Shown piece after piece: positions 1 through 64,000 of a DNA stretch of 64,000 nucleotides. A program made the position numbers and the translations under genes. The DNA lies in IMG/VR virus record IMGVR_UViG_3300021387_000074; one strand, 5' to 3'. How positions within the stretch are numbered: the first letter of the stretch is position 1; every line of letters begins with the position of its first letter. The stretch comes from a virus (Duplodnaviria > Heunggongvirae > Uroviricota > Caudoviricetes). The notes under the pieces were generated by a model. That model did not search any database. It was not told the origin of the DNA and was given only the letters and a program-made list of their open reading frames with translations.

Positions 1-237
1 CATTAATGACTTCTTTATCTTCGTTGCTGTAGCTTTCTAATATATCTAGAATTATCTGGGTGTCTTTATTCTGCCCCTGCATTGAAGTATCCCAAAGTTT
101 TTCAAAGAAATCTCTTATTATTGCATTTTGTATGTCGTAATCTTCATCGCTACACCAAATGTCTTTATCAAAATTTACATTATCAATCATAAATACCTCA
201 AAAAAAGAAGGGGCTATAACTAGCCCCTCCCTTTTAA

Positions 238-1734
238 TTACAAGATCTTACCAAGCTCCAACTTTGTGAAGTTGTCTTCACGAATAAGTCTTGAAAGTGT
301 TGCTTTGAAGACCTTAGTGCTGCTTGGAATTACAACATAAGATTTCTTGCCTTCACCGAACACACCTACGCGGCAAACGTCGCCATTCTTGTCTTTTCCA
401 AGAATTACAGATTTGATAACCTGTGGTGCGAAAGTTCCATAAATATCTTTAGAGAACTTGTTTTCTGTTCCAAGCAAGTTGTTATACATACCTGAACAGC
501 TCTGGTGAATATCTGCGATTATTTCAGCGTTCTGCTGAGAAACCTTTGGAAGAAGAAGAACGATAGAATCCATATCGTTGATGAATTCAGTTGCTTCAGG
601 TACTACCTTATTGCCGCTCTTCTTTGCTGCTTCAACAGCTTTTTCCAGCTTTCTGAATGTTCCAGTCCAATCACCATATTTCTGAGCAATCATATCTACC
701 AAAGCGTTTTCGTATTTAGTAGAACCAAGAGTATTTGTAGACTCAAGTCTTGCGATATACTCATTGATAATATCCGAAAGTTTCTTGTTTGGATCGATTG
801 TGTTATCCATACCGTCATTAACGTTGGCTTCTACAATCTGCTTAACGTGGTCAGCAACCAAGTTGATAAATGCTTCAACCTGATCTTCTGTCTTGAAGTT
901 GTTTGAACCAAGTCCAATCATACCTGCACAGACATTCTTGATAACGATTGGGTCATCAATACCAAGTTTTGCCAAAGCTTTTACGAACTCTTTCAAGTAA
1001 GTAATTGAACGCCAAGAAAGAATGTTGTAAACATTTCCCTTTCTCTTATAGATGTTTGAGATGTCGTGGTTCTGAAGGTCGATATAACCAAGTGAACCAT
1101 CAACGTGAGAATACTTAACGATAAGGTCGTTAATCATCTCGTTATACTGCTTTTCGATTTCGTCTTCATCTACGTCTGAAGCAGCTCTTGTTTTTGGTGT
1201 CTGATGTACAAGACACTCGTGTATAATTTCTGAGTTGTTGTATCCCCAAAGAAGGTTAACGATACAGAAACGGTTAATTGTTGGAGCCATAATATTCATA
1301 AAACTTGGCAAGTTTTCTGAATAGTTAGCTGCTGCAATAATGATACAGTCTTCTGGAAGACATTTACCATTACCAATTCTGCGGTCGAAGATAAGCGAAA
1401 GCAAAGAACCCTGAACCTGTTCAGAACAAGTAGAAATCTCATCACAGAAAAGAAGTGATGGTTTATTATCTTTTGAAGCGTCCATAATACGCTGGAACCA
1501 AATTGGATCCTTCTGAACGAGTGTAGGTGAACCTGGCTCGTTTACCTGATAACCCATAATATCATCAGGGCTAAAACGCGAACCAATCAACTGTTCATAG
1601 TGATAACCTTTTTCTTTTGCCCAATTGGTAAGACTTGTTGTTTTACCATAACCTGGGTTAGAAATCAGCAAGATTGGCTGCTTTGTGATTTTTGACAACT
1701 CAATGTAGTCATAAATGTTTTGTGAAATACTCAT
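238..1734 (-). CDS. AAA+ ATPase, MoxR/CobS-like, with C-terminal extension
   Basis: Walker A 'SNPGYGKTT', Walker B 'LLFCDEI', sensor 'IIAAAN'. Strong SD (AAGGAAGGAAG) upstream of ATG. Confidence 0.8.
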   Translation of the reverse strand: MSISQNIYDYIELSKITKQPILLISNPGYGKTTSLTNWAKEKGYHYEQLIGSRFSPDDIMGYQVNEPGSPTLVQKDPIWFQRIMDASKDNKPSLLFCDEISTCSEQVQGSLLSLIFDRRIGNGKCLPEDCIIIAAANYSENLPSFMNIMAPTINRFCIVNLLWGYNNSEIIHECLVHQTPKTRAASDVDEDEIEKQYNEMINDLIVKYSHVDGSLGYIDLQNHDISNIYKRKGNVYNILSWRSITYLKEFVKALAKLGIDDPIVIKNVCAGMIGLGSNNFKTEDQVEAFINLVADHVKQIVEANVNDGMDNTIDPNKKLSDIINEYIARLESTNTLGSTKYENALVDMIAQKYGDWTGTFRKLEKAVEAAKKSGNKVVPEATEFINDMDSIVLLLPKVSQQNAEIIADIHQSCSGMYNNLLGTENKFSKDIYGTFAPQVIKSVILGKDKNGDVCRVGVFGEGKKSYVVIPSSTKVFKATLSRLIREDNFTKLELGKIL

Positions 1735-1834
1735 AGTTTCTTCCTTCCTTTGTATTTGTTTTCTTTATGTTAATATTTTAACACAAATTTAATTTTTTGT
1801 AAATCTCAGTGACCAGCCTGAAGGCTGGTTTCAA

Positions 1835-3922
1835 TTAGGCGGCTGCTTCTTCAATTTTTTTTTGAGTTTGAAATGAAGGATCTTTTCGACAAAGCTTCAT
1901 ATAATTGAAGAACAATCTAAAGTTTTCGGCGCTATAACCATCAAGATTGCTTTTACACATATTATACAACGGATATGCAGAAAAGTCAATATTATAGCTA
2001 GGAACCTCTTCAACTCCACACATAGTAAATGAACTATGGTACTGAGCGTCGTATACTTCTTTCTTGTACAACTCTCTTAAAAGCTTGAAGTTTTCATCTG
2101 CTTCAAGTTCGTCAAATTCTGGATCATTGATAAGCTCTTCCATCTGCTCACTGTAATAATAACCAGCCGCTCTTGTGATTGCTTCTTTCTTTCTACAGTT
2201 TTCAAGTTCTGTTCTGATTGTGTCAACGTTTGCTTTTACAAGTGTATCAACATAATCTTTAAGAGTTTGGAAACCTTTGTCCTTATATTTCTTAAATACA
2301 GTTTCCTTACAAGGTCTTACAACTACATTGTAATCAAGACCAAGGTCTCTAAGAATTCTGATATAATCAGAAGCTTTTCCTGCTTTCTCTTCTTCAATAA
2401 GAACTCCAACTTCATCGTCAGCCAAATCAGGAGTTCCGCTTCTATAATAACCGTAAGTTGTTCCTTCGTTCTTACCACCAACACACTTGAATGTCATAGT
2501 CTGTTGAGTTTTGAAACCAAGTTTTCTACCAGTTGCCTCTTTCTTTACGTCACAGTAGTCTGCCCATTTAACACATCTTACTTCATCGCCCAAGAACTCT
2601 TTACAAGCCTTTAAGTTGTCGGCATCTTTGTAGTCTTTAGGAAACACAACAACATAGTCATGGTCAGGGTCAAAAGACTTAACTACGTTTGCGAATGAAG
2701 TAGAAGTAAGTTTACCCTTATCATCAAATGTCTGAAGTGATAAGAAGTTATCTACTACACCCTGCTTAACTGTAGATTTAATTCCGTTAAAGTCTACAAA
2801 GATATATTTATTAGGAGTTCCTCTCCAACCAGTGCTATATGATATTGGTCTAGATACATCGAGATGTGCTCCTCTTCCACCACGTCTTACAATTAAAGAC
2901 TTACAGAAGAAAAGATTATTAACCTTATTCTCAATTTTTTCATTTAGCTCAGGGTCATAACTCTGATTTGCGCGAAGTTTAATTGCGTCTGTAAAATGAT
3001 AGTTGTCAAAATTTTGATTGATTTTGTCGTAATATTCTCCGATAACTTTCTTTACACCATTACAAATAAATTCAACTGTTTTATCATCATAGTGTAAAAC
3101 CTCGCGAGAAGGTGTAAGAGATACATCTGACTTACCAGCCATAATATTAATCTTCTCAACGCCTGCAGAACGGAAGTCGCTTCTAATCTCATCTCCACGA
3201 GCTTTCAAGTCGCTAAGGTTAACATTGAAGTTTACACCTGCTACATTAACTGTAATTTCTGGATTGTATCCGCAATTACCAATTTTAATAGAGTCCATAG
3301 AATAGAACTCTCTATCTTTTGCGAAAGATTCCCAATCAAAATTAGGATCTTCGCTAAATGTATTTACTTCTGGAAGAAAAGAAGTCCCCCTGAAAAACTT
3401 TTGAGCTTCTTCATCCCATTCACTATATTCCCAATCTCTGAGCCCCTTCAAATCAAATCTGATTTCAAGACCTGTTGGTTCATTACCAATTGGCTCTTCC
3501 TTTATTTTTTCAACGGTAGGTAAACCGTTTTTCTTTTCCATCTTGTAAGTAATCTTCTTGCCTTCACTGTAAGAAGTTACAAAATATTTATCAACAAGAG
3601 AAAACGGAGTCTTTGAGCCAAGTCCAAAATAACCAGTCTGATCTTCTCTGTCTGATTTTGTAGATGTGAAGTAATTAACGTAAATGTTATAAATCAAATC
3701 TTCAGGGATACCAGTTCCAAAGTCTCGAATATAAAAGAACTGTTCGCTAGGCGTTGGAAGATGCAAAATAAAAGGGTCGTCATCTTTACCCGCATCACGA
3801 TGTGAGTCATAAGCGTTTGTGCTTAACTCACGAATGATTGCTAATTTTGGGTTTGAATACAAATTGCTACTCAAAATCTGAAATGCTTCTGCAGTAGCAG
3901 CCATATTAAATGTTGATTCCAT
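1835..3922 (-). CDS. Hsp90/HtpG-family GHKL ATPase (chaperone homolog)
   Basis: N-terminus 'NLYSNPKLAIIRELSTNAYDS' parallels HtpG '[20 protein letters not shown]'. G1 box 'IRDFGTGI', G2 box 'GYFGLGSKT'. Length 695 aa is similar to HtpG. Confidence 0.75.
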   Translation of the reverse strand: MESTFNMAATAEAFQILSSNLYSNPKLAIIRELSTNAYDSHRDAGKDDDPFILHLPTPSEQFFYIRDFGTGIPEDLIYNIYVNYFTSTKSDREDQTGYFGLGSKTPFSLVDKYFVTSYSEGKKITYKMEKKNGLPTVEKIKEEPIGNEPTGLEIRFDLKGLRDWEYSEWDEEAQKFFRGTSFLPEVNTFSEDPNFDWESFAKDREFYSMDSIKIGNCGYNPEITVNVAGVNFNVNLSDLKARGDEIRSDFRSAGVEKINIMAGKSDVSLTPSREVLHYDDKTVEFICNGVKKVIGEYYDKINQNFDNYHFTDAIKLRANQSYDPELNEKIENKVNNLFFCKSLIVRRGGRGAHLDVSRPISYSTGWRGTPNKYIFVDFNGIKSTVKQGVVDNFLSLQTFDDKGKLTSTSFANVVKSFDPDHDYVVVFPKDYKDADNLKACKEFLGDEVRCVKWADYCDVKKEATGRKLGFKTQQTMTFKCVGGKNEGTTYGYYRSGTPDLADDEVGVLIEEEKAGKASDYIRILRDLGLDYNVVVRPCKETVFKKYKDKGFQTLKDYVDTLVKANVDTIRTELENCRKKEAITRAAGYYYSEQMEELINDPEFDELEADENFKLLRELYKKEVYDAQYHSSFTMCGVEEVPSYNIDFSAYPLYNMCKSNLDGYSAENFRLFFNYMKLCRKDPSFQTQKKIEEAAA

Positions 3923-4016
3923 TTTTTTCTCCGTTTAATTAAATCTTAATTTATTATACCATAAACTCACTTTTTTGTAAATTGCAGAGAGCAGGGTTCG
4001 CCCTGCTCTCGCTATG

Positions 4017-6299
4017 TTAATTGTTTTTAACTAAAATCTTTTCAAACTGTCCACAGAATTCATTGAACTTTGTGCCAGTGTAGTGCTGAATAACATCCAT
4101 ACTACTCCAACATACAAGGTATGCTGTATCAAAATCTTCAACGTTCCAATCTTCAAGTGTATCTTCACAGTCAGATACTACGAAAAGGTTTCCAATATCA
4201 GCTGGCTGCATCTTATCCTTAACGTATCTAATGCCTGAGCCAATATCTGTTCCACCACCTGAAACCGCTTTGATTTCATCCTTTGAATCAAATATTGCAC
4301 GAAGACCAGTATCCCAAAGAACGATCGTACATTTCTTATCAACCATTCTAGATACATTCTTAAAGATATTACAGAATCCCAAAATATTCTTTTCTGAGAT
4401 AGAACCTGAAACGTCGAGAATAACTGTCATCGGAACATCCTCATAACGAGTTTCTTCACGATAACGTGGTGTAAGAACATCACCACAACCACGACCGCGG
4501 TTATAATTATAAAGCAAGTCTCTCTTAGAAGTTGTGATACTACGGTTAATCAAAAGTTCCTTGATTTCTTTTTCAAGTCCTTCGAAGTCAACCCAGTTAG
4601 AACATCCATCTGCAAGAACAGTTCCCTGTCCACCGCCACCACCTTTTGAGTAGCCCTGGAGTTCCTGATTCTGAGCGGCAGACTGTTCAGCCTTTGTTTC
4701 TACCATTTTCTGATAGTCTGTAACAATCTTCTGAACAAAGTTCTTGATCATTTCTTCAAGCTCTTCTTTTGTTGGCTGGTAAGGTTCTTCTACATCTCCA
4801 TCACCATCTTCGCCATCCTCTCCTTCTCCCGAATCCTGCCCATCTCCGCTTTCGCCCAACTGATCTGCATTATCGCCTTCAGCCTCTGATTCTCCGTCAG
4901 AGTTGTTCTCGGATTCATCTCCGTCTCCTGATAAATCTTCTCCGCTTTCACTAGATTCATCAGAACCTCCAGAAGATGCGTCGTTAGAAGCTGTGGATCC
5001 GTCATCTTCAGACTTCTCACCATCTTCTTCACTTCCGCCAGCATTTGAGTTCTGTTCATCTTCGGCTGAGTCTCCTCTATCAGAGCTTCCGCCGCTAGAA
5101 CTAGAATCTCCGTCTCTGTCGTCGGAGTCATTTCCGTCTTTAGATGAACTTCCCCCGTTAGAGGATTCTTTGTCTTCACTGCCTTTTTCTTCATCTGAAG
5201 AACCTCCGCCTACTCCGTCTGATCCGCTTTCAGATTTATCGTCAGATTTACTCTGTCCACTTGAGGCGCCAGCACTTTGTGAATCTCTATCTTCAGTATC
5301 TCCATCCTTGTTGTTAGAAGAAGAACCGCTTTGATTCTGAGAGCCGCTATTTTCATTCTGATTTTTTCCATCTTTCCAATCCTGTGACTGAGTATTTGCG
5401 GCAGCATCCTGGTTCTGTTGGTCTGAGCCCATACCCTGCTGTGGCTGCTGATTCTGCTGTCCGCTCTGAGAACCATTCTGCTGCTGATTGTTCTGTTGCT
5501 GGTTCTGCTGACCGCTCTGCCCATTCTGATTGTTCTGACCATTCTGATTTTGCTGATTGTTTTTCTGCTTTCTCTGTGGCTTATCCTTCTCTTCCTTATT
5601 GTGGTTCATATCAGCTTCATCTGGCTGACCACCACTTGAAGAACCGTCCTGGTTTGTATTACAACCACCCTGAGTACCGTTATTCTGCTGTCTGTTTCTC
5701 TGATTAGCTTGGGCTTGTGCCTGAGCCTGATTCATAAACCACTCTTCAGGGTTCTGCAAAATCAAAAGCAAATACTCGTTTGCTGTTAATCCTGGCGGAT
5801 ATCCAACATCTTGTGGAAGCATGTGATAAACTGGCTTTCCATCAATTATACACTCTTCAGGGTAAAGTGTATCCAAATATCTTACTTCATCTTCTGTGAA
5901 ATACTTTGTAAGACATTCCCAATCGCGCAACATTTTAAAGATATAATCTTCAAAGATGTCGTACATATTATCAACGTCCTGAACTGGATCATCAAATAAT
6001 GGTTTAAGTTTTTCATAAACCGCTCTGATTTTTGGAGCTGAAAACTTGAAGTCCAAACTCTGATGCTTTGCGTAATGCTGCAACTTAATGTGAGCGAACT
6101 CGATAGTTTTCAACCATTCCTTCAGTTCTTCGGGAAGCTGATCATTCAAAGCAATACGATAAACACTACCAGCAAGTCTATTGGAAATACGGTAAGTGTA
6201 ACAAACATTGCTCCAAGATTTGTTAGGAACTATCTGATAAAGTAGTCCTTTAGAAAATTTGTCCATTTCCTTTTTACAAGCTGGCAAGTTCATAGTCAT
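4017..6299 (-). CDS. von Willebrand factor A (VWA) protein with ~330-aa acidic/Q/N/S/G-rich disordered linker (CobT/BchD-like architecture)
   Basis: C-terminal MIDAS motif 'VILDVSGSIS' followed by 'SGGGTDIGSGI'. Central low-complexity region of about residues 190-520. Conserved N-terminal ~190-aa domain. Confidence 0.8.
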   Translation of the reverse strand: MTMNLPACKKEMDKFSKGLLYQIVPNKSWSNVCYTYRISNRLAGSVYRIALNDQLPEELKEWLKTIEFAHIKLQHYAKHQSLDFKFSAPKIRAVYEKLKPLFDDPVQDVDNMYDIFEDYIFKMLRDWECLTKYFTEDEVRYLDTLYPEECIIDGKPVYHMLPQDVGYPPGLTANEYLLLILQNPEEWFMNQAQAQAQANQRNRQQNNGTQGGCNTNQDGSSSGGQPDEADMNHNKEEKDKPQRKQKNNQQNQNGQNNQNGQSGQQNQQQNNQQQNGSQSGQQNQQPQQGMGSDQQNQDAAANTQSQDWKDGKNQNENSGSQNQSGSSSNNKDGDTEDRDSQSAGASSGQSKSDDKSESGSDGVGGGSSDEEKGSEDKESSNGGSSSKDGNDSDDRDGDSSSSGGSSDRGDSAEDEQNSNAGGSEEDGEKSEDDGSTASNDASSGGSDESSESGEDLSGDGDESENNSDGESEAEGDNADQLGESGDGQDSGEGEDGEDGDGDVEEPYQPTKEELEEMIKNFVQKIVTDYQKMVETKAEQSAAQNQELQGYSKGGGGGQGTVLADGCSNWVDFEGLEKEIKELLINRSITTSKRDLLYNYNRGRGCGDVLTPRYREETRYEDVPMTVILDVSGSISEKNILGFCNIFKNVSRMVDKKCTIVLWDTGLRAIFDSKDEIKAVSGGGTDIGSGIRYVKDKMQPADIGNLFVVSDCEDTLEDWNVEDFDTAYLVCWSSMDVIQHYTGTKFNEFCGQFEKILVKNN

Positions 6300-6374
6300 T
6301 ACTCCTAAAATTAAAAACTGTAAGGTCTTCCTTCCTTACAGTTTTATTATATCACGAAAATAAATTTTTGTAAA

Positions 6375-6587
6375 TTATTTCTTCTTCTTTTTCTTGTGCT
6401 TCTTAGCACCATCTGGAACACCATAAAGATTCTTGGCTTCACCCGTAACAACATCTTTCCACATCTTCATTCCACGTGCAAGTTCTGCTGCTTCTTTTGG
6501 ATCGGTGGAACCAAAAAGTATAGATGGATCTGATGGTGAAGGAAAGCCATAAAATTTTATCAGTTTTGGTTTTTCTCTTCCGAACAT
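6375..6587 (-). CDS. small basic hypothetical protein (poly-Lys C-terminus)
   Basis: ORF with upstream promoter-like motif at 6343-6378. No recognisable domain. Confidence 0.35.
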   Translation of the reverse strand: MFGREKPKLIKFYGFPSPSDPSILFGSTDPKEAAELARGMKMWKDVVTGEAKNLYGVPDGAKKHKKKKKK

Positions 6588-6760
6588 TTATTTCTCCTAT
6601 AAGTTCTAACATTTACAACAATACAAATAGCGTTAAGAACAATAAAAATTATTTCCATAACAAAAACGGCAACACTTGTTGTTGTAATTGCACAAAGCAA
6701 ACAAAGAAGTAAAGCAAGTGAGTTAATTGTTATTCCAAATAAGCAAAACATATTGCCTCC

Positions 6761-6985
6761 TTAATTGATTGTAGCAAGAAGTTCTTTGAGTTTCAAAACT
6801 TCTTCTTTTGTAAGAGTCAAACCTTTCTGCATTTTCTTTGAACCATCTTCTTCGGTAGTCCAGTTTCTTAAATCATACTTTGGCTCCGCGCCATTATATG
6901 AAATGATATTTAATTCTTTCGAGTATTTGCCACTCGCAGAAATTGTCCCAAGTTTTTCTTTGATTTCAAATGAGAATTCTGCCAT
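6761..6985 (-). CDS. hypothetical protein (possible YdbC/PC4-like small ssDNA-binding fold)
   Basis: 74-aa ORF with pattern 'ISYNGAEPKYDLRNW...KGLTLTKEE'. Weak resemblance only. Confidence 0.35.
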   Translation of the reverse strand: MAEFSFEIKEKLGTISASGKYSKELNIISYNGAEPKYDLRNWTTEEDGSKKMQKGLTLTKEEVLKLKELLATIN

Positions 6986-7345
6986 TTAGTCCTCCTTTGG
7001 CGGTTCTTCTGAAGTTAGTTGTTTGTAAAGTTCGTCTGCTTTTTGCTTTAAATAATCGTCATTTAATGAATTATTAAATTTATTAATTTTCATAATTACA
7101 GCGTCAATTGGGTTTCTAACACCAATTTCGTGTAAAGACAACGAAGGAATTTCTTCAGCATCTATTACCGCCGCTTTACAAAAATTATAGCATACTCTTC
7201 TTAATCCGTCAAGTTTGGCTAATGCCTCCTTTTCATTTGACCAGCCTTTAATACCATTAGCGGCAGCTGTGAGTATCTCAGCAAGCTCGTATTTGTCCAA
7301 CCTCTTCCTCCAAAGTCTCTTTTGCTTTTCTTTCGCAAAGATCAT
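6986..7345 (-). CDS. hypothetical protein
   Basis: ORF in the minus-strand gene series. The 5' end overlaps the next ORF, so the start is uncertain. Confidence 0.4.
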   Translation of the reverse strand: MIFAKEKQKRLWRKRLDKYELAEILTAAANGIKGWSNEKEALAKLDGLRRVCYNFCKAAVIDAEEIPSLSLHEIGVRNPIDAVIMKINKFNNSLNDDYLKQKADELYKQLTSEEPPKED

Positions 7346-7805
7346 CTAAAAGATTATCAAGCGCCTTGCGGGTATCGTACTTTTCAACTTCAATGGCAAC
7401 CTTCTTTGTAAGCTCTTCATTTATATAAAAGTTGTTATACTTTTCGCCATTAAACTTAAACAAAGGACGACCATTTGTAGGATTGAAATTTGGATAATAA
7501 ACATCTTTACCATGCTTATAGGCATAAGCAATTTCGCGCTTTGCTCCCATAGAATCTTTCCAGTTTGGAAGAAGAGCAACTGCATCACAAGCATCAAGCA
7601 TTGCAAAGTCTACATGCAGCCAATCATCATATGAGAAAGCATTAAATTTCTGCATTGCATATGTAACAGCTGGGTTCATAACAGATTCAATTTTTTCGCC
7701 GACGTGATGTCCATGTTTAACAAGAAAAGTTTCAACTTTTCTAAAATTATCCCAAATCTTTTCTTCTGAAAGACCTGTCATTTTTCCACTAAGATAAACC
7801 TTCAT
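7278..7805 (-). CDS. nucleoside 2-deoxyribosyltransferase-like protein (NDT/DNPH1/DUF4406 fold)
   Basis: N-terminal 'MKVYLSGKMTG' and C-terminal 'CDAVALLPNW...GAKREIAYAYKHGKDVYY' match the NDT-family signature (AxVALLxG...EIGYAxAxGKPV). Confidence 0.5.
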   Translation of the reverse strand: MKVYLSGKMTGLSEEKIWDNFRKVETFLVKHGHHVGEKIESVMNPAVTYAMQKFNAFSYDDWLHVDFAMLDACDAVALLPNWKDSMGAKREIAYAYKHGKDVYYPNFNPTNGRPLFKFNGEKYNNFYINEELTKKVAIEVEKYDTRKALDNLLDDLCERKAKETLEEEVGQIRAC

Positions 7806-7807
7806 AA

Positions 7808-8206
7808 TTAATTCTCCTTCTTTAATTCAAGAACAGATTTGCCGTTTTCTTCAATAGCGCAGTACTCTGCAATTGAAAGAACGATAGCAGCAATACCACA
7901 AGTTATAAACATAAGCCAACCGATGCCACATATAGCCCCGAAAACAGATGGACATTTATTTTCAAATTTAGCGAATGCCCAAATAAGTTTAATAATTGCA
8001 CTTCCAATAGAAGACAAAACAATTAAGCCAACTGAAGAAACAACACCATAAATAGCAAGCATCATTTCTTTTCCAAGGAATGTTAAGTTTTCTGATTCAA
8101 ACAATTCGTCAATTTTAATTTTGAGTTTTTTTAGAAAACCTTCTTTCTGCTTTTTTGCAGGAGTTTCGCCAAAGGCGTCAACAAATACGTCTTTCTTCTT
8201 TCCCAT
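7808..8206 (-). CDS. membrane protein (2-3 TM helices)
   Basis: Hydrophobic segments 'LAIYGVVSSVGLIVLSSIGSAIIKLIWAF' and 'VFGAICGIGWLMFITCGIAAIVLSIA'. Confidence 0.45.
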   Translation of the reverse strand: MGKKKDVFVDAFGETPAKKQKEGFLKKLKIKIDELFESENLTFLGKEMMLAIYGVVSSVGLIVLSSIGSAIIKLIWAFAKFENKCPSVFGAICGIGWLMFITCGIAAIVLSIAEYCAIEENGKSVLELKKEN

Positions 8207-8862
8207 TATACTACCTCGTCAACAAGACCAAATTCAACAAGCTGCTCAGGTGTGTAATAAGTTTCTGTTTTGAACATTGTATCAAGCTGCTCTTCTGTAA
8301 GTTTAGAATGCTCAAGATAAACACCTTTATAGATCTTGTTCCAATTTTTGTTATTTGCAATAGCAATTTCCTGCTCTTCCTGAGTCTTAGGCATTGTATC
8401 TAATGCTCTCATTGGATGAATAAGGCTCATAGCATACTTAGAACAAGTTCTGTGATTTCCAACACAAGCGATAAGAGAAGCACCTGAATCGGCTTCGCCT
8501 TCAATGTGTGTATTTACTTTGATAGGCACTAAAGCATCACCAATTTGGCAAGCCTTTCCGCTCTGAATATCTTTAATTACCTGAACAATCTGCAAAGCGT
8601 CTGAAAGACTTCCACCATTTGAATTGATATGAAGTTCAATGTCTGCAGGTTTGTTACCTGTTTCAATACAAGCGTTTGTAATTGTAAGTGCTACCTCATG
8701 CAAATTTATAATCAAAGATCTTGTTGTGTCAGGATTGATTTCTTCGTTGAAGTAGTAATGATTTCTTACCAAATAATTCTTTGGTTCACCGCCGCCACCA
8801 AGTGCCGACAAGTCTAAAATCTGTCCTTCTCCACAAGAGTCTTTTACTTCTTTTTCTTCCAT
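8206..8862 (-). CDS. ClpP-like serine protease (S14 family)
   Basis: 'INSNGGSLSDALQIV' (ClpP INSPGGSV), 'GEADSGASLIA' catalytic Ser region, 'MSLIHP' (MIHQP His), 'FGLVDEV'. Confidence 0.7.
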   Translation of the reverse strand: MEEKEVKDSCGEGQILDLSALGGGGEPKNYLVRNHYYFNEEINPDTTRSLIINLHEVALTITNACIETGNKPADIELHINSNGGSLSDALQIVQVIKDIQSGKACQIGDALVPIKVNTHIEGEADSGASLIACVGNHRTCSKYAMSLIHPMRALDTMPKTQEEQEIAIANNKNWNKIYKGVYLEHSKLTEEQLDTMFKTETYYTPEQLVEFGLVDEVV

Positions 8863-8953
8863 AGTTTCTCCTTTTTATTTCTTTATGAGATAATTATAAC
8901 ATTTATTTGATTTTTTGTAAACTAAATTGGCTGGGAGATACCCAGCCACTTGA

Positions 8954-9385
8954 TTAGAATTGATTTAATTCTTCTTTTTTCTTTAAGAACTTTAAGTATT
9001 TGAATTTATAGAACCATCGTTTTCTGAAAAAATGTTTTAGCCATCTTTTCATAGCATCTTCTTCATTTTCTATTCCCCAAGGATTATAAACAAGGATAGA
9101 AGTTTTAACTGCTTTCCCTTCTTTTTTCTTATCATGAATTTCGCCGAGATATACTAAAGAATCTTTAAAGGCTTCTTGATAATCTCTGTTTAAAAAAGTA
9201 TCAGAAAAAAGCATATACTTTATATCTATTACTTCGTCAGATACTCCCGATTTCAAAGATATTGGAAGACCACCTTTGTCGTAATCCTTGAATGTTACAG
9301 GAATAATTGAGTAATCCATTTTTGTCTTATTTTTGTCATACTGATAAACTGTTAGTTGTAAAAAATACAAATTGTCATCTTTCAT
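8954..9385 (-). CDS. hypothetical protein
   Basis: 143-aa ORF with its own upstream promoter motif. No domain recognised. Confidence 0.45.
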   Translation of the reverse strand: MKDDNLYFLQLTVYQYDKNKTKMDYSIIPVTFKDYDKGGLPISLKSGVSDEVIDIKYMLFSDTFLNRDYQEAFKDSLVYLGEIHDKKKEGKAVKTSILVYNPWGIENEEDAMKRWLKHFFRKRWFYKFKYLKFLKKKEELNQF

Positions 9386-9402
9386 ACTTTAATTATACAC
9401 TA

Positions 9403-9984
9403 CTATTCTTTTTTTGTCAACGGGAATCTTTTCTGCCACCAAGCAGATTTCATATTAAACAAGCCACTTTCTTCTAGTGTTTCTTTGTAGGCGTCTTTTA
9501 CTTCTTTCATTCCGAGTTCCCATTTGAAAGAGTTATTACACAGATAGTTAATCAATTCACCGCGCCAATCAGAATGAATGTTCTGAGATGCGCCAGTTAA
9601 GAACTCTGTTATTTTTTCTTTTTCGACACCTTTTACTACAATGTTTAATAGCTTCTTGTTAAGAAGTTCTAACTCTGGGAAATTGCCAGTGTTGCCAAGA
9701 ACATGGATTAATTCGTGCATAATATAATCCATTGCCTTGTCTTTTGAAACAGTTGCAAACATTGGTCTGTTAATATAAATCTTAGTGCCTTGTGTATAAG
9801 CCATAACGTTGCTTTTCTGCTTAAAATCTCTAAGCACTAAAGTTACATTAAAAAATCTATTTATTTTCTTTAAAAACATTGGTGAAAAAACTTGTTCCAT
9901 ATATCTATGAAATAAGTTGTCGAGTGCCTTTTCGCCACTATTTATTCTTAAATCTTCTGTAAAAACTGCATCTTCAAAGTTCAT
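9403..9984 (-). CDS. putative zinc metallopeptidase (HExxH)
   Basis: 'DYIMHELIHVLGNTG' HExxH motif. Otherwise unassigned. Confidence 0.4.
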   Translation of the reverse strand: MNFEDAVFTEDLRINSGEKALDNLFHRYMEQVFSPMFLKKINRFFNVTLVLRDFKQKSNVMAYTQGTKIYINRPMFATVSKDKAMDYIMHELIHVLGNTGNFPELELLNKKLLNIVVKGVEKEKITEFLTGASQNIHSDWRGELINYLCNNSFKWELGMKEVKDAYKETLEESGLFNMKSAWWQKRFPLTKKE

Positions 9985-9995
9985 ACTATTAACTT

Positions 9996-11009
9996 TTATT
10001 TTTTATCAACCAGGTGAGAACCGTCTAAACTTATATTATTCTTGCCATTATGTTTAACAAAGAACATATTTTCATCTGACATTTTTACGACTTGTTGCTC
10101 TGTTAAATAATCAGCATTCTGAGCAACGCCAATACTTAAAGTAATTCCAAACTGTTGATAGAATAAATTCTGAATGCTTTTTAGTTTATTAACAGTTTCT
10201 TGTGTATTAAGTCTTGAAAGAATTACAAACTCTTCTCCACCATATCTGTAAACCTTAAATTCATCACTACTTACAAATAAACAAATGTCTGCAAGTTTCT
10301 TTAGACACAAATCTCCAAATTGATGTCCATGCTCGTTATTACAATTATGGAAATCGTCTATATCTATCATAGCAATAAATCTAAAATGTTTTGTTTTTAA
10401 ATCTTCATCAAACTTTCTTCTATTATATAGTTGAGTTAACTCATCATGAAACGTTAAGTTTAGTAATCTTTTATTATAGGTAAAACTTACATTTGAAAAA
10501 AAGTAAGTAAATAAGAATACAAACATATAGCCAACTGAGAAACTCAAGTTGTAAAGAATAATATTTCTATTTTCCATTGTAAAAACATTTTTATCTATAT
10601 AATAAAAGATTGCCAAATACTCTATAAGAGTCAAAATAGGCGCGAACAAGTATCTCTTTTTACTTACCGATATTCCATAAGCAACTGGGGCTATAAACAA
10701 GTAAAAAACAAAAGAGCCCGACAATCCTTTTTTATCTGCTAATAAAATTAGTGGGAATAAAACATTTGTACAACCAGCAGTTAATAATATTGCTGTAATA
10801 GTGTATGGTATTTTTTTTCTAAAAAGCCAAATAATCAATTGAAAGCCTAAACAAATAGCAGTTGGTAAAGCGTTCCCATGATTAGATGCAAAAGTAAGCG
10901 ACAAAATTAAACCAACCGTATTAGATAAAATACCCGCAACCGCCAAGATGTTGACAATTACGGGTTCTATAGGTTTTAATGAATTGTTATTTTTAAATCT
11001 CTTTTTCAT
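9996..11009 (-). CDS. membrane-anchored GGDEF-domain diguanylate cyclase
   Basis: About 5 N-terminal TM helices. C-terminal 'DELTQLYNRRKF', 'DIDDFHNCNNEHGHQFGD', and active-site 'RYGGEEF' (GG[D/E]EF). Confidence 0.75.
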   Translation of the reverse strand: MKKRFKNNNSLKPIEPVIVNILAVAGILSNTVGLILSLTFASNHGNALPTAICLGFQLIIWLFRKKIPYTITAILLTAGCTNVLFPLILLADKKGLSGSFVFYLFIAPVAYGISVSKKRYLFAPILTLIEYLAIFYYIDKNVFTMENRNIILYNLSFSVGYMFVFLFTYFFSNVSFTYNKRLLNLTFHDELTQLYNRRKFDEDLKTKHFRFIAMIDIDDFHNCNNEHGHQFGDLCLKKLADICLFVSSDEFKVYRYGGEEFVILSRLNTQETVNKLKSIQNLFYQQFGITLSIGVAQNADYLTEQQVVKMSDENMFFVKHNGKNNISLDGSHLVDKK

Positions 11010-11014
11010 AGATA

Positions 11015-11503
11015 TTAACTTAAATTTTTAAACTCTTTTTCTGTATCATATTGCAGTTTAATACCATCATACAAACCTTTAACGAATTCATTGTTTTGCT
11101 CTGTGTCAGATACAGAATTTTCAACAGCGGCAGCTTGGGCAGCTCTCTGCTCTAAGAATAAAACATTTTCATAACGATAAAGTGTTAGATTTCTTTCTCT
11201 ATTACTTTTTTTAATAAAATGATGATATTTAAAATTATAAATAAGTGAATAACCAATTCTTATAAAACAAACCGCTAAAACCATAAAAGCAAATGAATTT
11301 ACTGCATTTGGCTTCATAAAAAGTGCAATTAATTCACTTATAAATAAACAAAGCATTAAAGCAAATGATGCTTTATACCATTCCACATTTTCTACATTTT
11401 TATACTTAAAAAGATAAAAACGAAAACGAGCGGAAGCATCATTGTATTCCTTTTTTCTTGTTTCGACAAGCGTTGAAATATCGTCTAAAAGTTTTTCTAT
11501 CAT
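11015..11503 (-). CDS. membrane protein
   Basis: Two hydrophobic helices ('FALMLCLFISELIALF', 'FAFMVLAVCFIRIGYSLIY'). Confidence 0.45.
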   Translation of the reverse strand: MIEKLLDDISTLVETRKKEYNDASARFRFYLFKYKNVENVEWYKASFALMLCLFISELIALFMKPNAVNSFAFMVLAVCFIRIGYSLIYNFKYHHFIKKSNRERNLTLYRYENVLFLEQRAAQAAAVENSVSDTEQNNEFVKGLYDGIKLQYDTEKEFKNLS

Positions 11504-11536
11504 AGTTTACCTCACTACAGAAATTATACCACAAAA

Positions 11537-12247
11537 TTAAAATTTTGTAAATACATCTGTTAATTTAAGAATATCATGATGCTTATCCCAGCAAGCATTA
11601 AAATAATTCTTTAGATCAACTGTCTTTGTAGGATCAGAGATTATTTCAGTATCAATATCGAGATTTGTTTGCTCAGTAATTCCTTCTGCTTTTACTCTTT
11701 CCATCATGGCAAAATTTTCACATTCATGGCAGAAATAATCCTCTGAAATATCAATATCATGAGTATGACCATAAATATTAACAAGATTACTTCCTGGAGC
11801 CAAATACACTGGCTCGTGACTCATTAAGAATTTATCTTCCAAAAGTATTGGAAATGGGAAAACTCTATCAAAACCAAGAGCAATAAATAACTCATATGGG
11901 CTGTTATATTTTCCCTTAAAATCATTTACTCTGAAATGCATTTCTCTGTCGTGATTTCCAAGAACAATCCAAAGTTTTTTGCCATTCTTCTTCATTCTGT
12001 CGATACAAGCCTTTAATGTATCGAAAGTTAAAGAGCTATTAAGAGCAATATCACCAAGGTTTATAATTGTTGAGCCTGCAGGCAATTTGTCGAACTGAGA
12101 AAGAATATCCTCGTTCATCTGCTTAACAGCCTCCCAAGTAAACTCGTAAGGTCTATTGCAATATTTAATTATATTTTTATGAAACAAGTGGCTATCACTT
12201 GTTAAGTAAAATTTATCCAAATTCATCTTTTTCTCCATAAACAACAA
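11537..12247 (-). CDS. calcineurin-like metallophosphoesterase
   Basis: 'INLGDIALNS', 'IVLGNHDRE', 'IYGHTHD' phosphoesterase motifs. Confidence 0.7.
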   Translation of the reverse strand: MLFMEKKMNLDKFYLTSDSHLFHKNIIKYCNRPYEFTWEAVKQMNEDILSQFDKLPAGSTIINLGDIALNSSLTFDTLKACIDRMKKNGKKLWIVLGNHDREMHFRVNDFKGKYNSPYELFIALGFDRVFPFPILLEDKFLMSHEPVYLAPGSNLVNIYGHTHDIDISEDYFCHECENFAMMERVKAEGITEQTNLDIDTEIISDPTKTVDLKNYFNACWDKHHDILKLTDVFTKF

Positions 12248-12270
12248 AAGGCGCCGAAGCGCCTTTATTA

Positions 12271-12711
12271 TTAAACTTCAATTTCGTTATCTTTTAAGAA
12301 CTGTTTATAGCTTTCAAGGTTTGCTTCCATTGCTTTTAGTTCCTGTTTGTAAAGTTCAACGTTTGGCTTTGTAATATCAAAATCTTTGCAGAACTGCTTA
12401 ATGTCTTTAATATCAAAGACTGCACCATTTATTTCAGCACCTTTCTTATAAGTTTCAACTGGGTCTCCCCAATTTTCTGGCTTTACAAAAAATGCGCGTG
12501 CAGCCTCCTGACGATTGCAAATTAAGTTAGCAACCAAACCAGGATAAACAGCCCCTCTTTCTTTTTCGAATGTAAAAGCAGCACCGTCAATCGCTACCTT
12601 CTGTCCATTAAGAACTATTTCACCTTTTGCCAAATAAACAATTCCATCTTTCTTTTCACTCAGGTCGCGAAGTTCTTCTGCATACTTATTAAGTTCTTCT
12701 TTTGTAAGCAT
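12271..12711 (-). CDS. hypothetical protein
   Basis: ORF with a downstream GC hairpin terminator at 12248-12265. Confidence 0.5.
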   Translation of the reverse strand: MLTKEELNKYAEELRDLSEKKDGIVYLAKGEIVLNGQKVAIDGAAFTFEKERGAVYPGLVANLICNRQEAARAFFVKPENWGDPVETYKKGAEINGAVFDIKDIKQFCKDFDITKPNVELYKQELKAMEANLESYKQFLKDNEIEV

Positions 12712-12741
12712 TCAATTCTCCTTTTTTATAAGAAAATTATA

Positions 12742-13596
12742 TCATGCAGTTTCTACTTTGTCAAGTGCTTCTTCACTAAAACTTTGAACGTGTTCAGCCT
12801 CATCGAAAGAATTAACATAGTTATCAATATTAAATTTATATTCCTTTTCAGAAATACGAACAAATCCAAAAGCTTCTTCCAAGAATTTAATATTTGCTCT
12901 TTCTGCGCATTCGACAATCATATCATCAAATGGTTTACCATATAACTGATGGAATCTAAGTGCTTTTTCTTTATTAAAAGCATCTTTGTCTTCTATATTA
13001 TAGAAGCGCCATTGTCCATCTCCATCAAGAAATGCCCCTGAACTATCTTCTGTAAACCATTCGCCAGTTTCTTCTTCTTTATACCAATACTCACCCCAAA
13101 GATCATTAGCCATTTGATAAGCTTCATCTGAATACTGATCAAATTCGTTTAAGTCAAAACTTTGATCTGTGATGTAACCTTCACCACAATACACTGGCCC
13201 CTGTTCTTCTGAGTATTTATATTCAATTCCAATTCCTTTAGGTAATTTACTTACAAGTTTTTCAAGAACTGGAAGTGGTGGAGACCAAGCAGTCTGAAAC
13301 CAAAGTTCATTACCTTCAAACGATACTTCGTAAGCGTTCCATTTTGTTCCCCATTCTTTACACTGAAACTCATACCAATTTAGCCAAGGTCTTTCTTCAT
13401 CTTCTTGTATATGGGCTGCAGCTGGGTTTTCGCAAATATATTCTTGTGGACATTCTTCTTTGGTTTTTGGAAATGGAACAATCCATTCAAACCTAAATCC
13501 GTCTTCTTCTGTCCAACCTGGCTTTAAAGCGTTCATAACTTTTTCAAGACTTTCTCTTGAACTGAACGTTAAAACATTTTGAACATGATTAGGCAT
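12742..13596 (-). CDS. hypothetical protein (Trp/acidic-rich)
   Basis: 284-aa ORF. No motif recognised. Confidence 0.5.
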   Translation of the reverse strand: MPNHVQNVLTFSSRESLEKVMNALKPGWTEEDGFRFEWIVPFPKTKEECPQEYICENPAAAHIQEDEERPWLNWYEFQCKEWGTKWNAYEVSFEGNELWFQTAWSPPLPVLEKLVSKLPKGIGIEYKYSEEQGPVYCGEGYITDQSFDLNEFDQYSDEAYQMANDLWGEYWYKEEETGEWFTEDSSGAFLDGDGQWRFYNIEDKDAFNKEKALRFHQLYGKPFDDMIVECAERANIKFLEEAFGFVRISEKEYKFNIDNYVNSFDEAEHVQSFSEEALDKVETA

Positions 13597-14012
13597 TATT
13601 TCTCCTTCTCTTTAAGTTCATTCAATTTTACAAAGTAATCGTAAGCGTCATCAATAGAGTTGATTTTAAATTCTTCTCCATTAAGACCAATTTCTGTCGG
13701 GAATGTAAAATCATTTTCCCACATCCACCAAGATGCTCCCTCTTCTGATTCGCCACAGTCTATGAGGATTTCTTTAAGCATCTGTCTTACACCATCGAGC
13801 GGCCAGTACAACCAAACAGACCCATCATAGATAGGTTTATCTGTTTCAAAATCTGTATTAAGTAAGTTTTCTAACTTGGTATTAAAATCATCAGTTTTCT
13901 CATCGAACTTTTTATAAAGTTCTATAATTTTCTTAAACGCTTCTCTTCCAATCATTTTGGTTCCTCCGTAAACATTTAATTCCAAGAAATTACTATTTCT
14001 TGCTCTGTCCAA
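13596..14012 (-). CDS. hypothetical protein
   Basis: ORF. Its stop overlaps the next start. Confidence 0.45.
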   Translation of the reverse strand: MDRARNSNFLELNVYGGTKMIGREAFKKIIELYKKFDEKTDDFNTKLENLLNTDFETDKPIYDGSVWLYWPLDGVRQMLKEILIDCGESEEGASWWMWENDFTFPTEIGLNGEEFKINSIDDAYDYFVKLNELKEKEK

Positions 14013-14248
14013 TTAAACTCAACTTCAATTGATTGTTCAGAGCAGAAATCAGCTAATATAATTTCATTTTCAAGTAAATCTTTAAAGAATTTGAAAGTTT
14101 CTTCATCGTTATATACAATGCAATCAGCTCCACCAAGAGCTGCGCCCTTTAATTCATCCATGTGCTCATCAAACCAATCTTTGATTTTCTGCTTGGCATC
14201 TTCTACCGCACCATCTCTGATACCTCTCAATTCTGCACCAATTGTCAT
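13976..14248 (-). CDS. hypothetical protein
   Basis: 90-aa ORF overlapping its neighbours by a few codons. Confidence 0.4.
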   Translation of the reverse strand: MTIGAELRGIRDGAVEDAKQKIKDWFDEHMDELKGAALGGADCIVYNDEETFKFFKDLLENEIILADFCSEQSIEVEFNWTEQEIVISWN

Positions 14249-14574
14249 TATGCTGCCTCCATAAGTTCTTTTAAGTTCTTAGAACCGTGAGAAAGATCTT
14301 GAGAACCAATCCAAGTATATTTTTCGTAATCAATGGAATCTATGTCTACCATTGGTACAATTTTTGGTATAATTAAAGTGAGGCAAGCCTCTGTATCACC
14401 GCAAGGAAAATTAAAGATAGGATCAATTGTGTAATGAACTTTGTGAATTGATACACATTTGTCTTTTGTATATCCCCAAATAGACTTAATAGCCCCTTCG
14501 CCTGAAAAGTCATTGCCATTACCGTCCTGCCAGTGCTGCTGTTCCAAAAACTCTAAAACTTCTGTTTTATTCAT
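14248..14574 (-). CDS. hypothetical protein
   Basis: 108-aa ORF. Confidence 0.45.
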   Translation of the reverse strand: MNKTEVLEFLEQQHWQDGNGNDFSGEGAIKSIWGYTKDKCVSIHKVHYTIDPIFNFPCGDTEACLTLIIPKIVPMVDIDSIDYEKYTWIGSQDLSHGSKNLKELMEAA

Positions 14575-14577
14575 AGT

Positions 14578-14871
14578 TTACTCCTCTTCGTCAAATCTTC
14601 CTTTACATTCTTCGCGACTTGGATTGCTTTTGCTACAAGTGTATTTCTTTGGGCACTCGTCGCAATCAAGTAATTCTTTTTTCTGTGTCGGTTCTTTCCA
14701 AATCTTTTCGCAACCTTTTAATGCAGCAAAATAAAATACCATAAATATCGCAAAAACAAGTAGGAAATTAAGAATTGGATTCTGAACAAAATCTTCTAAA
14801 AGTCTTTGAGTTATATAACCAAATAACATAGCATACCAACCGCCATTAAAATAAACAATTTCTTTTCTCAT
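14578..14871 (-). CDS. small membrane protein with Cys-rich C-terminus
   Basis: TM helix 'ILNFLLVFAIFMVFYFAAL', then a CDECPKKYTCSKSNPSREEC segment. Confidence 0.4.
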   Translation of the reverse strand: MRKEIVYFNGGWYAMLFGYITQRLLEDFVQNPILNFLLVFAIFMVFYFAALKGCEKIWKEPTQKKELLDCDECPKKYTCSKSNPSREECKGRFDEEE

Positions 14872-14942
14872 ATTTTCCTCACTAGAAAAATTATATCATG
14901 AAAACTAAAAAAAGTAAAGCCTGGCGTTTAGCCAGGCTCGTT

Positions 14943-15578
14943 TTATGAATTACATAATAATATGTAGGTTTTTAATACTCTATCTCGATAATCAATAGTA
15001 GATTGCGGAATGTCGCCCGCCACGACTGGCGCGGGTCCAGCGTTATAAGCAGCAATTACTTTCTCAACATCTCCATCGAAATCTTTATAAAGGTCGTTGA
15101 TTAAGTGAAGCGCAACCCAAGTATTATGTTGCCAATTACTCCAATCAAAACTCATATTTGAATCATACTTGTCAAAAGGCCAGTATAAACCAGCGAAGTA
15201 AAGTTGATAAGCAGAATTAAGTTGGAACATTCCATTATCAGTTGTTCCATTTGCATTTACATTAACAGCATAAGGATTTTGCTTTGGATTCTCGTGTAAT
15301 AGAATCGCCACCGCAAGATTGTTATTGCCTTTCATTGGCTTGTTAACTTCTATTATGTAATAAGCAACTTCATCTCTTACTAAATCTTTATAAGGGTTTT
15401 CCCAATTAATAGGAATTTCAATTGTTTTAGAATCTGTAAAAGATGCTTGTCCAATTTTTTTAACTGTGATTATATGTCCTGCAAGGAAAGTTCCTAAGAA
15501 CAAAACAACAACCGCGAGCCAACAAACAATTTGTCTCGCAACAATTTTTTTATTTATATATTTTTCGCAGTAAAGCAT
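14943..15578 (-). CDS. membrane-anchored lysozyme/lytic transglycosylase-like protein
   Basis: N-terminal TM helix. 'LLHENPKQNPYAVNVNANGTTDNGMFQLNS' resembles the catalytic Glu plus 'GLMQ/DYGxFQIN' region of GH23/lysozyme-like enzymes. Confidence 0.5.
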   Translation of the reverse strand: MLYCEKYINKKIVARQIVCWLAVVVLFLGTFLAGHIITVKKIGQASFTDSKTIEIPINWENPYKDLVRDEVAYYIIEVNKPMKGNNNLAVAILLHENPKQNPYAVNVNANGTTDNGMFQLNSAYQLYFAGLYWPFDKYDSNMSFDWSNWQHNTWVALHLINDLYKDFDGDVEKVIAAYNAGPAPVVAGDIPQSTIDYRDRVLKTYILLCNS

Positions 15579-15967
15579 TAATCTGTATCACCATTTTCGT
15601 CACAACATTTGTCTTGTTGCGTATACATATTATTTGCAGTAGAGCTAAACAAATCATTCGCATCATACTTAGCTGTTCCACTAGTTCTATAAAGAACTGG
15701 CTGATTAGGATCATAAACATTATTGTTAGTTGCTACTTGCAAGCTTCCCCACCAAGGCTGTTGAGTAATTGGTTTAATTGGGTCGTTATATATATTTGGT
15801 GTATTATTACCAAAAATAGAATCTCCACTTTTTTCAATTGCTCTTATAATTTTGAGTTTGTCATCTGTTGATAAACTCTCACAATTCATAACTCTTTTTT
15901 CGAGTCCCGTCTTTTCGTCGTCTCCACTTGTGAAGTCTTGAACATACTTTTTTTGTTCGTCTGACAT
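15578..15967 (-). CDS. hypothetical protein
   Basis: 129-aa ORF. Confidence 0.45.
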   Translation of the reverse strand: MSDEQKKYVQDFTSGDDEKTGLEKRVMNCESLSTDDKLKIIRAIEKSGDSIFGNNTPNIYNDPIKPITQQPWWGSLQVATNNNVYDPNQPVLYRTSGTAKYDANDLFSSTANNMYTQQDKCCDENGDTD

Positions 15968-16426
15968 TTAATCTCCTTTATTTATCTTAACAAACTCCTG
16001 CTCAGTGATTTCAGTCCATTCTTTAATATAGTGCTCATCAACAACAAACAATTTCTTTCCATCAGACATAAGCCAATCATTATGAAAAACATAAAGTGTC
16101 TGTTCATAATGCTCGTCGTAAGTTCCATCAGGATTTCTTGAAGAGGTTCCAGCCTGAACAATGATGACTTTCATATTGTCTATCATTTGTTCCATAGAAC
16201 AAAGTTCTCCATTCTCGTTTGTAAACAAAAGTTGAACACCACTTGAGTCTCGGAACTGCTCATGAATAATAACATCTTTTACTAATAAATCACAGAATTC
16301 ATAATTCATTCCGTCAGTGCAGTAATCGTTGTTATAACAAATGCCCTTAAATACTTTATCGCCCCTTTTGAAAAATTTAGTATATGATTCCATATCCTTT
16401 TTCCAATCGTTATAAGCATTGCTCAT
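15968..16426 (-). CDS. hypothetical protein
   Basis: 152-aa ORF. Confidence 0.5.
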   Translation of the reverse strand: MSNAYNDWKKDMESYTKFFKRGDKVFKGICYNNDYCTDGMNYEFCDLLVKDVIIHEQFRDSSGVQLLFTNENGELCSMEQMIDNMKVIIVQAGTSSRNPDGTYDEHYEQTLYVFHNDWLMSDGKKLFVVDEHYIKEWTEITEQEFVKINKGD

Positions 16427-16496
16427 AGTTTTACCTCTGAATGTTAAGATTTATTTTATTATATTATATCAAGAAAGGATTAAAAAGTCAAGAGAA

Positions 16497-16566
16497 AGCC
16501 CGCCACGGAATCGAACCGTGCCTCTTGGTTTTGCAGACCAGCCACTACCCAGCAATGTCGCGAGCG
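16497..16566 (-). tRNA. tRNA-Cys (GCA)
   Basis: Reverse complement folds with T-arm CACGG-TTCGATT-CCGTG, anticodon loop CUGCAAA and D-stem CATT/AGTG. Positions 1 and 72 are mismatched. Confidence 0.55.
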
Positions 16567-16569
16567 TTA

Positions 16570-16639
16570 GCCACATGTAGGAGTCGAACCCACCTCTCTT
16601 GATTACAGGTCAAGCCCTCAACCGATAAGACAATGTGGC
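16570..16639 (-). tRNA. tRNA-Thr (UGU)
   Basis: Acceptor GCCACAT/ATGTGGC, T-loop TTCGACT, anticodon loop CCUGUAA. Position 33 is C rather than U. Confidence 0.55.
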
Positions 16640-16649
16640 ATAAAAAAGT

Positions 16650-16720
16650 CAGCTATATAGGATTTGAACCTACAACATTCACATTAAGAGTGTGCTGCTC
16701 TACCGTTGAGCTAATAGCCG
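16650..16720 (-). tRNA. tRNA-Lys (CUU)
   Basis: D-arm GCTC-AACGGTA-GAGC, anticodon loop CUCUUAA, T-loop TTCAAAT. Acceptor paired, with one G-U. Confidence 0.6.
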
Positions 16721-16725
16721 ATAGT

Positions 16726-16797
16726 GTGTCCAATGGGATTCGAACCCATCCTAAAAGATCCACAATCTTTTGTGCTAACCGCTAACACTATGGATAC
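16726..16797 (-). tRNA. tRNA-His (GUG)
   Basis: Anticodon arm AAAGA-UUGUGGA-UCUUU. T-arm ATGGG-TTCGAAT-CCCAT. Confidence 0.65.
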
Positions 16798-16800
16798 AGT

Positions 16801-16871
16801 CGTTCCCGTAGGACTTGAACCTACAACCTCCGTCTTGTAAGGGCGGCACTCTACCATTGAGTTAGAGAACG
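16801..16871 (-). tRNA. tRNA-Val (UAC)
   Basis: D-arm ACTC-AATGGTA-GAGT, anticodon loop CUUACAA, T-loop TTCAAGT. Confidence 0.6.
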
Positions 16872-16878
16872 AAATTGC

Positions 16879-16950
16879 GTGAGTAGAGAGAATCGAACTC
16901 CCGTTCATTTGGTTCGTAGCCAAAGGCACTATCCATTATACCATACTCAC
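16879..16950 (-). tRNA. tRNA-Arg (ACG)
   Basis: Acceptor GTGAGTA/TACTCAC. Anticodon arm TTTGG-CUACGAA-CCAAA. T-loop TTCGATT. Confidence 0.65.
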
Positions 16951-16954
16951 ATAT

Positions 16955-17024
16955 TCCTCCACAAGGACTCGAACCCTGCCTAAATCATCCAGAGTGATTT
17001 GTGCTACCACTACACTACGGAGAA
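16955..17024 (-). tRNA. tRNA-Gln (CUG)
   Basis: Anticodon arm AATCA-CUCUGGA-TGATT, D-stem GTGT/GCAC, T-loop TTCGAGT. Confidence 0.6.
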
Positions 17025-17034
17025 ATGTATAAAT

Positions 17035-17106
17035 GAGCTCGGCGGGGATCGAACCCACGACCCTAACATTAAAAGTGTTATGCTCTACCAATTGAGCTAC
17101 GAGCCC
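17035..17106 (-). tRNA. tRNA-Lys (UUU)
   Basis: Acceptor GGGCTCG/CGAGCTC. D-arm GCTC-AATTGGTA-GAGC. Anticodon loop CUUUUAA. T-arm GTGGG-TTCGATC-CCCGC. Confidence 0.75.
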
Positions 17107-17252
17107 GTATGCTGAATCTTTGTGCCGACCAAAGTTTCTTCCCTTTATGAGGGGGAATAGGAGCCGTCCTACCACTCAGCAAATTTGGCGAGGTGTATAG
17201 ATACATTAACAGTGTATTGCTTCATCAGCATAGGAACACCTTTTGCCATAGC

Positions 17253-17323
17253 CCAGAGGGTAGGACTCGAACCTACAACCCTCGGATCTTCAATCCACCG
17301 CGCCACCGTTGCGCCACCTCTGG
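17253..17323 (-). tRNA. tRNA-Phe (GAA)
   Basis: Acceptor CCAGAGG/CCTCTGG. D-arm GCGC-AACGGTG-GCGC. Anticodon loop UUGAAGA. T-arm GTAGG-TTCGAGT-CCTAC. Confidence 0.7.
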
Positions 17324-17328
17324 ATAAA

Positions 17329-17360
17329 ATAAAAAAGGCTTAGTATTTCTACTAAGCCTT
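17329..17360 (-). terminator. hairpin plus U-run (minus strand) immediately 5' of tRNA-Phe
   Basis: The minus strand reads AAGGCTTAGTAGAAATACTAAGCCTTTTTTATTTTAT. Confidence 0.5.
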
Positions 17361-17944
17361 CAAAACAAAATACAAGTTTTTCTACATTATCACTTGATAT
17401 TTTCTCCTGAAGACTCAGCAATATGTTTACACATAAAGACTGTGTGCTGTTTATGAGTAGTTTTAGTTGTCTTTGTAAATACTGTTGTAAACATATTCTT
17501 TTCTCCTATAAAATTAACTTGTAAGTGGGCGATAAGAAGTGACTTCTCAATTTTCTCATTCTTGTTTGCTCGCGACGCAAGATTCCATTTGATATGGAAG
17601 GCCCTTAAGCGCATTTCTGCCACGAGAAAACCGAAAAGCCAATTCACTTTTAAGGTCTTCAACCGCCATTTCTAGACAATGACAACCACAATTCACCGCC
17701 TATTCAGGTTGTCATAAGATGTTATACTCAGGGTCTGCTAAAAGACGGCAACCGACTATCCAATAAAAGTCAGATAGCACTTTATTTGTATAACAAATTC
17801 GATAACTTAATCAACTAGCCCTCGGAAATCGGGTCGTAAATCCGAAACGTTAGCCCCTAAGGCTACTGTGTTACTCTTACACCATTTCCTTCTTGTCGGG
17901 AGCCTATCCCCGCAATACTTCTTTACTAAGTTATCTAGCAAGGT

Positions 17945-18020
17945 CTCGGGTGACCGAATCGAACAGTCCCGATGTCCAGCTTATGAGGCTGGTGAGCCAC
18001 AACCAGTGCTCCAACCCGAA
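17945..18020 (-). tRNA. tRNA-Met/Ile2 (CAU)
   Basis: Anticodon arm CCAGC-CUCAUAA-GCTGG. D-stem GAGC/GCTC. T-arm GACTG-TTCGATT-CGGTC. Confidence 0.6.
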
Positions 18021-18107
18021 ACGAATAAATTCTTTATGTAATTATCTTATCATAAAGAATAAAATTTGTCAAGCGATGTGTTTACCCAATCGCTTAATGG
18101 GTTTAGT

Positions 18108-18182
18108 CGAGGTCGCAGGAGTTGAACCTGCCTGAACCAACTACCCTTTCAACACCTTATCAGAGTGAGGGGATACACCTCG
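18108..18182 (-). tRNA. tRNA-like element (anticodon not resolved)
   Basis: T-arm GCAGG-TTCAACT-CCTGC and a 6-bp acceptor pairing. The interior could not be folded canonically by eye. Confidence 0.35.
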
Positions 18183-18481
18183 GAAGGAAAGTCCTGTGTG
18201 GTGAAACTTACAGTATACCTTTATCATTTTCTGGCTTATCCCTTAAGGGTTTGCGTAAGCCTTTATTTAGGTGGCATGAACGTTATCCGCCGACAACTTC
18301 CACCACTACCTTTAATCAGGGTAGCATATTCGTATAATTCATCAACTACTTTAACGCGCGTAATTTTAGTTGATTACTCCGAATAACTTTTGTGTAGGTA
18401 ATTACGCTTTAAGAAAAACTCCTACACGCGTTTTTCTCTGCGTAGCATTTAACCTTGCGTAAGGTGGATTTTCTCCCGATT

Positions 18482-18553
18482 AGTTCTTGCGGGGATCGAA
18501 CCCACTCCTCCACCTTGAAAGGGTGGCGACTCAACCTTTTTGTCCTAAGAACC
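18482..18553 (-). tRNA. tRNA-Glu (UUC)
   Basis: Anticodon arm CCACC-CUUUCAA-GGTGG. T-arm GTGGG-TTCGATC-CCCGC. Acceptor GGTTCTT/AAGAACT. Confidence 0.6.
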
Positions 18554-18648
18554 ATATAGCAGGCAAGTTATGGTTAAAGGTCGCGGGTTTATCACAACCA
18601 ACTTGCCAGGAAACCCATGCTGCATAATACGGACTGTTATTGTCCTTT

Positions 18649-18731
18649 GGATTAGGTCGGACTCGAACCAACATTCCTACGCTTTCCACTGTGGGCTTTA
18701 ACGTAGAGCCTAGCCATTAACTGACTAACCC
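18649..18731 (-). tRNA. type II (long variable arm) tRNA, anticodon undetermined
   Basis: Acceptor GGGTTAG/CTAATCC pairs fully. T-arm GTTGG-TTCGAGT-CCGAC. The 83-nt length implies a long variable arm. Confidence 0.45.
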
Positions 18732-19049
18732 ATAAAAATTTGGCAACTTTACCGAATTGTAATTTGCCGAAGGTCTTGCCTACCTATCGTTAAAGTAGGA
18801 ACGCTAACAGAGATTTGTGCGTTAGCCACTAGAAGCTGAATCGTTTTATAAAATAATGGTTTTACGGTAACCAGCCGCTTACACTGACGTTGGAACAACC
18901 AATTCCTCCGAAGTGTTTCTCGATTACACATAACGCACTGCTTCGCTAGGGCGCGGCTTGCTTTCACCACCTAAACAAGCAAAGGGTTTCTTAGGTTATA
19001 CAACCACAAGTATTTTTGGTTAAAGGAACCTCGTTTTCCTTATGACTTA

Positions 19050-19078
19050 ATTTTACCACGAAAGTAAAATTTTGTCAA
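19050..19078 (-). promoter_or_regulatory. sigma70-type promoter inside the tRNA region (minus strand)
   Basis: The minus strand reads TTGACA, then a 17-nt spacer (aaattttactttcgtgg), then TAAAAT. Confidence 0.5.
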
Positions 19079-19082
19079 TAGC

Positions 19083-19154
19083 AGGCGGTGCCCGATTCGA
19101 ACAGGCGTCCAACGGATTTGGAGTCCGTGATTTTAGCCGCTAAACTAACCACCT
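19083..19154 (-). tRNA. tRNA-Trp (CCA)
   Basis: Anticodon arm ACGGA-CUCCAAA-TCCGT. Acceptor AGGTGGT/ACCGCCT. T-loop TTCGAAT. Confidence 0.7.
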
Positions 19155-19265
19155 ATAATTAACCCAAACCACCGAGTTAGCGCTACCACGGATTTACGGT
19201 TTTGTATGAGCACTGCTATTCATCATAGCTTCCTATAAAGCGCATCTCTCATACTAAGGTTTAGA

Positions 19266-19337
19266 GCACCATCACGGATTCGAACCGAGGCTTTCTGCTT
19301 GGAGGGCAGACGTGCTAGCCGCTAACACTAATGATGC
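19266..19337 (-). tRNA. tRNA-Gly (UCC)
   Basis: Acceptor GCATCAT/ATGGTGC. D-stem GTGT/GCAC. Anticodon arm TCTGC-CCUCCAA-GCAGA, with C at position 33. Confidence 0.55.
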
Positions 19338-19519
19338 ATAATTGGCGGAGTGTATAACTCTTTTTTTCCTAAAAAATTTTAAATAGGAACACTCTTTGCC
19401 ATACGGAAGCGGCGAGTCCCGACCTCGCATTTCCCGAAGGAACCCAACTTAGCAGGCTGGTGGTTTTGCCAATTCACCCACACTTCCAAAAAGTGGGTTA
19501 GCACGTATCCACTTTATTG

Positions 19520-19650
19520 TTGACGTCATTTTAGGACTCGAACCTATTTGTGCTAACCCTAGCATTGTTATGTCTCCTCATAACAAAAGTGGACACAGGC
19601 AGCATCGAACTGCTTCTATTCCGCTGTGCAAGAGCGGCGAGATGCCAAAC
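19520..19650 (-). ncRNA. unresolved tRNA-like region with two T-arm motifs
   Basis: GGTTCGAGTCC and AGTTCGATGCTGC motifs, plus hairpin GTTATG-AGGAGA-CATAAC. No canonical cloverleaf could be assembled. Confidence 0.3.
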
Positions 19651-19837
19651 CTCCCCAGGCCCATAAAAAAGGTGTTCGGGTTTATCGTCGCAGACGTCAT
19701 ACGACTAGTTAGTTTTGTTCCGTTTGCACTCCTCGATGTTATTACTGCCGAGTGTAAACGTATCGGTTCAGTTTGCCCGAAAAGATCTAACATACTTCAT
19801 TAACCAAACGCCCCGAACTGTTACGCTTGGATTTAGT

Positions 19838-19910
19838 GGAGCGGGGGAGCATCGAACTCCCAACCTCATGATTGCAAATCACGTATTCTAGCCAATTGAA
19901 CTACCGTCCC
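19838..19910 (-). tRNA. tRNA-Ala (UGC)
   Basis: Anticodon loop UUUGCAA. G3:U70 identity pair present. T-arm GGGAG-TTCGATG-CTCCC. Confidence 0.7.
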
Positions 19911-20058
19911 ATAAATGGTCGGTGATTTTAAGGGCTCACCTTTTGTCAGCATATAACCTTCTGACGCATCCTCTCGGAAAATACCCAGGCAACGTACCTA
20001 CAGTATATGACTTGTAGGGGTTTTGTTCAACTTACTGAACCTGCCCAATAAAGCTTGC

Positions 20059-20145
20059 GGAGTATGCAAGACTCGAACTTGCGCCACGCTCATCGCATGT
20101 CAACGGTTTTCAAGACCGCCCGTATAGCCGCTAACTCAATACTCC
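20059..20145 (-). tRNA. tRNA-Ser (UGA), type II
   Basis: 87 nt. Acceptor GGAGTAT/ATACTCC. Anticodon loop CUUGAAA. Long variable arm. T-arm GCAAG-TTCGAGT-CTTGC. Confidence 0.65.
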
Positions 20146-20153
20146 ATAAAAGT

Positions 20154-20223
20154 CTGTATGGTAGGACTCGAACCTACGAAGCCTTGTTCCCAAAACAAGT
20201 GGATTAACCGCTCTCCCACACAC
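20154..20223 (-). tRNA. tRNA-Pro (UGG)
   Basis: Anticodon arm CTTGT-UUUGGGA-ACAAG. T-arm GTAGG-TTCGAGT-CCTAC. Confidence 0.65.
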
Positions 20224-20358
20224 AGATAAAAGTTGTTAGATCGCCGCGCAGCACAACCAAAGATTGTACATTAGTGTCCTTGCGGATTACCAATCTTCTT
20301 TATGGATATCTTTCGATAGGTCTTATCTAGGCACCCTTCCATAAATAAACAACTTAGC

Positions 20359-20428
20359 GGGCTAGGCAGGAATTGAACCTGCGTCCACGGATTAACAGTC
20401 CGCTGTATAACCATTTTACTACTAACCC
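20359..20428 (-). tRNA. tRNA-Asn (GUU)
   Basis: Anticodon arm GCGGA-CUGUUAA-TCCGT. T-arm GCAGG-TTCAATT-CCTGC. Confidence 0.6.
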
Positions 20429-20438
20429 AAATTTTAGT

Positions 20439-20522
20439 TGGCAGGGAGGGACTCGAACCCCCAACGTTTCTGATGTCACGGATTTACAGTCCGCTGCCTT
20501 CAGCCATTCGGCACACCTACCA
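20439..20522 (-). tRNA. tRNA-Tyr (GUA), type II
   Basis: 84 nt. D-arm TGCC-GAATGGCTGAA-GGCA. Anticodon loop CUGUAAA. Long variable arm. Confidence 0.65.
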
Positions 20523-20531
20523 ATAAGTAGC

Positions 20532-20603
20532 GGGATATGCGAGAATTGAACCCGCGCTCTCCTGAGTGACAGTCAGGCGTATGCACCATTTTACCAATAT
20601 CCC
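20532..20603 (-). tRNA. tRNA-Asp (GUC)
   Basis: Acceptor GGGATAT/ATATCCC. Anticodon arm CCTGA-CUGUCAC-TCAGG. Confidence 0.65.
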
Positions 20604-20613
20604 AAATGTTAGT

Positions 20614-20693
20614 CGGCTCGGAGAGACTCGAACTCTCACGTCAAAGACACATGATCCTAAGTCATGCGTGGCTGCCAATTACACCACGAGCCG
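20614..20693 (-). tRNA. tRNA-Leu (UAG), type II
   Basis: 80 nt. Acceptor CGGCTCG/CGAGCCG. Anticodon arm CATGA-CUUAGGA-TCATG. 13-nt variable arm. Confidence 0.65.
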
Positions 20694-20702
20694 AAAATAA
20701 AA

Positions 20703-20733
20703 AAGGCTTCTGATTTGTGTCAGAAGCCTTTAT
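20703..20733 (-). terminator. hairpin plus U-run upstream of the tRNA array (minus strand)
   Basis: The minus strand reads AAAGGCTTCTGACACAAATCAGAAGCCTTTTTTATTTTCGG. Confidence 0.5.
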
Positions 20734-20883
20734 ATAATAAACTCAGCTTCCGTCACGTTCTTGGATCATAGGCAGGTTCATACGATACGCCACTATTAAG
20801 TGTTGCAATAATGAGAGAATCTGCACTGTAATTATTCCAAGAATTTTTCATTTTGTTTTCCTTTTAATTTAACTTGTGACTAT

Positions 20884-20912
20884 ATTATAAAACACAAATT
20901 AATTTTTGTCAA
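20884..20912 (-). promoter_or_regulatory. sigma70-type promoter for the 20915..21682 gene
   Basis: The minus strand reads TTGACA, then 17 nt, then TATAAT (from + strand 'attataaaacacaaattaatttttgtcaag'). Confidence 0.55.
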
Positions 20913-20914
20913 GA

Positions 20915-21682
20915 TTACTTTCTTAATAAGAAAGCTCTCATCCATTTTTCAACGATTGTTTCTTCATTTTTTCTGAACCAATCGAGCAACTGTTTTTCGT
21001 TTTTGAAATCAAGCGGAATAATTCTACTTCTAAACAAAAACCCAAACAAATCCCAATTAGAAAGACTAAGAAAATAACTTTTTCGTTTCCACCAATGAGT
21101 TATCTCCCAACCTTCTTCGGGCTTATATTTTGGAGGATAAATCTCAGTAGTTATATACTTCTTTTCTTCTTTGCGTTTACCCGCAAATCCAGAATTCCAA
21201 GGCATATAAAAACCATAGTTTACTTTTTCTATAACTACTCTTTCAAGAACTATTGTATAAAGTGGCTTATCTTCATTATAAACCAAATCAACATAATCCT
21301 TATATTTTTCCCAAAGAGGGCGATGCTTAACACCATATCTATAATCTAGACCAAAAATTTCTTTTTCAAAATTTCTGCGGTATTCATCTTTGCCGCCCCA
21401 ATAGTAATTTCCCCCATCTGATGCCCAACCCCATTTATCAGCAAATCTCAAAGAATAATCAATGTTTTCGTTAATAAACTTTTCTTCAGGCTGAACACCA
21501 TCTTTTGTGCAAAGAAAACAACGATCATCATAAAGAACTTCTTTAATGATAGTACCTTCCATTTCTTTACACAATCTCCTATCCTTCTGTCTGCGTTCTT
21601 TGTGATACTGTTGGCGACACCATTTATCGCCTCTAGATTTGCAAATAGAATGATAAGGTTTTTTCTTAAAGCTTCTACTCAT
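20915..21682 (-). CDS. hypothetical protein (basic, Trp-rich)
   Basis: 255-aa ORF with promoter and RBS upstream. Confidence 0.5.
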   Translation of the reverse strand: MSRSFKKKPYHSICKSRGDKWCRQQYHKERRQKDRRLCKEMEGTIIKEVLYDDRCFLCTKDGVQPEEKFINENIDYSLRFADKWGWASDGGNYYWGGKDEYRRNFEKEIFGLDYRYGVKHRPLWEKYKDYVDLVYNEDKPLYTIVLERVVIEKVNYGFYMPWNSGFAGKRKEEKKYITTEIYPPKYKPEEGWEITHWWKRKSYFLSLSNWDLFGFLFRSRIIPLDFKNEKQLLDWFRKNEETIVEKWMRAFLLRK

Positions 21683-21800
21683 ATTTTTCTCCTAACTAAT
21701 TTAAGTTAGAATATTGTATACTTCATAAGAATCTCCTTTATTCTTTCTAGGAACGTGAAATAATCTTCACGCAAAATTTCCTCTTGCAACCTCGTTCTAC

Positions 21801-21860
21801 AGTCAGGACTCGAACCCGATCCAAAGACCATGCAGGTCTGTGTGCAACCGTTACACCTCT
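21801..21860 (-). ncRNA. degenerate tRNA-like fragment
   Basis: GGGTTCGAGTCC T-arm motif, but no matching 5' acceptor strand within 90 nt. Confidence 0.25.
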
Positions 21861-21866
21861 GAGATT

Positions 21867-21936
21867 TCTTCCGCGAGGACTCGAACCCAGCCTGCAAGAT
21901 CCAAATTCTTGAGTGCGACCGCTACACTACGGAAGA
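21867..21936 (-). tRNA. tRNA-Gln (UUG)
   Basis: Paralog of the Gln(CUG) gene. Acceptor TCTTCCG/CGGAAGA pairs perfectly. Anticodon arm CAAGA-AUUUGGA-TCTTG. Confidence 0.6.
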
Positions 21937-21946
21937 ATAAATTAGT

Positions 21947-22027
21947 CGGCAAGGTGGGATTCGAACCCACACGTCCGAAGACAACTGATTTTGAGCCAGC
22001 CAAGACTACCAATTCCATCACTCACCG
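21947..22027 (-). tRNA. tRNA-Leu (CAA), type II
   Basis: 81 nt. T-arm GTGGG-TTCGAAT-CCCAC. Anticodon loop CUCAAAA. Variable arm GTCTTCGGAC. Confidence 0.55.
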
Positions 22028-22267
22028 AAAAGAAGGGCGTTTAATACGCATTCTCTAATAATGCAGTTGCCCTTCGCCCAAGTATTTATAGTGCGTCGTG
22101 GCGATACACTTGAAAAGATTTTATGTTGTTCTTTTCATCAACATCAAAATTATAACACGAAGTCATAATTTTGTAAAGGGATGGGCTACCACCCAACCTC
22201 CACCACCTAGTTTCATTAATGTTTCTGAGAAGGAAGCTTCAAAAAACTAGGAAACAAATACCTTAGT

Positions 22268-22340
22268 GGAGCATATCGGAATTGAACCGATGTCCAAACA
22301 ACTTCTTATATTAAACACGTCTTTACAAGCTTAAGTCATT
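22268..22340 (-). ncRNA. tRNA 3'-half-like element (T-arm ATCGG-TTCAATT-CCGAT plus acceptor strand), no 5' partner found
   Basis: The + strand carries 'ggagcatatcggaattgaaccgatgtcc'. The 5' acceptor complement is absent from the following 300 nt. Confidence 0.25.
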
Positions 22341-22866
22341 TGCTTTTCGGTAAGTGCAAATAACAAAACTAATAGATTTTAATTTTCGTTGGTAAGCACT
22401 GAATCTCCAAAAGTTCAAACCAACTATCAGATGGTGACACTTAGACCGAAATATCTGAGTCATTCGCTAAGTGCTTACGCAACCATTGCGTAAGAATCTT
22501 CGAAATCTTCGTCGATTATTTTTTTGCTATATTAAGGTTAGCAACCTTTGCTTGATGTTTAATTCTTCCGTTGCTGTCGAAACCAAGAATGCCCCATAAG
22601 AATCATTGTCCATTTACCACTTGCGGACTACAAGGTAGCCAAGCCAGGCTCAACTTAAAGCTCTAATCTTAGGCTTTTGTTTTCGCTTGATGATTTATTA
22701 TACTACTTTTTTAACTTTTTGTCAAGGGTTGTTTTAGCGGTTTGGTAATCATCATAAAACTCATACTGTCCACCGTAGTGATAACAAACCAAATACTTTG
22801 TAGGAGTTCTCCACAATTCCCAAACACCCTTTTGTAATAAAAATTGCCATCCCATAAGATTAACTC

Positions 22867-23436
22867 CTAATCTTGCTCTTCGTGCAGCCACCTTTCATTT
22901 AAATACTGATCGGCTTTCTGAAGTCCTTCCCAAATAGTTTTCAAATCTTCTTCAGGAATTTCTTCAAACATTCTTGAACCGCAAGAGTGAAATTCATATC
23001 CTTCTTTATCTCTTTCCCAAGAGCCAAGCTGAAAACAAGAAGAATTAAAATCATCATAAAACTGAACAAGTTCCAAAGGAACGTATTCAGGTTCTCTACC
23101 TAAATAAGAACAATTACAAATCATATAATTCTTCTTACCCGCAAACTCCCACTTAAAGTGGGAATTGCCTACTTCCGAGCAAATATCCTCAGATGTTTCT
23201 CCAGGCAGCGGGTGAGCATTTATATAATCATCTGTTAGGTCATAACAGATTGTTCCCTTTTTGTCATACTCGTTTTCGATTGCTTTAAGCAAATCTTGTT
23301 TTGTTGTAATTCTTATTTTGTTAGGAGAGTCTTTGAGCCCATCATACGGATCATACCAAACATCGTAATATTTAGAATAAACCATATCTAACAACCTTTT
23401 AAGTTCGGTTGTACCATTTGGATAAATCATTAACAC
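22867..23436 (-). CDS. hypothetical protein
   Basis: 189-aa ORF. Confidence 0.5.
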   Translation of the reverse strand: MLMIYPNGTTELKRLLDMVYSKYYDVWYDPYDGLKDSPNKIRITTKQDLLKAIENEYDKKGTICYDLTDDYINAHPLPGETSEDICSEVGNSHFKWEFAGKKNYMICNCSYLGREPEYVPLELVQFYDDFNSSCFQLGSWERDKEGYEFHSCGSRMFEEIPEEDLKTIWEGLQKADQYLNERWLHEEQD

Positions 23437-23598
23437 CTCCTGCTCCTAATTATTCATTTTCTTTGCAAGATCAACAACAAGTCTGATAACTGCACAAACG
23501 CATACAATGATTCCAAGTGTCAGCACAGCTTTTGCACCACTAGGATGTCCATCCAAACACTGTGAAATAACAATTAAAGCAGCTCCTGTTCCCATATT

Positions 23599-24624
23599 TT
23601 ACTCCTTAAAATAAGTATTATAAACATAATCAGCGATGTCAGGGAAAACTTCTTTAATTTTTATCATTTTCTCTGCCTCTGAATAGTCAGCTCCAAGTCC
23701 GCCAAACACACTTTTAAGATTACCAACCTTCCTATCAAACTGTTTAAGTTTTCTATTAAAGTCAGCAATAGTTAAAGCTGTTGGTGGATTCTGTGTATCG
23801 AACACTTCGAACACATCATGGTTTACAGAATCACAAAGAATAACAATATCTTTGTCTTTGTTTGTAATTGCTTCATAGTCACCCATGCAACAATACTCTG
23901 TATGACCAACTACCTGCTTAGGGAAATAAGGTTCTTTTATTAAACTGTTTGGTCTAATCCATAAACAGAACTGAGAAACCTCATCGCCACTTCCACTAAA
24001 GCAACCATCCCAATCAAGTTTTTCCTCAAACCCATTTGAGAAGTTTTCATCGCCTGGAATATGACTTCTTTCATGCCAACACTTATTAAGTGTTTCAACA
24101 GAGAATAAATTCTGATCCCATTCTACAACATCTTTGTAGAGTTCTTTGAAGTAAGCGTCTGCTTCTTCTTTAGATTCAAACTCTGTTCTATCTGCTTTTG
24201 GATAAACAGTATAAATGTCTCCCATAATTTCTTTCATATAAGAAACGGCAGTCTTTGAAAAACCTGCGTGAGAGAACACCCAGCCATCACATTCAAAAGC
24301 AAGATCGATTATATCCATATTTGCCATAAGTAAGGCGCGGATAACACTTATTTTACTGTTTTGATGTCCACTACAATTTGAGCCATATCTTGAGCCACTA
24401 ACATAACTCCAATCATGGTTACCAATTAAAAGTATTACTTTATTAGGATACTTTCTTTTGAATCTACAGATCGTCTGAAAGTTCTCACCCTGGTCATCCC
24501 ATACATTTTCCCAAGCATCAAAATAGTCACCAAGGAAAACTACAAAATCAACCTCATCAATTTTCTTCTGGGCAATTTCCCAATTATGACTACCATGAAC
24601 ATCGGGAATTATTAAAATTTTCAT
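23599..24624 (-). CDS. calcineurin-like metallophosphoesterase (candidate RNA 2',3'-phosphatase of a repair module)
   Basis: 'IIPDVHG', 'FLGDYFD', 'GNHDW' motifs. The likely start MKIL overlaps the ligase stop as ATGA, with an AAGGA RBS upstream. Confidence 0.65.
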   Translation of the reverse strand: MKILIIPDVHGSHNWEIAQKKIDEVDFVVFLGDYFDAWENVWDDQGENFQTICRFKRKYPNKVILLIGNHDWSYVSGSRYGSNCSGHQNSKISVIRALLMANMDIIDLAFECDGWVFSHAGFSKTAVSYMKEIMGDIYTVYPKADRTEFESKEEADAYFKELYKDVVEWDQNLFSVETLNKCWHERSHIPGDENFSNGFEEKLDWDGCFSGSGDEVSQFCLWIRPNSLIKEPYFPKQVVGHTEYCCMGDYEAITNKDKDIVILCDSVNHDVFEVFDTQNPPTALTIADFNRKLKQFDRKVGNLKSVFGGLGADYSEAEKMIKIKEVFPDIADYVYNTYFKE

Positions 24625-25838
24625 TTTATCAAATCCTTGTATACTGAACAATACATTTCATAACCCTTAGACTTTTCTTTCCAAGAATCCCAAAGTTCAT
24701 TTAAGTATTCATTAGAATCCTTACCGTCTGCAGCCTTGAAATATATTGGTCTCAAAGATGGTGGAACCTGAGAAGTTACCCACAAAGCAAATTCTTTACG
24801 ATTTTTCTTGTAATCATTCTCCCAAACATCTTTTGCATAATCCATTGTAGAAATAAACTCTCTCTTAAAGACTTTAATTTCTGCAACCTGCTTATCTGTC
24901 TTTTCCTTCAACTCAGGGAAATCATCATGGCTTTCAGTAATGCACAAACGCCAAATACCTTCAGGGGTATCGTGGTCGCGAATATACTTCAAAGCCAAGT
25001 AAGAAGGACACTTCATTTTTACACGAGTCCAATTCTCTTCGTCTACTACAACAAAACCTTCCTGGTTTTTTCCGCTGAACTTTTCAAGTGCGGCGAGAAT
25101 ATCTTCCTTCTTCTTCAAGTCGTAATAATGTGGAGTGTCATAAGGCAAACCAAACATTTTTATTACTTCTCTTGGGTCGTGTTCAATACCTTCTGCATCA
25201 CGAGCACCATGGAACCAAAGTTTTGTTTCTGTATATTCGCAAATGATTTTATTCTGTGGCGAAGTAAGTTCAAACATTAAAGTCCAACCATCAGGAATTC
25301 TTGAAACCCAATCCATTTCACAATGGAAGTAGTTCTTATCTGCATCCCAAACAGTTGCGCCTGGAGCATCTTTTGTTAATGCTTTTGTCATCAATTCCTG
25401 ATAACAATGAACATCTTCTGTTTCATAATCAATTGGAGTATAAAGTCCAACACCACCATTTGTTACCCAATAATCTGCCCCTTTATATTTGAACATCTTA
25501 ATAAGCTGTCCATCTATTTTTTCGGGAACAAACAAAAATTTTGAATCCCAATTTATTGTATCAGCATGTCCGTCGTTGATGTCAAAGAATTTCAAATAAG
25601 GAGCACAAATAACATTTACAGTTCCATCTTCAAGAACTTCAACAACTGTTCCGCGGCACTGCTTAACAATTTTATCTGAAAGGTCAGATTCTATAAGATC
25701 ATAAACCAGCATCCACCAATTTGGATTGTTAGGAAACTGTGTTACAGAACGTAAGCAATAAGGCTTCTTCTTTAATTTGTCCTGCCAATTCTTTAGGTTC
25801 TTTCTAATAAAGTTCTCAAGTTCTTCAAAGTTTTTCAT
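24621..25838 (-). CDS. RNA ligase (Rnl1-like nucleotidyltransferase)
   Basis: Motif I 'EKIDGQL' (KxDG), motif IV 'EGFVVV', motif V 'RVKMK'. The likely start MKNFEEL has an AAGGAG RBS 8 nt upstream. Confidence 0.7.
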   Translation of the reverse strand: MKNFEELENFIRKNLKNWQDKLKKKPYCLRSVTQFPNNPNWWMLVYDLIESDLSDKIVKQCRGTVVEVLEDGTVNVICAPYLKFFDINDGHADTINWDSKFLFVPEKIDGQLIKMFKYKGADYWVTNGGVGLYTPIDYETEDVHCYQELMTKALTKDAPGATVWDADKNYFHCEMDWVSRIPDGWTLMFELTSPQNKIICEYTETKLWFHGARDAEGIEHDPREVIKMFGLPYDTPHYYDLKKKEDILAALEKFSGKNQEGFVVVDEENWTRVKMKCPSYLALKYIRDHDTPEGIWRLCITESHDDFPELKEKTDKQVAEIKVFKREFISTMDYAKDVWENDYKKNRKEFALWVTSQVPPSLRPIYFKAADGKDSNEYLNELWDSWKEKSKGYEMYCSVYKDLIK

Positions 25839-25856
25839 TGTTTTGCTCCTTATACT

Positions 25857-25915
25857 AAAATTATACCACGAAAGCAAAAAAAAGTAAAGCCCATCTACTG
25901 TTAGGTGGGCTTATT
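25857..25915 (-). terminator. conserved terminator-promoter cassette (copy 1)
   Basis: + strand reads 'aaaattataccacgaaagc-aaaaaaaagtaaagcccatctactgttaggtgggctt'. On the minus strand this is hairpin, then TTTACTTTTTTT, then TGGTATAAT. Confidence 0.6.
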
Positions 25916-25950
25916 AAATATTTTTTTAATAAATATTATTTTTAAATCCA

Positions 25951-26310
25951 TTACATTGTTGGATCGACTATGTAAGTACAGTCGTTGATAAGACCGTTTA
26001 CCTTTTTGAAAATAAATCCATCTGGATTTTCTTCTTCATCAAAATCCATCATTCCCAAAGCTTCATCTAAAGCTTCTCCAATTGCTTCTTCTACACTCGC
26101 TGCAGTTGTTGTTGGACTAAGTATTGCACTATCGCCATCACCAATATATTCATAAACGCCATAGCGATAGATTGTTTTATCCAGTCCTTCTACATTTACT
26201 TCTTCAATGGCGATATATGCATCACCATTGTCAGAGCCATCTGAAAAACGGAATTCTCCTTCTGTTTCCAAAACTTCTACGATTTTATCTATGAGTTCTT
26301 TTCTGTTCAT
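25951..26310 (-). CDS. hypothetical acidic protein
   Basis: 119-aa ORF. Confidence 0.45.
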   Translation of the reverse strand: MNRKELIDKIVEVLETEGEFRFSDGSDNGDAYIAIEEVNVEGLDKTIYRYGVYEYIGDGDSAILSPTTTAASVEEAIGEALDEALGMMDFDEEENPDGFIFKKVNGLINDCTYIVDPTM

Positions 26311-26318
26311 TTCAACTC

Positions 26319-26828
26319 CTAGATAATGTTACACTGGCAGCACTTCATAACGTCAAGTGCGGCTTTGTGTGTTTCAGGTGAGAGTCCTGCACAAGCATTT
26401 GCGATTACGTTTACTTCTACACCTTCAATCTGTTTAAGAGCGAGTGCGTTTGAAACAACACAAATGTCTGTACAAGTACCACACATTGTTACTTCATCAC
26501 CTGGCTGAACATATTCAGTCCATTTGTCTGAACCGAAATGTTCCTTTGGAAGAACGATTGCTTCATTAGCCAAATCCTGGAGATCTTCAATGATTCTCCA
26601 ACCGTCTGTACCTTCGATACAGTGTTCAACTGGCAGATGCTTTCCTTCTCCCGTTTTCATATAGTCATCGTAATGTGTATCAAGGGTGAAAATCAACTTT
26701 GCCCCATCAGCCAAAGCCTTTTCAGCTGCTTCCTTAATGTTAGGAATAATAGCAACAGCGGCATCGTTTTTTAATGCGCCTGTGAAAAAATCATTTTGAC
26801 AATCCACGATTACAAACCATTTAGTCAT
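26319..26828 (-). CDS. pncA: nicotinamidase/isochorismatase-family hydrolase (PncA-like)
   Basis: 'FVIVDCQNDFFTGAL' vs E. coli PncA 'LLVDLQNDFCAGGAL'. 'HCIEGTDGW' vs 'HCVQNSEGA'. 'TMCGTCTDICVVSNALALKQIEGVEVNVIANACAG' vs 'VMGLATDYCVKFTVLDALQLGYKVNVITDGCRG'. Confidence 0.75.
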   Translation of the reverse strand: MTKWFVIVDCQNDFFTGALKNDAAVAIIPNIKEAAEKALADGAKLIFTLDTHYDDYMKTGEGKHLPVEHCIEGTDGWRIIEDLQDLANEAIVLPKEHFGSDKWTEYVQPGDEVTMCGTCTDICVVSNALALKQIEGVEVNVIANACAGLSPETHKAALDVMKCCQCNII

Positions 26829-27453
26829 GCTTAGCCTCCATCAGACATTGTCTTAAAACAACATCTTTATATTTTTCTTTGTTTCTGTTTTTTCTACCCT
26901 GAAGGGCAGAATATGTTAATGTGTCTCCAACTATTGGATCCACACAAAGTTGCTTTCTTAAATCTTTTAAATTACTTGCTGACTTCTCGCAGTATTTTTT
27001 ATAAGTTTCATTGTTTTTTCTTTTTTTATTATATTCCTTAAAATAAGCAATAGAGTTTTCTCTGTTCTCTAATCTTTTTTGAGCAATTTGCTCTTTATGG
27101 TTTTCTCGATATCTTTTGCTAGTTGCTTTTTTAAGCATCTTTCTTTCCCATTCGCTTCTTACGCGATTTTTATTATAGCAACCACCAAGAGAAATATTAT
27201 AACCAAAATCTCTATCATATGAATGATAAAGTTTAATATAAAACATTTCTCTTTCATTAAGACTTTCCAAGCTGCATTCTTCCAAGACATAAAAAGAAAA
27301 GTTGTCGACTCCATAAGTTTCAAAGTCTTCTTTCAAAAACCTATTAGCATTTCCCCATTTCTCTGCTTGCCATCTTTTAGGAATGTCGTTAGATTGTCCT
27401 ATATAAACTTTACCGCTTACTTTGCTTTGAATACAATAAATACCACTAATCAT
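26821..27453 (-). mobile_element. GIY-YIG homing endonuclease gene (free-standing HEG)
   Basis: 'GIYCIQSKVSGKVYIGQS...R...E' GIY-YIG core with a basic C-terminal DNA-binding tail. Inserted between pncA and nadD. Confidence 0.7.
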
Positions 27454-27483
27454 ACAATTAACTTGTCATTCTGCGTATCAACA

Positions 27484-28077
27484 TTAGTATTTATAATTTT
27501 CAAGTTCATCTTCATAACCTTTACAGAACGAAAGGTCATCCATCATTTCGTCGAAGTCATCATAAATTTCCTTTCTGATTTCTTCGCGAAGCTTTGTTGA
27601 AGAAACATCAAGATCGATATCGCTTACATAATCATAAGCAATATCTTCAGGGAAATTATCTTCAAAACCTGGTCTACGGAAAACAATAAGTTTTGCTCTC
27701 TTGAGAATTTCTTCCCAATCACACCAAGTTTTGAATTTCTGAAAACTGTCAGAACCCATAGCGACGTAGTATTCATAGTCATCGAGAGATGACATAAATT
27801 TACCACTTGAAACTTTTCGCAGAGTATCTACGAAACGCCAACTGTCTCCAACATCTCTTTCAATGTCGGATACTTCTACGTTCTTAAAGCCAGCACAAAG
27901 CTGCTTTACTCTCTCGAACCTTTCGTTGAAGGAGAACATCTGAGTATTCTTCTTGTAATAACGAATGGTTGTAGGAACTACAATTACTTTATCAAACTTC
28001 TCAGACAGACGTTTAATAATTTCGATATGACCCTCATGACAAGGGTCAAAGCTTCCGCCATAGATTGCAATTCTCAT
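27484..28077 (-). CDS. nadD: nicotinate/nicotinamide mononucleotide adenylyltransferase (NadD/NMNAT-like)
   Basis: 'IAIYGGSFDPCHEGHIEI' matches the GGxFxPxHxGH nucleotidyltransferase motif. Size is 197 aa. Confidence 0.7.
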   Translation of the reverse strand: MRIAIYGGSFDPCHEGHIEIIKRLSEKFDKVIVVPTTIRYYKKNTQMFSFNERFERVKQLCAGFKNVEVSDIERDVGDSWRFVDTLRKVSSGKFMSSLDDYEYYVAMGSDSFQKFKTWCDWEEILKRAKLIVFRRPGFEDNFPEDIAYDYVSDIDLDVSSTKLREEIRKEIYDDFDEMMDDLSFCKGYEDELENYKY

Positions 28078-28137
28078 AATTACCCCTTAATCTTCTTGAT
28101 AATACAATTATACTACCAAGAAGAAGATTTGTAAAGA

Positions 28138-28503
28138 TTAGTAATCGCAGTCAAATACTGCTTTAATCTTAGAACTGTGGCAAAGACAGAAAGCGCCGTT
28201 CTCACCATTAGAGATCATCTGACAATCGTAATCATCAATTACAACTTTGTCTCCAATCTTGAATGCTGGGTCTTTTACTTTGTCGCCAATACTCTTAACA
28301 ACAAAATATTTTACGATGAGCTTTCCGCTTTTATTTGGATTGTTTACATTCTGTCCAGTAGCCTTTACTCCTGGCATAATCAAACCACTAGCAGTTTTTT
28401 CTACTTTTGATTCTGCAGGGACAGCTTCGCAAACTACCCATTCACCCATTGCTGTAATGTCTTTAATTGTTTTATCACTCATTGTTTTTTCTCCAATGAG
28501 CAA
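28138..28503 (-). CDS. GroES/Hsp10-like co-chaperonin
   Basis: Mobile-loop-like 'EKTASGLIMPG' and 'FKIGDKVVIDDY' resemble the GroES 'KSAGGIVLTGS' and 'VKVGDIVIF' segments. Confidence 0.45.
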   Translation of the reverse strand: MLIGEKTMSDKTIKDITAMGEWVVCEAVPAESKVEKTASGLIMPGVKATGQNVNNPNKSGKLIVKYFVVKSIGDKVKDPAFKIGDKVVIDDYDCQMISNGENGAFCLCHSSKIKAVFDCDY

Positions 28504-28520
28504 ATTATAACAATAGTATT

Positions 28521-28973
28521 TTAAATGTCAAGTGCTTCAAAGCCATTCTTTACTTCGCTTAAGTTACAGAACGCATTATCGAAGTCTTTTGAAACTGAAT
28601 CAACGATAAGCTGATAATCTGCATTTTCAATAGCGTTATTAAGAGAGTCCTGAACTGTTTCGAATTCGTCTACCACTTCCTTGAGATGTGTTACCATCTT
28701 ATCGACTTTACGAAGTTTGCTATTTGCATCTCCTAAATCGCTTTCGAGATCATCATAATCATTGCAACGACAATAATCATAAGGACAAGAGTTGCAGTCG
28801 ATTTCATCCTGGAGATTACAGTTTTCTACTTTGAGCTCTTTAATCTCTTCTTCAGGAGCAATTTTTGAAGTATTCCAACACTCTTCAAAGAGAGCCTTAT
28901 ATTCGTCGGGAATTTTCTTTTCTGACCTTGCGTTATGAATAGCAAACCACTGTTCAAATGTTGATGGAGCCAT
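28521..28973 (-). CDS. hypothetical protein (Cys-containing, acidic)
   Basis: 150-aa ORF. Confidence 0.45.
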   Translation of the reverse strand: MAPSTFEQWFAIHNARSEKKIPDEYKALFEECWNTSKIAPEEEIKELKVENCNLQDEIDCNSCPYDYCRCNDYDDLESDLGDANSKLRKVDKMVTHLKEVVDEFETVQDSLNNAIENADYQLIVDSVSKDFDNAFCNLSEVKNGFEALDI

Positions 28974-29275
28974 TAGAGCACCTCCCTAAAATCTTTTATA
29001 TACCGATTTTCTGCGGCGTAAATTTCTGTTTTAATTTTTATAGGTTCTTCTTCATTAGGAAACGCAAGAGCTTTTTTTTCTTCTTCACCTAAAATCTTAA
29101 AAACTAAAACCCAAACATTTTTAAATCTTGGGTCTTTAACTACCGCAACTTCAGTAATATGATTTGTATTAAAGCCAACCATGTTTACTTCATTCAGGTC
29201 AAAAGTTTCTGTTTCTTCTTCAAATGAATAAGAAGGTATATCAATAAACATAATTACCCCTGCAAATAATCCCAA
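28973..29275 (-). CDS. hypothetical protein
   Basis: 100-aa ORF. Confidence 0.4.
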   Translation of the reverse strand: MGLFAGVIMFIDIPSYSFEEETETFDLNEVNMVGFNTNHITEVAVVKDPRFKNVWVLVFKILGEEEKKALAFPNEEEPIKIKTEIYAAENRYIKDFREVL

Positions 29276-29490
29276 ATACTCTGACCAAGTTTGTCTTCGT
29301 CGGGAATTTCAATTTTGTCGGAATCAAAATGTTCAATAAGATGCCAAATAGCACTTACTGCGTCATTAAGATCTTCATAATCATTTTTTATTTTTTCAAT
29401 TTCTTTATCAAACTCTCCACGAGTTTCAGAATTGATAAATTCAACTTTAAGGAATTCGCTTTCCCAGCCCCAATCAGAATTACTTGCCAT
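29254..29490 (-). CDS. hypothetical protein
   Basis: 78-aa ORF. Confidence 0.4.
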   Translation of the reverse strand: MASNSDWGWESEFLKVEFINSETRGEFDKEIEKIKNDYEDLNDAVSAIWHLIEHFDSDKIEIPDEDKLGQSIWDYLQG

Positions 29491-29575
29491 TCTGAACCTC
29501 CATAAAAACTAAAATAGCATAAGATTTTCCATCTTACGCTATAATTATATCACGAGGACAAAATTTTGTAAATTA

Positions 29576-30367
29576 TTACAACCCGAAATTTATTTTCTTA
29601 AAATAATTTGGAAGCTCTGGGTCAAAATAAGGGATCTGAATAATTCTTATTTTATAAATTTGTTGATCATGAAGTTTTTTGATTTTATCAAAATGTTCAC
29701 CCTTAACTTCTGCACGAATAAACTCGTTTACTTCGTGATAAGTAAAGCCGAGTTTGTCTTCGTCAGAACTTCCACACATTCCATCAGAAGGTGTCTTATG
29801 GACAAGTTCTTTTGGCAACTCAAGATAATCACCAATAGCAATAACTTCTTCAGTTGTGAGTTTGCTGATTGGAGCAAAGTCGCCAGCAGAATCACCATAG
29901 AATGTAGAGAAGCCTACCATATCTTCAGAAAGATTACAAGTGTTTGCTACGCGGCAGTTGCCGATTGTTGCGGCTACACCATAGAGTGTGACCATTCTTA
30001 AACGAGCTGGGGTATTTGTCTTGTATTGATAAGTAGGGAACTCTTTTCCGTTCTCAGAAACAACGCGCATCTGTTCTGTGAGTCCTGAGTAAGCATTGCA
30101 AATGTTAATGCAATAACTCTTAATTCCAAGATGTTTAATAACAGCATCAGAGTCAGCAATATCTGACTGAACACCGTTAGGCATCTGAACACCGATAACA
30201 CGATCTTTGCCAAGTGCTTCAACGCAGAGTGCGGCTACAACAGATGAATCCTTTCCACCTGAAATACCAATTACCGCTTTTGTATTTTCATCACCGTTCA
30301 AAGAGAACCAGTTACGAATCCAATCAATACAATTCTGTGTGTGTTTAACAACATTAAAACCGCTCAT
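29576..30367 (-). CDS. nadE: NH3-dependent NAD+ synthetase
   Basis: PP-loop 'GISGGKDSS'. 'ARLRMVTLY'. 'GFSTFYGDSAGDFAPISKLTTEEV...HKTPSDGM', typical of NadE. Confidence 0.85.
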   Translation of the reverse strand: MSGFNVVKHTQNCIDWIRNWFSLNGDENTKAVIGISGGKDSSVVAALCVEALGKDRVIGVQMPNGVQSDIADSDAVIKHLGIKSYCINICNAYSGLTEQMRVVSENGKEFPTYQYKTNTPARLRMVTLYGVAATIGNCRVANTCNLSEDMVGFSTFYGDSAGDFAPISKLTTEEVIAIGDYLELPKELVHKTPSDGMCGSSDEDKLGFTYHEVNEFIRAEVKGEHFDKIKKLHDQQIYKIRIIQIPYFDPELPNYFKKINFGL

Positions 30368-30606
30368 TATATTTCCTCCAACTCAAAGTTATAAAGTGAT
30401 TTTCTGATATTACCAACATACCCGCTAAATTCAAATTTGTGTCCATCATCTTCATAAGAGATGTTAAGACCGTTCCAAGGATGCATTTGAATTGTGAGTA
30501 TATCTCCTTCGTTAAGTCTTTCAAAGTTTCCCGAAATCTTTGCTTTCTTTCGTTCAACTACTCTGTACTTCTTTATGAAATTGTCTAAAACCTCATCTCC
30601 ACTCAT
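30367..30606 (-). CDS. hypothetical protein
   Basis: 79-aa ORF. Confidence 0.4.
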   Translation of the reverse strand: MSGDEVLDNFIKKYRVVERKKAKISGNFERLNEGDILTIQMHPWNGLNISYEDDGHKFEFSGYVGNIRKSLYNFELEEI

Positions 30607-31193
30607 TAAATACCTCCGAGGTTTAATAATTTACTTTTGTATTCTGCCCAAGCATGCTTCATCATAATAGAAGTGTCGGAAGAACTCATTATGTTTTCAA
30701 CCTGAGAGTCTGAACGATAGCGTACTTCAATAAATTCATTTTCATCGAGTTTCTGCTGCTGCCTACAAGAGCCTTCTACTTCTATATAATAACAAGTCAT
30801 TTTATTATCCATAAAAGCAGGGTTAGGATTTGATTCATAAAGTTTTCTTATTTGAAGGATTTTATTTTTATCCAGCCCAATCTCTTCTTCGCATTCGCGA
30901 AGAATAGCATCAAGTGGGCTTTCACCTTCTTCAACCATTCCGCAAGGAAATTCTTCCATTACTTTATCTACACCGTGGCGATACTGAGCAGTCATTACAA
31001 ACCTTTCGTTGTAATCTGCGCAAGTTCTTGTAACAATTGCAGATACCCAGTTTGGTGCTTTTATTTTTACATAAGTACCATTCTTTCCATTTGGTGCTTT
31101 TTTATTTTCATTCACAACATCAAAGATTGGTGTGTGCAGCATTGTCTGAGGATCGTTCCAAGATTCAAATTTTAATTTACTATCGTCTGCCAT
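30606..31193 (-). CDS. Nudix hydrolase (candidate ADP-ribose/NAD-related pyrophosphatase)
   Basis: Nudix box 'GMVEEGESPLDAILRECEEEIGL' (GX5EX7REUXEEXGU). Confidence 0.75.
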   Translation of the reverse strand: MADDSKLKFESWNDPQTMLHTPIFDVVNENKKAPNGKNGTYVKIKAPNWVSAIVTRTCADYNERFVMTAQYRHGVDKVMEEFPCGMVEEGESPLDAILRECEEEIGLDKNKILQIRKLYESNPNPAFMDNKMTCYYIEVEGSCRQQQKLDENEFIEVRYRSDSQVENIMSSSDTSIMMKHAWAEYKSKLLNLGGI

Positions 31194-31201
31194 ATTTTCT
31201 C

Positions 31202-31621
31202 CTAAAAATGATCTACATATTGCGGATTTATTTCTCCAAGTCTTTTGTTTATTTCTTTTATAAATTTATCAATAAATTCTTCATCTTCATTTTCGTTTTT
31301 AATGCTAAATGCATAAGGGTTCTCGTCGTTGATAAACCAAACATGGACTTTTATTCTGTCATTTTCTGTTGCGTAGTCGACTTTCACTATTGTTTCTATG
31401 TTTATATAAATTTTAGTGTGATCACCACTTAATCCAAGAAATTGCTTAGTATTCTCATTCTCAAATAAAGCTATAAGTTCATCTCTTGAGATAAAATCAA
31501 AATCGACATAACTTAATTCTTTACTACCTATTGTGGTATAATCGAATTCTTTTTCTTCTATACTTATATAAGCAACATTTTTAATATTTAAGTAAGTGTC
31601 TTCTTTAATTTTTACTAGCAT
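31202..31621 (-). CDS. hypothetical protein
   Basis: 139-aa ORF. Confidence 0.45.
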   Translation of the reverse strand: MLVKIKEDTYLNIKNVAYISIEEKEFDYTTIGSKELSYVDFDFISRDELIALFENENTKQFLGLSGDHTKIYINIETIVKVDYATENDRIKVHVWFINDENPYAFSIKNENEDEEFIDKFIKEINKRLGEINPQYVDHF

Positions 31622-31637
31622 TTCTTACCCCACGCAA

Positions 31638-31695
31638 AAATTATACCATAAAAGCGAAAAAAAGTAAAGCCCACCAAATAGGTGGGCTGTTAAAG
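31638..31695 (-). terminator. conserved terminator-promoter cassette (copy 2)
   Basis: + strand reads 'aaaaattataccataaaagcgaaaaaaagtaaagcccaccaaataggtgggct'. Confidence 0.6.
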
Positions 31696-31706
31696 CAGCT
31701 GCTTAA

Positions 31707-32867
31707 TTAAACAGTTGCTCCATATTTTCTTGCAAATTTAGCACTGTCTCTACTCTTGATTTCAGCACCAATGATTTCCATATCTTCTTCATGGAGGTCG
31801 TCATCAAAGTTTTGTTCTTCTGCAGTTATTTCATCTGCGGTAAGATTATTTGTAAGATAGCTGCTGATTTCAGCATCTTCGTCAATACTGTATCTGAAGT
31901 GCTCAGGTACACCGAGATTCATCAAACGTTCTCTTTCTTCTGACTTCTTACACTTGAGAGAAGCCCATCTACCATCAATCATACAATCTCGCTGACAACA
32001 ATCGTGATAAACGATAGTTTCACTATTCTTAAACTTGATGAAGATGCTTACATTAAAGTTTTCTTCTTCTTCGGCTTCAACATTGAAGTAAGTGATTGCT
32101 TCACTTGGAGTCATATCTGGGAAGTTGTTAAGTTCTTCAACGAATGAAGAAAGAATATCCATAGATACGAACTTCTTACTACCAAGAGTTTTTACAATAT
32201 CTTCTGTGAGTTCTTTTCTTACGAGATTATCAGCGCAGTATGCTCTTACAACATTTGCATTTTCTGAAGTAAATTTGTAGTGATAGCGAATACGTCCTGG
32301 TCTTGATTTCAAGTTTTCATCAAGCTTCCAAACGTTATTTACTGTGAGCAAGAACAAGTTGCCAGCGCAGCCGCTGTTTCCATCCAATACAGAGAGAAGT
32401 GTTTCCTGCTTTGTCTGGTCATCTTCATTATCGCCACCATTGGCATTACCGCCCATAAACTTTTCAAATTCATCCATAAAGATGACACAATCTTTTATGT
32501 TCATAAGGAAGTCAGGCAGTCCTGGCAAAAATTCAGAAACAACAACAATTGGCTTCTTTCCGTTAAGCTGCTCCATTACAAGACGAGCAGTAAGTGTCTT
32601 TCCAAGTCCTTTGTCACCTGACAAAAGAACACCAAGGTTTTTGTCGGCTTTGTTCTTGCCATAAGCTTCTACAATATGGCTTGCAACATTTTGAGAATTT
32701 CCATAAATCTTTCCGTGAGAAAGTTTTACTTCTGTTTCTTCCAAATAACAGCCGATGAATTTGTTAAAACAAACCTTCCAAGTTCCCATCGGGACTTCTT
32801 TTCCAAATGTCAAATCAGATTCTTCTGCGTCAAAGAATCTAACCATGTTTTCAGTTCTTAACCACAT
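31707..32867 (-). CDS. AAA-family ATPase of unknown function
   Basis: Walker A 'GDKGLGKT', Walker B 'VIFMDEFEKF'. Confidence 0.6.
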   Translation of the reverse strand: MWLRTENMVRFFDAEESDLTFGKEVPMGTWKVCFNKFIGCYLEETEVKLSHGKIYGNSQNVASHIVEAYGKNKADKNLGVLLSGDKGLGKTLTARLVMEQLNGKKPIVVVSEFLPGLPDFLMNIKDCVIFMDEFEKFMGGNANGGDNEDDQTKQETLLSVLDGNSGCAGNLFLLTVNNVWKLDENLKSRPGRIRYHYKFTSENANVVRAYCADNLVRKELTEDIVKTLGSKKFVSMDILSSFVEELNNFPDMTPSEAITYFNVEAEEEENFNVSIFIKFKNSETIVYHDCCQRDCMIDGRWASLKCKKSEERERLMNLGVPEHFRYSIDEDAEISSYLTNNLTADEITAEEQNFDDDLHEEDMEIIGAEIKSRDSAKFARKYGATV

Positions 32868-32880
32868 ATCTTTTTACCTC

Positions 32881-32940
32881 ACTACAAAAATTATAACATG
32901 TTTCCATAAAAAAGTAAAGCCCACCAAATTGATGGGCTGT
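32881..32940 (-). terminator. conserved terminator-promoter cassette (copy 3)
   Basis: + strand reads 'aaaaattataacatgtttccataaaaaagtaaagcccaccaaattgatgggct'. Confidence 0.55.
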
Positions 32941-32943
32941 TGA

Positions 32944-33237
32944 TTATTTATTAAAACTTTCTACAAAGACGGGATGCGTTATAATCTGTTCAATTACTGC
33001 ATCTCTATCTTCCTTTTTTGGAAAATAATAAACCTCAAGGCTTGTATCATTACCGTCAAATCTTTCGATACCTAAGCAATAATACTCAGTGCGTTCATCC
33101 ATATAAAAGTTATTATCTTCATCTTCTTTGTAAGAAGACATTTTTACAATGCTTTTGATTGGAATATAATATTCCATATCTCCGAACTTATAACTGTTAT
33201 CTTCATCTTCCAAACAATTAGTTAATTTTATAAACAT
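32944..33237 (-). CDS. hypothetical protein
   Basis: 97-aa ORF. Confidence 0.4.
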   Translation of the reverse strand: MFIKLTNCLEDEDNSYKFGDMEYYIPIKSIVKMSSYKEDEDNNFYMDERTEYYCLGIERFDGNDTSLEVYYFPKKEDRDAVIEQIITHPVFVESFNK

Positions 33238-33238
33238 A

Positions 33239-34480
33239 TTATTTTCCTGACTGAATTCTCCAATTGAGAGTTCTGCGGAGGAAGTCTACAAACTGCTGGC
33301 TGCGGCTCATTGTCTTGCTTGCATCGTCTGAAAGTTTTGCAACATCCAAACCATTTACAAGAACAACTTTTGCTACAATGTTAAGCGGTTTGATTGTCTG
33401 TGGACCACTCCACCAAGTTCCAATACCAAAGGCTGGCTTAGCGCCGAGTTCTTTTGTATACTTACACAAATCACCCCAAAGTTTGAAGCTGTCGATAGAA
33501 TTACTAAACAACAGTGTCTTTGTATGTGGGTCAATCTTGAGAGATTTATAATGTTCTACCCAATTCTTTGCCCATTCAAATGGATCACCTGAGTCGTTTC
33601 TTACTCCACCAAACAAAGTAGCGTAAGTGAGTGTCATATCTCTGCGGCAGAGTTCATCACCGATTGTATCGGTAAGCCAAATGCCGTTCAAGATACCATA
33701 TTCCTTAATCCAAGCATCCATAGCAATCTTGTTAGAGTAAGCAGGGTTATACATAAGGTTACCCTGTCCAACAGATTCAATAAATTCGTGAGCACAAGTT
33801 CCAACTGGTGTGAGACCATACTTCATAGCAAGCAGAACATTTGATGTTCCAATAAAACCTGCAAATCTGCTCTGAGTCTTTTTGCATTCTGCAAAGCGAC
33901 TGATAAGCCAATCCTGTGCTTCAAAAGACAAGCGGCGACGAGCACCAAATTCTGACCAAACACCTGTGTCAAAATCACCATAAATAACTTCATGGATTTT
34001 CTTTTCATTTTCTTCCTTGAAACCTTTCAAGAGTTCATCATAATCGTAGTGATTACGATAATAAACTTCTGCACAAATTTCAAGAACTGGAATTTCGTAA
34101 TAACTTACATATTCCTGGACTCCGCCAAAAGAAATACTCAAGCCACTTTCTGCATCATTTGAGATTGTGAAATCTTCAAATACTGGATGCCAAAAACGCA
34201 AGAAGTTAATGTAATCATTGTGAATCCAAGGACACTTAGTTCTGAGATAATTAAGTTCCTCTTCTGTGAATCTTAAATTACAGTAAGACTTAATCTGTGC
34301 TGTAATTTCCAAAATATCTTCTTTGGTGTAAGGCTCGTGGTCTTTCTCGATACCAACATTTCGGGCGCGGAAATCCCAAGTTGCCTTCATGTTTCCAAAC
34401 TGATGATGATAACACTGACCCATACTGAACTTGTATAAGTCAGTATCTAACAAAGATTTTACAATCGGCTCATATTTCAT
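33239..34480 (-). CDS. pncB: nicotinate phosphoribosyltransferase
   Basis: 'SLLDTDLYKFSM', 'GARRRLSF', 'IGTSNV', 'GTCAHEF', 'RNDSGDP', 'AFGIGT', 'KPLNIVAKVVLVNGLDVAKLSD' all parallel the E. coli PncB blocks. Confidence 0.85.
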   Translation of the reverse strand: MKYEPIVKSLLDTDLYKFSMGQCYHHQFGNMKATWDFRARNVGIEKDHEPYTKEDILEITAQIKSYCNLRFTEEELNYLRTKCPWIHNDYINFLRFWHPVFEDFTISNDAESGLSISFGGVQEYVSYYEIPVLEICAEVYYRNHYDYDELLKGFKEENEKKIHEVIYGDFDTGVWSEFGARRRLSFEAQDWLISRFAECKKTQSRFAGFIGTSNVLLAMKYGLTPVGTCAHEFIESVGQGNLMYNPAYSNKIAMDAWIKEYGILNGIWLTDTIGDELCRRDMTLTYATLFGGVRNDSGDPFEWAKNWVEHYKSLKIDPHTKTLLFSNSIDSFKLWGDLCKYTKELGAKPAFGIGTWWSGPQTIKPLNIVAKVVLVNGLDVAKLSDDASKTMSRSQQFVDFLRRTLNWRIQSGK

Positions 34481-34539
34481 AAAAAAATACTCCTTTGTTT
34501 TGTTTTCTTAATTATAAACCAAAAACGATTTTTTGTAAA

Positions 34540-34860
34540 CTATTCCTCTTTAAAAGAATCAACGTAATGCGGAGCACGCTCTAACCAGCACGCAATAAAA
34601 CTCCAATTATTTGTATTTACAAGTTTGTAATTGCCATCATTACACACTCTTTCAATTACAGTTTCTTTTCCACAAAACTTAAGCATTGAATGCACAAAAG
34701 AATTATGTGCTGTAATTACATTACCAAATTCATCAGTGTCTTCACAACTTCCAACTATCTCTTCTTCTTCATTATCTACTTTTTCTATTTGATGACAAGG
34801 TAGTTTTTTAATTTCTTCAAATGGTTTTATAACCACTTCATCTCCAACTTTAAATTTCAT
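34540..34860 (-). CDS. member of tandem paralog family (MKFKVGDxV N-terminus)
   Basis: N-terminus 'MKFKVGDEVVIKPFEEIKK' is shared with five downstream ORFs. Confidence 0.5.
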   Translation of the reverse strand: MKFKVGDEVVIKPFEEIKKLPCHQIEKVDNEEEEIVGSCEDTDEFGNVITAHNSFVHSMLKFCGKETVIERVCNDGNYKLVNTNNWSFIACWLERAPHYVDSFKEE

Positions 34861-34913
34861 AAAATCCCTACTTGTTACTTAGTATTATGCATAGTGGACA
34901 TCTGTGTCGTGAC

Positions 34914-35504
34914 TCACGACAAATTTGTCCACTCGGTGCGTTCTTTATTTATACATATATCTCGAATCTGCTCTACAAGAGCATTCCACATTTGAGATTT
35001 ATAACTTTCATCTGTGAACTTTGTTAAAGTATTAAATGAATGATTGAACATAGAGCAATCCATATCAAATTTGTCTAAATCTTTGTAAGTAAAATTATAG
35101 TCGTGTGTGGCTACGTCTACTAAACGAGCATATACAAATTTATAAGGGAAATGTCTAGTATGGATACAGATAGGACTTACTGTATCATTCTTAAAATTAA
35201 ATGGAACTTTCCAACAATAATTAGCGGCATAAATTATATTTTCTTTTTTGAAAAGATCGAGAATGTTTATTAAGTCTTTTGGGTCAGGCGGATCTTTCCT
35301 ATATTCCTCGGCAAACTTATGATATTCAGCGAGCAAATCGTTATAGTCTCTTACAAAGTTAGAAGAATCCTTATTCCAAACTTCACGATTGAATAAATAT
35401 GTTCTTGAACCATAATTCAAATCAAGATCATTTGCCATAAATAAATCATAATCAGTCGCAATCGTTTCAAACTGATTAAGTTTGTCTTGAGGATAATAAA
35501 TCAT
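34914..35504 (-). CDS. hypothetical protein
   Basis: 196-aa ORF. Confidence 0.45.
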   Translation of the reverse strand: MIYYPQDKLNQFETIATDYDLFMANDLDLNYGSRTYLFNREVWNKDSSNFVRDYNDLLAEYHKFAEEYRKDPPDPKDLINILDLFKKENIIYAANYCWKVPFNFKNDTVSPICIHTRHFPYKFVYARLVDVATHDYNFTYKDLDKFDMDCSMFNHSFNTLTKFTDESYKSQMWNALVEQIRDICINKERTEWTNLS

Positions 35505-35537
35505 AAAAGCCCCCGTGTAATAGGTTCACCACCGCAA

Positions 35538-35771
35538 TTAAGCAGACGTTATAAATATAAGTAAAAGTTTAATAAGGCTAAAAGCCGTGCCAAATCCTAA
35601 AATGGCAGTTGTCCAAAACTTTGCCATAAAGCGTAAGAAATCATTACTGATTTTATCATCCAAGATAGATAACCAGGAATCACATTTTTCATAATTATGG
35701 TAAAGATAGCCAAGCACCGATACAAAACAAAGCAATAAAAATAAATACAACATCCACATTATTTCCAACAA
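35538..35771 (-). CDS. small membrane protein
   Basis: Two hydrophobic helices. Confidence 0.35.
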   Translation of the reverse strand: MLEIMWMLYLFLLLCFVSVLGYLYHNYEKCDSWLSILDDKISNDFLRFMAKFWTTAILGFGTAFSLIKLLLIFITSA

Positions 35772-36019
35772 CTCCTAATTACTTCTACCAAAACTACAAG
35801 TAGTTTCCAACACAGCCAAAGGCATCCAGCGTATAAAGGAATTTCCCACCAGTGCATAAGCCCTCCTATGCCATTTGAATGACTGTAATTTTATAATCTT
35901 TTGGAAGATTACCATTAGCTGCAGAAGTTGACCTTAAATACATCATAAATGCTTCATTTGTATTATGGGCGTTTATGATTGTCGATGGAGATTCCTTTCC
36001 ATCTATTCTACAACTTACT

Positions 36020-36457
36020 TTATAAACGTTCAGCTTTTCCATTTTCATAACCTCTATTATAAACTTCTCTAAACATTTCTTCAAGTCTAGGGAGAAGTTC
36101 ATTAAATATTTCACCGACTGTATCGGGCTTGCCACTGAAGTCTGCAACATAACCTTTTTCCTCAGCATTCTCAACTTTCTCAAGCCAACTTTCAATGAAT
36201 TGGTAGTTGCTTATCGCACTTACCCCTCCTAAATAATAATGTCCTTTGTTTTCGTCATAATCTTCTATTACGCATTCTTCACCGCAAAATTCAAACATTT
36301 CTGTGATAAAATATATACCATCAGTTATATCTCTACAAAATTCTGGATCATAATATGTATATTTAGTAAGATAATCACCATCACAGTCCCTGGTAGAAAT
36401 AGCTGCAATTTCTTTAAGAGATTTGATACGAACTTTATCGCCAACCTTGAATTTCAT
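36020..36457 (-). CDS. paralog family member (MKFKVGDKVRIKSLKEI ... SDFSG)
   Basis: Shares N-terminal and C-terminal blocks with 36828..37232, 37582..38151 and 38968..39414. Confidence 0.55.
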   Translation of the reverse strand: MKFKVGDKVRIKSLKEIAAISTRDCDGDYLTKYTYYDPEFCRDITDGIYFITEMFEFCGEECVIEDYDENKGHYYLGGVSAISNYQFIESWLEKVENAEEKGYVADFSGKPDTVGEIFNELLPRLEEMFREVYNRGYENGKAERL

Positions 36458-36847
36458 TTAAGCCTCTGTCATAAAACCGTAATCTACGTTATAAATATCT
36501 GCTTCAAGTTTTGTAAGTTTCCATTCAGAAACTACACCAAATTTCATAAGAAGTTCAACGTGATCTTTAAGCATAGAAGAACAGCCTTTTCCAAACTCCT
36601 TGAGTTCATCAAAATGAACTTCAATAAATCCTTTACCGAAGAAGTTTGAAACTGCATTGTTATACACAGCAACTTCATCTGCGTTATCATATTCGCCCAT
36701 CATAAAGCAATCACAAAGACGAGCGGCATTTTCAATCAAAGCTTTATAACTATCGGCGTATCTGTCAGGAAATTCAAGTTTGTAAGTGCCATCATCGCAA
36801 GTTCCGACTTCATCATCTTCAAAATAACTACGAATTATTTTTTCCAT
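36458..36847 (-). CDS. hypothetical protein
   Basis: 129-aa ORF interposed in the paralog array. Confidence 0.45.
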   Translation of the reverse strand: MEKIIRSYFEDDEVGTCDDGTYKLEFPDRYADSYKALIENAARLCDCFMMGEYDNADEVAVYNNAVSNFFGKGFIEVHFDELKEFGKGCSSMLKDHVELLMKFGVVSEWKLTKLEADIYNVDYGFMTEA

Positions 36848-37232
36848 CTTCTACTCCTTTGTTATAAGCATTAATTACTATTTCTTTGATTTGCGGCATG
36901 ATTTGTTCCCAATATATTTCAGCAGGTGTCATTTCTTCAATGGTTCCGCCAAAATCTGATACATACGCAACTGACGTTGGTTTGTCTTTATTAAACCAAC
37001 AAAGACACCAATTCCAGTGATCATCTTCTTCTATGGTATAAACGTCGTACCCTTTGCATTCTTTAATTGTTACTAGTTTATCGCAATACTTATACATTTC
37101 GGGTATAAAATCATATCCAAGAACTCGGAATATATATCGTTTAGCGCCGCTTTCTGCTACCGAGTTTTCAGCAATCTCTTCTATTTCTTTAAGCGACTTA
37201 ACCCAAACTTTGTCGCCAGGTTTAAGACTCAT
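36828..37232 (-). CDS. paralog family member (MSLKPGDKVWVKSLKEIEEI ... SDFGG)
   Basis: Conserved family blocks. Confidence 0.55.
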   Translation of the reverse strand: MSLKPGDKVWVKSLKEIEEIAENSVAESGAKRYIFRVLGYDFIPEMYKYCDKLVTIKECKGYDVYTIEEDDHWNWCLCWFNKDKPTSVAYVSDFGGTIEEMTPAEIYWEQIMPQIKEIVINAYNKGVEDGKNNS

Positions 37233-37589
37233 TTACGCCTCCCTTTCGTCAGGTGTTCCACTAAAGTCTGACACAAACTCTTGCTCTGGACTTAACCATT
37301 TTTCATTCCAAACATAATTTTGAATTTCTCTAGTATCTTCATATCTATGTTCAGTCATTTTACTTGCAATGTTAAGTCGATATGATGGTTCTTCCTCGTC
37401 AACAATATAAGCCACAAAGAAAGTTTTTCCGCAAAAAGGTGGCATGTAACCTTTATTAAAGATAGTATGAGAATAATCAAATTTAATATAGTCTTCTGAA
37501 ATAGAAGTATGATATGTACCGCTATTTAAGATCTCTTCAAACGATTTAATAGTTACTTTATCGCCAACCTTGAATTTCATCTTACTCAC
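37233..37589 (-). CDS. paralog family member, C-terminally shorter
   Basis: 'MSKMKFKVGDKVTIKSFEEIL...FVSDFSGTPDEREA' lacks the C-terminal helical block found in siblings. Confidence 0.5.
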   Translation of the reverse strand: MSKMKFKVGDKVTIKSFEEILNSGTYHTSISEDYIKFDYSHTIFNKGYMPPFCGKTFFVAYIVDEEEPSYRLNIASKMTEHRYEDTREIQNYVWNEKWLSPEQEFVSDFSGTPDEREA

Positions 37590-38151
37590 CTCGGCTTTTC
37601 ATTTCTTCATTATAAGCATTTACCACAACTTCCTTTAGCTGTGGTAAAATACTATAAAAAAACTTTTCTGCATCTGATAGATTTTCTTCTGAACCACCAA
37701 AATCTGAAACAAACATTGGTTCTTCTTCATCTTCAAACTGTTCGGAAGATGCTGCTGGGTCTACATTTGTCAGCCAGCCACCATACCAATAAAATTGTTC
37801 GGAATCTTCGCGAATGCGAAAAACGTATTCACCGCCATCAGTCTTTTCTTCAATTTTGGTAGGCGTTACTTTCTTGCCGCAAAACTTCATCATATCTTCA
37901 AGAAAAGTATAATGGCAATCACCATCAAAAGAAAAAGTTTTATCTTCTATGTGCTTTGCCATATCAGCCAAAACTGCATATGGCTTAACCCAAATCTTTT
38001 CATCGTCGAACTTAACCTTAGTGGCAGTAATATCAGTCTTTTTCTTCCGCATTGAAATCGTCCTTGTTGATAATAGTAGGAATAAAACTTCCATACATCC
38101 AAGTTCCAGGTACTGGAACAAAGCACTGATCTTGAACACGCTTTTCACCAA
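37582..38151 (-). CDS. divergent paralog family member
   Basis: C-terminal 'FVSDFGGSEENLSDAEKFFYSILPQLKEVVVNAYNEE' matches the family C-block. Confidence 0.5.
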   Translation of the reverse strand: MVKSVFKISALFQYLELGCMEVLFLLLSTRTISMRKKKTDITATKVKFDDEKIWVKPYAVLADMAKHIEDKTFSFDGDCHYTFLEDMMKFCGKKVTPTKIEEKTDGGEYVFRIREDSEQFYWYGGWLTNVDPAASSEQFEDEEEPMFVSDFGGSEENLSDAEKFFYSILPQLKEVVVNAYNEEMKSRGE

Positions 38152-38971
38152 CTGTTAAAGCATAATCAAGATTTGCATCAACATAATCAGCAAAACCGTG
38201 AACTGGGTCGTTCTTACCAAGTTTCTTAAAGAAAGCAGCTGCATCACCAAGACAAGTTCTTTTAACTAACGTATGATAGCCACCATTAGTTTTGATAATA
38301 AAGTAATTGCCTTTACCGAAAGCCTTTTCGTGAAGGTCTCGCAAAATCTTTTCTGCGAACTCTCTGTTTTCTTTTTCTTTATATGTTTCATTCAAATCAA
38401 AATCATAATGAATGAATACTTTTTCTGTGCTTTGTGCATAAATAGATTTTGATTTCTTTGCAATACCAGCCATTTTTTCAAGCTGTCCTTTGATACCATT
38501 AGTGTTACCAAAGTTTATTGTTCTTTCACAGGCTTCAACTGTCTGAGAAACAATTTCGTGTGCATACTTAATAAGTTCGTTTGCAACTTTTACTTCATCA
38601 GAAGGTTCGGCATAAATCATAACTGCCAAACTTTTATCAGGATAAGCGTAGCCATTCTTTGTAATCATACCACGTTTAGGACATTCATATTTGTAGATAT
38701 GTGTAAGGAATTCTTCAAAAGACCAAATGCGATCTTTGCCACGAGGAGAAATAATCTCTTCTCGCATCATAACACCATCAGAACCTGAAATACCAAAAGT
38801 TTCTCTTTCTTCTTTGTTAAGTTTCTTTGGTCTTGTAGCGATACACATAAGATAAGATTTTCTTATGTTTTCTTTTGACAAATCTCTTAATACATTTTCA
38901 AAGAACCAAGCCAACTCTGATGGGTCGGCAACAAATTTATAATTACCTTCAAGTGATTCTGATTTAGTCAT
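38033..38971 (-). CDS. hypothetical protein (312 aa)
   Basis: Long ORF. No motif recognised. Confidence 0.5.
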   Translation of the reverse strand: MTKSESLEGNYKFVADPSELAWFFENVLRDLSKENIRKSYLMCIATRPKKLNKEERETFGISGSDGVMMREEIISPRGKDRIWSFEEFLTHIYKYECPKRGMITKNGYAYPDKSLAVMIYAEPSDEVKVANELIKYAHEIVSQTVEACERTINFGNTNGIKGQLEKMAGIAKKSKSIYAQSTEKVFIHYDFDLNETYKEKENREFAEKILRDLHEKAFGKGNYFIIKTNGGYHTLVKRTCLGDAAAFFKKLGKNDPVHGFADYVDANLDYALTVGEKRVQDQCFVPVPGTWMYGSFIPTIINKDDFNAEEKD

Positions 38972-39414
38972 TTTTTTATCCCCCTATATTCCTTTATAGC
39001 ATGTATTAAATCGTAAAATATACATTCATTTCTACTGCATTCTGAGCATTCTGTATCCAAGCAAGTTTTTGCATCTCCTTCTAAGGCAAGAATCTTATTT
39101 ATAAAAACTCTTTCTCGCGGAGCATCTGTGAAAGAAGAAACGTAGCAATGCTCCTCACTAGTTTCTACTAGTTCTAACCATCTCTCTATAAAGTTCCATT
39201 CTCTTGAGTCGCCAACAAATCTGTAACTACCATTGTCACAAACTTCTTTTATTACATATTCCTTTCCGCAAAAAGAATACATGCTGGAAGCAAAGCGCAT
39301 TTCACTATATGTACCATTGTCGCAATAATACTCAGCATTATCGAAATCATTTAAAGTTTCTCTTATTTCTTCAGCTGATTTTACACGAACTTTATCACCA
39401 ACCTTAAAATTCAC
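38968..39414 (-). CDS. paralog family member (MNFKVGDKVRVKSAEEIRE)
   Basis: N-terminal family block, plus a Cys-rich C-terminus. Confidence 0.55.
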   Translation of the reverse strand: MNFKVGDKVRVKSAEEIRETLNDFDNAEYYCDNGTYSEMRFASSMYSFCGKEYVIKEVCDNGSYRFVGDSREWNFIERWLELVETSEEHCYVSSFTDAPRERVFINKILALEGDAKTCLDTECSECSRNECIFYDLIHAIKEYRGIKK

Positions 39415-39420
39415 CTTTTG

Positions 39421-39485
39421 CCTCCGTATGCTAAAATTATACCATAAAAGTGAAAAAAAGTAAAGCCCACCGATTTGGTGGGCTT
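39421..39485 (-). terminator. conserved terminator-promoter cassette (copy 4)
   Basis: + strand reads 'ctaaaattataccataaaagtgaaaaaaagtaaagcccaccgatttggtgggctt'. Confidence 0.6.
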
Positions 39486-39503
39486 ATTTAATAGGAGGTA
39501 ATT

Positions 39504-40334
39504 CTAAATATGACAATCAACCAACGTGATATAATAATCAGGGTGGTCTTTGACGTACTGTATAAACCAATCTTCATACTTACGCTGGTCTTCGGAGCTT
39601 TCAGAAGAGCTGAACCAATGCATTTCGCCTGGTGCAACCCATTCACCGTCAGGTGTTACCACCGCGTAAGGACAAGTGCGTGTAGAACGTAAGATATAAT
39701 CATCTCTTGATTCATAACGATCTGTATAATATTCTTTTTTATAAAAAGAAAATCCAAAATGATTTTCCTTTTCTTCTTCAGTTTGCTCAGCACCTTCAAC
39801 AACGATATCCCAAAAACGTGCTGCGGCGTCGAGTTCTTCTTTGGTTCCTTCCCATTGAATTTCATCGAGCTTTGCAGAGTTTACTGTTTTTGTAGGATCT
39901 TCTTTGAGTTTGAAATATCCATCCCAACGACCGCCAATAGTATACCAGTCCCATTTTGATTTTGGGTTATAAGTTGAGAGTTCATTACCATTCTCATCAT
40001 AACGGTCATCATCGTCGCCATCACGATACCACTGATAAATCTCTTCATCAGTTTTTTCATACAATTCCAAACGTTCTTTGACGTAATCAGTTAATTCATC
40101 ACTGTCTTCTTTAAGCCAATAAGTACGATATTTCTCAGTGTCGTAAGTTCCATTGGCGTAAGCTTCCATATCTTTCTTTAAACTCTCAACGCTTTCGCGG
40201 AAGCTTTTGATAATTTCTTCCTTTGTTTGGTAGATATATGGCTCTACTTCAATGTTTTCGTCAAACGGAGCGAGGAGTTCATCAATAGCAGATTCACCAC
40301 CTTCTTTTGTAATTACAGCAACTGTATAATGCAT
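39504..40334 (-). CDS. hypothetical acidic protein
   Basis: 276-aa ORF. Confidence 0.5.
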   Translation of the reverse strand: MHYTVAVITKEGGESAIDELLAPFDENIEVEPYIYQTKEEIIKSFRESVESLKKDMEAYANGTYDTEKYRTYWLKEDSDELTDYVKERLELYEKTDEEIYQWYRDGDDDDRYDENGNELSTYNPKSKWDWYTIGGRWDGYFKLKEDPTKTVNSAKLDEIQWEGTKEELDAAARFWDIVVEGAEQTEEEKENHFGFSFYKKEYYTDRYESRDDYILRSTRTCPYAVVTPDGEWVAPGEMHWFSSSESSEDQRKYEDWFIQYVKDHPDYYITLVDCHI

Positions 40335-40510
40335 AGGCTACTCCTTATCAAGTTTATTGAGCTCTTCAACAGTCTGAGAATCCTTACGCTTGAAAGCACC
40401 AAAAACCTTATCTACAAAATTTGCTACTTTATCTCCAACACTTGGGAACTTTGTTGAGATAGCCCAATAACCAACAGCAAAAACTGCTACAATTCCAATA
40501 ATAGCAAATA

Positions 40511-40954
40511 CTACCATATATCCTCCACTTTGTCTAATGCATTTATAATGTTATCAATGAAAACCTGATCAATTTCAACGTTTTCATTCCAAATGTCTCT
40601 TTTGAATTTATCATAGGCTATATTGAAAGCCGCACCAAAACACTGATTAACAGCATTAATCATCATTCGACACTGAACAGACTCAATATCATGATGATAG
40701 TCGTTAGGCTCAAACTCGAACCATTCTGGCTCACCAAAGTTGCAGCGATACCAGCTCTGATATTCTTCAAAATCTTCAAAGAACTTTTTTATAAATTCTT
40801 TCGCCTCATAACGAGAGCAAAACCAAGAGCCATTAGCATTTTCATTTTCTGTAAGAGTGTAACCTAAATCGCAAGGATAATGATGTTGTCCAAGCCAATT
40901 AGGAAGTCTTTCTTTTACTTCTTGTTTTACCAAGTCTATAAAATCTTTACTCAT
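40511..40954 (-). CDS. hypothetical protein
   Basis: 147-aa ORF. Confidence 0.45.
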   Translation of the reverse strand: MSKDFIDLVKQEVKERLPNWLGQHHYPCDLGYTLTENENANGSWFCSRYEAKEFIKKFFEDFEEYQSWYRCNFGEPEWFEFEPNDYHHDIESVQCRMMINAVNQCFGAAFNIAYDKFKRDIWNENVEIDQVFIDNIINALDKVEDIW

Positions 40955-41178
40955 TGCCCTACCTCCCTCCAGCCACGCTGTTTTATTACGTCTTTAACCG
41001 CATCAATTGCGGCATTTAATTTTGCCTTCATCTCTTTAAGATCTGAGGCACCAACTTCAATTCCGTAATAGCATAAACCGCTAGTGTTTCTATGAAATTC
41101 TACTCGATAGTTAATCTCGTTTGGAACATCGCTGAAGCTTTCAACTTCTTGTGGAGCAGATTGAACCTTCCCTCTCAT
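40951..41178 (-). CDS. hypothetical protein
   Basis: 75-aa ORF whose stop overlaps the next start. Confidence 0.4.
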   Translation of the reverse strand: MRGKVQSAPQEVESFSDVPNEINYRVEFHRNTSGLCYYGIEVGASDLKEMKAKLNAAIDAVKDVIKQRGWREVGQ

Positions 41179-41678
41179 TAAACCTCCTTTACGGAGATAG
41201 TAATGTTAGGAAATTCTTTTGCCCAGCCCTTGCGGTATTCTTCAAGATTGCTCATAAGTGCTTTGAAGTTTTCAAGCATATTATCTGAAACTTCAGCTGG
41301 AACATTCGAACGGTCTACACCATTTTCAATATCCGCTTTAATTCTTCCCTTACACAAATCATTGTCGTAACTATCTTTGAAGATAAGGATTGTTACATCC
41401 TGCTTATACAAAGCAGCAATTTCAAGAACGGCGCGGATTGATGAGTTATGGAGTGATGTAGCATCAAACCAAATCTCTTCTCTTTCTTCTGAGCAGAATT
41501 CTCTCAAAGAAGCATACGCCATTTCCCAAACTTTTTTATTTCTTGATTGATCGTTTACGTTTCCGCAAATCTGTTTCCTGATTGTGTCAGGGTTTATATA
41601 AAACGGAGTCTCTCCGCAATTATTTTTGTAATAAGTTGATTTACCTGAACCAGGCACCCCTACAGTTAATCTAACCAT
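41178..41678 (-). CDS. P-loop kinase (nucleotide/nucleoside-kinase family; polynucleotide 5'-kinase-like)
   Basis: 'GVPGSGKST' P-loop and 'INPDTIR' parallel the T4 Pnkp kinase 'GCPGSGKST' and 'INRDDYR'. Size is 166 aa. Confidence 0.65.
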   Translation of the reverse strand: MVRLTVGVPGSGKSTYYKNNCGETPFYINPDTIRKQICGNVNDQSRNKKVWEMAYASLREFCSEEREEIWFDATSLHNSSIRAVLEIAALYKQDVTILIFKDSYDNDLCKGRIKADIENGVDRSNVPAEVSDNMLENFKALMSNLEEYRKGWAKEFPNITISVKEV

Positions 41679-41850
41679 TGCACTCTCCCACTATTTTATC
41701 TGTTAAGGCAATTATGTCTTTGCCAGCCATATTAGGATACTTCTTGTTGAAATACCAAATGACAGCAATTTTGTCTTTCTTTTCTTTGAAAATCTTTTTT
41801 GCTTTACGCAAGATTAAAACATCTTTTACGCTCATCATTTGCCTCCTTTT

Positions 41851-41910
41851 CTATAAAAATTATACCACAAGTCTATAAAAAAGTAAAGCCCACCAATTTG
41901 GTGGGCTTAT
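41851..41910 (-). terminator. conserved terminator-promoter cassette (copy 5)
   Basis: + strand reads 'ctataaaaattataccacaagtctataaaaaagtaaagcccaccaatttggtgggctt'. Confidence 0.6.
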
Positions 41911-42371
41911 AAGTTTCGCAAATTACTAAGGCGAGCTCTCGCTATATTACCTGCTTGCCTGGATGCGGCTCTGTTCGAGAGTTAATCCTAAGTCAGTACG
42001 TTTATTCCCAACTTGTATAATTCGTTCCCGAATGTATTAAGAACCTTGCTCCACCATTTTCCATAATCTGTTGATCTTATAACTGCTTTTCACTTGGCTG
42101 TGATTCACGCAGAAAGCAATCAAGCGTTTTTTACTTTTCCATATTGTAATACATATAAATCAGGTGCTTACTTTTCTAAAAGAGTAAAAGAACTTTTAGT
42201 TAGTTTAAGCAATTTCCCCATTCAGAGTGGTTGCCACACCAACAACAAACACTAACTTCTCTGAATAATCTCCATCAGTATTTGTTTCTCCTATGGTTTT
42301 TCCTTTAGTCATCTTCTTCTCTCATGGAGAAGCTTTCTACCTTAATGGAACGCCCAAAAAGGCTGACAAGT

Positions 42372-42452
42372 CGGCTCGGAGGGATTTGAACCCTCAATCC
42401 TTTCGGCGTCTGGGCTTAAACCAGATGTGAATTCCAGTTCCACCACGAGCCG
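42372..42452 (-). tRNA. tRNA-Leu (UAA), type II
   Basis: 81 nt. Acceptor CGGCTCG/CGAGCCG. Anticodon arm TCTGG-UUUAAGC-CCAGA. T-arm GAGGG-TTCAAAT-CCCTC. Confidence 0.6.
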
Positions 42453-42459
42453 AAATAGT

Positions 42460-42500
42460 CGGTCGGCAGGGATTCGAACCCCACTTTCTTCTTTATTCTC
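42460..42500 (-). ncRNA. tRNA 3'-half/minihelix-like element
   Basis: GGGG-TTCGAAT-CCCTG T-arm plus acceptor strand. The nearest 5' complement is about 150 nt away, across a hairpin-rich spacer. Confidence 0.3.
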
Positions 42501-42698
42501 ATGAATACTTTTGATTGAACTTTAAGGAAGTTCATAGCATCCCTTAATTCTTTACCTATCCTTTTCACTACCTTCAGAACTCCATACACTAAGCACTATG
42601 AATGCATCATGTCGACCGTTAAAATTGGGCGAGGTGTATAACCAAGTCCCGTGTGTTTACCAATTTCACCACACCCCTCACGGATTGCTATCCTTTAG

Positions 42699-42750
42699 AG
42701 AGATGGCAGGGCTCGAACCTGCAGTGTCGGGATTTTACCATTTGCTTTAA
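42699..42750 (-). ncRNA. tRNA 3'-half-like element enclosed by the bipartite box motif
   Basis: GCAGG-TTCGAGC-CCTGC T-arm. Only about 28 nt lie 5' of it before the TGTTCCTAT motif. Confidence 0.3.
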
Positions 42751-42780
42751 AAAATAGGAACACCCTTTGCCTAAAATAGT

Positions 42781-42830
42781 AGGAATGGAGGGAGTCGAAC
42801 CCCCATTTGCAAAATTGCTTTTGCGGAGCT
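42781..42830 (-). ncRNA. tRNA 3'-half-like element
   Basis: GGGGG-TTCGACT-CCCTC T-arm. No 5' acceptor partner within 100 nt. Confidence 0.3.
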
Positions 42831-42968
42831 GAACCTTCGGTAATTTACGTTATAACTTTCAGATTCAGTGAGTGTCTTGCATCACTCTTCATACTCTCAC
42901 GACATACAGCTGATACTTCGCTACCCTTTGAGCCTTTGGCTTTCCAACGCTGCCAACATTCCCATTTA

Positions 42969-43049
42969 GGAGAGGTGGGAGTTGAACCCACATCCACCAA
43001 TTACAAGCATTATACTGGACGGTTTATAAGACCGCGCTGATACTCTCCT
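42969..43049 (-). tRNA. noncanonical tRNA-like gene (possible anticodon loop CUUAUAA)
   Basis: Perfect acceptor AGGAGAG/CTCTCCT and T-arm GTGGG-TTCAACT-CCCAC. The D-arm and anticodon-arm spacing is not canonical. Confidence 0.4.
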
Positions 43050-43073
43050 ATATTTGCCCTTTCGGGCAAATCG

Positions 43074-45005
43074 TTAAGCAAACAACTTAATCAAATCATC
43101 TTTCGATGGGTTTGACAAGTCGATAAGCTCAATGTCATCTTCTGTCAACGGAATCATTTTGGTTTCGTCGTCAGGATCTGGAACCATTAAAGGTTCGTAG
43201 ATGACGTTAGCCCCTGCTTTCTCTAAGAGAGGCTTCAAGTCCACATAGGACTCAACTTTATTCCTCATCTGCTGCTGAATAATATCAGCGGCTGTACTTG
43301 TGGAAACTCTCTGTGCTCCTGCGGCAAGGTCAGCAAGAACAATCTTGTTGTTTGTTACAACACCAATCTTCTTCAAGCCACCGTCCTTAAACTCGAGCTC
43401 TGTTTCAAACACGATGTCGTTAGGATCTACCATATAGGCTTTACCACTTGAGCTCCAACCATGATGGTTGCAGAACTTAGACTTATCAATATCCTCGTTA
43501 GCAACGAGAATCTTGAATTTACACTTACCATTACCACTGTAAACGTTTACACCGATGTTTCCATCAACAGCTTCCTTGCCCACATAGAACAATTCAGTTG
43601 CTTCTGGGTCGGCATTTGTCATATCACCTGAGAAAACAAGTGTATGATTTTCGTCGTAGTAATCAGAACACCAACCATAGCGGTTGCCATTCTTATCAGT
43701 GTACCACAAGTCGAGGTCTCTCGCTCCCCATTCGTTTCTCCAATAGATGCCAAATATGTTATGGTCACCCTTCATAGGAACGTAAGAACCGAATGGTAAG
43801 TTACCAATAAAGTTTTTCTCTGAGGTAGGGCAAGAGAGTTCAACACCCTTTGGCAACATTACATTGTAGCCACTTACCTTTCCAGCCAAAGACTTAACAA
43901 CAGATTCTTCAATAAGATTGTACAACTTTACGAGGTAATCTGTATTGCAAGTTGCGATGTAATCATCACGAACAAACATTTTACCATTTCTGATAATGAA
44001 CATTTTACCTTCGCGGTCTTTACCGAGCAGACGTTCCTTGATTGACTGCATCAGCTGAATCTTACGATAGTTGTTAAGATTTTCTACTTCTTTTGACGCC
44101 TTGTACAAAGAAAGTTTTTCATTTCCCTGAGCTGCAGGTGTCAAACAAGTTTCCCAAAATCCCTTTACCAATGGCTTATGGTAAGCATCGGCATATTTAC
44201 GGATTTTGTTTACTGCCTTGTTGTTGGCAGCAGTTCCCTTCATAGCAAGGAAGATTGGCTTGTATCTGTGGAAGATTCTTGAAAGGATCTTCAACTGATT
44301 GTCTTTCAGAGTAGAGAGGTCGAAACTTCCCCTCTGATTGTACTGAAAACCGTTCTTTCCCTTGATTGTATAAAGGGTGTTCGCATCCTTAATGAGAGTA
44401 GCGGCACCTGTGTAGCGATAAACGATACAACGAAGCATTCCGAACTCATCTCTTGGAAGAATTCCAAGTTTCTCAGAAAGGATAGCCTGGGCTTCTTTAT
44501 TGCTGACTTCATCAAGATTCACATCTTTAATGAACCCATACTCAGTGAAGTATTCAACAATAACATCAATGGTTTCAGGCTTGAGTGCGATGCCACTTTT
44601 AAGCATTCCCATACATTTGTCAAAGATTTCCTTTGGTTCAGCGGGAGTGATAACTTTGAAATGGTCGTAAGGAATTACGACTGGTTCATCGTTTGGAACA
44701 TAACCATTTCCAAGAGCGAAGTCTGTTCCATAAGTTGTGGCGTAATGGAGGATCTGATCGACAAGCAACTCGAAACGATTCTTTGTTGTGATGTCGCTCC
44801 ATTCTTTATAAAATGTTGAGTTCGGATTGAAAGACTGCTCCTTCAACCAAGCAACAACATCTTTTGTGCAGCATTCAGGATGGATAATATACCCATACTT
44901 CATTGACTGCTCATTTACTTTAGCAAAGTTCTTTTCAGCACCTGGTTCTCTTAAAGCCAAGTGAAACATCGAAATAAGTTTAGTATTCATAACGATTTCC
45001 CCCAA
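43074..45005 (-). CDS. large hypothetical protein (643 aa)
   Basis: Long uninterrupted ORF flanked on both sides by tRNA/ncRNA clusters. No motif recognised by eye. Confidence 0.55.
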   Translation of the reverse strand: MGEIVMNTKLISMFHLALREPGAEKNFAKVNEQSMKYGYIIHPECCTKDVVAWLKEQSFNPNSTFYKEWSDITTKNRFELLVDQILHYATTYGTDFALGNGYVPNDEPVVIPYDHFKVITPAEPKEIFDKCMGMLKSGIALKPETIDVIVEYFTEYGFIKDVNLDEVSNKEAQAILSEKLGILPRDEFGMLRCIVYRYTGAATLIKDANTLYTIKGKNGFQYNQRGSFDLSTLKDNQLKILSRIFHRYKPIFLAMKGTAANNKAVNKIRKYADAYHKPLVKGFWETCLTPAAQGNEKLSLYKASKEVENLNNYRKIQLMQSIKERLLGKDREGKMFIIRNGKMFVRDDYIATCNTDYLVKLYNLIEESVVKSLAGKVSGYNVMLPKGVELSCPTSEKNFIGNLPFGSYVPMKGDHNIFGIYWRNEWGARDLDLWYTDKNGNRYGWCSDYYDENHTLVFSGDMTNADPEATELFYVGKEAVDGNIGVNVYSGNGKCKFKILVANEDIDKSKFCNHHGWSSSGKAYMVDPNDIVFETELEFKDGGLKKIGVVTNNKIVLADLAAGAQRVSTSTAADIIQQQMRNKVESYVDLKPLLEKAGANVIYEPLMVPDPDDETKMIPLTEDDIELIDLSNPSKDDLIKLFA

Positions 45006-45073
45006 TTATGAAAAAAGGCGAGGTGTATAATTCTTCATAAACGCTGAAATAAATAGGAACACCTTGTGCCATT

Positions 45074-45102
45074 TAATAATCTAATTATAACACGAAAATA
45101 AA
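45074..45102 (-). promoter_or_regulatory. consensus sigma70-type promoter with extended -10
   Basis: The minus strand reads cTTGACAaatttttattttcgTGtTATAAT, with a 17-nt spacer. Confidence 0.6.
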
Positions 45103-45108
45103 AATTTG

Positions 45109-45507
45109 TCAAGCAACTGAGTAACTAAGTTCCCAATCGCAAGGATCCCAGCCATAGTTGGCATCAACATATTCTCGCAATCTTGTGTCGTATTCATTGA
45201 TTGCCAGATCGAGATTTTTGGCAACGAAAGAATCTCGGCATCTTATACTGAGATTGTCTCGCATCCAATTATGCTGGTAATTATTAAAATTACCACCATT
45301 AAGAGTAATAACGACAACACAGAAATCTTTAATAATGAACTTAGTTGTGTAACTAAAGCATTCACTACTATCGTGATAATACCAAACCTTAGTAGTTATA
45401 TTGATTTCGACATCACCATTGAGAGTTTTAGTAGCAGCACTTTCAAAGCTCTCTACTTCTTTGTATGCAAGCAAAGACATACAACTTCTAAGTTCATCTA
45501 ACTTCAT
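45109..45507 (-). CDS. hypothetical protein
   Basis: 132-aa ORF. Confidence 0.45.
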   Translation of the reverse strand: MKLDELRSCMSLLAYKEVESFESAATKTLNGDVEINITTKVWYYHDSSECFSYTTKFIIKDFCVVVITLNGGNFNNYQHNWMRDNLSIRCRDSFVAKNLDLAINEYDTRLREYVDANYGWDPCDWELSYSVA

Positions 45508-45535
45508 TGTGAAGCCCCCAAAGATAAAATTTTAT

Positions 45536-45607
45536 TTCGCTTATTGGACTCGAACCAATGACCTGCGGATTAATCGTCCGCCGCTCTGCCACCTGAGCTA
45601 AAGCGAT
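45536..45607 (-). tRNA. tRNA-like gene with A1·A72 mismatch and anticodon loop CGAUUAA
   Basis: D-arm GCTC-AGGTGGCA-GAGC. Anticodon stem GCGGA/TCCGC. T-arm ATTGG-TTCGAGT-CCAAT. The anticodon-loop register is unusual (G at position 33). Confidence 0.45.
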
Positions 45608-46038
45608 TCCTAGCACTCGGGAATGTACGCGCGTCTTACCGTCATCATGCTAAACTCTAAATAAATTAATTATACTCTTGCAACCAAGTAGCCTGTCCTA
45701 GCCCTAACGTGTATCATTTACGGTTGCTTTCGTCTCGCAAGCATATTACTTATTTTCGTCGCTGAGACCCTCAAGGTACTTTTACACAGTTCATAGAAAA
45801 TCCTTAAAGACGCCTACTCGCCTTCTTTTCAGAAGGATGCCAAACTCACTTTCTTACTCACCTTCGGTCTATGAGATCAACACTCTTCACTCACTAAATA
45901 AATATGGAACAATTATTTATCTCAACGTAAGTGAAATTAAATTTTTTTGATAAGATTGTACATATCATTGTGCCTCGTCAGTATTGGCTTTACCGCAAAC
46001 ACCCTTTCCTCAGAGCCAAAGATGGGAAAGAACATCTC

Positions 46039-46109
46039 ATTCCTAGCAGGAGTTGAACCTACGTTTTCAGGGTGAGAACCTGATGAACTAACCACTATTC
46101 GATAGGAAC
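46039..46109 (-). tRNA. tRNA-Glu (CUC)
   Basis: Acceptor GTTCCTA/TAGGAAT. D-stem GAAT/GTTC. Anticodon arm TCAGG-UUCUCAC-CCTGA. The 5' end coincides with the TGTTCCTAT box motif. Confidence 0.6.
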
Positions 46110-46522
46110 ATAAAAGGAGTGTTTAAGCACACACTCCGAAAGTGCAGAACTTTTTTGGTTAACTGACGGCTTTTCTTGCCTTTACGCGACCTACTTACGT
46201 TAACCAAGGTGAAGACAACCTTTGGGCGGCTTTAACTTTGCACTGTAAAGCCTTTAAGATCTTGCGTCATACTATATCACATACACTTTCCCGTACTCCA
46301 TAGCAATTTAAGTATGAGCATTGCTACTTCTTAGGGAAGGCTGAAGGAATAGTTGATTAGTCTATCCTTGCCACGCACTACGCTGCGATATGGCGGTTGA
46401 TTTAAACCTACTACCAACAAGTGTCTTTCGACAAGATTCAAGAACCATACAAAACCAAAAACCTTTTGGCGATTCTAATCTCTTTGGTTTTTGAGTTTGT
46501 ACTCCCAATAACCAACAAAAGT

Positions 46523-46595
46523 AGGACTGAGAGGGCTCGAACCTCCCACAACCTGATTAGAAGTCAGGTGCTCTATCCTGATGAGCTACAGTCCC
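46523..46595 (-). tRNA. tRNA-Arg (UCU)
   Basis: Acceptor GGGACTG. D-arm GCTC-ATCAGGATA-GAGC. Anticodon arm CCTGA-CUUCUAA-TCAGG. T-loop TTCGAGC. Confidence 0.65.
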
Positions 46596-47521
46596 AAGTT
46601 TAGAAAAAGTTGTCTAGGAAAAAACAAATATAGGTTTTTGTTCGCCTTATTACTCACTTCGGCTCGTTATTACGCTACAGAGATGATACGGGCTGAGTCA
46701 CAGTGAGCGACACCTGACTTCCATACCACTTTCTAGCTCTGGCAGGAATGATTACCTACAAGTTTCACGTTTCTTCAGCTAAATTATACAAATCATACAA
46801 TTATGCTTTTTTGTCTTACGCTACTTCTTAGTTTTTTGCATACCTTATACTCCGAATTTCTTCGGGATCACGACAGAATGGCTTGTTTAGCATTTCGTCG
46901 GTTTCCCCAAGTGCTACCTTGAAGACCTATCCGATTCTTCTCTCCCTAAGAGAGCGTCTATTACGCCACCGATATACGTCTAACGCTACAAGTCAAAAGT
47001 AAGCAACACGAATCCTTTGCTGTTGGATATTTGAATTATCCTTCTCCTCATTTCTCACGATTTGAAGATAGCCCCATATAACAAGTATCCTTGTTATAAC
47101 CATAACTAAGACTTCAGACTCTCTCGGAGTGGCTGAAAAACCACCTTTGCACCGAGTTATATTTGCTTTTTCTTAGACAACCTTCCCTAAAAATGTTTAC
47201 TTGATGTGCTTCCTTCAGTACCTTCTACCAAAGACAGATAGCCCGTTGCTTTTACAAGCAAATCTTTAGATGCTTTCGCAAATAGATGTCGGAGGTGCAA
47301 GTTCCGAATACCTTTTTAGTCTTCCAACAAGTCCCACCTGACAAAATTTTTTATTTAAGGGGGCAAAAAAGAAAAGTGTCAGGTGGCACCCCAAACTGCC
47401 GCTAATAAAAGCCGCAAACGAAAATCAAACGGGGTGTGGCGTCCTTCAGATAACCACAAAACAGACGCTCGCGTTCTTGTTGTACTGTCTTGCGACAGTA
47501 AGTGGTTTTACGCGTCAAATG

Positions 47522-47971
47522 CTATTTAAGTTCTGATGCTAAAGTTTCAAGAGCACCGTGAATAGTGCCTAAAGCCTTAGCATAAGCGGTTCTTTGCCTT
47601 CGCAAATCCGTTGCTTCATTATACAATGTTTTTCGCTGTTTGTCAAGTTCTTCGACATTGGCGTTTTTCGCTTTCTCATCACGCAACATTGTATTGACTT
47701 TATCAAAGTCCTCAAGAAGTTTCTGAGCTGCTTTACGCAGCTTGTCATTCTCTTCTCTAAGAGTTTTATTTTCTTCTACGAGCTGGCTTTTATAAGCCTC
47801 TACGGCTTTATACTGTGCCTCAAGTCGCTCATAAGACAACTGCTCGCCAGTTATTACTTTTGCTTCAGCTTTTGCAGACACTTGTGGGTTAGATGCTGCG
47901 GTAGGATCAAACTTTACACCCATAGTTGCTGCAGCTTCACCAATTTCTTTCAGAATATCATCTAATTCCAT
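47522..47971 (-). CDS. coiled-coil protein
   Basis: Heptad-rich, K/E/L/A-rich 149-aa ORF. Confidence 0.45.
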   Translation of the reverse strand: MELDDILKEIGEAAATMGVKFDPTAASNPQVSAKAEAKVITGEQLSYERLEAQYKAVEAYKSQLVEENKTLREENDKLRKAAQKLLEDFDKVNTMLRDEKAKNANVEELDKQRKTLYNEATDLRRQRTAYAKALGTIHGALETLASELK

Positions 47972-48081
47972 ATTTCTTTCCTTCTAATAACTAAATGAAT
48001 CCAAATAACGCAAGATTTCATCTTTGGTTATTTCCAAATTTTATATTTCTATTATTATTGCCCCAAAAGATAAGATTTATT

Positions 48082-48150
48082 GCCTTAGAAGGAATTGAAC
48101 CTTCTTACCGCTAGCATCGTAGTCAGTTTAACACAGACAAGGCATCCTTC
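48082..48150 (-). tRNA. noncanonical tRNA-like element
   Basis: Acceptor TGCCTTG/TAAGGCA and T-arm GAAGG-TTCAATT-CCTTC. The interior is about 8 nt too short for a canonical cloverleaf. Confidence 0.35.
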
Positions 48151-48363
48151 CCCGTTCCGCTCTTAAAGAGCATTACTAGGGGAATAAATAGTAGGGTTAA
48201 TTAGTCTTGCAGATTATCGGCTTCTGAATTGCCAACCCCATAAAGCTCACGGACTTTAACCGCACCCACGCTATCGTCATCCGCTATTGTCGGCTGGTGT
48301 CTGGTAAATCCAGGTCATACCTATCGTTGCAGACTATTGTCGCCACCGATTAAGATGTAATAC

Positions 48364-48434
48364 AAGGCTATGGAGGCTCGAACTCCAACTCCCACTCTTA
48401 CGAGTAGGGTGCTAACCATTAACACTATAGCCTT
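48364..48434 (-). tRNA. tRNA-like gene with atypical anticodon arm
   Basis: Acceptor AAGGCTA/TAGCCTT, D-arm GTGT-TAATGGTTA-GCAC, T-arm TGGAG-TTCGAGC-CTCCA. The anticodon region forms a 7-bp stem with a GTAA tetraloop. Confidence 0.4.
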
Positions 48435-48840
48435 TACCAAAGATAAGCTCTCTCGAACTCTCTCCAAAAAATTCTATTGCACATAAGCAAAAATGTCAAC
48501 AGAAGAAATAGGGAACACAACTCATTTCCCACATTCACGAACTAACCCCGTGGTCGGGCTTATCGCTTATTGCCCCTTACTTGCCTAACTCAGAGTTTAA
48601 TACCTCACTCCTCCTAGTTGTCGCTTGGCTTTATTCTCTGAACGGTTTTCACGAGCCGAGTTGTTAAGTTTTAGGCGAACAATATACCCACTAAAATGTT
48701 AGTCCGAAGACTAACATGAAGTTGCGTCCAATATCTTTATAAGAATAGGAATTGTATATGCCTTTGCTTATTTATAATCAATTCAGTTGTGTCCAGCCAA
48801 CTGAATTACCATACCAAATTAGGCGAGTTGTATGCCTGGC

Positions 48841-48913
48841 TCGCGAGGAAGGACTTGAACCTTCAACCTTCGGGTTTGTCGCCCGACGCTCTAGCCAATT
48901 GAGCTACTCTCGA
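48841..48913 (-). tRNA. tRNA with anticodon loop CGACAAA (anticodon ACA?), 3' CCA encoded
   Basis: D-arm AGCTC-AATTGGCTA-GAGC. Anticodon stem TCGGG/CCCGA. T-arm GAAGG-TTCAAGT-CCTTC. GCCA follows the acceptor. Confidence 0.5.
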
Positions 48914-48962
48914 AAAAATGGTTGATAGGAACAACTTGTGCCTTAATTTATCTTGTGCTATA

Positions 48963-48991
48963 ATTATAACACGAAAATAATTTTTTGTCAA
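48963..48991 (-). promoter_or_regulatory. consensus sigma70-type promoter
   Basis: The minus strand reads TTGACA, then 17 nt, then TgTTATAAT (from + strand 'attataacacgaaaataattttttgtcaag'). Confidence 0.55.
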
Positions 48992-49737
48992 GTACCGAAT
49001 ATATAAGCAACCACCTTAGTTCCATACTCTTTCGAGTAGAAATCTAAGATATTTGCCATACTTACAGCAGCCTCGTATTTACAACGATACTCTGTAATGT
49101 CCTCATCAAGACACTCATACTCGTCGCCTACGTTCATTTTTTCTTCTTCGGAAAGTTTCTGATAATCAAGAGATTTTCTAGTTCTTTCCCAATCTGCTTT
49201 TTCAATAAGCAGCTTTTCAAGATGATCAAACATCTTTGAAGAATAATCGTAGAACGAACGAGCATCATAGAAACCACCATCGTATCCACGAGGATTGATT
49301 CTCTTTTTGTAGATAGAAAGATATTCACTATCTCTCTTATCAGCTACTGCATTGATGTACTCAACTGAATCAACATCATACTTCTTAGCAATAGCTTCAG
49401 ACTTTTCATCTTCTACATAGAAGTGAACCATATTTGTTTCTTCGTGGTGAGCTGTGCGATATTTGAAATCGCTTTCAGCAACAACGTTTTTCCAACTATC
49501 CTTATGGATAGTGGCAACAAGAACATCTTCGACTTCGTCGTATTGATGCTCAAGTTGTTCAAGTTCCTTGCGGTCTTCGTCGCTTAAAGTAGCGGGGTTA
49601 ATCATTGAGTCTAAAGTTCCTCTGTTTTCACAAAGGTTCTTTGCCATAAGCCAATAGTTAGAAACCATTTCGGGTTTCCAAGATTCGCTTTCTTTCTTGG
49701 TGTAGATGTCTACACCAATATACCAACTCATAATCAC
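48988..49737 (-). CDS. hypothetical protein
   Basis: 249-aa ORF. Confidence 0.5.
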   Translation of the reverse strand: MIMSWYIGVDIYTKKESESWKPEMVSNYWLMAKNLCENRGTLDSMINPATLSDEDRKELEQLEHQYDEVEDVLVATIHKDSWKNVVAESDFKYRTAHHEETNMVHFYVEDEKSEAIAKKYDVDSVEYINAVADKRDSEYLSIYKKRINPRGYDGGFYDARSFYDYSSKMFDHLEKLLIEKADWERTRKSLDYQKLSEEEKMNVGDEYECLDEDITEYRCKYEAAVSMANILDFYSKEYGTKVVAYIFGT

Positions 49738-49740
49738 CTC

Positions 49741-50043
49741 CTACTTCTTTTCATTAGCCACGTCCTGATAATTCATTTCGATCTGAGTATTAACCTCAGT
49801 TGTGCGAGTGTAGTTAATGTTCTTCATCGCAACAGCGAAGTTTACATCATAGCACTTTTGACAATTGTGAGCAGCAATCAAAACGCCACTAGCTGCGATT
49901 ACGCAAATAATCAATCCACCTAACGCACCTTTCCAATCAATGTCGCCATCCATTGCTTTGAAACCCATAGAACACAAAATGAATATAATAGGTAATCCAA
50001 AACAAACTGCCACAAATACCCAAAGACAAGCAGCACCCGTCAT
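49741..50043 (-). CDS. small membrane protein
   Basis: Two to three hydrophobic helices. Confidence 0.4.
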   Translation of the reverse strand: MTGAACLWVFVAVCFGLPIIFILCSMGFKAMDGDIDWKGALGGLIICVIAASGVLIAAHNCQKCYDVNFAVAMKNINYTRTTEVNTQIEMNYQDVANEKK

Positions 50044-50151
50044 ATCAAAACTCCTTAATCAAGTGATGAACAAAACACTCTCTAAGAAAATGCTTAATTC
50101 ATCACTTGATGATATAATTATACCACCAAGTGATTTGAAAGTCAACTATCT

Positions 50152-51273
50152 CTATCTGTTAGGGCTAGTTGCTTCTTGAATCAGACTATCCAAGCCAAGC
50201 ACCTTCAAGTCATTAGAAGTAATAACTTTAGGGAATACGATATTATCCAAAGCCTTTGAGCGATTGATAATAGCCTGGGCTTCTGCTTCACCTTTAAGTT
50301 TAAGGTTAGCAATTTCCTGCTCTCGCTGCTTACGAGAAAGCTCAATGTTAGATGTCTGTGCCAAAATCTGCTGAGTTTCTACTGTTTTACGAGCTTCTGC
50401 CTTAGCGTTTTCAGTTTCGGCTTTAATTCGCTCCTTTTCAAGAGCAAGCAGTTCAATTTCGTTCTGTTTCTTCTGCTTTTCAGCATCCTGTCGTTTCTTT
50501 TCAGTTTCAACCTGAGCGGCAAGTTTAGCCTGCTCGTTCATAGAATCCTGCAATGTAGTATCGTCAGGAATCAATCCTTCAAATACCGCAAGGTTATCAA
50601 TAGTAATTCCAAGATCGTTTGCCCATTCATTTACACGCTCTACAGCGGCATCGACGATTACGTCACGATTAGGTAGAACATCTTTGTATTCATACTTATG
50701 GAACTCTTTTGACAATTCAGCAGCAACCTGGTTCTTAAACTGAACGTCGGCGACGCTTTCAACAGACGTCATCTTTTTTGAAAGAAGTTTTCCATTTTCG
50801 TCTTTTACCTGCAAGTTCGCAGGGAAATTACGCAAGAATTTTTCTGAGTTTTCAGGTTTAACACGAATACCGTACTTCATCGGAACAGTAAATCCCTGAG
50901 AACCCTTAGTTTCAACTTTAATGTCATCTTTCCAAGTGCCCGTTACTGGCGAGTTAGAAACTGCAATAACAATTTCAGCTGCGATATACTTACCTGTTCC
51001 AGGCATACGTCCTGTCTTTACCCAGTGATGGTTAATCCGAGTTAGTTTGGAATTAACTGTCTTGTAATCCTGATTAGCATTGATCTTTGCCTGATCGTTA
51101 TCAGTTCCAAGCTGGTTAATAAGGAACGCTGTTTCATTGGTTCCAATAGAAACATACTCTGGTTTGTCATAAGGTCTAATGAACAAACAAGAAGTACACA
51201 TAAATGACATTGCCATTACGGCAAGAAGTAAAACAAAAAATTTCTTCATAGGGCTATTCTTTCTCCTTCCCAT
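50152..51273 (-). CDS. lipoprotein with SPFH/band-7-like domain and coiled-coil tail
   Basis: Signal/lipobox-like 'LLLAVMAMSFMCTSC'. Central region and a long K/E/A/Q coiled-coil resemble stomatin/prohibitin-type proteins. Confidence 0.45.
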   Translation of the reverse strand: MGRRKNSPMKKFFVLLLAVMAMSFMCTSCLFIRPYDKPEYVSIGTNETAFLINQLGTDNDQAKINANQDYKTVNSKLTRINHHWVKTGRMPGTGKYIAAEIVIAVSNSPVTGTWKDDIKVETKGSQGFTVPMKYGIRVKPENSEKFLRNFPANLQVKDENGKLLSKKMTSVESVADVQFKNQVAAELSKEFHKYEYKDVLPNRDVIVDAAVERVNEWANDLGITIDNLAVFEGLIPDDTTLQDSMNEQAKLAAQVETEKKRQDAEKQKKQNEIELLALEKERIKAETENAKAEARKTVETQQILAQTSNIELSRKQREQEIANLKLKGEAEAQAIINRSKALDNIVFPKVITSNDLKVLGLDSLIQEATSPNR

Positions 51274-51571
51274 TTTTGATCAAGTTTATAATTTTATTTC
51301 CATCCTTAAACAAGATGAATATAGCCAAAAGCCACAGCAGAAAACTAATAAAGGTAAAAATCGCTGTAAAACTGCCTTGATGATTTATTACAAAATTAGC
51401 AAAGGCATACGATACTTCACCCTTCATTCGTTCAATTTCAATGTTACTAGCCGCCTGATTTGCGACCGTAGCAAAGAAACTCTGTGCAAGCAGCACAATT
51501 CTTATTGCCAAGAACAGAAAAGCTTCCTTAATAACCAAGCCAATTGACTTGCTTACAATTTCTTTTTTCAC
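51254..51571 (-). CDS. membrane protein
   Basis: 105-aa ORF with two TM helices. Confidence 0.4.
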   Translation of the reverse strand: MKKEIVSKSIGLVIKEAFLFLAIRIVLLAQSFFATVANQAASNIEIERMKGEVSYAFANFVINHQGSFTAIFTFISFLLWLLAIFILFKDGNKIINLIKNGKEKE

Positions 51572-51770
51572 TTTTCCTCCTTAATAATTTCAAAGGTATC
51601 ATTTTCAGGTTGTATTGCACAACCGCCCCACGAGCCATGCAGCTGACCAATGTCATCGACAGATTTAACAACACCAGTCTTACCACTATACTGCGGCTCG
51701 CCTTCCATGTTTATAATCTTAACAGTCTTACCTACATAAGTCTGTCGCAATTCTTCAATTCTTTTCATAA

Positions 51771-51995
51771 TTACTTCTTAGAATTAAAATTTATTTTGAG
51801 CGTTGAAAGCATGCCAATAACCAATGAGGCGTTAGCATAATTTACAAAGCTGCCCTCTGCTACACCAAGAGATGCGGCAATGGTATGAATAAACCAACAA
51901 TGACGAATTGCCAAAGTAAGAATTATTCCACCAAGCAACCAAGCGAGCAGCCAAACAATGATGGCTCCAATTAACCAACCAAGAAAATTTTTCAT
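51771..51995 (-). CDS. small membrane protein (holin-size)
   Basis: 74 aa with two TM helices. The assignment is speculative. Confidence 0.3.
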   Translation of the reverse strand: MKNFLGWLIGAIIVWLLAWLLGGIILTLAIRHCWFIHTIAASLGVAEGSFVNYANASLVIGMLSTLKINFNSKK

Positions 51996-52003
51996 AGTTT
52001 CTC

Positions 52004-52477
52004 CTAAGGGTTAGATTTTGGATTAGGATCGAAGTCGAAGTCATTCAAACATTCTGTCCAACTTTCCCAATCTTTAGCGATTGTTTCATCGACTGTTATG
52101 CGACCATCAGAACGATCCTGACATATTGGCAGAGAACTGTTCTTATTGAAAGCTTCCTGCTCGTCAGAGTGGTAAGGGGTATCAATAGGAGTATCACCTT
52201 TCCAAGTAGTAAAGATAACATCCGCAGATACAAGACCGTGCTTTGGTTTATAGTTTGGATCGCAAACAGAATTGTTGTATTTTGTAAGCATTTCAAAAAG
52301 AATTTGAACTGCTTCTTCTTTCGTTCTTACATGGTCATCATCAAAGAACCCGTGTTCAACAATAGTTTCATCAAGAATATCTTCAAGCATTTCCCAATTA
52401 CCAGCCGCCCATTGTTGATAAGACGCTGCAAAGAATTGCCCATTATAAGCAATCCTTGAAACTAAACGGTCACCCAT
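52004..52477 (-). CDS. hypothetical protein
   Basis: 157-aa ORF. Confidence 0.45.
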   Translation of the reverse strand: MGDRLVSRIAYNGQFFAASYQQWAAGNWEMLEDILDETIVEHGFFDDDHVRTKEEAVQILFEMLTKYNNSVCDPNYKPKHGLVSADVIFTTWKGDTPIDTPYHSDEQEAFNKNSSLPICQDRSDGRITVDETIAKDWESWTECLNDFDFDPNPKSNP

Positions 52478-52918
52478 TATTGCCTCCTGACACTATAATT
52501 ATAACACGGAAATAAAATTTTGTAAATTAAATTAACCAAAAGATGATAACGAAAACGAACGGAAAAATATCTGCGATAATAAATTTCTTCTTCCATTCGT
52601 GAAGACTTACACGACGTTCAATGTCGTTGCTTAAATATTCGGCTACAGCACAAACCATAAAGCCGACTGTAAAAAAGGTTGCACAAAAAATTACTGTCCA
52701 AAAAATAATTGCAGCCATACTACCTCACTCGATAACAGATGTCAGCTCCGTCATCTTCAAAATACTCTTTTACGTAATCGCGAACAGTATCACCGATTTG
52801 ATCTAAGGAGCTAAGATAATACTTAGTCCCCGTAGATCCCTCGTGGGAGATATAACAGAAAAGTTTTCCTATCATATCTCCATCACTTTCGCGTCCTATC
52901 TCAACGCTTATTGGCATA

Positions 52919-53365
52919 TTAACCTACTTTCTTTGCGAGAATATCAGCCAATACGTCGCGTGCTGATGCAGCTGAAGGATTTGGGTTTGGTGTTGGCTTT
53001 GAGCAAGAGCAAGCGTCGCAATCGCAGCCTTCATCTTCTTCGTCGTCATCGTCTGACATCAAATCTTCCATAATCTGCATTGTGGTAGCGACAGCACCAT
53101 AGATAACAAAGTCGAGCATTTCTTCTTTTGGAAGTCCTTTTGCTTTGCAGAACATAGCTGCTTTTTCAACTACATCATCTTTAATATGATCTGTGATTTC
53201 TTTTGTAAGCATTGCTCTTTTAGCAATGTTTGCAAAGCCACCAATAGCGTTCATAAAATCAGGATCTTCCTTAGCCTCTGCTTCAGAAAATGTCTTAACT
53301 TCTGCATCACCATTTGATACTGCAGCAGCAAGTCCTGCCAATAACTGTTTCAATTCCTCTGGCAT
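52919..53365 (-). CDS. hypothetical protein with C-terminal Cys cluster
   Basis: 'EGCDCDACSCSKPTPNP' tail. Confidence 0.45.
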   Translation of the reverse strand: MPEELKQLLAGLAAAVSNGDAEVKTFSEAEAKEDPDFMNAIGGFANIAKRAMLTKEITDHIKDDVVEKAAMFCKAKGLPKEEMLDFVIYGAVATTMQIMEDLMSDDDDEEDEGCDCDACSCSKPTPNPNPSAASARDVLADILAKKVG

Positions 53366-53375
53366 ATTCGCCCTC

Positions 53376-53705
53376 CTATTCTATTTTTATATACAAATGA
53401 CCTTGTTCGGGGTCATTGAATTTTTCAAATTCTTCCTCTGTCATAACGCAGAACTGAAAATCTTTTTCACCACTACGTTTATAGACGTCATAATGGCGGT
53501 CTAAATTATAAACATTCTGACACAACCAATTAAGATTGTCACGGTCTTTCCTTGCTTCTTCTACTTTTTTGTGGATACTACCCGTGCAAGAATTATCAAG
53601 CATTTCCTGGAAATCTAAAAGATTAAACCCAAGAACTTCTGAAAGTTTTGAAAGTGCTTCTTCCATTTGAAGCTCCTTAGCGTGTGTCCCAATCAGATAC
53701 AACAA
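53376..53705 (-). CDS. hypothetical protein
   Basis: 109-aa ORF. Confidence 0.4.
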   Translation of the reverse strand: MLYLIGTHAKELQMEEALSKLSEVLGFNLLDFQEMLDNSCTGSIHKKVEEARKDRDNLNWLCQNVYNLDRHYDVYKRSGEKDFQFCVMTEEEFEKFNDPEQGHLYIKIE

Positions 53706-53985
53706 ACTTCAAACTGAAGTCTATATCGCCCGTATCTTTATCGTAATAAGAATTGGCTTCAAAGCCACCAGTGCCTACAATCCAATCTTCTTTCTTTTCT
53801 TCTGTGTGCTCAAGGCACTCAAGGAGCAGTTCTGTTGCCTGCTCTCTAAGGTCTACTTCTTTTGGAATATGGGGATAAGGAACACTAGCCCACTTCCATT
53901 TGAGTTTCTTCATAGTTTTTAAGACTCTTTTGAAATCAAAGTTATTAAGACACTCAAAGATTTTTTTTGTGTTTTTGTGAGCCAT
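53677..53985 (-). CDS. hypothetical protein
   Basis: 102-aa ORF. Confidence 0.4.
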   Translation of the reverse strand: MAHKNTKKIFECLNNFDFKRVLKTMKKLKWKWASVPYPHIPKEVDLREQATELLLECLEHTEEKKEDWIVGTGGFEANSYYDKDTGDIDFSLKFVVSDWDTR

Positions 53986-54005
53986 TCCTTGCCTCCATAC
54001 AAAAA

Positions 54006-54533
54006 TTATACCACGCCTTCAGATTTTTGTAAAGTACGAGCATCTGCCCATTCTTTCCAAACCTTGTAGTTAACGTGAACATAGATTCTATCTTCAGTGC
54101 GGCGATCTGACAGCACCAAGGCTTTATATTCAACTCCACCATAAGATTTGTTCACAATATCATCATCCATGCAAATTCCGATAGGAATGTATTCGTGATC
54201 GAGCATATCGAGCAAGCGTTCAAGCTGCTCACTTGGATTACCTGCAGAAATAAAAGTGTTGTCGAGATAATGGTCGCCAATAGTCATCGGATTGATCCTT
54301 TCGTACATAAACGAAAAATCATCTTTATACTGAAGCTCAGACTCTAAAGATTCCACTGTTGGAAAATCTTCGTAGTCTAAATCTTCACGGACTTCCATTA
54401 CTATATCAGACTTGGTATGAATACACCAGCCGCCATTACAATTGTAAATCTTGCAGCCTATTTCAAGTTTGTTTTCTTCAGGGCGATACCAAATAGGAGT
54501 CCCATTTTCACCATGTCTGAGTTTTACAAGCAT
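54006..54533 (-). CDS. hypothetical protein
   Basis: 175-aa ORF with a promoter motif upstream at about 54000. Confidence 0.45.
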   Translation of the reverse strand: MLVKLRHGENGTPIWYRPEENKLEIGCKIYNCNGGWCIHTKSDIVMEVREDLDYEDFPTVESLESELQYKDDFSFMYERINPMTIGDHYLDNTFISAGNPSEQLERLLDMLDHEYIPIGICMDDDIVNKSYGGVEYKALVLSDRRTEDRIYVHVNYKVWKEWADARTLQKSEGVV

Positions 54534-54811
54534 TAGTCACACTCCAAAATTCTTTTCATATAATTAATCCAACTATACTTTCGTCTGCGATAAGTAAGTG
54601 CCCAAAACAAAGTGCCATAAAACACTATGATAATTTGAACAACCAAAAGTAAAACCCACAAAAAAGAGTAAAGGATAAGCCAGCCAAGATGATCCCAGCT
54701 GTCTTCTGTAAACCAATTTATAGCTGCCCAATGTCCTACGCCAATAAACAAGTAAAGTAAAATATAAATAAAAATCATACTAAGCCACCTTGTGAGATTC
54801 AAGATAAGCAT
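54533..54811 (-). CDS. membrane protein
   Basis: 92 aa with two TM helices. Confidence 0.4.
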   Translation of the reverse strand: MLILNLTRWLSMIFIYILLYLFIGVGHWAAINWFTEDSWDHLGWLILYSFLWVLLLVVQIIIVFYGTLFWALTYRRRKYSWINYMKRILECD

Positions 54812-55268
54812 TGATTACTTCCCAATCGCTTGGCTTGAGTAAATCATTCAAAGCACCTTTGTAGATTTTATTTTTATTTGTAACAGTGTAGCCAAACATA
54901 GCAGCATAAATCTGGATTGCCTGAATATACTGTTTTTCTGTCGCATTAATAAATGTAGTATCCCAATCTCTTTTACAAGAGCAAATCAGCATGCCGTCAT
55001 GCTCAATTCCTTTGAAGTCTGTATAATTATGGGACTTAAAACGCCCGCCAACATTACGAGATTTTCCACCATACAGTAAATGTTCGCTTTCCGATTGAAG
55101 ACAATAAATGCCATTTTGTTCGAATGATTTTGGCTGTTTAATTTCTCCATTAAGAACTTTGGCGACTCTTACTACAGCCTCCCCCATCGATGGAATTTGT
55201 CTTGTAAGCATTGCGGTGCTTCTTCTTACTTTTTTAGTTCCGCAACTTACTTTTGTGCAGTTTGTCAT
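54780..55268 (-). CDS. GIY-YIG domain nuclease
   Basis: 'NGIYCLQSESEHLLYGGKSRNVGGRFKSH' GIY-(10)-YGG with the conserved Arg. Confidence 0.5.
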   Translation of the reverse strand: MTNCTKVSCGTKKVRRSTAMLTRQIPSMGEAVVRVAKVLNGEIKQPKSFEQNGIYCLQSESEHLLYGGKSRNVGGRFKSHNYTDFKGIEHDGMLICSCKRDWDTTFINATEKQYIQAIQIYAAMFGYTVTNKNKIYKGALNDLLKPSDWEVINAYLESHKVA

Positions 55269-55278
55269 ACCTGCCCCC

Positions 55279-56172
55279 CTAGAATATCAGTGAGCCTTTG
55301 TCATCCCACTTAGAATAAAGTTTGCAGTTAGGTCTCAAAATGAGATATTTAACTGCGTCTTTGTTGATACGCTTAGACATACAATCCTCGTCTATTACGA
55401 CCGAGATTCCATCATACGAATAACGGTCAGAACCATATTCGAGCGTATCGAGATAATTTCCGTTTTCCTTTACTTCATTATACAACAAAGGGAAAAAATT
55501 GTCAATTATGTTCTTTGACACGTTCTCTTCGAGCCACTTATCCTGTTCAGAGTCAGTTCCCGATGAATACATCTTGCGGAATGTCACCTGGTCTGCACCA
55601 AGTTCTTTGCAACGTTCAAAGATCTTCTGAATCATTCCTGAGGTACAGCCATCAAGAATGTTGTCAGTAATGTTAAGGCTCAATCGGAGATTAAAGTCAT
55701 AGCGTTTGATTTCAGAACAAAGTTTTTCAAGGTTGAAGTCTTTGTCTTTCATTCCAATGATTTCCATATTCTTTGCATCATTATTGAGGCAAGAAACAGA
55801 AACGGAAATAGTAGTAATGCCTACCTGATTTCTGAAAAAGCGGAGTTTTTCGTCACCAATGAAAGCACCCGTAGTCTGCATTTCAATATTACGGAATGGG
55901 TGTTCCAAATCGCGATTCATGTCGCCAAACGCTTTCAAGAACGGAATGTTCTGCTGTGGCTCCACATCGCCAGTAAGCATACAAGTATTACAGCCATTAT
56001 CGCGAGCAAACTCCATGCGTTTCATAAAGTCATAGCGATAAAGGTCGTAAAACCTTAAATTATCTGTTATCTGATCTGGGTAAGCAGATTCAGACATTTT
56101 TACACAACAAAATTTACAGTCGTTAATGCATTTCTTTGCAGGCACGCAAACAGAGAGAGATTGAATTTTCAT
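55279..56172 (-). CDS. radical SAM enzyme
   Basis: 'CINDCKFCC' CxxxCxxC cluster near the N-terminus. 'LTGDVEP' glycine-rich SAM motif. Confidence 0.7.
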   Translation of the reverse strand: MKIQSLSVCVPAKKCINDCKFCCVKMSESAYPDQITDNLRFYDLYRYDFMKRMEFARDNGCNTCMLTGDVEPQQNIPFLKAFGDMNRDLEHPFRNIEMQTTGAFIGDEKLRFFRNQVGITTISVSVSCLNNDAKNMEIIGMKDKDFNLEKLCSEIKRYDFNLRLSLNITDNILDGCTSGMIQKIFERCKELGADQVTFRKMYSSGTDSEQDKWLEENVSKNIIDNFFPLLYNEVKENGNYLDTLEYGSDRYSYDGISVVIDEDCMSKRINKDAVKYLILRPNCKLYSKWDDKGSLIF

Positions 56173-56175
56173 AGA

Positions 56176-56793
56176 CTACTCCTTGCTGTCTAATTCCATT
56201 TCGGAAATTTTTGCTTCAAGCCCTTTGATATTCTTTTTCAATTTGTTTCTTTTTTCACGGAGTTCTTTAATTGTTTTTTCGTGACAAAGAGCAGAGTTTT
56301 TGCATTCAACAAGTTCTTTAGCAAGTTTTAATATAGAAGTTGGTTCTCTCTGCATTCTAGGATGCATCATTTCTTTTTCCAACTCTATCATTTTTTCATG
56401 ATAACGAGAAGCTGCTACAGAGCCTCTGCGTTTTATTTGATGCAGTTCTTCGCAAACATTGTCATAACGACGATAAAGAGTCCAGCGTGCTTTCATAAGT
56501 TCGATCTGCTTTTCAAGCGGACCTTTCAATTCTTCTATGTCATGATTAGAGAAAGCAATCGGGAAAGAAAAAGCATTACCATTTGCACCCATAAACTTTG
56601 CAGTAATAATGAAAGTTTTATCCCAGCCAATTCGTGTATCTGGAGCATCTGAATAAAGTTTGCAAACGATAGTTTCAGTATCAATGTTGTTGTAGAGGGC
56701 TTTAATATGTTCTAAAAGATCTTCATAACTTAATGGCTCAAAAACTGTTGCCATAGATTCGGCTAAACCGCCTTTGTGAAAACGTACTTTCAT
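56176..56793 (-). CDS. hypothetical protein
   Basis: 205-aa ORF directly downstream of the radical SAM gene. Confidence 0.45.
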   Translation of the reverse strand: MKVRFHKGGLAESMATVFEPLSYEDLLEHIKALYNNIDTETIVCKLYSDAPDTRIGWDKTFIITAKFMGANGNAFSFPIAFSNHDIEELKGPLEKQIELMKARWTLYRRYDNVCEELHQIKRRGSVAASRYHEKMIELEKEMMHPRMQREPTSILKLAKELVECKNSALCHEKTIKELREKRNKLKKNIKGLEAKISEMELDSKE

Positions 56794-56796
56794 GCA

Positions 56797-57327
56797 TTAC
56801 TCCTTATTGTGACATTCTAAAAAATCTCTTGTTATATTGACAGTGTTAATAGTGTAGCCATCACCATCATAATCAACATTTATACCGCATTTTTTGCAGT
56901 GCCAGTGCACGCCGCCATCTTTATTATAGGTTTTTACAAAATCGTGCGGAGTTGGTCTTCCTTCTACCATAGCACCTAAAAGGTCATCTAACCCCATACG
57001 ATCTAAAGGTTTTTCTTCTTTATAAAGATTATTTTTTCTTAAAACGGCATCGCAAGGATGATTTCCATGTTCACCACTTATAGTGTTTTTAATGATTGTC
57101 ATCCAAGCACCGCATTTATCGCAGCTCCAATATTCAACACCATCTTTTTTATAATGGGTACAAGTAGGATGATAATGCTGAAATTCTGCCCTAGTGGCTT
57201 TTGCCACTAATCTTTTTTCGGGAGTATAGTATTTAGCATTTGCCATAAAATACGCTGCAGGAATTGCAATAGCAGCACAAGCAATAACAGTTATAAGAAC
57301 TCTTCTAAGAATTACATAAAATTTCAT
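56797..57327 (-). CDS. membrane-anchored Cys/His-rich protein
   Basis: N-terminal TM helix. 'CTHYKKDGVEYWSCDKCGAW' and 'HWHCKKCGINVDYDGDG' suggest two CxxC-type metal sites. Confidence 0.45.
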   Translation of the reverse strand: MKFYVILRRVLITVIACAAIAIPAAYFMANAKYYTPEKRLVAKATRAEFQHYHPTCTHYKKDGVEYWSCDKCGAWMTIIKNTISGEHGNHPCDAVLRKNNLYKEEKPLDRMGLDDLLGAMVEGRPTPHDFVKTYNKDGGVHWHCKKCGINVDYDGDGYTINTVNITRDFLECHNKE

Positions 57328-57550
57328 TGGTCTTCCTCCAACTCATCAAGTTCTTCGTCGGTTACATCGTCCCAATACTCTTCTTCAAATTCATCTTCGT
57401 CGATGACACCTTTTGCTACTAAACGCCTTACCCTTCTGTGTCTGTCATATTTTTTATCTGATTTGTTAACTGCAGCAATAGCACAAGAGCCAATAGCAAG
57501 CACAAGCAAACAGGCAAGCAAACAACAAAAAACTGCAAATCCTATAATCA

Positions 57551-57967
57551 CTAACATTGGCAATCTACCTCCGAGCGTGCAACTTCAATAACGTGAGCGT
57601 CATCTTTAAGCAGCTCTTCCATTGTTTCAACTTTGACTTCTTTGAAACCATCGGCTTCAAGGTTGTCGAGAAAAGCAATTTCAAATCTAAAGTTTTTATA
57701 AGATACAACGTCGCCAGGCTTCAAAATCAATTGGTATAAATAACCATGATTGTGTGGATCGCTAATGTGCCACCAAGCAACCTCGTTTTCATACCAGCCA
57801 TTCTTTTTGGCTTGTTCTTCATCTTCAGGGCGTGTGTTAACTGCTTCAAATCTTCCGCCATATCTTTCGATAAAATCGGAAACAGCCTGAATATCTTCAA
57901 TGCCATTAAACTTAATCGTAGGAACAGTCTGCGTTATGACTCTTGCTAAAATTCTTACTTCTGCCAT
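57551..57967 (-). CDS. hypothetical protein
   Basis: 138-aa ORF. Confidence 0.45.
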   Translation of the reverse strand: MAEVRILARVITQTVPTIKFNGIEDIQAVSDFIERYGGRFEAVNTRPEDEEQAKKNGWYENEVAWWHISDPHNHGYLYQLILKPGDVVSYKNFRFEIAFLDNLEADGFKEVKVETMEELLKDDAHVIEVARSEVDCQC

Positions 57968-57976
57968 AAACCCCTC

Positions 57977-58558
57977 CTACAAATTGTCTGTAAGATTCGA
58001 AAAATCAATATAACTGTTATCAATGTTGCCATTGATTAAATCGCCCCAAACTTCCCATTTAGGTGCCTGAATTTCCTGGATTTTGCCAAATTGTTCTTCT
58101 GATAATTCCTGAAAACTTTCAATGTTAATATCATCGCCGAGCAGTTCTTTAGCAATAAGACGCTCAAAAGCATAGCCCTCGATACGATAGCAATACTCTC
58201 GAACTTCTTCTTTGCCCATAAAAGTAACTGTTTCTTTTTGTGGCATAAGTCCCAGCTGAAGAAGACTCATTGTGAAAGTTTTTGCTGCATCAATATATTC
58301 TCTTCTTAAATGTGCACGAGCTTCACAAGCCTCTTGTGAGAAATCATTTTCAGGTGGCATTGTAGGATTATCAAAATAAAAGATGTTGTTTAATTTTTTT
58401 TCATATTTGAGATCTTCGAATGTGCATCCATACCAGCATGGCTTGTTTTCATTATTTACGCCAAGAAAGCAAGGATACTGCCATTTTTCCCAAAAGTCAG
58501 CATTATCTGCTGCACTTATATTTTTTTCATATCTAACGACTGTTTTGAAAAACTTCAT
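57977..58558 (-). CDS. hypothetical protein
   Basis: 193-aa ORF. Confidence 0.45.
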   Translation of the reverse strand: MKFFKTVVRYEKNISAADNADFWEKWQYPCFLGVNNENKPCWYGCTFEDLKYEKKLNNIFYFDNPTMPPENDFSQEACEARAHLRREYIDAAKTFTMSLLQLGLMPQKETVTFMGKEEVREYCYRIEGYAFERLIAKELLGDDINIESFQELSEEQFGKIQEIQAPKWEVWGDLINGNIDNSYIDFSNLTDNL

Positions 58559-58825
58559 ATTTGCCCCCGCAAAAAAATAGTTTTATTTTCGTTTTGAAAA
58601 ATTATAACATTAAAACTTTTTTTTGTAAATCACAGCGGTTTGAATCGAAAAAGCTGCAGCAAAAAATCAACGCCTTGTCCCGAAAATTATACAGTTTTGG
58701 GGACAAAATACGTTTTTGTAAAGTTCAAGAGCTGCTGCAGAATTGACGTAATGTTTCCACCCACGCACCTTGACAAGAAGTGCGAGTAATGTTTCCAACC
58801 CCGCAAAACAAAAAAAAGAGCAGGT

Positions 58826-58862
58826 GCCCAGGCTTATCGCCTTACTAACCTGCTCTTTTTGC
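58826..58862. terminator. bidirectional intrinsic terminator hairpin
   Basis: 'aaaaaaaagagcaggtgcccaggcttatcgccttactaacctgctctttttgcc' is a GC stem flanked by A-run and T-run. Confidence 0.5.
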
Positions 58863-59395
58863 CAAGTGCCCGAACTTCTCAGTCCTACTAACTTGTCAGC
58901 GGTAACAGCCCCCGTCGGGGCGAATACCGCTTAAATTAAAATGTCAAAACTCTGCTACATTGTCACAGAGGGGAGTTTTGTGGTTTGTCTAATACCCTAG
59001 AGTCGTGCCAATCTTATCCCATATAGCACACTACGTTATACCTTTTTGCGTCCTCCGCTCATCTGAATCCCTAGCGGGATGGTCTATAACGCCCGACCAA
59101 CTCATATCTAGCAGGCTGACAAAATCCTGCCACTTTTGAGGTTTTTGTTTTTTAGAGCAACCGTTCAACTATGATAAACCTATCCGCCTAATAAGTCCTC
59201 AAGGAGTGTTTTGATTATTTGATAACTCAACAACATAAAACACCCAAACTAAAAACAGTGACCGAAGTCAATCCCACGCTATACCTCGCCTCGCGATGCG
59301 AAAAATAGCGTGTAAAGTGAATATGCATCTTCACTTTTAGGAGCCTACAGATTACCGAAAACAGCCCCTGCGTTTTGACTTCAAAAAAATCGGTT

Positions 59396-60430
59396 TTACG
59401 CAATATCAAATCCGCCAAGTCCTACAAACTTAGTAATAGCGGAAAATTCATGTGCAATTCTTTTTGAGCGTTCAGCATTCAAAGAATCTTCCAATAAGGT
59501 CAAGCCGTGCTTGAGGCTCAACAAAGTCATACAGCCGCTCAAATCAGTTTGAATCAAAATATTTCTAACCTTTTCGAGATTAGAATTATTTCCATTTGCA
59601 AAAGACAAAATGATTTTGTCAGTTTCCCCATTTTCAACCGCCTCTTTTGCAATTACACGCATTTTGTATTTAAGGTCGTCAGTTGATTTACTCTTATCAG
59701 CAAGAGTTTTCAATTCAAAAACAAGTGAACCATTCACTGCTTTTATAGTGTCATCGTTAGGGTTATAACCGCCCGAAGAGCCATATAGTTCATCATTCAC
59801 GTTTCCCATACGTGCCATCAGCCCCTTCTCACTACTTGACAGTAATGCCCTATAACACTGCTTGTGCATTTCGCTTATCTGCTTATAAAGTTCCTGATAC
59901 TTTACCAAAAGAACATTATAGTGCTCATCATCATAAGCATCTAAACAATCATCTAACAATTCAGAAGCACCCTGTGATAAAATGGCGGGCAGTATTCTTT
60001 TGACTTCAATATCATCAGAATCGACGAGGGCTGAGAAGTAGTCCAGCATCTTTTTGATTGTTTCCTTCAGTGAAGTTCCAGCGGACATTATATCATAGAA
60101 TGATTTATTTCCCACAATTATAGATTTTGTAAGAATCAATTCTAAAACAGAGTCCACGATTTTATAACCTTCAATGGTCGGCTCTTCATAATCGAACGCC
60201 TTCCCGAAGGTCTTAATAAGGTCTTCAAAATCATCATAGGTTTTGAAGTTATTGAAAAGCATCATCTGCTCTTCTATTAAAGCAAGAGAGTTATCTTGAA
60301 GTCGAAAACCATTTTGAAACAAGAAATAGAGCTGGTCTCCGTACTTCTTAATAGCATCTTGCGGATAAAGTTTATTACAACGCTGAACAGTATAAGGGAA
60401 TACCACATAATTTTTATAGTTTATATTCAT
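59396..60430 (-). CDS. hypothetical protein (344 aa)
   Basis: Long ORF. Confidence 0.5.
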   Translation of the reverse strand: MNINYKNYVVFPYTVQRCNKLYPQDAIKKYGDQLYFLFQNGFRLQDNSLALIEEQMMLFNNFKTYDDFEDLIKTFGKAFDYEEPTIEGYKIVDSVLELILTKSIIVGNKSFYDIMSAGTSLKETIKKMLDYFSALVDSDDIEVKRILPAILSQGASELLDDCLDAYDDEHYNVLLVKYQELYKQISEMHKQCYRALLSSSEKGLMARMGNVNDELYGSSGGYNPNDDTIKAVNGSLVFELKTLADKSKSTDDLKYKMRVIAKEAVENGETDKIILSFANGNNSNLEKVRNILIQTDLSGCMTLLSLKHGLTLLEDSLNAERSKRIAHEFSAITKFVGLGGFDIA

Positions 60431-60501
60431 TTTGTCCTTCTTGCTATTTGTTTAGAGATAAAAAAAGACGTTGTGAAAAAATCACAACGCCTTCCAATTT
60501 A

Positions 60502-60523
60502 AGCCCCTACTATGTAGGGGCGG
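60502..60523 (-). terminator. hairpin terminator downstream of 60527..61162
   Basis: 'gcccctactatgtaggggc'. Confidence 0.45.
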
Positions 60524-60526
60524 TGG

Positions 60527-61162
60527 TTAGGCTACTGCCTCTTCTGATGTTTCGTCAGAAGTGAGTGCTACTGCTACACCGTTGCGAGTAAGGTTCTGAA
60601 CCTTTCCGAAAGGAACAGATTTCTTACCGAGTTTGAAGCCTGCAACTTCGCCTGCTTTTACTTCCTTGCCCTTGAACAGTACAAGAGAGTCTGCAGTTAC
60701 GTCGATGCGTGCTGACTTGTCAGTCACCTTGATGACTGTTGCCTGGAGGATGGTTACCTTAGAAGTAGACATATAGTAGTCCAGCTTGTCGCCTTCCTTG
60801 ATGATTTTTTCATCGGCGATTTTCTGAGCAAGAATCTTCTGCTCATCCTTAGCCTTTTCCTTGCGTTCCTTTTCCTTAGCCTTTTCAGCCTCACGTGCAG
60901 ATTTCTTTTCTGCGTTGAGTTTGTCGAGGATACCAAGCAACATATCGAGTTTTACTCCGTCATCGTCGCTGATTGAACCGATAACACCTGCAACGATTTC
61001 GTCTACAGATGCCTGAGCCTCTTCTGAAAGCTCCTTATATTTAGCCAATGGGTCGCGTTTTGTTGTAGCAGGTGTTTCTGCTGGTGCTTCATCTGCAACC
61101 TGAGCCTGAGCTCCGTCTGCAACCTGAGATTCAACAACTTCGTTTTCCATAATCTGTGCCAT
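60527..61162 (-). CDS. hypothetical protein with acidic N-terminus and K/E-rich middle
   Basis: 211-aa ORF. Confidence 0.5.
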   Translation of the reverse strand: MAQIMENEVVESQVADGAQAQVADEAPAETPATTKRDPLAKYKELSEEAQASVDEIVAGVIGSISDDDGVKLDMLLGILDKLNAEKKSAREAEKAKEKERKEKAKDEQKILAQKIADEKIIKEGDKLDYYMSTSKVTILQATVIKVTDKSARIDVTADSLVLFKGKEVKAGEVAGFKLGKKSVPFGKVQNLTRNGVAVALTSDETSEEAVA

Positions 61163-61339
61163 AGTATTTTTACTCCCGACCGTTTCCTAATACGGTCTCG
61201 TTATCAAATTGTGTTTTTGGTATGATACACTAACATATTGCTTTAATTATGCACTACGGTCATTAACAATGCCGATTTACATGCCCACGTTTTGCCCTAG
61301 TTTGTTTTCTCTCAAACTATGACTGCCGAACTTGCTATA

Positions 61340-61368
61340 ATTTTAACACAAGTGATATTTTTTGTCAA
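61340..61368 (-). promoter_or_regulatory. sigma70-type promoter
   Basis: The minus strand reads TTGACA, then 17 nt, then TAAAAT. Confidence 0.5.
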
Positions 61369-61568
61369 TCATCACTCATACCAACAGTATACAACGCTTT
61401 TGCTTTTGAATATGCACTAGCGTGCCTTCGTTCTTTATCACAAACAATAGAACAATCTGAAGCCTTAAACTTCTTATTCCCATTTTTTGTGCTGACCATA
61501 ACAAAATCCATATCATCGGCAAAATCAATAAAAGTGCCGACAACCTTACCATTGCTTACGACTTCCAC
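61365..61568 (-). CDS. small hypothetical protein
   Basis: 67-aa ORF. Confidence 0.35.
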   Translation of the reverse strand: MEVVSNGKVVGTFIDFADDMDFVMVSTKNGNKKFKASDCSIVCDKERRHASAYSKAKALYTVGMSDD

Positions 61569-61600
61569 AATTTTACCTCCAACGCAGATTTTTGTAAATA

Positions 61601-61670
61601 GGAGTAGGTCGGATTTGAACCGACAAAATATACTATTGAAAGTATCGTTCTACCGTTGAACTACTACTCC
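61601..61670 (-). tRNA. isolated tRNA-like gene with 6-nt anticodon loop (UUCAAU)
   Basis: Acceptor GGAGTAG/CTACTCC, D-arm GTTC-AACGGTA-GAAC and T-arm GTCGG-TTCAAAT-CCGAC are all well paired. The anticodon loop is 1 nt short. Confidence 0.45.
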
Positions 61671-61701
61671 ATTATAACACCAAGCGAAAATCAATTATGC
61701 A

Positions 61702-62058
61702 CTAACTGACTAACGGAGTGTCCATCATAGAAGGCTCAATGTGATAACTACCGTTACCCGAATTGACGCCCCATTTACGATTGACCAATTTAAGAAGGTC
61801 GTCGGAGATGTTGCGGGATAAATACTCCCCTTCAGAGTCACCATCTGCAAACCAAATCTTAGTACACTTATCGGTTATCTGATAACCAAGCCGAGCCTCA
61901 CCCAAGCGAGCAAAATCTTCCCCAGCAATTACTTTTACTGCCTTTTCGATTTCCTGCTTGTGAGGCTTGTCGAACTTATGATGGAATGAAACATTCCAAC
62001 AACGATTAAAACCAACATCATCCAAGTGTTCGTTACTGTAGATTTTAATGAATGCCAT
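61702..62058 (-). CDS. hypothetical protein
   Basis: 118 aa. AGGGGG RBS 9 nt upstream. TAGTGCATAAT motif upstream. Confidence 0.45.
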   Translation of the reverse strand: MAFIKIYSNEHLDDVGFNRCWNVSFHHKFDKPHKQEIEKAVKVIAGEDFARLGEARLGYQITDKCTKIWFADGDSEGEYLSRNISDDLLKLVNRKWGVNSGNGSYHIEPSMMDTPLVS

Positions 62059-62112
62059 ATTGCTAAGCCCCCTATGCTTAATATTATATGCGGAATTAAA
62101 ATTGATTATGCA

Positions 62113-62352
62113 CTAAGATAAATCCAAGTGCTCAGCGGAAATATAGACCTGTCTGCCATTACGCTCCAGGCTACCAACAATGCGGACATTAAGTGGTTTT
62201 TTCTTAATGATTGAATCTGCCATTTTTTGAGATTTTACAACAACAGCCATTTTTTGTCCATTATTGTCCACAATGAATGCCAAAGGCATTGACCCTTTTT
62301 TAGAAGTGAAGTGTGCAAACTTTCCTTCAAAGATTACTGAATTAAGTGCCAT
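62113..62352 (-). CDS. small hypothetical protein (possible OB-fold)
   Basis: 79-aa ORF. The OB-fold suggestion is only a weak impression. Confidence 0.4.
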   Translation of the reverse strand: MALNSVIFEGKFAHFTSKKGSMPLAFIVDNNGQKMAVVVKSQKMADSIIKKKPLNVRIVGSLERNGRQVYISAEHLDLS

Positions 62353-62353
62353 T

Positions 62354-62605
62354 TTACACCTTCCATATTTTTTTACCGTTTACAATGGTCGGCTTACCAT
62401 ATTTTGATTCAAGGACTTCGCTCTGAGTTCTGAGCTGACGAGGAGGCAGTTTTGTCATATTCTGCTGGTCGTCAATTCCCTTTCCCGTTTTGGCTTCGAG
62501 AACATCTCGGAGTCTTAAATTGCCATACTTAGCCTTCCAAGCCTGCGGATTTTTTGCGAGGTTGATAAGACCATCCAACTCATTAGCATTTATTGTGTTT
62601 CTCAT
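62354..62605 (-). CDS. small hypothetical protein
   Basis: 83 aa. Preceded by the 37-bp promoter/RBS cassette. Confidence 0.4.
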   Translation of the reverse strand: MRNTINANELDGLINLAKNPQAWKAKYGNLRLRDVLEAKTGKGIDDQQNMTKLPPRQLRTQSEVLESKYGKPTIVNGKKIWKV

Positions 62606-62641
62606 ATTGTGTCCCCCTTATGAGATATAGTATACCACAAA
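62605..62641 (-). repeat. 37-bp promoter/RBS cassette, copy 1
   Basis: 'attgtgtcccccttatgagatatagtataccacaaaa' is identical at 63279-63315. The minus strand reads TGGTATACT...AAGGGGGACACAAT-ATG. Confidence 0.7.
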
Positions 62642-62659
62642 ACCAAAAACGATTATGCA

Positions 62660-62851
62660 CTAAGCCCGTATTATTTGGTCATAGCGAATGCCGACCACTT
62701 TGTCCCCTTCGGGAACATACGCAGATTTTTTTGTTACCTTAGTAACTCTGCGTGTTTTGATTCCATTGTGATTATAAACAATACGGTCACCAACTTTTAC
62801 AAGTTTAGTGAGGTCAAAATCTCTTAGAGAATTAAATGCAATTCCAACCAT
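62660..62851 (-). CDS. small hypothetical protein
   Basis: 63 aa. Confidence 0.35.
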   Translation of the reverse strand: MVGIAFNSLRDFDLTKLVKVGDRIVYNHNGIKTRRVTKVTKKSAYVPEGDKVVGIRYDQIIRA

Positions 62852-63031
62852 AAAGTGCCTCCTATAATACGCACATGAGAATTATTAAAAATGGGAACAT
62901 TGATCCACCAATAAAGGTGTAACCCCATTCCGTCAAGTTTTGCTTTTCTTTTTCAGTCCGAGCGGTCTTGCTAACACCTAAGTATGCAAGACCGATGAAC
63001 ATACAAGCGACCATTAATGCAAGAAGGACTA

Positions 63032-63280
63032 CTAACATTTAGCATCCCCCTTCACATCATTCAGAATAACCCAAGTGCCACCACTAGAGAGGTAACGCTT
63101 ACGTTTTGGATTTGTTGCAGTGCCCCACTTCACGTAGAAGGCTCCCTTTTCAGACTGATGCAGAATGCGTTTCTGAGTGCTAAGTCCAACGGTTACCTTC
63201 CTTCCTTCGTGAAGAGCCTCGAAAATAGGGCAATCAAGATTTTCTGCCCTGACCAAGTGCAATACTGATTTTCCCATAAT
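63032..63280 (-). CDS. small hypothetical protein (start at MGKSV)
   Basis: AAGGGGGA RBS 8 nt before the ATG at 63278-63280. The track ORF extends further 5' but lacks an RBS. Confidence 0.4.
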   Translation of the reverse strand: MMGKSVLHLVRAENLDCPIFEALHEGRKVTVGLSTQKRILHQSEKGAFYVKWGTATNPKRKRYLSSGGTWVILNDVKGDAKC

Positions 63281-63315
63281 TGTGTCCCCCTTATGAGATA
63301 TAGTATACCACAAAA
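63279..63315 (-). repeat. 37-bp promoter/RBS cassette, copy 2
   Basis: Identical to 62605-62641. Confidence 0.7.
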
Positions 63316-63478
63316 AGTAGTGCAATTATGCACTACTTCCAACCAAGAGCCTGCGGATAGTCTACAATCCTATCTGCAGCACCATTTATTGCCGATTCTA
63401 AATCATACGTGCCACTTTTGATGGCACTTTTGATTTTACGGACTTTTTCGGATTTTGGAGTGCGGAGTTTTGGCTTTT

Positions 63479-63787
63479 TCATATCTGCATAACTCCCAAG
63501 TGAACAGCCCCAGCCTCGCGGACTGCTAGCCCTTTTGCGTCGCTGACTTTTGCTCGATAAACAAGTGCCTGCAGTCCTTCTGTTTTGTTACTTGTTGCCA
63601 TCAACTGTAAGGTCTTTTCCATAGAATAGCGTTTATCTGATTTTACAGCGTTATGGAATGCCCTTCTAGTTGTGTCCACTTCAATACGCACTAAGCGGTC
63701 TTTTTTAGCCCAAATGTTAGCACCAACTCTGATAGAGCCTCTACAGTCCTGAAGCCCTATGTCCTTTTCAAATTGTGTAAGTTCCAT
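63479..63787 (-). CDS. hypothetical protein
   Basis: 102-aa ORF. Confidence 0.4.
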   Translation of the reverse strand: MELTQFEKDIGLQDCRGSIRVGANIWAKKDRLVRIEVDTTRRAFHNAVKSDKRYSMEKTLQLMATSNKTEGLQALVYRAKVSDAKGLAVREAGAVHLGVMQI

Positions 63788-63850
63788 ATTAAGCCCCCTA
63801 TGCTTAAAATGTTTAAGTTTTATATATAAGTGATTAAATCACTTGATATA

Positions 63851-64000
63851 CTTAATTATACAACTACTTAAAAAGTAATTATGCACTAAGTGATTACTAG
63901 GTGCGAAAAAACTAATTAAATAATTTATGACTTAATTATACAACTACTTAAAAAGTAATTATGCACTAAGTGATTACTAGGTGCGAAAAAACTAATTAAA
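63851..64000. repeat. tandem direct repeat, 2 x 70 bp separated by 10 bp
   Basis: 'cttaattatacaactacttaaaaagtaattatgcactaagtgattactaggtgcgaaaaaactaattaaa' occurs at 63851-63920 and 63931-64000. Confidence 0.8.

What the first reader, a model, noticed from the sequence alone, without database searches (positions are those of the whole stretch)
17107..17250. Conserved bipartite box element, about 5 copies, bracketing tRNAs, tRNA fragments or short hairpins
Read on the minus strand, the element is (A)TGGCAmAAGGTGTTCCTAT, then a variable insert, then TATACACCTCGCCAATTT. I found copies at about 17192-17246, 19330-19392, 42613-42770, 45012-45068 and 48823-48941. In two copies the insert is a tRNA or a tRNA 3'-half-like element. 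In three it is only a 20-30 nt hairpin. In one case the TGTTCCTA half supplies the 5' acceptor strand of tRNA-Glu(CUC) at 46103-46109.

The GGTGT and ACACC cores of the two halves are complementary, so they could form a processing stem around the insert. Alternative readings are a dedicated promoter/terminator pair for small RNAs, or the footprint of a mobile tRNA cassette. I do not recognise it as a known element.
Basis: seen in the sequence. Interest (0 to 1): 0.6.

Follow-up and report, generated by a model that had tools for sequence, protein, structure and literature searches.

The report
Phage Y-RNA-like RNAs with partner protein
The repeated "boxes" are the two strands of a conserved stem that defines a previously uncatalogued family of small phage RNAs. 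Some of these RNAs carry a tRNA look-alike, and across more than 100 phage contigs they sit next to one uncharacterised 640-residue protein, much as bacterial Y RNAs sit next to Ro60.

Summary
The window holds six copies, one more than reported, all on the minus strand.

**Structure.** Each copy reads P1 helix, 5' bulge A-N-A, 6-bp P2 helix ending G-U, conserved UCCUAU, variable insert, then AC-P2', a single C and P1'. Both helices covary heavily: 10 of 11 pairs change on both sides across 86 distinct copies.

**Not catalogued.** The element is not a tRNA fragment, and Rfam 15 has no family for it.

**Linked protein.** It is genetically tied to a 638-aa protein gene (43074-44990) with no Pfam, PHROG or NCBIfam match. 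A strict pattern found at least one copy within 1.2 kb upstream, on the same strand, in 76 of 118 homologous loci. Arrays reach 6-9 copies. The cultured Synechococcus phage S-CRM01 has the pair inside its tRNA array.

**Inserts.** They range from about 20-nt loops to tRNA-like domains. Some are permuted in the order T arm, closed acceptor hairpin, D arm, as in YrlA Y RNAs. These hit Rfam YrlA below threshold (36-37 bits against a cut-off of 69).

**Partner fold.** The protein is not detectably Ro60/TROVE. It models as a helical domain plus a TerD-like β-sandwich.

**Best reading.** These are modular small RNAs that form an RNP with this protein, a Y-RNA/Ro60 analogue probably acting on tRNA or in RNA repair. 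Binding and function are inferred, not shown.

The parts
17186..17248 (-). Copy 1, inside the tRNA array. It starts 3 nt after tRNA-Phe. Layout: P1 UGGC/GCCA, bulge AAA, P2 AGGUGU/ACACCU, UCCUAU, 33-nt insert with two mini-hairpins. The second hairpin has the same 7-nt loop (CUGUUAA) as the phage tRNA-Asn anticodon loop.
19343..19401 (-). Copy 2, between tRNA-Ser(GCU) and tRNA-Gly(UCC). P2 is GAGUGU/ACACUC, compensatory relative to copy 1. In the 29-nt insert UAGGA pairs with UCCUA (P3).
42628..42771 (-). Copy 3, about 300 nt downstream of the protein gene. Its 116-nt insert is a permuted tRNA-like domain:
- anticodon-stem 3' strand, 42728-42732
- T arm GCAGGUUCGAGCCCUGC, 42706-42722
- closed acceptor-like hairpin, 42672-42705
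- D arm GUGAAAUUGGUAAACAC, 42653-42669
- anticodon-stem 5' strand, 42647-42651
   Evidence: (weak Rfam YrlA alignment, 14.4 bits)
45017..45070 (-). Copy 4, the copy nearest the gene. It ends 26 nt before the ATG of the 638-aa ORF. P2 is AGGUGU/ACACCU, with a 26-nt insert.
45084..45112 (-). Perfect sigma-70-type promoter (TTGACA-17-TATAAT with a TG extension) placed to start transcription a few nt before copy 4.
   Evidence: sequence
45011..45016 (-). U6 tract directly after P1' of copy 4, giving a terminator-like end. In relatives, 28 of 90 copies are followed by such a run, against 6% background.
43074..44990 (-). Gene for the 638-aa partner protein. It has no Pfam, PHROG or NCBIfam match. 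The model shows an N-terminal helical domain (about residues 1-372), a TerD-like β-sandwich (about 375-560) and a small C-terminal α/β part. Homologues lie beside the RNA element in more than 75 other loci.
48821..48943 (-). Copy 5. P2 is AGUUGU/ACAACU. The insert holds a normal-order tRNA-like gene with encoded CCA (48837-48913; anticodon loop CGACAAA with G at position 33). The orthologous copy in L003 has only a 26-nt loop, so the tRNA-like unit is an insertion into the loop.
48963..48991 (-). Perfect sigma-70-type promoter ahead of copy 5. Its spacer is nearly identical to that of the promoter ahead of copy 4.
48673..48763 (-). P2 is UACAAU/AUUGUU (5 of 6 pairs). In the 61-nt insert CCUAUU pairs with UAGUGGG, and there is a UUCG-capped hairpin. 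In the L003 orthologue the hairpin sequence differs but still pairs.

Best explanation
The boxes are the 5' and 3' strands of the protein-binding stem of a family of small, modular phage RNAs of about 45-145 nt.

**Fold.** Each RNA forms:
- an outer helix P1 of 2-9+ bp of any sequence;
- a 3x1 internal loop, A-N-A on the 5' strand opposite a single C;
- a 6-bp helix P2 that always ends G-C, U-A;
- a conserved UCCU(A/U)U at the start of the enclosed loop.

**Variable module.** The loop holds one of several modules:
- a short A/U-rich loop, often closed by CCUA:UAGG pairing;
- hairpins;
- a permuted tRNA-like domain of the YrlA type;
- a normal-order tRNA-like unit with its own CCA.

**How the RNAs are made.** Some copies have their own sigma-70 promoter and a U-tract end. 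Others are released from tRNA precursors when neighbouring tRNAs are processed.

**Shown.** The fold, its covariation, its orientation, and its linkage to the 638-aa gene.

**Inferred.**
- The protein recognises the conserved internal loop and UCCU and forms an RNP with these RNAs.
- The variable module gives each RNP a different contact, with tRNA-handling enzymes or tRNA-like substrates for the tRNA mimics.
- The RNP works in tRNA or RNA surveillance or repair during infection, by analogy with Ro60/Y RNA.
- The copy nearest the gene additionally lets the protein feed back on its own expression.
For: **The repeats are not chance.** 5 and 4 box matches against 0.05 and 0.09 expected.

**RNA-level helices.**
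- On 86 distinct copies, 96.5% of cells pair, 10 of 11 pairs change on both sides (299 cells), and 0 of 500 shuffles reach this. Sliding the partner by 1-3 columns drops pairing to 32-46%.
- In a test that does not preselect for pairing, 68 of 138 5' boxes have an exact Watson-Crick partner within 150 nt downstream, against 3 upstream.
- G-U pairs occur only in the sense of the tRNAs.

**Linkage to the protein.**
- tblastn finds the homologue immediately downstream of the element in 7 loci that were fetched by RNA pattern alone, down to 23% identity.
- Starting from the protein instead, 76 of 118 loci have at least one strict element within 1.2 kb upstream on the same strand. That is 129 elements, against 23 minus-strand hits anywhere in those loci.
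- Tandem arrays of 3-9 copies occur.
- The pair is present in cultured phages S-CRM01 and S-CBWM1 and in the gut phage Phass-1.

**Independent RNAs rather than only a leader.**
- Window copies 1 and 2 lie 25 kb from the gene, inside the tRNA array.
- Copies also lie downstream of the gene.
- Perfect promoters abut copies 4 and 5. In L044 P1 begins 7 nt after the -10 box and ends in a U-run.
- The gene-proximal copy of L003 carries the same insert as the window's tRNA-array copy 1.

**tRNA mimicry.**
- 13 of 90 copies contain a canonical T arm.
- The permuted domains match Rfam YrlA at 37 bits (E=3e-6) and 35.9 bits (E=2e-5).

**Context.** Rnl1 RNA ligase, a metallophosphoesterase and an AAA_33 kinase are in the window. 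A fused Metallophos+AAA_33 gene lies directly downstream of the protein gene in L170/L171.
Against: - There is no transcript, binding or structural data. RNP formation rests on gene linkage and on the pattern of conserved unpaired bases.
- The protein gives no hint of a known RNA-binding fold.
- About a third of homologous loci show no element with the strict pattern. Several of these have one by eye, with a shorter P1 or one mismatch.
- In many Bacteroidales-binned loci the element ends only 10-15 nt before the start codon and is followed by a U-run. That also fits a purely cis-acting attenuator.
- The copies used for covariation counts were picked with a pattern that requires pairing, so the 'percent paired' figure is partly circular. 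One search is the control for this.
- The RNA-repair role rests only on neighbourhood and analogy.
Confidence: 0.65

Rival explanations
1. The element is only a cis-acting leader. It would be an attenuator or translational operator in the 5' UTR through which the 638-aa protein, or some other factor, controls the gene. The other copies would be by-products.
For: - The last copy ends 10-40 nt before the start codon in most loci.
- In the Bacteroidales-type loci, P1 plus a U7 run sits 14 nt before the ATG, like an intrinsic terminator.
- 28 of 90 copies are followed by a T-run, against 6% background.
Against: - Copies lie 25 kb away inside tRNA arrays, downstream of the gene, and in arrays of up to 9.
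- Inserts include complete tRNA mimics.
- The gene-proximal and array copies are interchangeable between related phages.
- A leader role for the proximal copy is compatible with, and is included in, the best explanation.
Confidence: 0.15
2. These are genuine Y RNAs (YrlA/YrlB) that work with a Ro60/Rsr protein of the host. The adjacent 638-aa gene would be unrelated to them.
For: - The architecture is the same: a terminal stem plus a variable module, and a permuted tRNA-like domain.
- There are sub-threshold YrlA hits.
- The 5' strand GGC-A-N-A-N-G and the CUAU resemble the YrlA GNCGAAN0-1G and YUAY motifs described in PMC4201824.
Against: - YrlA scores are 14-37 bits against a gathering score of 69. 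In one search only the tRNA-like core (model positions 23-87) aligns, not the Ro60-binding part.
- Position 4 of the motif is A in 86 of 86 copies, where YrlA has G.
- No TROVE protein is found among the window ORFs scanned.
- The conserved linkage is to a different protein across hosts as far apart as cyanobacteria and Bacteroidales.
Confidence: 0.07
3. The stems are processing signals, or a scaffold, that bracket cargo RNAs (tRNAs, tRNA halves, hairpins) so that a nuclease can excise them.
For: - Some inserts are tRNA-like units with their own acceptor stem and CCA. RNase P and 3' trimming should release them.
- The tRNA-like unit of copy 5 is an insertion relative to L003.
Against: - Most inserts are 16-35 nt, A/U-rich and not conserved. 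The conserved parts are the stem, the bulges and UCCU.
- The helices (2-9 bp plus 6 bp, interrupted) are short for RNase III. This point rests on my own knowledge of RNase III substrates.
- The idea does not explain the linkage to the protein gene.
Confidence: 0.06
4. It is a DNA-level repeat: terminal inverted repeats of a miniature mobile element, or a recombination site that shuffles tRNA cassettes.
For: - The repeat is inverted, with a variable interior.
- Copy number and position differ between related phages.
Against: - The arms differ in sequence from copy to copy but stay complementary within each copy. Selection on pairing produces that pattern; selection on a transposase-binding site does not.
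- G-U pairs are tolerated on one strand only.
- The copies are strictly co-oriented with the tRNAs and the protein gene.
- I did not see target-site duplications in the flanks printed; no dedicated search was made.
Confidence: 0.02

Closest known systems
Bacterial Y RNAs YrlA/YrlB with Ro60 (Rsr); Rfam RF02553; Chen et al. 2014, PMC4201824
   Same: - Small RNAs whose 5' and 3' ends form a stem with a conserved bulged protein-binding site.
- A variable module. In the long forms it is a tRNA-like domain in the permuted order V loop, T arm, closed acceptor hairpin, D arm, with the same D arm sequence UAGCUCA..GGUAGAGC.
- Several different RNAs per genome.
- Genes placed next to the partner protein gene on the same strand, and co-transcribed with tRNAs.
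- RNA-repair genes in the neighbourhood.
   Different: - The stem motif differs: A-N-A opposite C, then GU-UCCU, against GNCGAAN0-1G.
- Rfam scores stay far below threshold.
- Most members have no tRNA-like domain.
- Arrays reach 9 copies.
mRNA leaders that mimic the RNA ligand of an RNA-binding protein, such as ribosomal-protein leaders (own knowledge)
   Same: A copy of the protein's presumed RNA target sits just before its own start codon, sometimes with a U-run. That suits feedback control.
   Different: Here the 'mimic' and the presumed real targets belong to one family, are interchangeable between phages, and can have their own promoters.
Small stable RNAs encoded within phage tRNA clusters, such as T4 species 1 and 2 (RNA C and RNA D) (own knowledge, not tested here)
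   Same: tRNA-sized stable RNAs that occupy 'slots' in a phage tRNA array and are released by tRNA processing.
   Different: No sequence or structure comparison was made. No partner protein is known for the T4 RNAs.
TerD-domain proteins (PDB 2qz7, 2kxt)
   Different: - There is no sequence-level TerD hit (Pfam) in any of 32 family members.
- The domain is fused to a 370-residue helical domain with no specific structural relative.
- No link between TerD and RNA is known to me.

Membership tests
Y RNA, YrlA subfamily (Rfam RF02553) | Score at or above the curated Rfam gathering threshold (69 bits) | tested here: not met
   14.4 bits for window copy 3. 37.0 and 24.9 bits for two L057 copies. 35.9 bits for the S-CRM01 copy. 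The short copies give no hit at all.
Y RNA, YrlA subfamily (Rfam RF02553) | Stem formed by the 5' and 3' ends that encloses the rest of the RNA | tested here: met
   P1 and P2 covary: 10 of 11 pairs change on both sides, 96.5% of cells pair. Control without preselection for pairing.
Y RNA, YrlA subfamily (Rfam RF02553) | GNCGAAN0-1G motif on the 5' strand, the presumed Ro60 contact (PMC4201824) | tested here: not met
   The consensus here is (G)(G)C-A-N-A-N-N. The fourth position is A in 86 of 86 copies, and the fifth is variable. This is a resemblance only.
Y RNA, YrlA subfamily (Rfam RF02553) | tRNA-like domain in the order V, T arm, acceptor-like hairpin, D arm | tested here: met
   Met only in a minority of copies: window copy 3, L003 7728-7852, L029 10179-10304, L056 3829-3950, L057 3221-3347, L092 3358-3479 and S-CRM01 L169 2537-2654. 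Other copies have a normal-order tRNA-like unit or none.
Y RNA (any subfamily) | Encoded next to a Ro60/Rsr (TROVE-domain) gene on the same strand | tested here: not met
   - The adjacent conserved protein has no TROVE hit in Pfam, for the window protein or for 32 family members.
- A family profile searched against PDB sequences finds no Ro60.
- Foldseek against PDB finds nothing at E<=0.001.
- No TROVE hit in any of the 39 window ORFs scanned, which include all of 189 aa or more.
Y RNA (any subfamily) | Bound by Ro60 in vivo | not testable with these tools
   Needs immunoprecipitation or in-vitro binding.
   - The boxes lie outside every ARAGORN and Rfam tRNA call.
- There is no tRNA hit on the short copies even at E<=10.
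- tRNA-like sequence occurs only inside the inserts of some copies.
Cis-regulatory 5' leader or attenuator | Found in the 5' UTR of the regulated gene, and essentially only there | tested here: inconclusive
   The position just upstream of the gene is met in 76 of 118 loci. Copies also occur inside tRNA arrays, downstream of the gene and 25 kb away.
Miniature inverted-repeat mobile element | Terminal inverted repeats of shared sequence, with target-site duplication | tested here: inconclusive
   The shared-sequence feature is not met: arm sequences differ between copies and change in a compensatory way. For target-site duplications I only inspected the flanks printed and saw none; no dedicated search was made.
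TerD family (for the partner protein) | TerD β-sandwich fold and a TerD sequence signature | tested here: inconclusive

The most novel reading that the evidence does not exclude
This is an independent, phage-borne counterpart of the Ro60/Y RNA particle.

- A protein of new architecture (a helical domain of unknown fold plus a TerD-like domain) is loaded with a repertoire of modular RNAs.
- Their variable modules include tRNA mimics in both permutations and, in one case, an exact copy of the tRNA-Asn anticodon loop.
- These modules direct the particle to tRNAs or to tRNA-cleaving or tRNA-modifying host factors.
- The phage would then protect, repair or triage its own large tRNA set, or decoy anticodon nucleases.

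The RNP class would be widespread in jumbo and T4-like phages of gut, rumen and aquatic bacteria.
Probability: 0.35. Interest if true: 0.9.

Novelty: new variant of a known kind. Interest (0 to 1): 0.8.

Why it matters
**Unannotated space.** Phage tRNA islands hold much unannotated sequence. This result assigns part of it to a well-supported structured RNA family. In S-CRM01 it shows that an annotated ORF (g173c) probably overlies RNA genes.

**A pairing of two unknowns.** The work pairs that RNA with a large protein family that has no annotation: more than 960 homologues and no Pfam domain. Each now constrains the other's function.

**Meaning if the RNP reading holds.** The Y-RNA design, a protein-binding stem plus an exchangeable module that includes a permuted tRNA mimic, would not be tied to Ro60. 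That bears on the long-open question of what the tRNA-like module of Y RNAs is for.

**Direct tests are possible.** The cultured phages S-CRM01 and S-CBWM1 carry the RNA-protein pair.

Tried and rejected
- **Rfam.** Gathering-threshold scan of the whole window, and E<=10 scans of individual copies. No family covers the element; only sub-threshold YrlA hits appear on the long copies.
- **Megablast of the tRNA region against INPHARED phages.** No match.
- **First viral pattern scan.** It returned 40 loci, but about two thirds were chance matches, as expected for 18 specified bases. I kept only those with GGCA and a complementary arm.
- **K-turn reading of the 3-nt bulge.** Rejected. The pair after the bulge is Watson-Crick or G-U rather than G·A, and a C lies opposite the bulge.
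- **Self-cleaving ribozyme cores** (hammerhead, hairpin, twister and others). No Rfam hit. The CUGAUGA in copy 1 is not conserved in the other copies.
- **Anticodon-arm mimicry as a general feature of inserts.** Found only in window copy 1 and its L003 orthologue. The other hits of that screen are T arms.
- **80-nt spacer 17107-17186 inside the reported interval.** Its fold is no better than shuffles (z = -1.2).
- **Very relaxed pattern scans of the window.** Noise only, with no further credible copies.
- **Literature searches.** Searches on Y RNA, YrlA, jumbo-phage RNA motifs, S-CRM01 and TerD/TROVE found no description of this RNA or protein.

Full report
**1. What the window is**

All 31 tRNA and tmRNA calls lie on the minus strand. 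Rfam adds a full-length ROOL RNA (46612-47180) and a tmRNA (22264-22595).

Pfam hits include a T4-type RNA ligase 1, two metallophosphoesterases, an AAA_33 kinase, NAD-salvage enzymes, a GGDEF protein, ClpP and a GIY-YIG endonuclease. This is the accessory region of a large, uncultured phage. Megablast against deposited phages finds nothing.

**2.

- The 5' box matches five times at up to 3 mismatches, against 0.05 expected. The 3' box matches four times against 0.09 expected. All matches are on the minus strand.
- Exact patterns recover five box pairs.
- A pairing-aware scan finds a sixth copy at 48673-48763. Its inner helix is UACAAU/AUUGUU, and it has an orthologue in a related contig.
- The TGTTCCTA at the start of tRNA-Glu(CUC) is a coincidence. 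It is the tRNA's own acceptor strand and has none of the other features.

**3. Anatomy**

Read 5' to 3' on the minus strand, each copy has these parts:
- P1, an outer helix. In this window it is (U/A)GGC paired with GCC(A/U).
- A 3-nt bulge, A-N-A.
- P2, a 6-bp helix ending G-U on the 5' strand.
- UCCUAU.
- An insert.
- (U)AU.
- P2', beginning A-C.
- One unpaired C.
- P1'.

The window's copies alone already show compensatory changes. The P2 pairs are AGGUGU/ACACCU, GAGUGU/ACACUC, AGUUGU/ACAACU, and GGGUGU/ACACCU with a G-U.

**4. It is a widespread RNA structure**

- A pattern scan of IMG/VR returned 40 loci. Fourteen have the full anatomy with new, complementary helix sequences.
- With more loci in hand, P1 proves to be a generic helix of 2-9 or more bp. 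Examples are CGCUAUCGC/GCGAUAGCG, GGAUGCGUC/GACGCAUCC and AGAGAAGAU/AUCUUCUUU.
- I trimmed 86 distinct copies to their conserved core and aligned them without gaps.
  - 96.5% of cells pair.
  - 10 of 11 pairs change on both sides (299 cells).
  - No shuffle out of 500 reaches these values.
  - Sliding the partner strand by 1-3 columns collapses pairing to 32-46%.
- Those copies were chosen with a pattern that demands pairing, so I ran a control that does not. Of 138 5' boxes (A-N-A, N4, GUUCCU), 68 have the exact Watson-Crick partner string within 150 nt downstream and 3 have it upstream.
- Invariant or nearly invariant unpaired positions are the two A's of the bulge, UUCCU, the A-C that opens P2', and the single C. 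That pattern suggests a specific recognition surface.
- Rfam 15 has no family for the element.

**5. The key context is a linked protein gene**

- Copy 4 ends 26 nt before the ATG of a 638-aa ORF (43074-44990), and copy 3 follows that ORF.
- The protein has no Pfam, PHROG or NCBIfam match, but has more than 960 homologues. All named ones are 'hypothetical'.
- In seven loci fetched by RNA pattern alone, a homologue lies directly downstream of the element, down to 23% identity.
- Starting from the protein, I fetched 80 viral loci and 48 MAG-binned loci. The MAGs are from Bacteroidales, Muribaculaceae, Fibrobacter, Treponema and others, mostly rumen or gut.
- A strict pattern finds at least one element within 1.2 kb upstream on the same strand in 76 of 118 usable loci. 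That gives 129 elements, against 23 minus-strand hits anywhere in those loci. Several 'negative' loci have the element by eye, with a 2-bp P1 or one mismatch.
- Tandem arrays are common: about 9 copies in L057, 6 in L073, and 6 in L092 by the same pattern (a seventh was seen only in the earlier scan), 4 in L060.
- Deposited genomes carry the pair too.
  - In Synechococcus phage S-CRM01 the homologue g174 sits in the middle of the tRNA array. It has five tandem elements upstream and one downstream. The small annotated ORF g173c overlies these RNAs.
  - S-CBWM1 has one copy upstream.
  - The gut phage Phass-1 has three copies 1.5 kb downstream.

**6. What the inserts are**

- Most are 16-35 nt, A/U-rich and unconserved. 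A UAGG often pairs back to the conserved CCUA.
- 13 of 90 copies contain a canonical T arm.
- One class is a permuted tRNA-like domain. It runs anticodon-stem 3' strand, variable loop, T arm, a closed acceptor-like hairpin, D arm (UAGCUCA..GGUAGAGC), then anticodon-stem 5' strand. This is the design of bacterial YrlA Y RNAs (PMC4201824).
  - Window copy 3 has this design and aligns weakly to Rfam YrlA (14.4 bits).
  - Cleaner relatives reach 37 bits (E=3e-6, tRNA-like core only) and 35.9 bits (E=2e-5, full length). All are below the 69-bit threshold.
- A second class is a normal-order tRNA-like unit with its own acceptor stem and encoded CCA. Its anticodon arm is shortened or odd. Examples are window copy 5, L017 and L057 3097-3212.
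- The orthologue of copy 5 in L003 has only a 26-nt loop, so whole tRNA-like units can be inserted into the loop.

**7. The partner protein**

- An AlphaFold2 model (pLDDT 84.5, pTM 0.83) shows a helical N-terminal domain of about 370 residues, a β-sandwich and a small C-terminal part.
- Foldseek against PDB gives nothing significant.
- None of 32 family members hits TROVE or TerD in Pfam.
- A family profile finds no Ro60 among PDB sequences.
- The protein is therefore not a detectable Ro60. It resembles Ro60 only in outline, as a helical domain followed by a probable cation-binding domain.

**8. Independent RNAs or a leader?**

For independent RNAs:
- Window copies 1 and 2 occupy tRNA-sized slots in the tRNA array, 25 kb from the gene and 3 nt after tRNA-Phe. 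L025 and L037 show the same arrangement.
- Perfect sigma-70 promoters with near-identical spacers precede copies 4 and 5.
- In L044 the -10 box is 7 nt before P1, and P1' runs into a U-tract.
- 28 of 90 copies are followed by a T-run, against 6% background.
- The gene-proximal copy of L003 carries the same insert as the window's array copy 1.

For a cis role of the proximal copy:
- It ends 10-40 nt before the start codon in most loci. In the Bacteroidales-type loci it looks like a terminator 14 nt before the ATG.

I read this as both. The RNAs are the protein's ligands, and the copy on the mRNA offers feedback control.

**9. Mechanism, and how sure I am**

- **Shown:** the fold, its covariation, its strand, its modular inserts, the gene linkage, and promoters or U-tracts on some copies.
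- **Inferred with fair confidence:** the protein binds the conserved internal loop and UCCU, so these RNAs and the protein form an RNP.
- **Inferred by analogy and neighbourhood only:** the RNP acts on tRNAs or damaged RNA. The supporting observations are:
  - the tRNA mimics;
  - the placement in tRNA arrays;
  - Rnl1, phosphoesterase and kinase genes in the window;
  - a fused Metallophos+AAA_33 (Pnkp-like) gene right after the protein gene in L170/L171, and AAA_33 genes nearby in L172 and L173.
  - This association is not universal.

**10. Comparison and novelty**

- The system works like Y RNA/Ro60. It fails membership tests for YrlA on the Rfam threshold, the Ro60-contact motif and the TROVE neighbour.
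- The tRNA-like module of the long copies is probably related to, or convergent with, that of YrlA.
- I found no description of the RNA or the protein in Rfam 15, Pfam, PHROGs, NCBIfam or the searchable literature. Subscription-only papers are not covered.
- I rate it a new variant of a known kind: the Y-RNA design with a new stem motif and a new protein partner. It may prove to be a new RNP class.

Noticed in passing
window 46612-47180 (-): A full-length ROOL RNA (Rfam RF03087, 270 bits, model positions 1-574) lies directly 5' of tRNA-Arg(UCU) in the same RNA-rich island as copies 3-6.
   Followed up: no
window 22264-22595 (-): A phage-encoded tmRNA (Rfam 101.5 bits). ARAGORN gives the tag peptide DEDFEDSYAMVA.
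   Followed up: no
window 17203-17219 (-), within copy 1; also L003 9855-9923: A hairpin AUACA-CUGUUAA-UGUAU has a 7-nt loop identical to the anticodon loop of the phage's own tRNA-Asn(GUU) (20357-20428). It is conserved in the related phage although the surrounding P2 helix changed. It may be an anticodon-arm mimic. No other copy shows this.
   Followed up: partly
window 42785-42961 (-): Between the protein gene and copy 3, GGGAAUG (about 42955-42961) can pair with CAUUCCU just after a T arm (GGGGGUUCGACUCCCUC). The two strands enclose about 165 nt. The 3' end aligns weakly to the 3' end of tmRNA (9.5 bits). It may be a tRNA-like or tmRNA-like RNA with a large insertion. A weak tRNA call (34 bits) lies next to it at 42967-43049.
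   Followed up: no
window 48363-48434 (-), 61600-61670 (-), 45535-45607 (-), 48837-48913 (-): Unusual tRNAs. One has a 4-base anticodon call (GUAA) and one a 2-base call (CA), yet both score 50-60 bits in Rfam or ARAGORN. There are also tRNA-Asn(AUU) and a tRNA-Cys(ACA)-like unit with A34 anticodons.
   Followed up: no
window 23599-25877 (-) and 41178-41678 (-): An RNA-repair toolkit: a metallophosphoesterase overlapping a T4-type RNA ligase 1 gene, and a separate AAA_33 (polynucleotide-kinase-like) gene about 1.4 kb downstream of the partner-protein gene.
   Followed up: partly
L169 2710-2856 (NC_015569 132391-132537), S-CRM01 g173c: The annotated 48-aa minus-strand ORF g173c lies on top of the tandem RNA elements upstream of g174. 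It is probably not a real gene.
   Followed up: partly
window about 48600-48640 (-); L003 orthologous position: A block GCGACAACUAGGAGGAGUGAGGUAUUAAA downstream of copy 6 is identical between the window and L003, although the flanks diverge. It has no obvious ORF start and remains unexplained.
   Followed up: no
window 45084-45112 and 48963-48991 (-): The two perfect promoters share nearly the whole spacer (TTGACAAA..TTATTTTCGTGTTATAATTA). This suggests a phage-specific promoter class or a duplicated promoter-RNA unit. Further 12/12 and 11/12 promoters lie at 47618-47646 and 48471-48499.
   Followed up: no
window 27484-34480 (-): A cluster of NAD-salvage and NAD-synthesis genes: a NadD-like cytidylyltransferase, NAD synthase, NUDIX and NAPRTase. 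The same kinds of genes sit next to the partner-protein gene in L170, L173 and Phass-1.
   Followed up: no

Follow-up and report, generated by a model that had tools for sequence, protein, structure and literature searches.

A candidate dispersed RNA repair set in a large phage: an Rnl1-family RNA ligase, a metallophosphoesterase encoded beside it and a distant Pnkp-type kinase

The stretch of phage DNA analysed here (the window, 64,000 nucleotides) carries an RNA ligase gene that runs directly into a metallophosphoesterase gene, MPE1, with a tmRNA and a large tRNA array just downstream. A polynucleotide kinase gene lies 15.3 kb from the ligase start, matching the 15 kb given in a preliminary description of the sequence. 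A second metallophosphoesterase gene, mpe2, had been missed there (Table 1). The catalytic residues of all four proteins are intact, and the matches that identify the ligase, MPE1 and the kinase are far beyond chance. At the nucleotide level, the region has no match among GenBank phages.

Table 1. Positions of the genes and other features in the window
Feature	Length	Position	Strand	Basis or remark
Rnl1 (T4 RnlA) family ATP-dependent RNA ligase	405 aa	24621..25838	minus	ATG at 25838, TGA at 24621; predicted sealing enzyme
MPE1, binuclear metallophosphoesterase	341 aa	23599..24624	minus	Metallophos; candidate 2',3'-cyclic phosphodiesterase
ATGA overlap of ligase stop and MPE1 start		24621..24624	minus	Read from sequence
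Upstream region of the ligase-MPE1 pair, putative control elements		25846..25910	minus	Sequence and promoter scan
tmRNA and 23 tRNA genes		16569..22595 (tmRNA 22264..22595)	minus	ARAGORN and Rfam; just downstream of the ligase-MPE1 pair
mpe2, metallophosphoesterase, aq_1665/COG4186-like	233 aa	11537..12238	minus	Alternative or additional 3'-healing candidate
Stand-alone polynucleotide 5'-OH kinase, bacterial Pnkp type	166 aa	41178..41678	minus	AAA_33, phrog_505, phrog_8238 and family profile

The junction between the ligase and MPE1 reads gat aaa ATG Aaa att on the minus strand, with the ligase TGA (24623..24621) overlapping the MPE1 ATG (24624..24622) in the ATGA that had been described, and by this arrangement the two genes are taken to be translationally coupled. 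Upstream of the ligase there is a hairpin followed by a T-run (25910..25876), a promoter-like TTTACT-17-TGgTATAAT (25888..25860; 10 of 12 matches, with the TG) and a putative ribosome-binding site, AGGAG (25850..25846), 7 nt 5' of the ligase ATG. All of these are no more than resemblances to consensus, and in the promoter scan the region was not richer in promoter-like sites than expected from shuffled sequence.

For the ligase, the assignment to the Rnl1 family is solid as judged by homology, being backed by four independent libraries and by invariant motifs. It matched RNA_lig_T4_1 in Pfam at 1.8e-12, phrog_562 (RnlA) in PHROG at 3.5e-41, covering profile positions 9-363 of 377, and TIGR02308 in NCBIfam at 4.8e-17 over positions 51-330 of 373. 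The Pfam gathering score was passed (48 bits against 28.3), but the TIGR02308 equivalog cut-off, the threshold for the same function as T4 RnlA, was not reached (62.1 bits against 242); the ligase is therefore a divergent member of the family. Its only significant PDB matches were the T4 Rnl1 entries 2c5u, 5tt6 and 9do4 (about 1e-9), with the alignment reaching T4 residue 323, and the Pfam scan gave no match to DNA ligases, capping enzymes or PF09414. The preliminary description, which had called the protein Rnl1-like from its motifs and had set this against a grouping with DNA ligases or capping enzymes, was thus borne out.

The motifs in question are I (EKIDG, K107), III (FELTSP, E190), IV (EGFVV, E260 and G261) and V (KMK, K274 and K276). 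In an alignment of nine family sequences (A4), R62, K83, F84, K107, D109, G110, E190, E260, G261, K274 and K276 were all invariant. K107/D109/G110, E190, E260/G261 and K274/K276 aligned with K99/D101/G102, E159, E227/G228 and K240/K242 of T4. The Rnl1-specific N-terminal elements are also present, as QCRG and KFF of the ligase aligned with ECRG and KFF of T4, where the residues concerned are Arg54, Lys75 and Phe77. The spans of the phrog_562, TIGR02308 and PDB alignments indicate that the C-terminal region is of the Rnl1 type, not an OB or Rnl2 C-domain. The predicted activity is the ATP-dependent sealing of tRNA anticodon-loop nicks with 3'-OH and 5'-PO4 ends.

The kinase can be regarded, on its profile matches and conserved residues, as a genuine polynucleotide 5'-kinase, with the kinase domain of bacterial Pnkp as a nearer relative than T4 Pnk, and this assignment is likewise solid. 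It has a P-loop, GVPGSGKST, at residues 7-15 and matched AAA_33 at 2.6e-18 (Pfam), and the polynucleotide kinase family phrog_505 at 1.8e-12 and phrog_8238 at 9e-11 (PHROG). With its family profile, the kinase domain of Clostridium thermocellum Pnkp (CthPnkp; 4gp6) was matched at 8.2e-21 (profile positions 4-157 of 159), Pnkp1 at 1.8e-12, L-seryl-tRNA(Sec) kinase at 4e-12, T4 Pnk at 2.4e-9 and mammalian PNKP at 8e-7. The resemblance of this P-loop protein to T4 Pnkp that had been pointed out earlier does exist, but the similarity to CthPnkp is greater. Among 26 homologues, which are 157-201 aa long, G10, G12, K13, S14, D31 and R34 were invariant and the lid arginines R112 and R123 near-invariant, and the conserved residues aligned to the SSDFCRG and RNKNRTDR segments of CthPnkp. 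The Asp general base with an Arg three residues on (D31/R34) is equivalent to D35/R38 of T4 and D38/R41 of CthPnkp. Its closest counterpart in cultured phages is the kinase portion of the Twort-type fusion of kinase, PPP phosphatase and ligase. TIGR04075 matched none of the window proteins but the kinase, with 24 bits where the cut-off is 750.

Linkage of kinase and Rnl1 genes is common in phages: a Pnk-like kinase was located within 8 kb of Rnl1 in 54 of the 80 Rnl1 loci examined, and in L011, L165 and L166 a kinase of the same family as that in the window was only 0.6-3.7 kb from the Rnl1 gene. The contexts of three kinase homologues were uninformative, except for L011. The recurrent linkage bears on the possibility that ligase, kinase and MPE1 are three independent accessory genes without a joint function, with the ligase having another role, such as a T4 gp63-like attachment of tail fibres. 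Such independence would fit the distance between kinase and ligase in the window, the fluid gene order of these phages and the PHROG family name, 'RNA ligase and tail fiber protein attachment catalyst'. However, besides the linkage, the ligase has kept its catalytic residues in full and appears to be translated together with MPE1, and we consider independence of the three genes very improbable.

The kinase, at 166 aa, does not have the fused C-terminal DxDxT (HAD) 3'-phosphatase domain of T4 Pnkp, and when most window ORFs of 60 aa or more were scanned with Pfam, no further candidate phosphoesterase family was detected, with HAD, HD, 2H and cREC proteins all absent. The set thus needs a separate enzyme for 3' healing. 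As the window is only 64 kb of a genome that is probably larger than 200 kb, a further healing enzyme may lie beyond it. The Pfam scans of ORFs in this part of the genome also gave no Hen1 or other methyltransferase.

The first candidate for the 3' step is MPE1, whose description as a calcineurin-like phosphoesterase was supported by a Metallophos match at 2.5e-10 in Pfam. It belongs to a PPP-like clade (lambda-phosphatase/ApaH/Shelph/CthPnkp), and its metal-ligand set (D-x-H, G-D, G-N-H, H and G-H), together with the phosphate-binding His of GNHD, is invariant in the family. The arginine of GDxxDRG is missing: the motif in MPE1 is GDYFDAW, and the family has mostly Ser or Ala at this position, occasionally Cys or Thr and never Arg. 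The equivalent residue, R53 in lambda phosphatase and R237 in CthPnkp, contacts the scissile phosphate, and CthPnkp depends on it for monoesterase activity. R237A abolished this activity in CthPnkp and kept the kcat of the cyclic phosphodiesterase (PMC3675462). MPE1 is a plausible 2',3'-cyclic phosphodiesterase by its clade and by its place next to or near Rnl1 in five lineages; the missing arginine counts against it. A division of labour with mpe2 is conceivable, because MPE1 has no counterpart of the arginine required for monoesterase activity in CthPnkp.

Also against such a role, the top fold match of MPE1 was the protein-tyrosine phosphatase 1v73, and its profile aligned better to a NinI-like Ser/Thr phosphatase (E 2.4e-10) than to the Pnkp-like fusion (E 2.6e-4). 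Sequence and profile searches of PDB sequences gave nothing significant, including for the CthPnkp phosphatase; only the fold search was informative. MPE1 differs from lambda phosphatase (NinI), the Shewanella cold-active protein-tyrosine phosphatase and ApaH in having GDYFD(A/S)W where these have GDxxDRG. It is further set apart by two motifs peculiar to its family, SGHQ and WIRP, by an insertion of some 60 residues and by a helical extension, about 55 residues long, at the C terminus. A weak partial PADLOC match to PDC-S10 (2e-5) covered the N-terminal motifs.

The linkage of MPE1 to Rnl1 is kept in about half of the closely related phage lineages only. The two genes were adjacent or at most three genes apart in five lineages with MPE1 identities of 50-97%, and the order Rnl1, MPE1, tmRNA/tRNAs was also found in L006 and L007. 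In four related lineages with 54-57% identity (L018/19, L020/23, L280 and L282), no Rnl1 was located within 5-8 kb of the MPE1 homologue. In L165, whose ligase is 60% identical, the MPE1 homologue is about 50 kb from the ligase, which is flanked instead by a kinase and by HAD-like and CYTH-like proteins; these HAD and CYTH genes were absent from the window and all other loci. In the wider family, Rnl1 was absent near the MPE1 homologue in 64 of 66 viral loci and in all 33 bacterial loci. The latter, from rumen Treponema, resemble conjugative elements without ligase or kinase, where MPE1 has other phosphoesterases and a YAcAr SLOG protein as neighbours. When the genes around eight distant viral MPE1 loci were surveyed with Pfam, no partner recurred; one PF09414 ligase was seen among them, which a motif search did not place.

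Two apparent similarities around these loci were rejected. In L006, ligase and MPE1 are separated by a 211-aa ORF, which was considered as a homing endonuclease like the GIY-YIG gene of the window, with which it shares no similarity. In L279, the ligase is preceded by an HD_4 gene, which was considered as a relative of a 119-aa ORF of the window or of kinase-fused HD domains, and here the similarity was restricted to the HD motif.

The second candidate is mpe2. Genes of this type directly adjoined a Pnk-like kinase in 14 of 80 phage kinase loci, and the habitual phosphoesterase companion of Pnk-like kinases is the mpe2 type and not MPE1. In Rnl1 loci, mpe2 was present in 8 of 80, compared with 2 of 80 for MPE1. 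A cassette of phosphoesterase, kinase and Rnl1 was found in L143, and L100 has two kinases and a phosphoesterase followed by a 486-aa ORF that, from its appearance, may be an RNA ligase. The ligase and kinase could repair RNA with mpe2, or a protein encoded outside the window, as the 3'-healer. MPE1 would then be a lambda-phosphatase-, Shelph- or ApaH-like enzyme with another substrate (a phosphoprotein, Np4N, or a signal derived from a nucleotide or ADP-ribose) that is carried as general mobile-element cargo and happens to lie beside the ligase. The protein phosphatases among the best matches of MPE1 and its Treponema contexts would agree with this, as would its position in the window, where it borders an NAD+ salvage cluster. 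However, no NAD genes were near MPE1 homologues outside the window's clade, and a role in NAD metabolism was rejected as a general explanation for this reason. The ATGA coupling and the near-adjacency to Rnl1 across five lineages, down to 50% identity, also argue for a connection of MPE1 with the ligase. For its part, mpe2 is unlinked to kinase or ligase in the window. In cultured phages its surroundings vary: in Bacillus phages it lies in a DNA replication/Mre11 module, in others among genes of unknown function. We regard the assignment of the 3' step away from MPE1 as a serious alternative, somewhat behind the reading that we prefer.

In the preferred reading, to which we give an even chance, the kinase, a metallophosphoesterase (most likely MPE1) and the Rnl1 ligase form a T4-style 'heal and seal' set for RNA repair, with its genes dispersed. 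A break in a tRNA or tmRNA would leave a 2',3'-cyclic phosphate and a 5'-OH. The stand-alone kinase would phosphorylate the 5'-OH, MPE1, presumably cotranscribed with the ligase, would convert the cyclic phosphate to a 3'-OH, and the ligase would adenylylate the 5'-phosphate and seal the nick. At the 3' step, mpe2 may share or replace MPE1, for example with MPE1 opening the cyclic phosphate and mpe2 taking off the resulting monoester. From these genes we infer the enzymatic activities, the substrates and the purpose, which would be to counter host defences that cut tRNAs. A repair set of kinase, phosphoesterase and ligase had been proposed in the preliminary description; the ligase, the kinase, their linkage and the need for a 3'-healer were upheld, whereas MPE1 is not established as the healer, given the arginine that it lacks and a linkage to Rnl1 in only about half of the close lineages.

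The likely substrate context of the ligase-MPE1 pair is the tmRNA/tRNA array that it abuts. The large tRNA array reported before is indeed present, with 30 tRNA-type genes (two with irregular anticodons) and the tmRNA identified by ARAGORN in the window. The enzymes could also act on RNAs of the phage itself and not in counter-defence: they might join or mature its tRNAs, tmRNA or ROOL RNA, for instance after programmed cleavage or intron removal. The position of the pair, the location of the kinase in tRNA-rich regions in three lineages, the irregular anticodon loops of several tRNA-like genes and a full-length ROOL RNA (Rfam) within the second tRNA cluster can all be accommodated by this explanation, and Rnl1-family ligases are established in fungal tRNA splicing through Trl1 (PMC6379707). 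On the other hand, neither tRNA introns nor a splicing endonuclease was detected in the window, and T4 Rnl1, alone among phage Rnl1 enzymes in having an established biological role, repairs host tRNA after anticodon nuclease attack. Published surveys likewise regard such sets as counter-defence (PMC7824862). Service to the phage's own RNAs is therefore improbable in our view.

Several known systems are comparable to the repair set proposed here. T4 Rnl1 (gp63) and Pnkp (PseT), which act against PrrC, share with it an Rnl1 ligase that has identical catalytic residues and a C-terminal region that matches, a 5'-kinase in which a P-loop and the Asp-x-x-Arg pair are present, and a heal-then-seal logic from genes that are unlinked in the genome. 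The window ligase is, however, only about 25% identical to T4-type ligases, the kinase is a single domain, and the 3' step would use a metallophosphoesterase in place of the DxDxT acylphosphatase. In CthPnkp-Hen1 and the Twort-type fusion (phrog_8238), the same three activities as predicted here are found; the CthPnkp kinase domain is the best solved relative of the window kinase, and the metal ligands and phosphate-binding His are kept in MPE1. They are unlike the window genes in being one polypeptide and not three, in having the Pnkp ligase module and not an Rnl1-type ligase, in the association with Hen1, and in the phosphatase, as MPE1 has no Arg237 equivalent and no sequence-level match to it. 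The Pnkp-Hen1 logic invoked previously is therefore an analogy only.

The commonest arrangement that we found in uncultured phages was Rnl1 followed by a kinase-HD fusion, with such a fusion as the next gene in 44 of 80 other Rnl1 loci; in the window, MPE1 takes that place. An end-healing gene directly after Rnl1 would thus be common to both, with an HD phosphoesterase fused to the kinase there and a metallophosphoesterase neighbour with a solitary, distant kinase here. The fused arrangement resembles Pnk of Rhodothermus phage RM378 and HD-Pnk of Runella.

The general type of repair set has already been described in phages, and this phage adds another example. In the sections considered here, the jumbo-phage surveys of Iyer et al. 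(2021, PMC7824862; 2022, PMC9503650) report Rnl1/Rnl2 ligases, polynucleotide kinases and occasional calcineurin-like phosphatases or phosphoesterases as RNA repair sets, together with large tRNA sets and NAD+ salvage genes, and these sections do not describe the MPE1 family or its coupling to Rnl1. If the set works as proposed, a large phage would be insuring translation against tRNA-cutting host defences, beside its tRNAs, tmRNA and NAD+ salvage genes. As this strategy is documented for T4 and inferred for jumbo phages, the gain is incremental; one phosphoesterase family that is so far uncharacterised would acquire a biochemical role, and there would be an example of a repair pathway divided among proteins of a single domain each. 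For annotation, adjacency to an RNA ligase alone is insufficient to call a metallophosphoesterase a healing enzyme.

MPE1 may represent a family of about 800 uncharacterised, arginine-less lambda-phosphatase-like enzymes that occur in rumen and gut huge phages and in Treponema mobile elements. MPE1 could then be a stand-alone enzyme of a new kind, hydrolysing RNA 2',3'-cyclic phosphates in partnership with Rnl1 in a fully split Pnkp of three or four proteins, opening the cyclic phosphate before mpe2 removes the monoester, a proposal that we make tentatively and consider rather doubtful. The same window also contains a complete NAD+ salvage pathway.

The minus strand carries 88 of the 90 window ORFs with 60 aa or more, and the ligase, metallophosphoesterase (MPE1) and kinase genes are therefore read on it; the G+C content is 37%. 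The ligase stop and MPE1 start overlap as ATGA, read from the sequence as ...gat aaa ATG Aaa att.... The ligase ATG has an AGGAG ribosome-binding site 7 nt in front of it, and the promoter-like TTTACT-17-TGgTATAAT and a hairpin and T-run also lie upstream; because of these signals, which are consensus matches only, the ligase and MPE1 genes look like their own two-gene unit. The tmRNA and 23 tRNAs lie directly 3' of MPE1; ARAGORN found 30 tRNA-type genes and one tmRNA in the window, and Rfam confirms the tmRNA as well as most tRNAs. The ORFs, the ATGA overlap, the kinase P-loop and the tRNA array, all noted in the preliminary description, were borne out in every detail.

Features of the RNA-repair genes and their surroundings in the window
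Feature	Coordinates	Strand	Details
Ligase ORF	24621..25838	-	ATG 25838, TGA 24621; 405 aa
MPE1 ORF	23599..24624	-	ATG 24624; 341 aa
Kinase ORF	41178..41678	-	166 aa; P-loop GVPGSGKST at residues 7-15
mpe2, second metallophosphoesterase	11537..12238	-	Metallophos; aq_1665-like; phrog_547
GGDEF protein	9996..11009	-	337 aa; C-terminal diguanylate-cyclase-like domain, 7.9e-23; two genes 3' of mpe2
Acidic ORF	25951..26310		119 aa
Nicotinamidase-like isochorismatase	26319..26828	-	
GIY-YIG homing-endonuclease-like gene	26821..27453	-	8-nt overlap with nicotinamidase gene
NadD/NMNAT-like cytidylyltransferase	27484..28077	-	
NAD synthase	29576..30367	-	
Nicotinate phosphoribosyltransferase	33239..34480	-	
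tmRNA	22264..22595	-	tag peptide DEDFEDSYAMVA
Promoter match	22697..22725		perfect TTGACA-17-TATAAT, ahead of tmRNA
Odd tRNA-like genes	45535..45607, 48363..48434, 48837..48913, 61600..61670	-	unusual anticodons/loops: Asn-att, Cys-aca, 4-base 'gtaa', 2-base 'ca'
Weak tRNA matches	18648..18731, 42967..43049		Rfam; missed by ARAGORN
tRNA-Arg(tct)	46521..46595		
ROOL RNA	46612..47180	-	RF03087, 270 bits, model 1-574 of 574

The ligase matches Pfam RNA_lig_T4_1 above gathering (1.8e-12), phrog_562 over nearly its full length (3.5e-41) and NCBIfam TIGR02308 far under the equivalog cut-off (4.8e-17), and T4 Rnl1 was its sole solved-structure match. Its R62, K83/F84, K107-D109-G110, E190, E260-G261 and K274/K276 align with T4 Rnl1 residues of established essential function, and all of these positions are invariant in nine homologues of 27-73% identity. 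As family and structure searches gave no DNA-ligase or capping-enzyme signal, neither of the groupings that would have spoken against the earlier reading of an Rnl1-like RNA ligase was found, and that reading holds. With about 25% identity to cultured-phage ligases it is a divergent family member, and it is very likely an active Rnl1-type RNA ligase.

For the kinase, a single-sequence query gave weak PDB matches. A profile of 26 homologues matched the Clostridium thermocellum Pnkp (CthPnkp) kinase domain over its whole length (8.2e-21), followed by Capnocytophaga Pnkp1 (1.8e-12), L-seryl-tRNA(Sec) kinase (4e-12), T4 Pnk (2.4e-9) and mammalian PNKP (8e-7). The P-loop, Asp31-x-x-Arg34 and two lid arginines are conserved in the family, and its closest kin in cultured phages is the N-terminal kinase region of the Twort-type 754-aa protein, which is annotated as RNA ligase and has a PPP-like phosphoesterase in its centre. 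The profile matches, conserved residues and Twort-type kinship therefore mark it as a polynucleotide 5'-kinase of bacterial Pnkp type lacking a phosphatase domain; the preliminary description was right to see a polynucleotide 5'-kinase, but not a specifically T4-like one. That it acts as an RNA/DNA 5'-OH kinase is very probable.

A Pnk-like kinase lies within 8 kb in 54 of the 80 phage loci that the ligase family retrieved; 44 of these are kinase-HD fusions, usually the next gene. Of the 80 loci that the kinase family retrieved, 12 have Rnl1 at no more than the same distance. Kinases of the window family lie one tRNA gene away from Rnl1 in locus L011 (47% identical), 3.7 kb away in L166 (46%) and, in L165, directly after the ligase and a CYTH-like gene. 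Given this linkage, the 15-kb gap in the window is no argument against a shared pathway. Ligase and kinase likely act in one heal-and-seal pathway. The relative L165 (6750..10500 and 13994..15019; ligase 60% identical) differs from the window in its repair neighbourhood and encodes a HAD-like protein (LFLDIDGVLN) before Rnl1, the CYTH-like protein (MEVETKY...) and the kinase, with a deoxyribosyltransferase-like/mpe2-type fusion; the HAD and CYTH assignments are motifs read by eye only. In L011 (6114..8095), from another phage lineage, the Rnl1 gene is spread over three ORFs and broken by an intein-like insert (...HN|C) right after motif I (KRDG|C...). An HD_4-domain protein is encoded just 5' of the ligase in the 77%-identical relative L279 (3225..3758); the unrelated acidic ORF occupies this slot in the window.

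As the kinase lacks a phosphatase and the ligase is of Rnl1 type, a separate enzyme is required for the 3' step. Most window ORFs of 60 aa or more were scanned with Pfam, and neither a HAD, HD, 2H, cREC, KptA, Sir2, RtcB or second ligase nor a methyltransferase such as Hen1 was found, leaving the two metallophosphoesterases as the only candidates within these 64 kb. The preliminary description named MPE1 for this role but overlooked mpe2.

MPE1 has 797 homologues (255-361 aa and without domain fusions among the matches listed), with the invariant metal ligands D8, H10, D33, N69, H70, H119 and H241 and invariant, family-specific SGHQ and WIRP motifs. In the PPP motif GDxxDRG, the arginine is replaced by Ala or Ser. 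Behind the best fold match, protein-tyrosine phosphatase 1v73, came ApaH (13.5), calcineurin/PP5/PP1 (about 12.5-12.9) and, further down, the CthPnkp phosphatase domain (12.2) and lambda phosphatase (12.0), and the profile aligned better with a NinI-like Ser/Thr phosphatase (E 2.4e-10) than with a Pnkp-like fusion (E 2.6e-4). MPE1 therefore belongs to the clade of CthPnkp phosphatase, but is not specifically close to it. To our knowledge, healing of RNA 3' ends has been proven for no metallophosphoesterase other than CthPnkp. Both CthPnkp and lambda phosphatase open 2',3'-cyclic phosphates, with the GNH(D/E) histidine as a determinant; without the arginine, the cyclic phosphodiesterase kcat is kept but monoesterase activity is lost (PMC2190708; PMC3675462). 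On this basis, MPE1 is predicted to be a competent diesterase and a doubtful monoesterase.

MPE1 directly follows Rnl1 in the window, the near-identical L001 and L002, L279 (MPE1 77% identical) and L007 (50%), and Rnl1 lies two or three genes ahead of it in L281 (57%) and L006 (58%); L006 and L007 share the larger order NAD genes, Rnl1, MPE1, tmRNA/tRNAs. Elsewhere the two genes are not close: there is no Rnl1 within 5-8 kb of MPE1 in four lineages of 54-57% identity (L018/19, L020/23, L280, L282) or near it in any of the 64 remaining viral loci of the family, L003 has a ligase (61% identical) without MPE1 alongside, and at least two huge contigs have the two genes 20-50 kb apart. In bacteria, nearly all family members come from rumen and gut Treponema, in a conjugative-element-like setting, and no ligase or kinase gene lies near any of the 33 loci; neighbours that recur are other metallophosphoesterases (mpe2 homologues in five loci, plus L008-L010), a YAcAr SLOG protein, and HTH, PIN and STAND proteins. 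The MPE1-Rnl1 linkage is therefore real but lineage-limited, and either function or inherited gene order could be its cause. In L008-L010, L254, L263, L271 and L272 (Treponema and related), an MPE1 homologue, two more metallophosphoesterases and the YAcAr protein lie near ParB, relaxase, restriction-modification, PIN and STAND genes; they may form a phosphoesterase module, so far uncharacterised, that mobile elements carry.

Genes of mpe2 type overlap with or adjoin genes for Pnk-like kinases in 14 of the 80 kinase loci (L100, L124, L134, L143, L144-L146, L150, L152, L153, L157-L159, L161), in effect a split 'kinase-phosphatase' cassette that recurs in many uncultured phages. The order is MPE-kinase-Rnl1 in L143, and kinase-kinase-MPE followed by a 486-aa putative RNA-ligase-like ORF in L100. 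The type occurs in 8 of 80 Rnl1 loci; in the relatives L003/L164 and L165 it lies within a few kb of the ligase gene, fused to the deoxyribosyltransferase-like domain. In cultured phages its contexts are mixed. It is a serious alternative or additional candidate for 3' healing.

The odds that MPE1 is the 3'-healing partner are roughly even: translational coupling, the occupied slot, the fold clade and the need for such an enzyme argue for it, while a family widely found without ligases, the missing arginine and the better documented partnership of mpe2-type genes with kinases argue against. A speculative division of labour, compatible with all the data, is that MPE1 would open the cyclic phosphate and mpe2 would remove the resulting monoester.

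The set follows the logic of T4 Rnl1/Pnkp. The Pnkp-Hen1 logic also invoked earlier is no more than an analogy: bacterial Pnkp is brought to mind by the kinase and by MPE1's clade, but its defining fusion, its ligase module and Hen1 are all missing from the window. Passages of published surveys list RNA-repair sets (ligases, kinases, phosphoesterases) with tRNA arrays and NAD+ salvage (PMC7824862; PMC9503650). From the T4 analogy and the tRNA, tmRNA and NAD+ salvage genes nearby, we infer a counter-defence purpose.

Directly 5' of the ligase is a complete Preiss-Handler NAD+ salvage set, with a NUDIX protein elsewhere in the window; the salvage set probably counteracts defences that deplete NAD+. 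The cluster also accompanies Rnl1-MPE1 in L007 and L279, and the GIY-YIG gene between the nicotinamidase and NadD-like genes recurs in L279. The L006 tmRNA has the same relative position as the phage-encoded tmRNA of the window. The full-length ROOL RNA sits inside the second tRNA cluster, adjoining tRNA-Arg(tct); this RNA and the Treponema homologues both point to an origin in rumen or gut.

Follow-up and report, generated by a model that had tools for sequence, protein, structure and literature searches.

Vibrio phage KVP40 encodes NadV/NatV, a Nampt together with a bifunctional NMNAT-Nudix enzyme. The NAD+-rebuilding routes NARP1, NARP2 and NARP3 have been presented in the literature as countermeasures to NAD+-depleting defences. 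Among the closest systems described so far are 174 'NAD-jumbo phages' from animal guts, in which the salvage or the Preiss-Handler pathway is complete (Li et al. 2024, Microbiome, PMC11662467); they include a pncB-nadD-nadE cluster, for example in Kuafu_71, and phage-encoded pncA is mentioned. The same study proposed counter-defence against NAD+ depletion, as a hypothesis, and also a metabolic role, and reported that these phages encode NAD-dependent ligases along with further NAD consumers. Preiss-Handler clusters in phages and the counter-defence idea have thus been known since 2024. A text search of PMC11662467 did not return the word 'Nudix', and in the literature searched we found no test of the deamidated route against NADase defences. 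The present analysis adds a linked ADPRase-type Nudix, a transcription map, residue checks, the distinction from NrtR and evidence against a Bacteroidota host.

The window, the whole stretch of 64,000 nucleotides analysed here, is 100% identical to metagenome-assembly contigs. One of these is a 233 kb scaffold, probably from sheep rumen, and the window therefore belongs to a jumbo phage. The surroundings of the module are viral, with a tRNA array, RNA repair genes and homing endonucleases. The RNA-repair genes near the module represent a second candidate counter-defence function. All the ORFs, among them the five genes that a preliminary description had placed here, were found at their stated coordinates on the minus strand. 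The features are, in the direction of transcription:

34511..34539 (-), sigma-70-like promoter TTTACA-17-TATAAT, 11/12, located 31 nt before the PncB start
33239..34480 (-), PncB, nicotinate phosphoribosyltransferase, 413 aa; Pfam NAPRTase_N 4e-21 and NAPRTase 5.3e-48
32944..33237 (-), ORF97, function not assigned; starts 2 nt past the PncB stop
31707..32867 (-), AAA ATPase, phrog_2376; Pfam AAA 3.4e-14
31640..31688 (-), terminator-like hairpin AGCCCACCTATTTGGTGGGCT, directly followed by the extended -10 promoter TTTACT-17-TGgTATAAT
31202..31621 (-), ORF139, function not assigned; heads the Nudix-NadE unit
30606..31193 (-), Nudix hydrolase, 195 aa; Pfam NUDIX 5.8e-14
30367..30606 (-), ORF79, function not assigned
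29576..30367 (-), NadE, 263 aa; Pfam NAD_synthase 1.6e-46
28138-28503 (-), Cpn10 (GroES-like) ORF; weak Pfam match, 2.7e-5
28107..28135 (-), sigma-70-like promoter TTTACA-17-TATAAT, 11/12, located 30 nt before the NadD start
27484..28077 (-), NadD-type nicotinate-mononucleotide adenylyltransferase, 197 aa; Pfam CTP_transf_like 2.6e-22
26821..27453 (-), GIY-YIG homing endonuclease, between NadD and PncA; Pfam GIY-YIG 1.1e-8
26319..26828 (-), PncA, short nicotinamidase, 169 aa; Pfam Isochorismatase 2.2e-27

The module appears to form three transcription units on one strand, and expression would proceed from host-type promoters. The coding strand contains 27 near-consensus sigma-70-like sites, the PncB promoter among them, against about 1.2 expected by chance. 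ORF97, for which no PHROG match was found, is probably co-transcribed with PncB, and its position suggests that it belongs to the module. The hairpin-promoter at 31640..31688 opens the unit ORF139-Nudix-ORF79-NadE. ORF139 and the Nudix gene are separated by 8 nt, with an AGGAG ribosome-binding site ahead of the Nudix start; the ORF79 start overlaps the Nudix stop and the ORF79 stop overlaps the NadE start, both junctions reading GGAGG...TAATG. Judged from these TAATG overlaps, Nudix, ORF79 and NadE are translationally coupled. Pfam bears out the interleaving with GIY-YIG, GroES-like and AAA ORFs noted in the preliminary description. The GIY-YIG ORF is a mobile element and no pathway enzyme; in the close relative L001 it is missing and NadD adjoins PncA. 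The AAA ATPase, to which we assign no pathway role, has its own hairpin and promoter at 32890-32938, a cassette near-identical to that at 31640..31688, and homologs lie near PncB in few loci only (L001/L006, L007, L043, L050, L074, L083).

The four pathway enzymes and the Nudix were identified by Pfam and NCBIfam HMMs, PDB sequence matches and residue checks, and active-site residues were compared across 32-87 phage-locus homologs per enzyme. Together these lines support the identities and the pathway Nam -> NA -> NaMN -> NaAD -> NAD+ put forward in the preliminary description: the Isochorismatase, NAPRTase, CTP_transf_like, NAD_synthase and NUDIX families all match, the motifs it quoted are all present, and the alignments revealed no loss of catalytic residues, all checked catalytic and metal-binding positions being essentially invariant among the 32-87 homologs. 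PncB passes the NCBIfam equivalog TIGR01514 (311.6 bits, cutoff 269.55), with 1YIR as top PDB match (2e-55); its GTCAHE motif lies at 227-232, and H231, which we take to be the phospho-histidine, is invariant in 86/87 homologs (predicted reaction: NA + PRPP (+ATP) -> NaMN). The top seven NCBIfam matches of NadD are all NadD equivalogs, TIGR00482 being narrowly missed (100 vs 112.45), and its top PDB matches are the NadD structures 1YUL and 5DB4. GGSFDPCHEGH lies at 7-17 and SSTKLR at 159-164; HxGH, with H14 and H17, and SSTKLR are conserved (predicted reaction: NaMN + ATP -> NaAD). NadE passes TIGR00552 (150.4 vs 63.65) and carries RLRM at 122-125 and SGGKDS at 36-41, the latter invariant in 81/81 homologs. 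No glutaminase domain was found in NadE, which is the single-domain NH3-dependent form (predicted reaction: NaAD + ATP + NH3 -> NAD+; NaMN -> NMN activity may also occur). PncA, which had been thought collinear with the E. coli enzyme, is instead of a short type, scoring 24.6 against a cutoff of 174 with the E. coli-type NCBIfam model; among solved structures it is closest to Pyrococcus horikoshii PncA (1ILW/1IM5, 1.2e-13) and streptococcal nicotinamidases, and the nicotinamidases 3S2S and 3O90 are also among its top PDB matches. In the alignments D9 and C123 correspond to D10 and C133 of P. horikoshii PncA, the metal ligands D50/H52/H69 to its D52/H54/H71, and K95 to K103 in the S. pneumoniae nicotinamidase; across 66 homologs each of these six residues is invariant or almost so (predicted reaction: nicotinamide -> nicotinate + NH3). 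The substrate specificities of the module enzymes, and which of the two final steps comes first, are inferred.

Relatives of PncB were present on 275 IMG/VR contigs. Of 85 viral or metagenomic loci examined, 59 contain the full four-enzyme set, and 37 share the order PncA-PncB-NadD-NadE; the GenBank phage scaffold MT835470 also holds the four together. The initial view that such a phage set was undescribed is contradicted by these loci, by MT835470 and by Li et al. 2024 (PMC11662467). The order differs among large contigs (PncA-NadE-GIY-PncB-NadD-Nudix in L002, 265 kb; PncB-Nudix-PncA-NadE, back to back, in L004, 394 kb), and sequence comparison indicates that the set is kept through rearrangement among divergent huge-phage contigs. 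In bacterial genomes PncB was solitary in 41/80 loci.

We consider it fairly probable that these genes form a phage-borne NAD+ recycling module whose benefit most likely lies in surviving NAD+-depleting abortive infection. PncA would deamidate nicotinamide to nicotinate, PncB would make NaMN from nicotinate and PRPP, the NadD-type enzyme would adenylate NaMN to NaAD, and the single-domain NadE would amidate NaAD with free ammonia to NAD+. The stand-alone Nudix coupled to NadE would split ADP-ribose into AMP and ribose-5-phosphate, which the host would return to ATP and PRPP. The enzymes would thus consume both nicotinamide and ADPR, the two molecules released when NAD+ is glycohydrolysed, and rebuild NAD+, so that the pool is held up during a long jumbo-phage infection; the likeliest strong selective benefit would be survival of TIR, SIR2, SEFIR and similar NADase abortive-infection systems. 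The counter-defence benefit is plausible, since PncA and the ADPR hydrolase would between them use both NADase products, although the sequence would fit plain NAD+ supply equally. Against the recycling reading as a whole count the cost of the route, in which each NAD+ takes PRPP and about three ATP to make, the need to outrun a fast NADase, the scores of PncA and NadD below the NCBIfam equivalog cut-offs, and the fact that no PRPP synthetase or Prs-like gene was found within the 64-kb window. Atu_ph07 offers a cultured candidate model for the module.

A general metabolic augmentation, with more NAD+ for phage or host enzymes in a long jumbo-phage cycle, or complementation of a host poor in salvage, and no specific link to NADase immunity, is a possible explanation that we hold only tentatively. 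It was proposed by Li et al. 2024 (PMC11662467), alongside the NAD consumers of NAD-jumbo phages. The enzymes are near ordinary bacterial salvage ones: PncB is about 50% identical to that of Lachnospiraceae and Treponema, Butyrivibrio has similar operons, and some phage loci retain the NrtR regulator. Since Lachnospiraceae carry the same enzymes as ordinary NrtR-regulated salvage operons, the phage copy may be a captured housekeeping operon. Furthermore, no known anti-defence gene was found within the 64-kb window. However, no NAD-consuming enzyme was found there either, and the retention of PncA and an ADPRase, which target NADase products specifically and not an external vitamin, suggests that NAD+ cleavage products are recycled rather than a vitamin taken up. 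Counter-defence and metabolic augmentation are not mutually exclusive.

The Nudix hydrolase has its canonical box, GMVEEGESPLDAILRECEEEIGL, at residues 85-107. Its top PDB sequence matches are ADPR pyrophosphatases, NudF and NudE, and the AlphaFold2 model (pLDDT 91.8) matches full-length ADPR/ADP-sugar pyrophosphatases; the top Foldseek match is the ADPR-bound NDP-sugar hydrolase 5C7T (TM 0.77 query-normalised, 0.83 target-normalised), with Ndx2, Mtb ADPRase, NUDT5 and NudE among the further top matches. The protein thus resembles, in sequence and predicted fold, an ADP-ribose/ADP-sugar pyrophosphatase (ADPR -> AMP + ribose-5-phosphate), and among the substrates first suggested (ADP-ribose, cADPR-like products or NAD) it is ADP-ribose that this likeness favours. 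A role as NrtR regulator was rejected because no NrtR winged-helix domain is present, whereas the Nudix proteins of bacterial neighbours carry the NrtR DNA-binding domain. It is unlikely that the enzyme, instead of recycling ADPR, degrades immune signals made from ADPR (its cyclic or conjugated forms, as in Thoeris), hydrolyses NADH or dinucleotide polyphosphates, or decaps NAD-RNA. Its top NCBIfam match is NudE, 'ADP compounds hydrolase' (7.3e-12), a broad-specificity enzyme, and a fold alone gives no substrate range; nevertheless, its top sequence and fold matches are all ADPR/ADP-sugar pyrophosphatases, its gene is translationally coupled to NadE, short box-intact forms adjoin PncB or NadE in 22 loci, and phage NAD salvage is known to include a Nudix ADPRase fused to NMNAT (KVP40 NatV, NARP2).

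The last two steps could also run in a Francisella-like order, with NadE converting NaMN to NMN as an NMN synthetase before the adenylyltransferase makes NAD+ from NMN; we regard this as doubtful. The top PDB match of NadE is 3FIU (1.4e-29), which we take to be the Francisella enzyme, and phage NadE falls in a short, roughly 250-aa branch. The Francisella homolog works as an NMN synthetase, and its NAD synthetase activity is only marginal (PMC3376133). However, that switch accompanies replacement of NadD by NadM (PMC3376133), whereas the phage has a NadD-type enzyme with top matches that are all NadD; the short archaeal NadE of M. jannaschii showed no NMN synthetase activity (PMC3376133), and the second-best PDB match, 2E18, is nearly as good as 3FIU. 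Finally, that the genes are passengers, a recently captured host operon functionless in the phage, is very improbable: the cluster is broken up by homing endonucleases and unrelated ORFs, but active-site residues are invariant over homologs at 50-96% identity, and the set is kept through many rearrangements with strong dedicated promoters and ribosome-binding sites.

The recycling module can be set beside the known routes. Like NARP2 and KVP40 NadV/NatV, it would take in nicotinamide and PRPP and give out NAD+, and it has a Nudix of the ADPR-pyrophosphatase type. NARP2 reaches NAD+ in two amidated steps by way of NMN, whereas the module would follow a four-step deamidated route via NA, NaMN and NaAD that needs NadE and ammonia; no Nampt or Nampt-like gene was found within the 64-kb window, PncB passes the NAPRTase equivalog, and the Nudix is a separate gene, not a fusion. 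NARP1 (Adps and Namat) likewise reuses both NADase products, nicotinamide and ADPR, but there ADPR is phosphorylated to ADPR-PP, to which nicotinamide is attached in a direct step; in the module, the predicted fate of ADPR is cleavage into AMP plus ribose-5-phosphate, and nicotinamide would enter the classical pathway. NARP3 (a PnuC-like transporter and a NadR-like enzyme; Sci Adv 2026, PMC13464706) imports external nicotinamide riboside, whereas the module, with no transporter and no NadR, would use intracellular nicotinamide. The NAD-jumbo phages (PMC11662467) are likewise animal-gut jumbo phages of >200 kb with clustered pncB, nadD and nadE, a complete Preiss-Handler route. That study works at annotation level, to which residues, the Nudix, operon and promoters and the NrtR distinction are added here; the Kuafu clade was assigned a Bacteroidota host (PMC11662467), whereas the present phage has promoters and a use of Shine-Dalgarno sites that argue against such a host. 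The bacterial NrtR-regulated pncA-pncB/nadD/nadE operons (Butyrivibrio hungatei L134; Lachnospiraceae L120, L127) share the four enzymes, a PncB about 50% identical and a similar order, NrtR-PncA-NadD-PncB-NadE. In contrast, their Nudix partner is a regulator with an NrtR winged-helix domain, while the Nudix of the phage is a short hydrolase whose box is intact, and its module stands in a viral context of tRNA array, RNA repair and homing endonucleases.

Five reading frames in the window, identified in the preliminary description as PncA, NadD, NadE, a Nudix hydrolase and PncB, were recovered at the positions below, all on the minus strand. Between them, as that description had it, lie a GIY-YIG gene, a Cpn10-like gene with a weak match and an AAA ATPase.

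33239-34480, minus strand, PncB, nicotinate phosphoribosyltransferase
32944-33237, minus strand, ORF97
31707-32867, minus strand, AAA ATPase
31202-31621, minus strand, ORF139
30606-31193, minus strand, Nudix hydrolase
30367-30606, minus strand, ORF79
29576-30367, minus strand, NadE, NAD synthetase
28138-28503, minus strand, Cpn10/GroES-like gene
27484-28077, minus strand, NadD, adenylyltransferase
26821-27453, minus strand, GIY-YIG homing endonuclease
26319-26828, minus strand, PncA, nicotinamidase

No loss-of-function substitution was found in the catalytic residues of the five enzymes. The proposed reading of the four pathway enzymes and the Nudix hydrolase is supported at the level of sequence and predicted fold, and the biochemical assignments are strong.

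Presence and conservation were scored with profile HMMs, which were built in iterative rounds on the homologs of 85 viral or metagenomic loci. The PncA region matched the Pfam family Isochorismatase (2.2e-27), and its nearest solved structures in a PDB sequence comparison were the nicotinamidases of P. horikoshii, S. mutans and S. pneumoniae. Alignment to solved nicotinamidases revealed the catalytic triad Asp-Lys-Cys as D9/K95/C123, whose counterparts we take to be D10 and C133 of the P. horikoshii enzyme and K103 of the S. pneumoniae enzyme. The metal-binding Asp/His/His site, which distinguishes nicotinamidases from other isochorismatase-like hydrolases, is present as D50/H52/H69 and aligned with D52/H54/H71 of 1IM5, in what we take to be the reference numbering. 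The triad residues are kept in 65-66 of 66 profile-HMM homologs and the metal ligands in 66 of 66. PncA scored below the curated equivalog cutoff for the E. coli-type enzyme (NF008623, 24.6 bits versus 174), a shortfall to be set beside length since the model describes the longer enterobacterial form and the window PncA is a short form. The PncB region has the two-domain architecture NAPRTase_N plus NAPRTase (Pfam, 4e-21 and 5.3e-48), exceeded the threshold of the NCBI curated equivalog TIGR01514 (311.6 versus 269.55) and had the NAPRTase 1YIR as nearest solved structure (2e-55). Residue H231 of the GTxAHE motif, presumably the histidine of ATP-coupled phosphorylation, is invariant in the PncB alignment, and the motif is kept in 86 of 87 homologs.

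The NadD region matched CTP_transf_like (Pfam, 2.6e-22) and carries both the (H/T)xGH and SxxxxR motifs (HEGH at 14-17, SSTKLR at 159-164), with H17 and R164 each conserved in 69 of 70 homologs and S159 in 70 of 70. Its score was slightly under the equivalog TIGR00482 (100 versus 112.45); the best seven NCBI curated matches were all NadD models, ranking above CoaD and NadR/NadM, and the nearest solved structures were NadD of Pseudomonas and mycobacteria. NadE (NAD_synthase in Pfam, 1.6e-46) scored above the TIGR00552 threshold (150.4 versus 63.65). It is a single-domain protein of 263 aa without a glutaminase domain, and its SGGxDS PP-loop (SGGKDS at 36-41) is kept in 81 of 81 homologs. The nearest solved structures were single-domain NH3-dependent NAD synthetases, the best PDB match being 3FIU, which we take to be the Francisella enzyme. 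PMC3376133 describes the NadE homolog of Francisella as an NMN synthetase. Because the partner of the window NadE is a NadD-type enzyme, the sequence favours the canonical order of the last two steps, in which NadE would act on NaAD and not on NaMN.

The Nudix region (NUDIX in Pfam, 5.8e-14) contains the canonical box Gx5Ex7REUxEExGU at residues 85-107 (GMVEEGESPLDAILRECEEEIGL), whose residues are kept in 30-32 of 32 homologs. The nearest solved structures by sequence were ADP-ribose pyrophosphatases, NudF and NudE from the PDB, and the scores remained below the curated family cutoffs (TIGR00052, 30 versus 79.55; NudE NF008736, 45.2 versus 169). An AlphaFold2 model (pLDDT 91.8) predicted the two-domain ADPRase fold, made of an N-terminal beta domain and the Nudix domain. 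Foldseek aligned this model over 185-200 columns with 5C7T, 2YVM, 5I8U, NUDT5 and 1VHG, with TM scores of 0.64-0.83 (the upper value target-normalised). The matches are full-length ADP-ribose/ADP-sugar pyrophosphatases, the best being a Bdellovibrio NDP-sugar hydrolase with bound ADPR, T. thermophilus Ndx2, M. tuberculosis ADPRase, human NUDT5 and E. coli NudE.

The Nudix-like repressor NrtR is often part of bacterial NAD operons, and we considered whether the window protein is such a regulator. Nudix proteins near PncB fall into two classes. The long class (250-325 aa) has about 170-190 residues after the box and carries the NrtR winged-helix domain PF21906, as in bacterial and some viral neighbours of PncB (L120, L127, L037 and L014 among the surveyed loci). 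The short class (about 190-200 aa) has the canonical box followed by just 80-98 residues. The window protein, with a NUDIX domain only in Pfam and 88 residues after the box, belongs to the short class; as it is without the winged helix and its catalytic box is intact, the NrtR assignment was rejected. Its membership of the short class and the ADPRase-like fold of the model make a predicted catalytic ADPRase the best reading. NrtR itself (Nudix plus NrtR_WHD) is kept upstream of PncA in some IMG/VR loci (L014 6041-7465, L018 7930-9384, and L035, L037 and L039); in L014, one reading frame of 474 aa joins NrtR to a cytidylyltransferase-like (NadD-like) domain.

Near-consensus sigma-70 promoters, mostly TTGACA-17-TGnTATAAT (for example at 45084-45112, 28504-28531, 12736-12764 and 9392-9420), were found 27 times on the coding strand of the window and once on the other, where about 1.2 are expected by chance. 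Twenty-four of the 27 are intergenic, intergenic sequence making up 20% of the window. PncB and NadD each have such a promoter, 31 and 30 nt upstream of the gene respectively, and ORF139 is preceded by a hairpin and an extended -10 promoter. Furthermore, the Nudix/ORF79 and ORF79/NadE junctions are TAATG overlaps behind GGAGG ribosome-binding sites. The promoters, the hairpin and the overlaps therefore divide the module into three transcription units:

Unit 1, minus strand, PncB-ORF97
Unit 2, minus strand, ORF139-Nudix-ORF79-NadE
Unit 3, minus strand, NadD-GIY-YIG-PncA

Between these units, and under signals of their own, come the AAA ATPase, the GroES-like gene and several ORFs of unknown function. 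That Nudix is translationally coupled to NadE is direct evidence for counting the Nudix gene with the pathway. Two near-identical hairpins (31668-31688 and 32918-32938; AGCCCAyC.ATTTGGTGGGCT followed by a T-run), each fused to an extended -10 promoter, look like a terminator-promoter cassette repeated between transcription units.

Identity to the closest relative (L001, IMGVR_UViG_3300032030_000136) is mosaic, being high for PncA (96%), PncB (96%) and Rnl (91%) and lower for NadD (75%), Nudix (63%), NadE (58%) and the AAA ATPase (56%). This pattern suggests that the middle of the NAD cluster may have been exchanged by recombination. The GIY-YIG gene at 26821-27453 is absent from this relative (L001 15716-16892), and the NAD clusters of five other loci (L002, L037, L040, L054 and L072) are likewise interrupted by GIY-YIG genes. 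A second GIY-YIG endonuclease of the window (54780-55268) adjoins a radical-SAM-like protein (55279-56172), the latter under the Pfam cut-off.

Positions 20606-41193 of the window are 100% identical to the ENA scaffold SHIW14-1_SAMN02144230 scaffold_35 (233,198 bp), a scaffold that is present in run SRR873601 as well, and positions 1-21009 are identical to a second contig; we take the matching accessions to be sheep-rumen metagenomes. Since the window reaches about 19 kb past the end of the scaffold, the genome would exceed about 250 kb, provided that the window is contiguous. With about 30 tRNAs and a tmRNA, genes packed on one strand and mostly unannotatable ORFs, the source is a jumbo phage. 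As in the NAD-jumbo phages of Li et al. (2024), a genome of more than 200 kb is combined with a complete Preiss-Handler pathway, PncB, NadD and NadE all being encoded. Many NAD-jumbo phages have been assigned to Bacteroidota hosts.

SD-like motifs precede 56% of the ORFs, versus 7% in the background. To our knowledge, Bacteroidota use neither sigma-70-type promoters of this kind nor SD signals; the near-consensus promoters and the SD-like motifs thus argue against a Bacteroidota host, and Firmicutes or Spirochaetes fit. The closest cellular PncBs, at about 50% identity, are from Lachnospiraceae and Treponema.

Other genes of the window deserve mention. A tRNA array at 16569-22595 comprises 23 tRNA genes followed by the tmRNA (tag peptide DEDFEDSYAMVA), all on the coding strand; further tRNAs are scattered at 42370-48913 and 61600-61670; the anticodon loop is abnormal in two of them, and one is a tRNA-Cys whose anticodon is ACA. 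At 23599-25877 and 41178-41678 lie a T4 Rnl1-type RNA ligase, an adjacent metallophosphoesterase and an AAA_33 kinase, likely a tRNA-repair set next to the NAD module. A GGDEF-domain protein of 337 aa (9996-11009) may act as a nucleotide cyclase in signalling or anti-defence. A 27%-identical homolog (L002 13490-14614), which has a faint match to the Cas10 palm domain, stands directly beside Nudix in a 265-kb relative.

The 8-kb region gave no megablast match among 50,697 phage records, where relatives were found at the protein level only. A scan with the PncB alignment revealed relatives of PncB on at least 275 IMG/VR viral contigs. Among the 85 viral or metagenomic loci, PncA was present in 65, NadD in 65, NadE in 80 and Nudix in 31, and the complete set of four pathway enzymes was found in 59. 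PncA-PncB-NadD-NadE was the most frequent order (37 of the 85), and Pfam confirmed it at one locus (L059) as PncA-DUF5662-PncB-NadD-NadE. Many of these contigs measure about 155-162 kb. Closer relatives on contigs of 265 kb and 394 kb keep PncA, PncB, NadE and the short Nudix in differing orders, with NadD also kept on the 265-kb contig. In GenBank, PncA-PncB-NadE-NadD-Nudix takes up about 5.5 kb of the human-faecal scaffold MT835470, and the 735-kb phage LR756501 has PncB, NadE, NadD-like and PncA-like genes within 9 kb.

We also asked whether IMG/VR loci at about 50% identity are bacterial, and rejected this because their gene context is clearly unlike that of bacterial loci. Within 10 kb of PncB, a CCA-adding enzyme occurs in 25 of 85 viral versus 1 of 80 bacterial loci, an AAA_33 kinase in 30 of 85 versus 1 of 80, and RlaP in 12 of 85 versus 0 of 80. 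PncB is solitary in 41 of the 80 bacterial loci, and the Butyrivibrio operon has the order NrtR-PncA-NadD-PncB-NadE. The PncB and NadE of 'Acinetobacter phage MD-2021a' (L172, CAKLQH020000008.1) were discarded, the surroundings of pncB (glmS, glmU, ribH, nusB, phoBR) being those of a bacterial chromosome mislabelled as phage.

From its sequence, a cultured phage may also carry the whole set. In the Agrobacterium jumbo phage Atu_ph07 (L171, 7362-9151 and 11881-13260), two 'hypothetical' genes match the PncA and NadD profiles (2.2e-15 and 5.4e-14). They adjoin a gene annotated as ADP-ribose pyrophosphatase, at a distance of 3 kb from PncB; NadE is matched in part by an annotated NAD synthetase at another place in the genome. 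A different arrangement was observed in phage Phass-1 (L176, OQ749652.1, 8004-12442), with nicotinamidase, Prs-like, Nampt-like, hypothetical and NadE-like genes in a row, apparently a mixture of NARP1-like and deamidating enzymes. Phass-1 is a human-gut phage (NCBI 'code 15 clade'), and the row adjoins a large tRNA array.

Bacterial immune responses often end in the depletion of NAD+. In the best-supported model both NADase products would be recycled: nicotinamide would be returned to NAD+ through PncA, PncB, NadD and NadE, and Nudix would cleave ADPR to AMP and ribose-5-phosphate, which the host would return to ATP and PRPP. That PncA and the predicted ADPRase act on the products of NAD+ cleavage favours a counter-defence function, although the same enzymes are ordinary salvage enzymes and the route is costly in ATP. 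Other NAD+-rebuilding routes are reported to counter NADase defences, the module genes have strong host-type promoters, and RNA-repair genes lie close by (Rnl1-type ligase, metallophosphatase and AAA_33 kinase in the window, CCA-adding enzyme or RlaP in relatives). These observations also point to counter-defence; no feature of the sequence, however, separates it from general NAD+ supply, and counter-defence is a plausible purpose of the module. If the classical four-step route also counters defence, its carriers are a large group of gut and rumen phages, most of them uncultured, that anti-defence annotation centred on NARP1-3 would probably miss. In practice, the ADPRase-type Nudix should be counted with the module and kept distinct from the NrtR regulator of bacterial operons, and Atu_ph07, with its apparent set of PncA-like, NadD-like, ADPRase, PncB and NadE-like genes, could be an experimental model.

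The preliminary description had treated a four-enzyme set in a phage as apparently undescribed, a view that did not hold. Li et al. (2024; PMC11662467) named 174 phages 'NAD-jumbo phages' for their complete salvage or Preiss-Handler pathways, and the set is present in 59 of the 85 surveyed loci. The module is a further member of this published class; since the idea and the gene set have both been published before, the window adds an example and not a discovery. The additions made here are modest: the coupled ADPRase, its distinction from NrtR, the transcription map, the host clues and a cultivable candidate model. A literature search found no paper testing the deamidated route against NADase defences. 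The reconstitution routes described so far are NARP1 and NARP2 (Osterman et al. 2024) and NARP3 (PnuC plus NadR, 2026), and text searches of the two papers found no mention of PncA, PncB or NadE. Adps and Namat (NARP1), Nampt and NMNAT (NARP2), and PnuC and NadR (NARP3) were not found among the window's larger ORFs (about 100 aa and up, scanned here or with precomputed Pfam matches), nor were NadM, Prs, Sir2, a macro domain, an ADP-ribosyltransferase or an NAD-dependent ligase. It is conceivable, although we lean slightly against it, that the deamidated four-enzyme route with an ADPR pyrophosphatase is a further phage pathway of NAD+ reconstitution, the fourth and with a mechanism of its own. 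It would then defeat NADase defences of the TIR, SIR2 and SEFIR types through reuse of the two cleavage products, and would be common among phages of gut and rumen; a PncB relative is encoded on at least 275 IMG/VR contigs. The module resembles NARP1, NARP2 and NARP3 in outcome and is a member of none of them.
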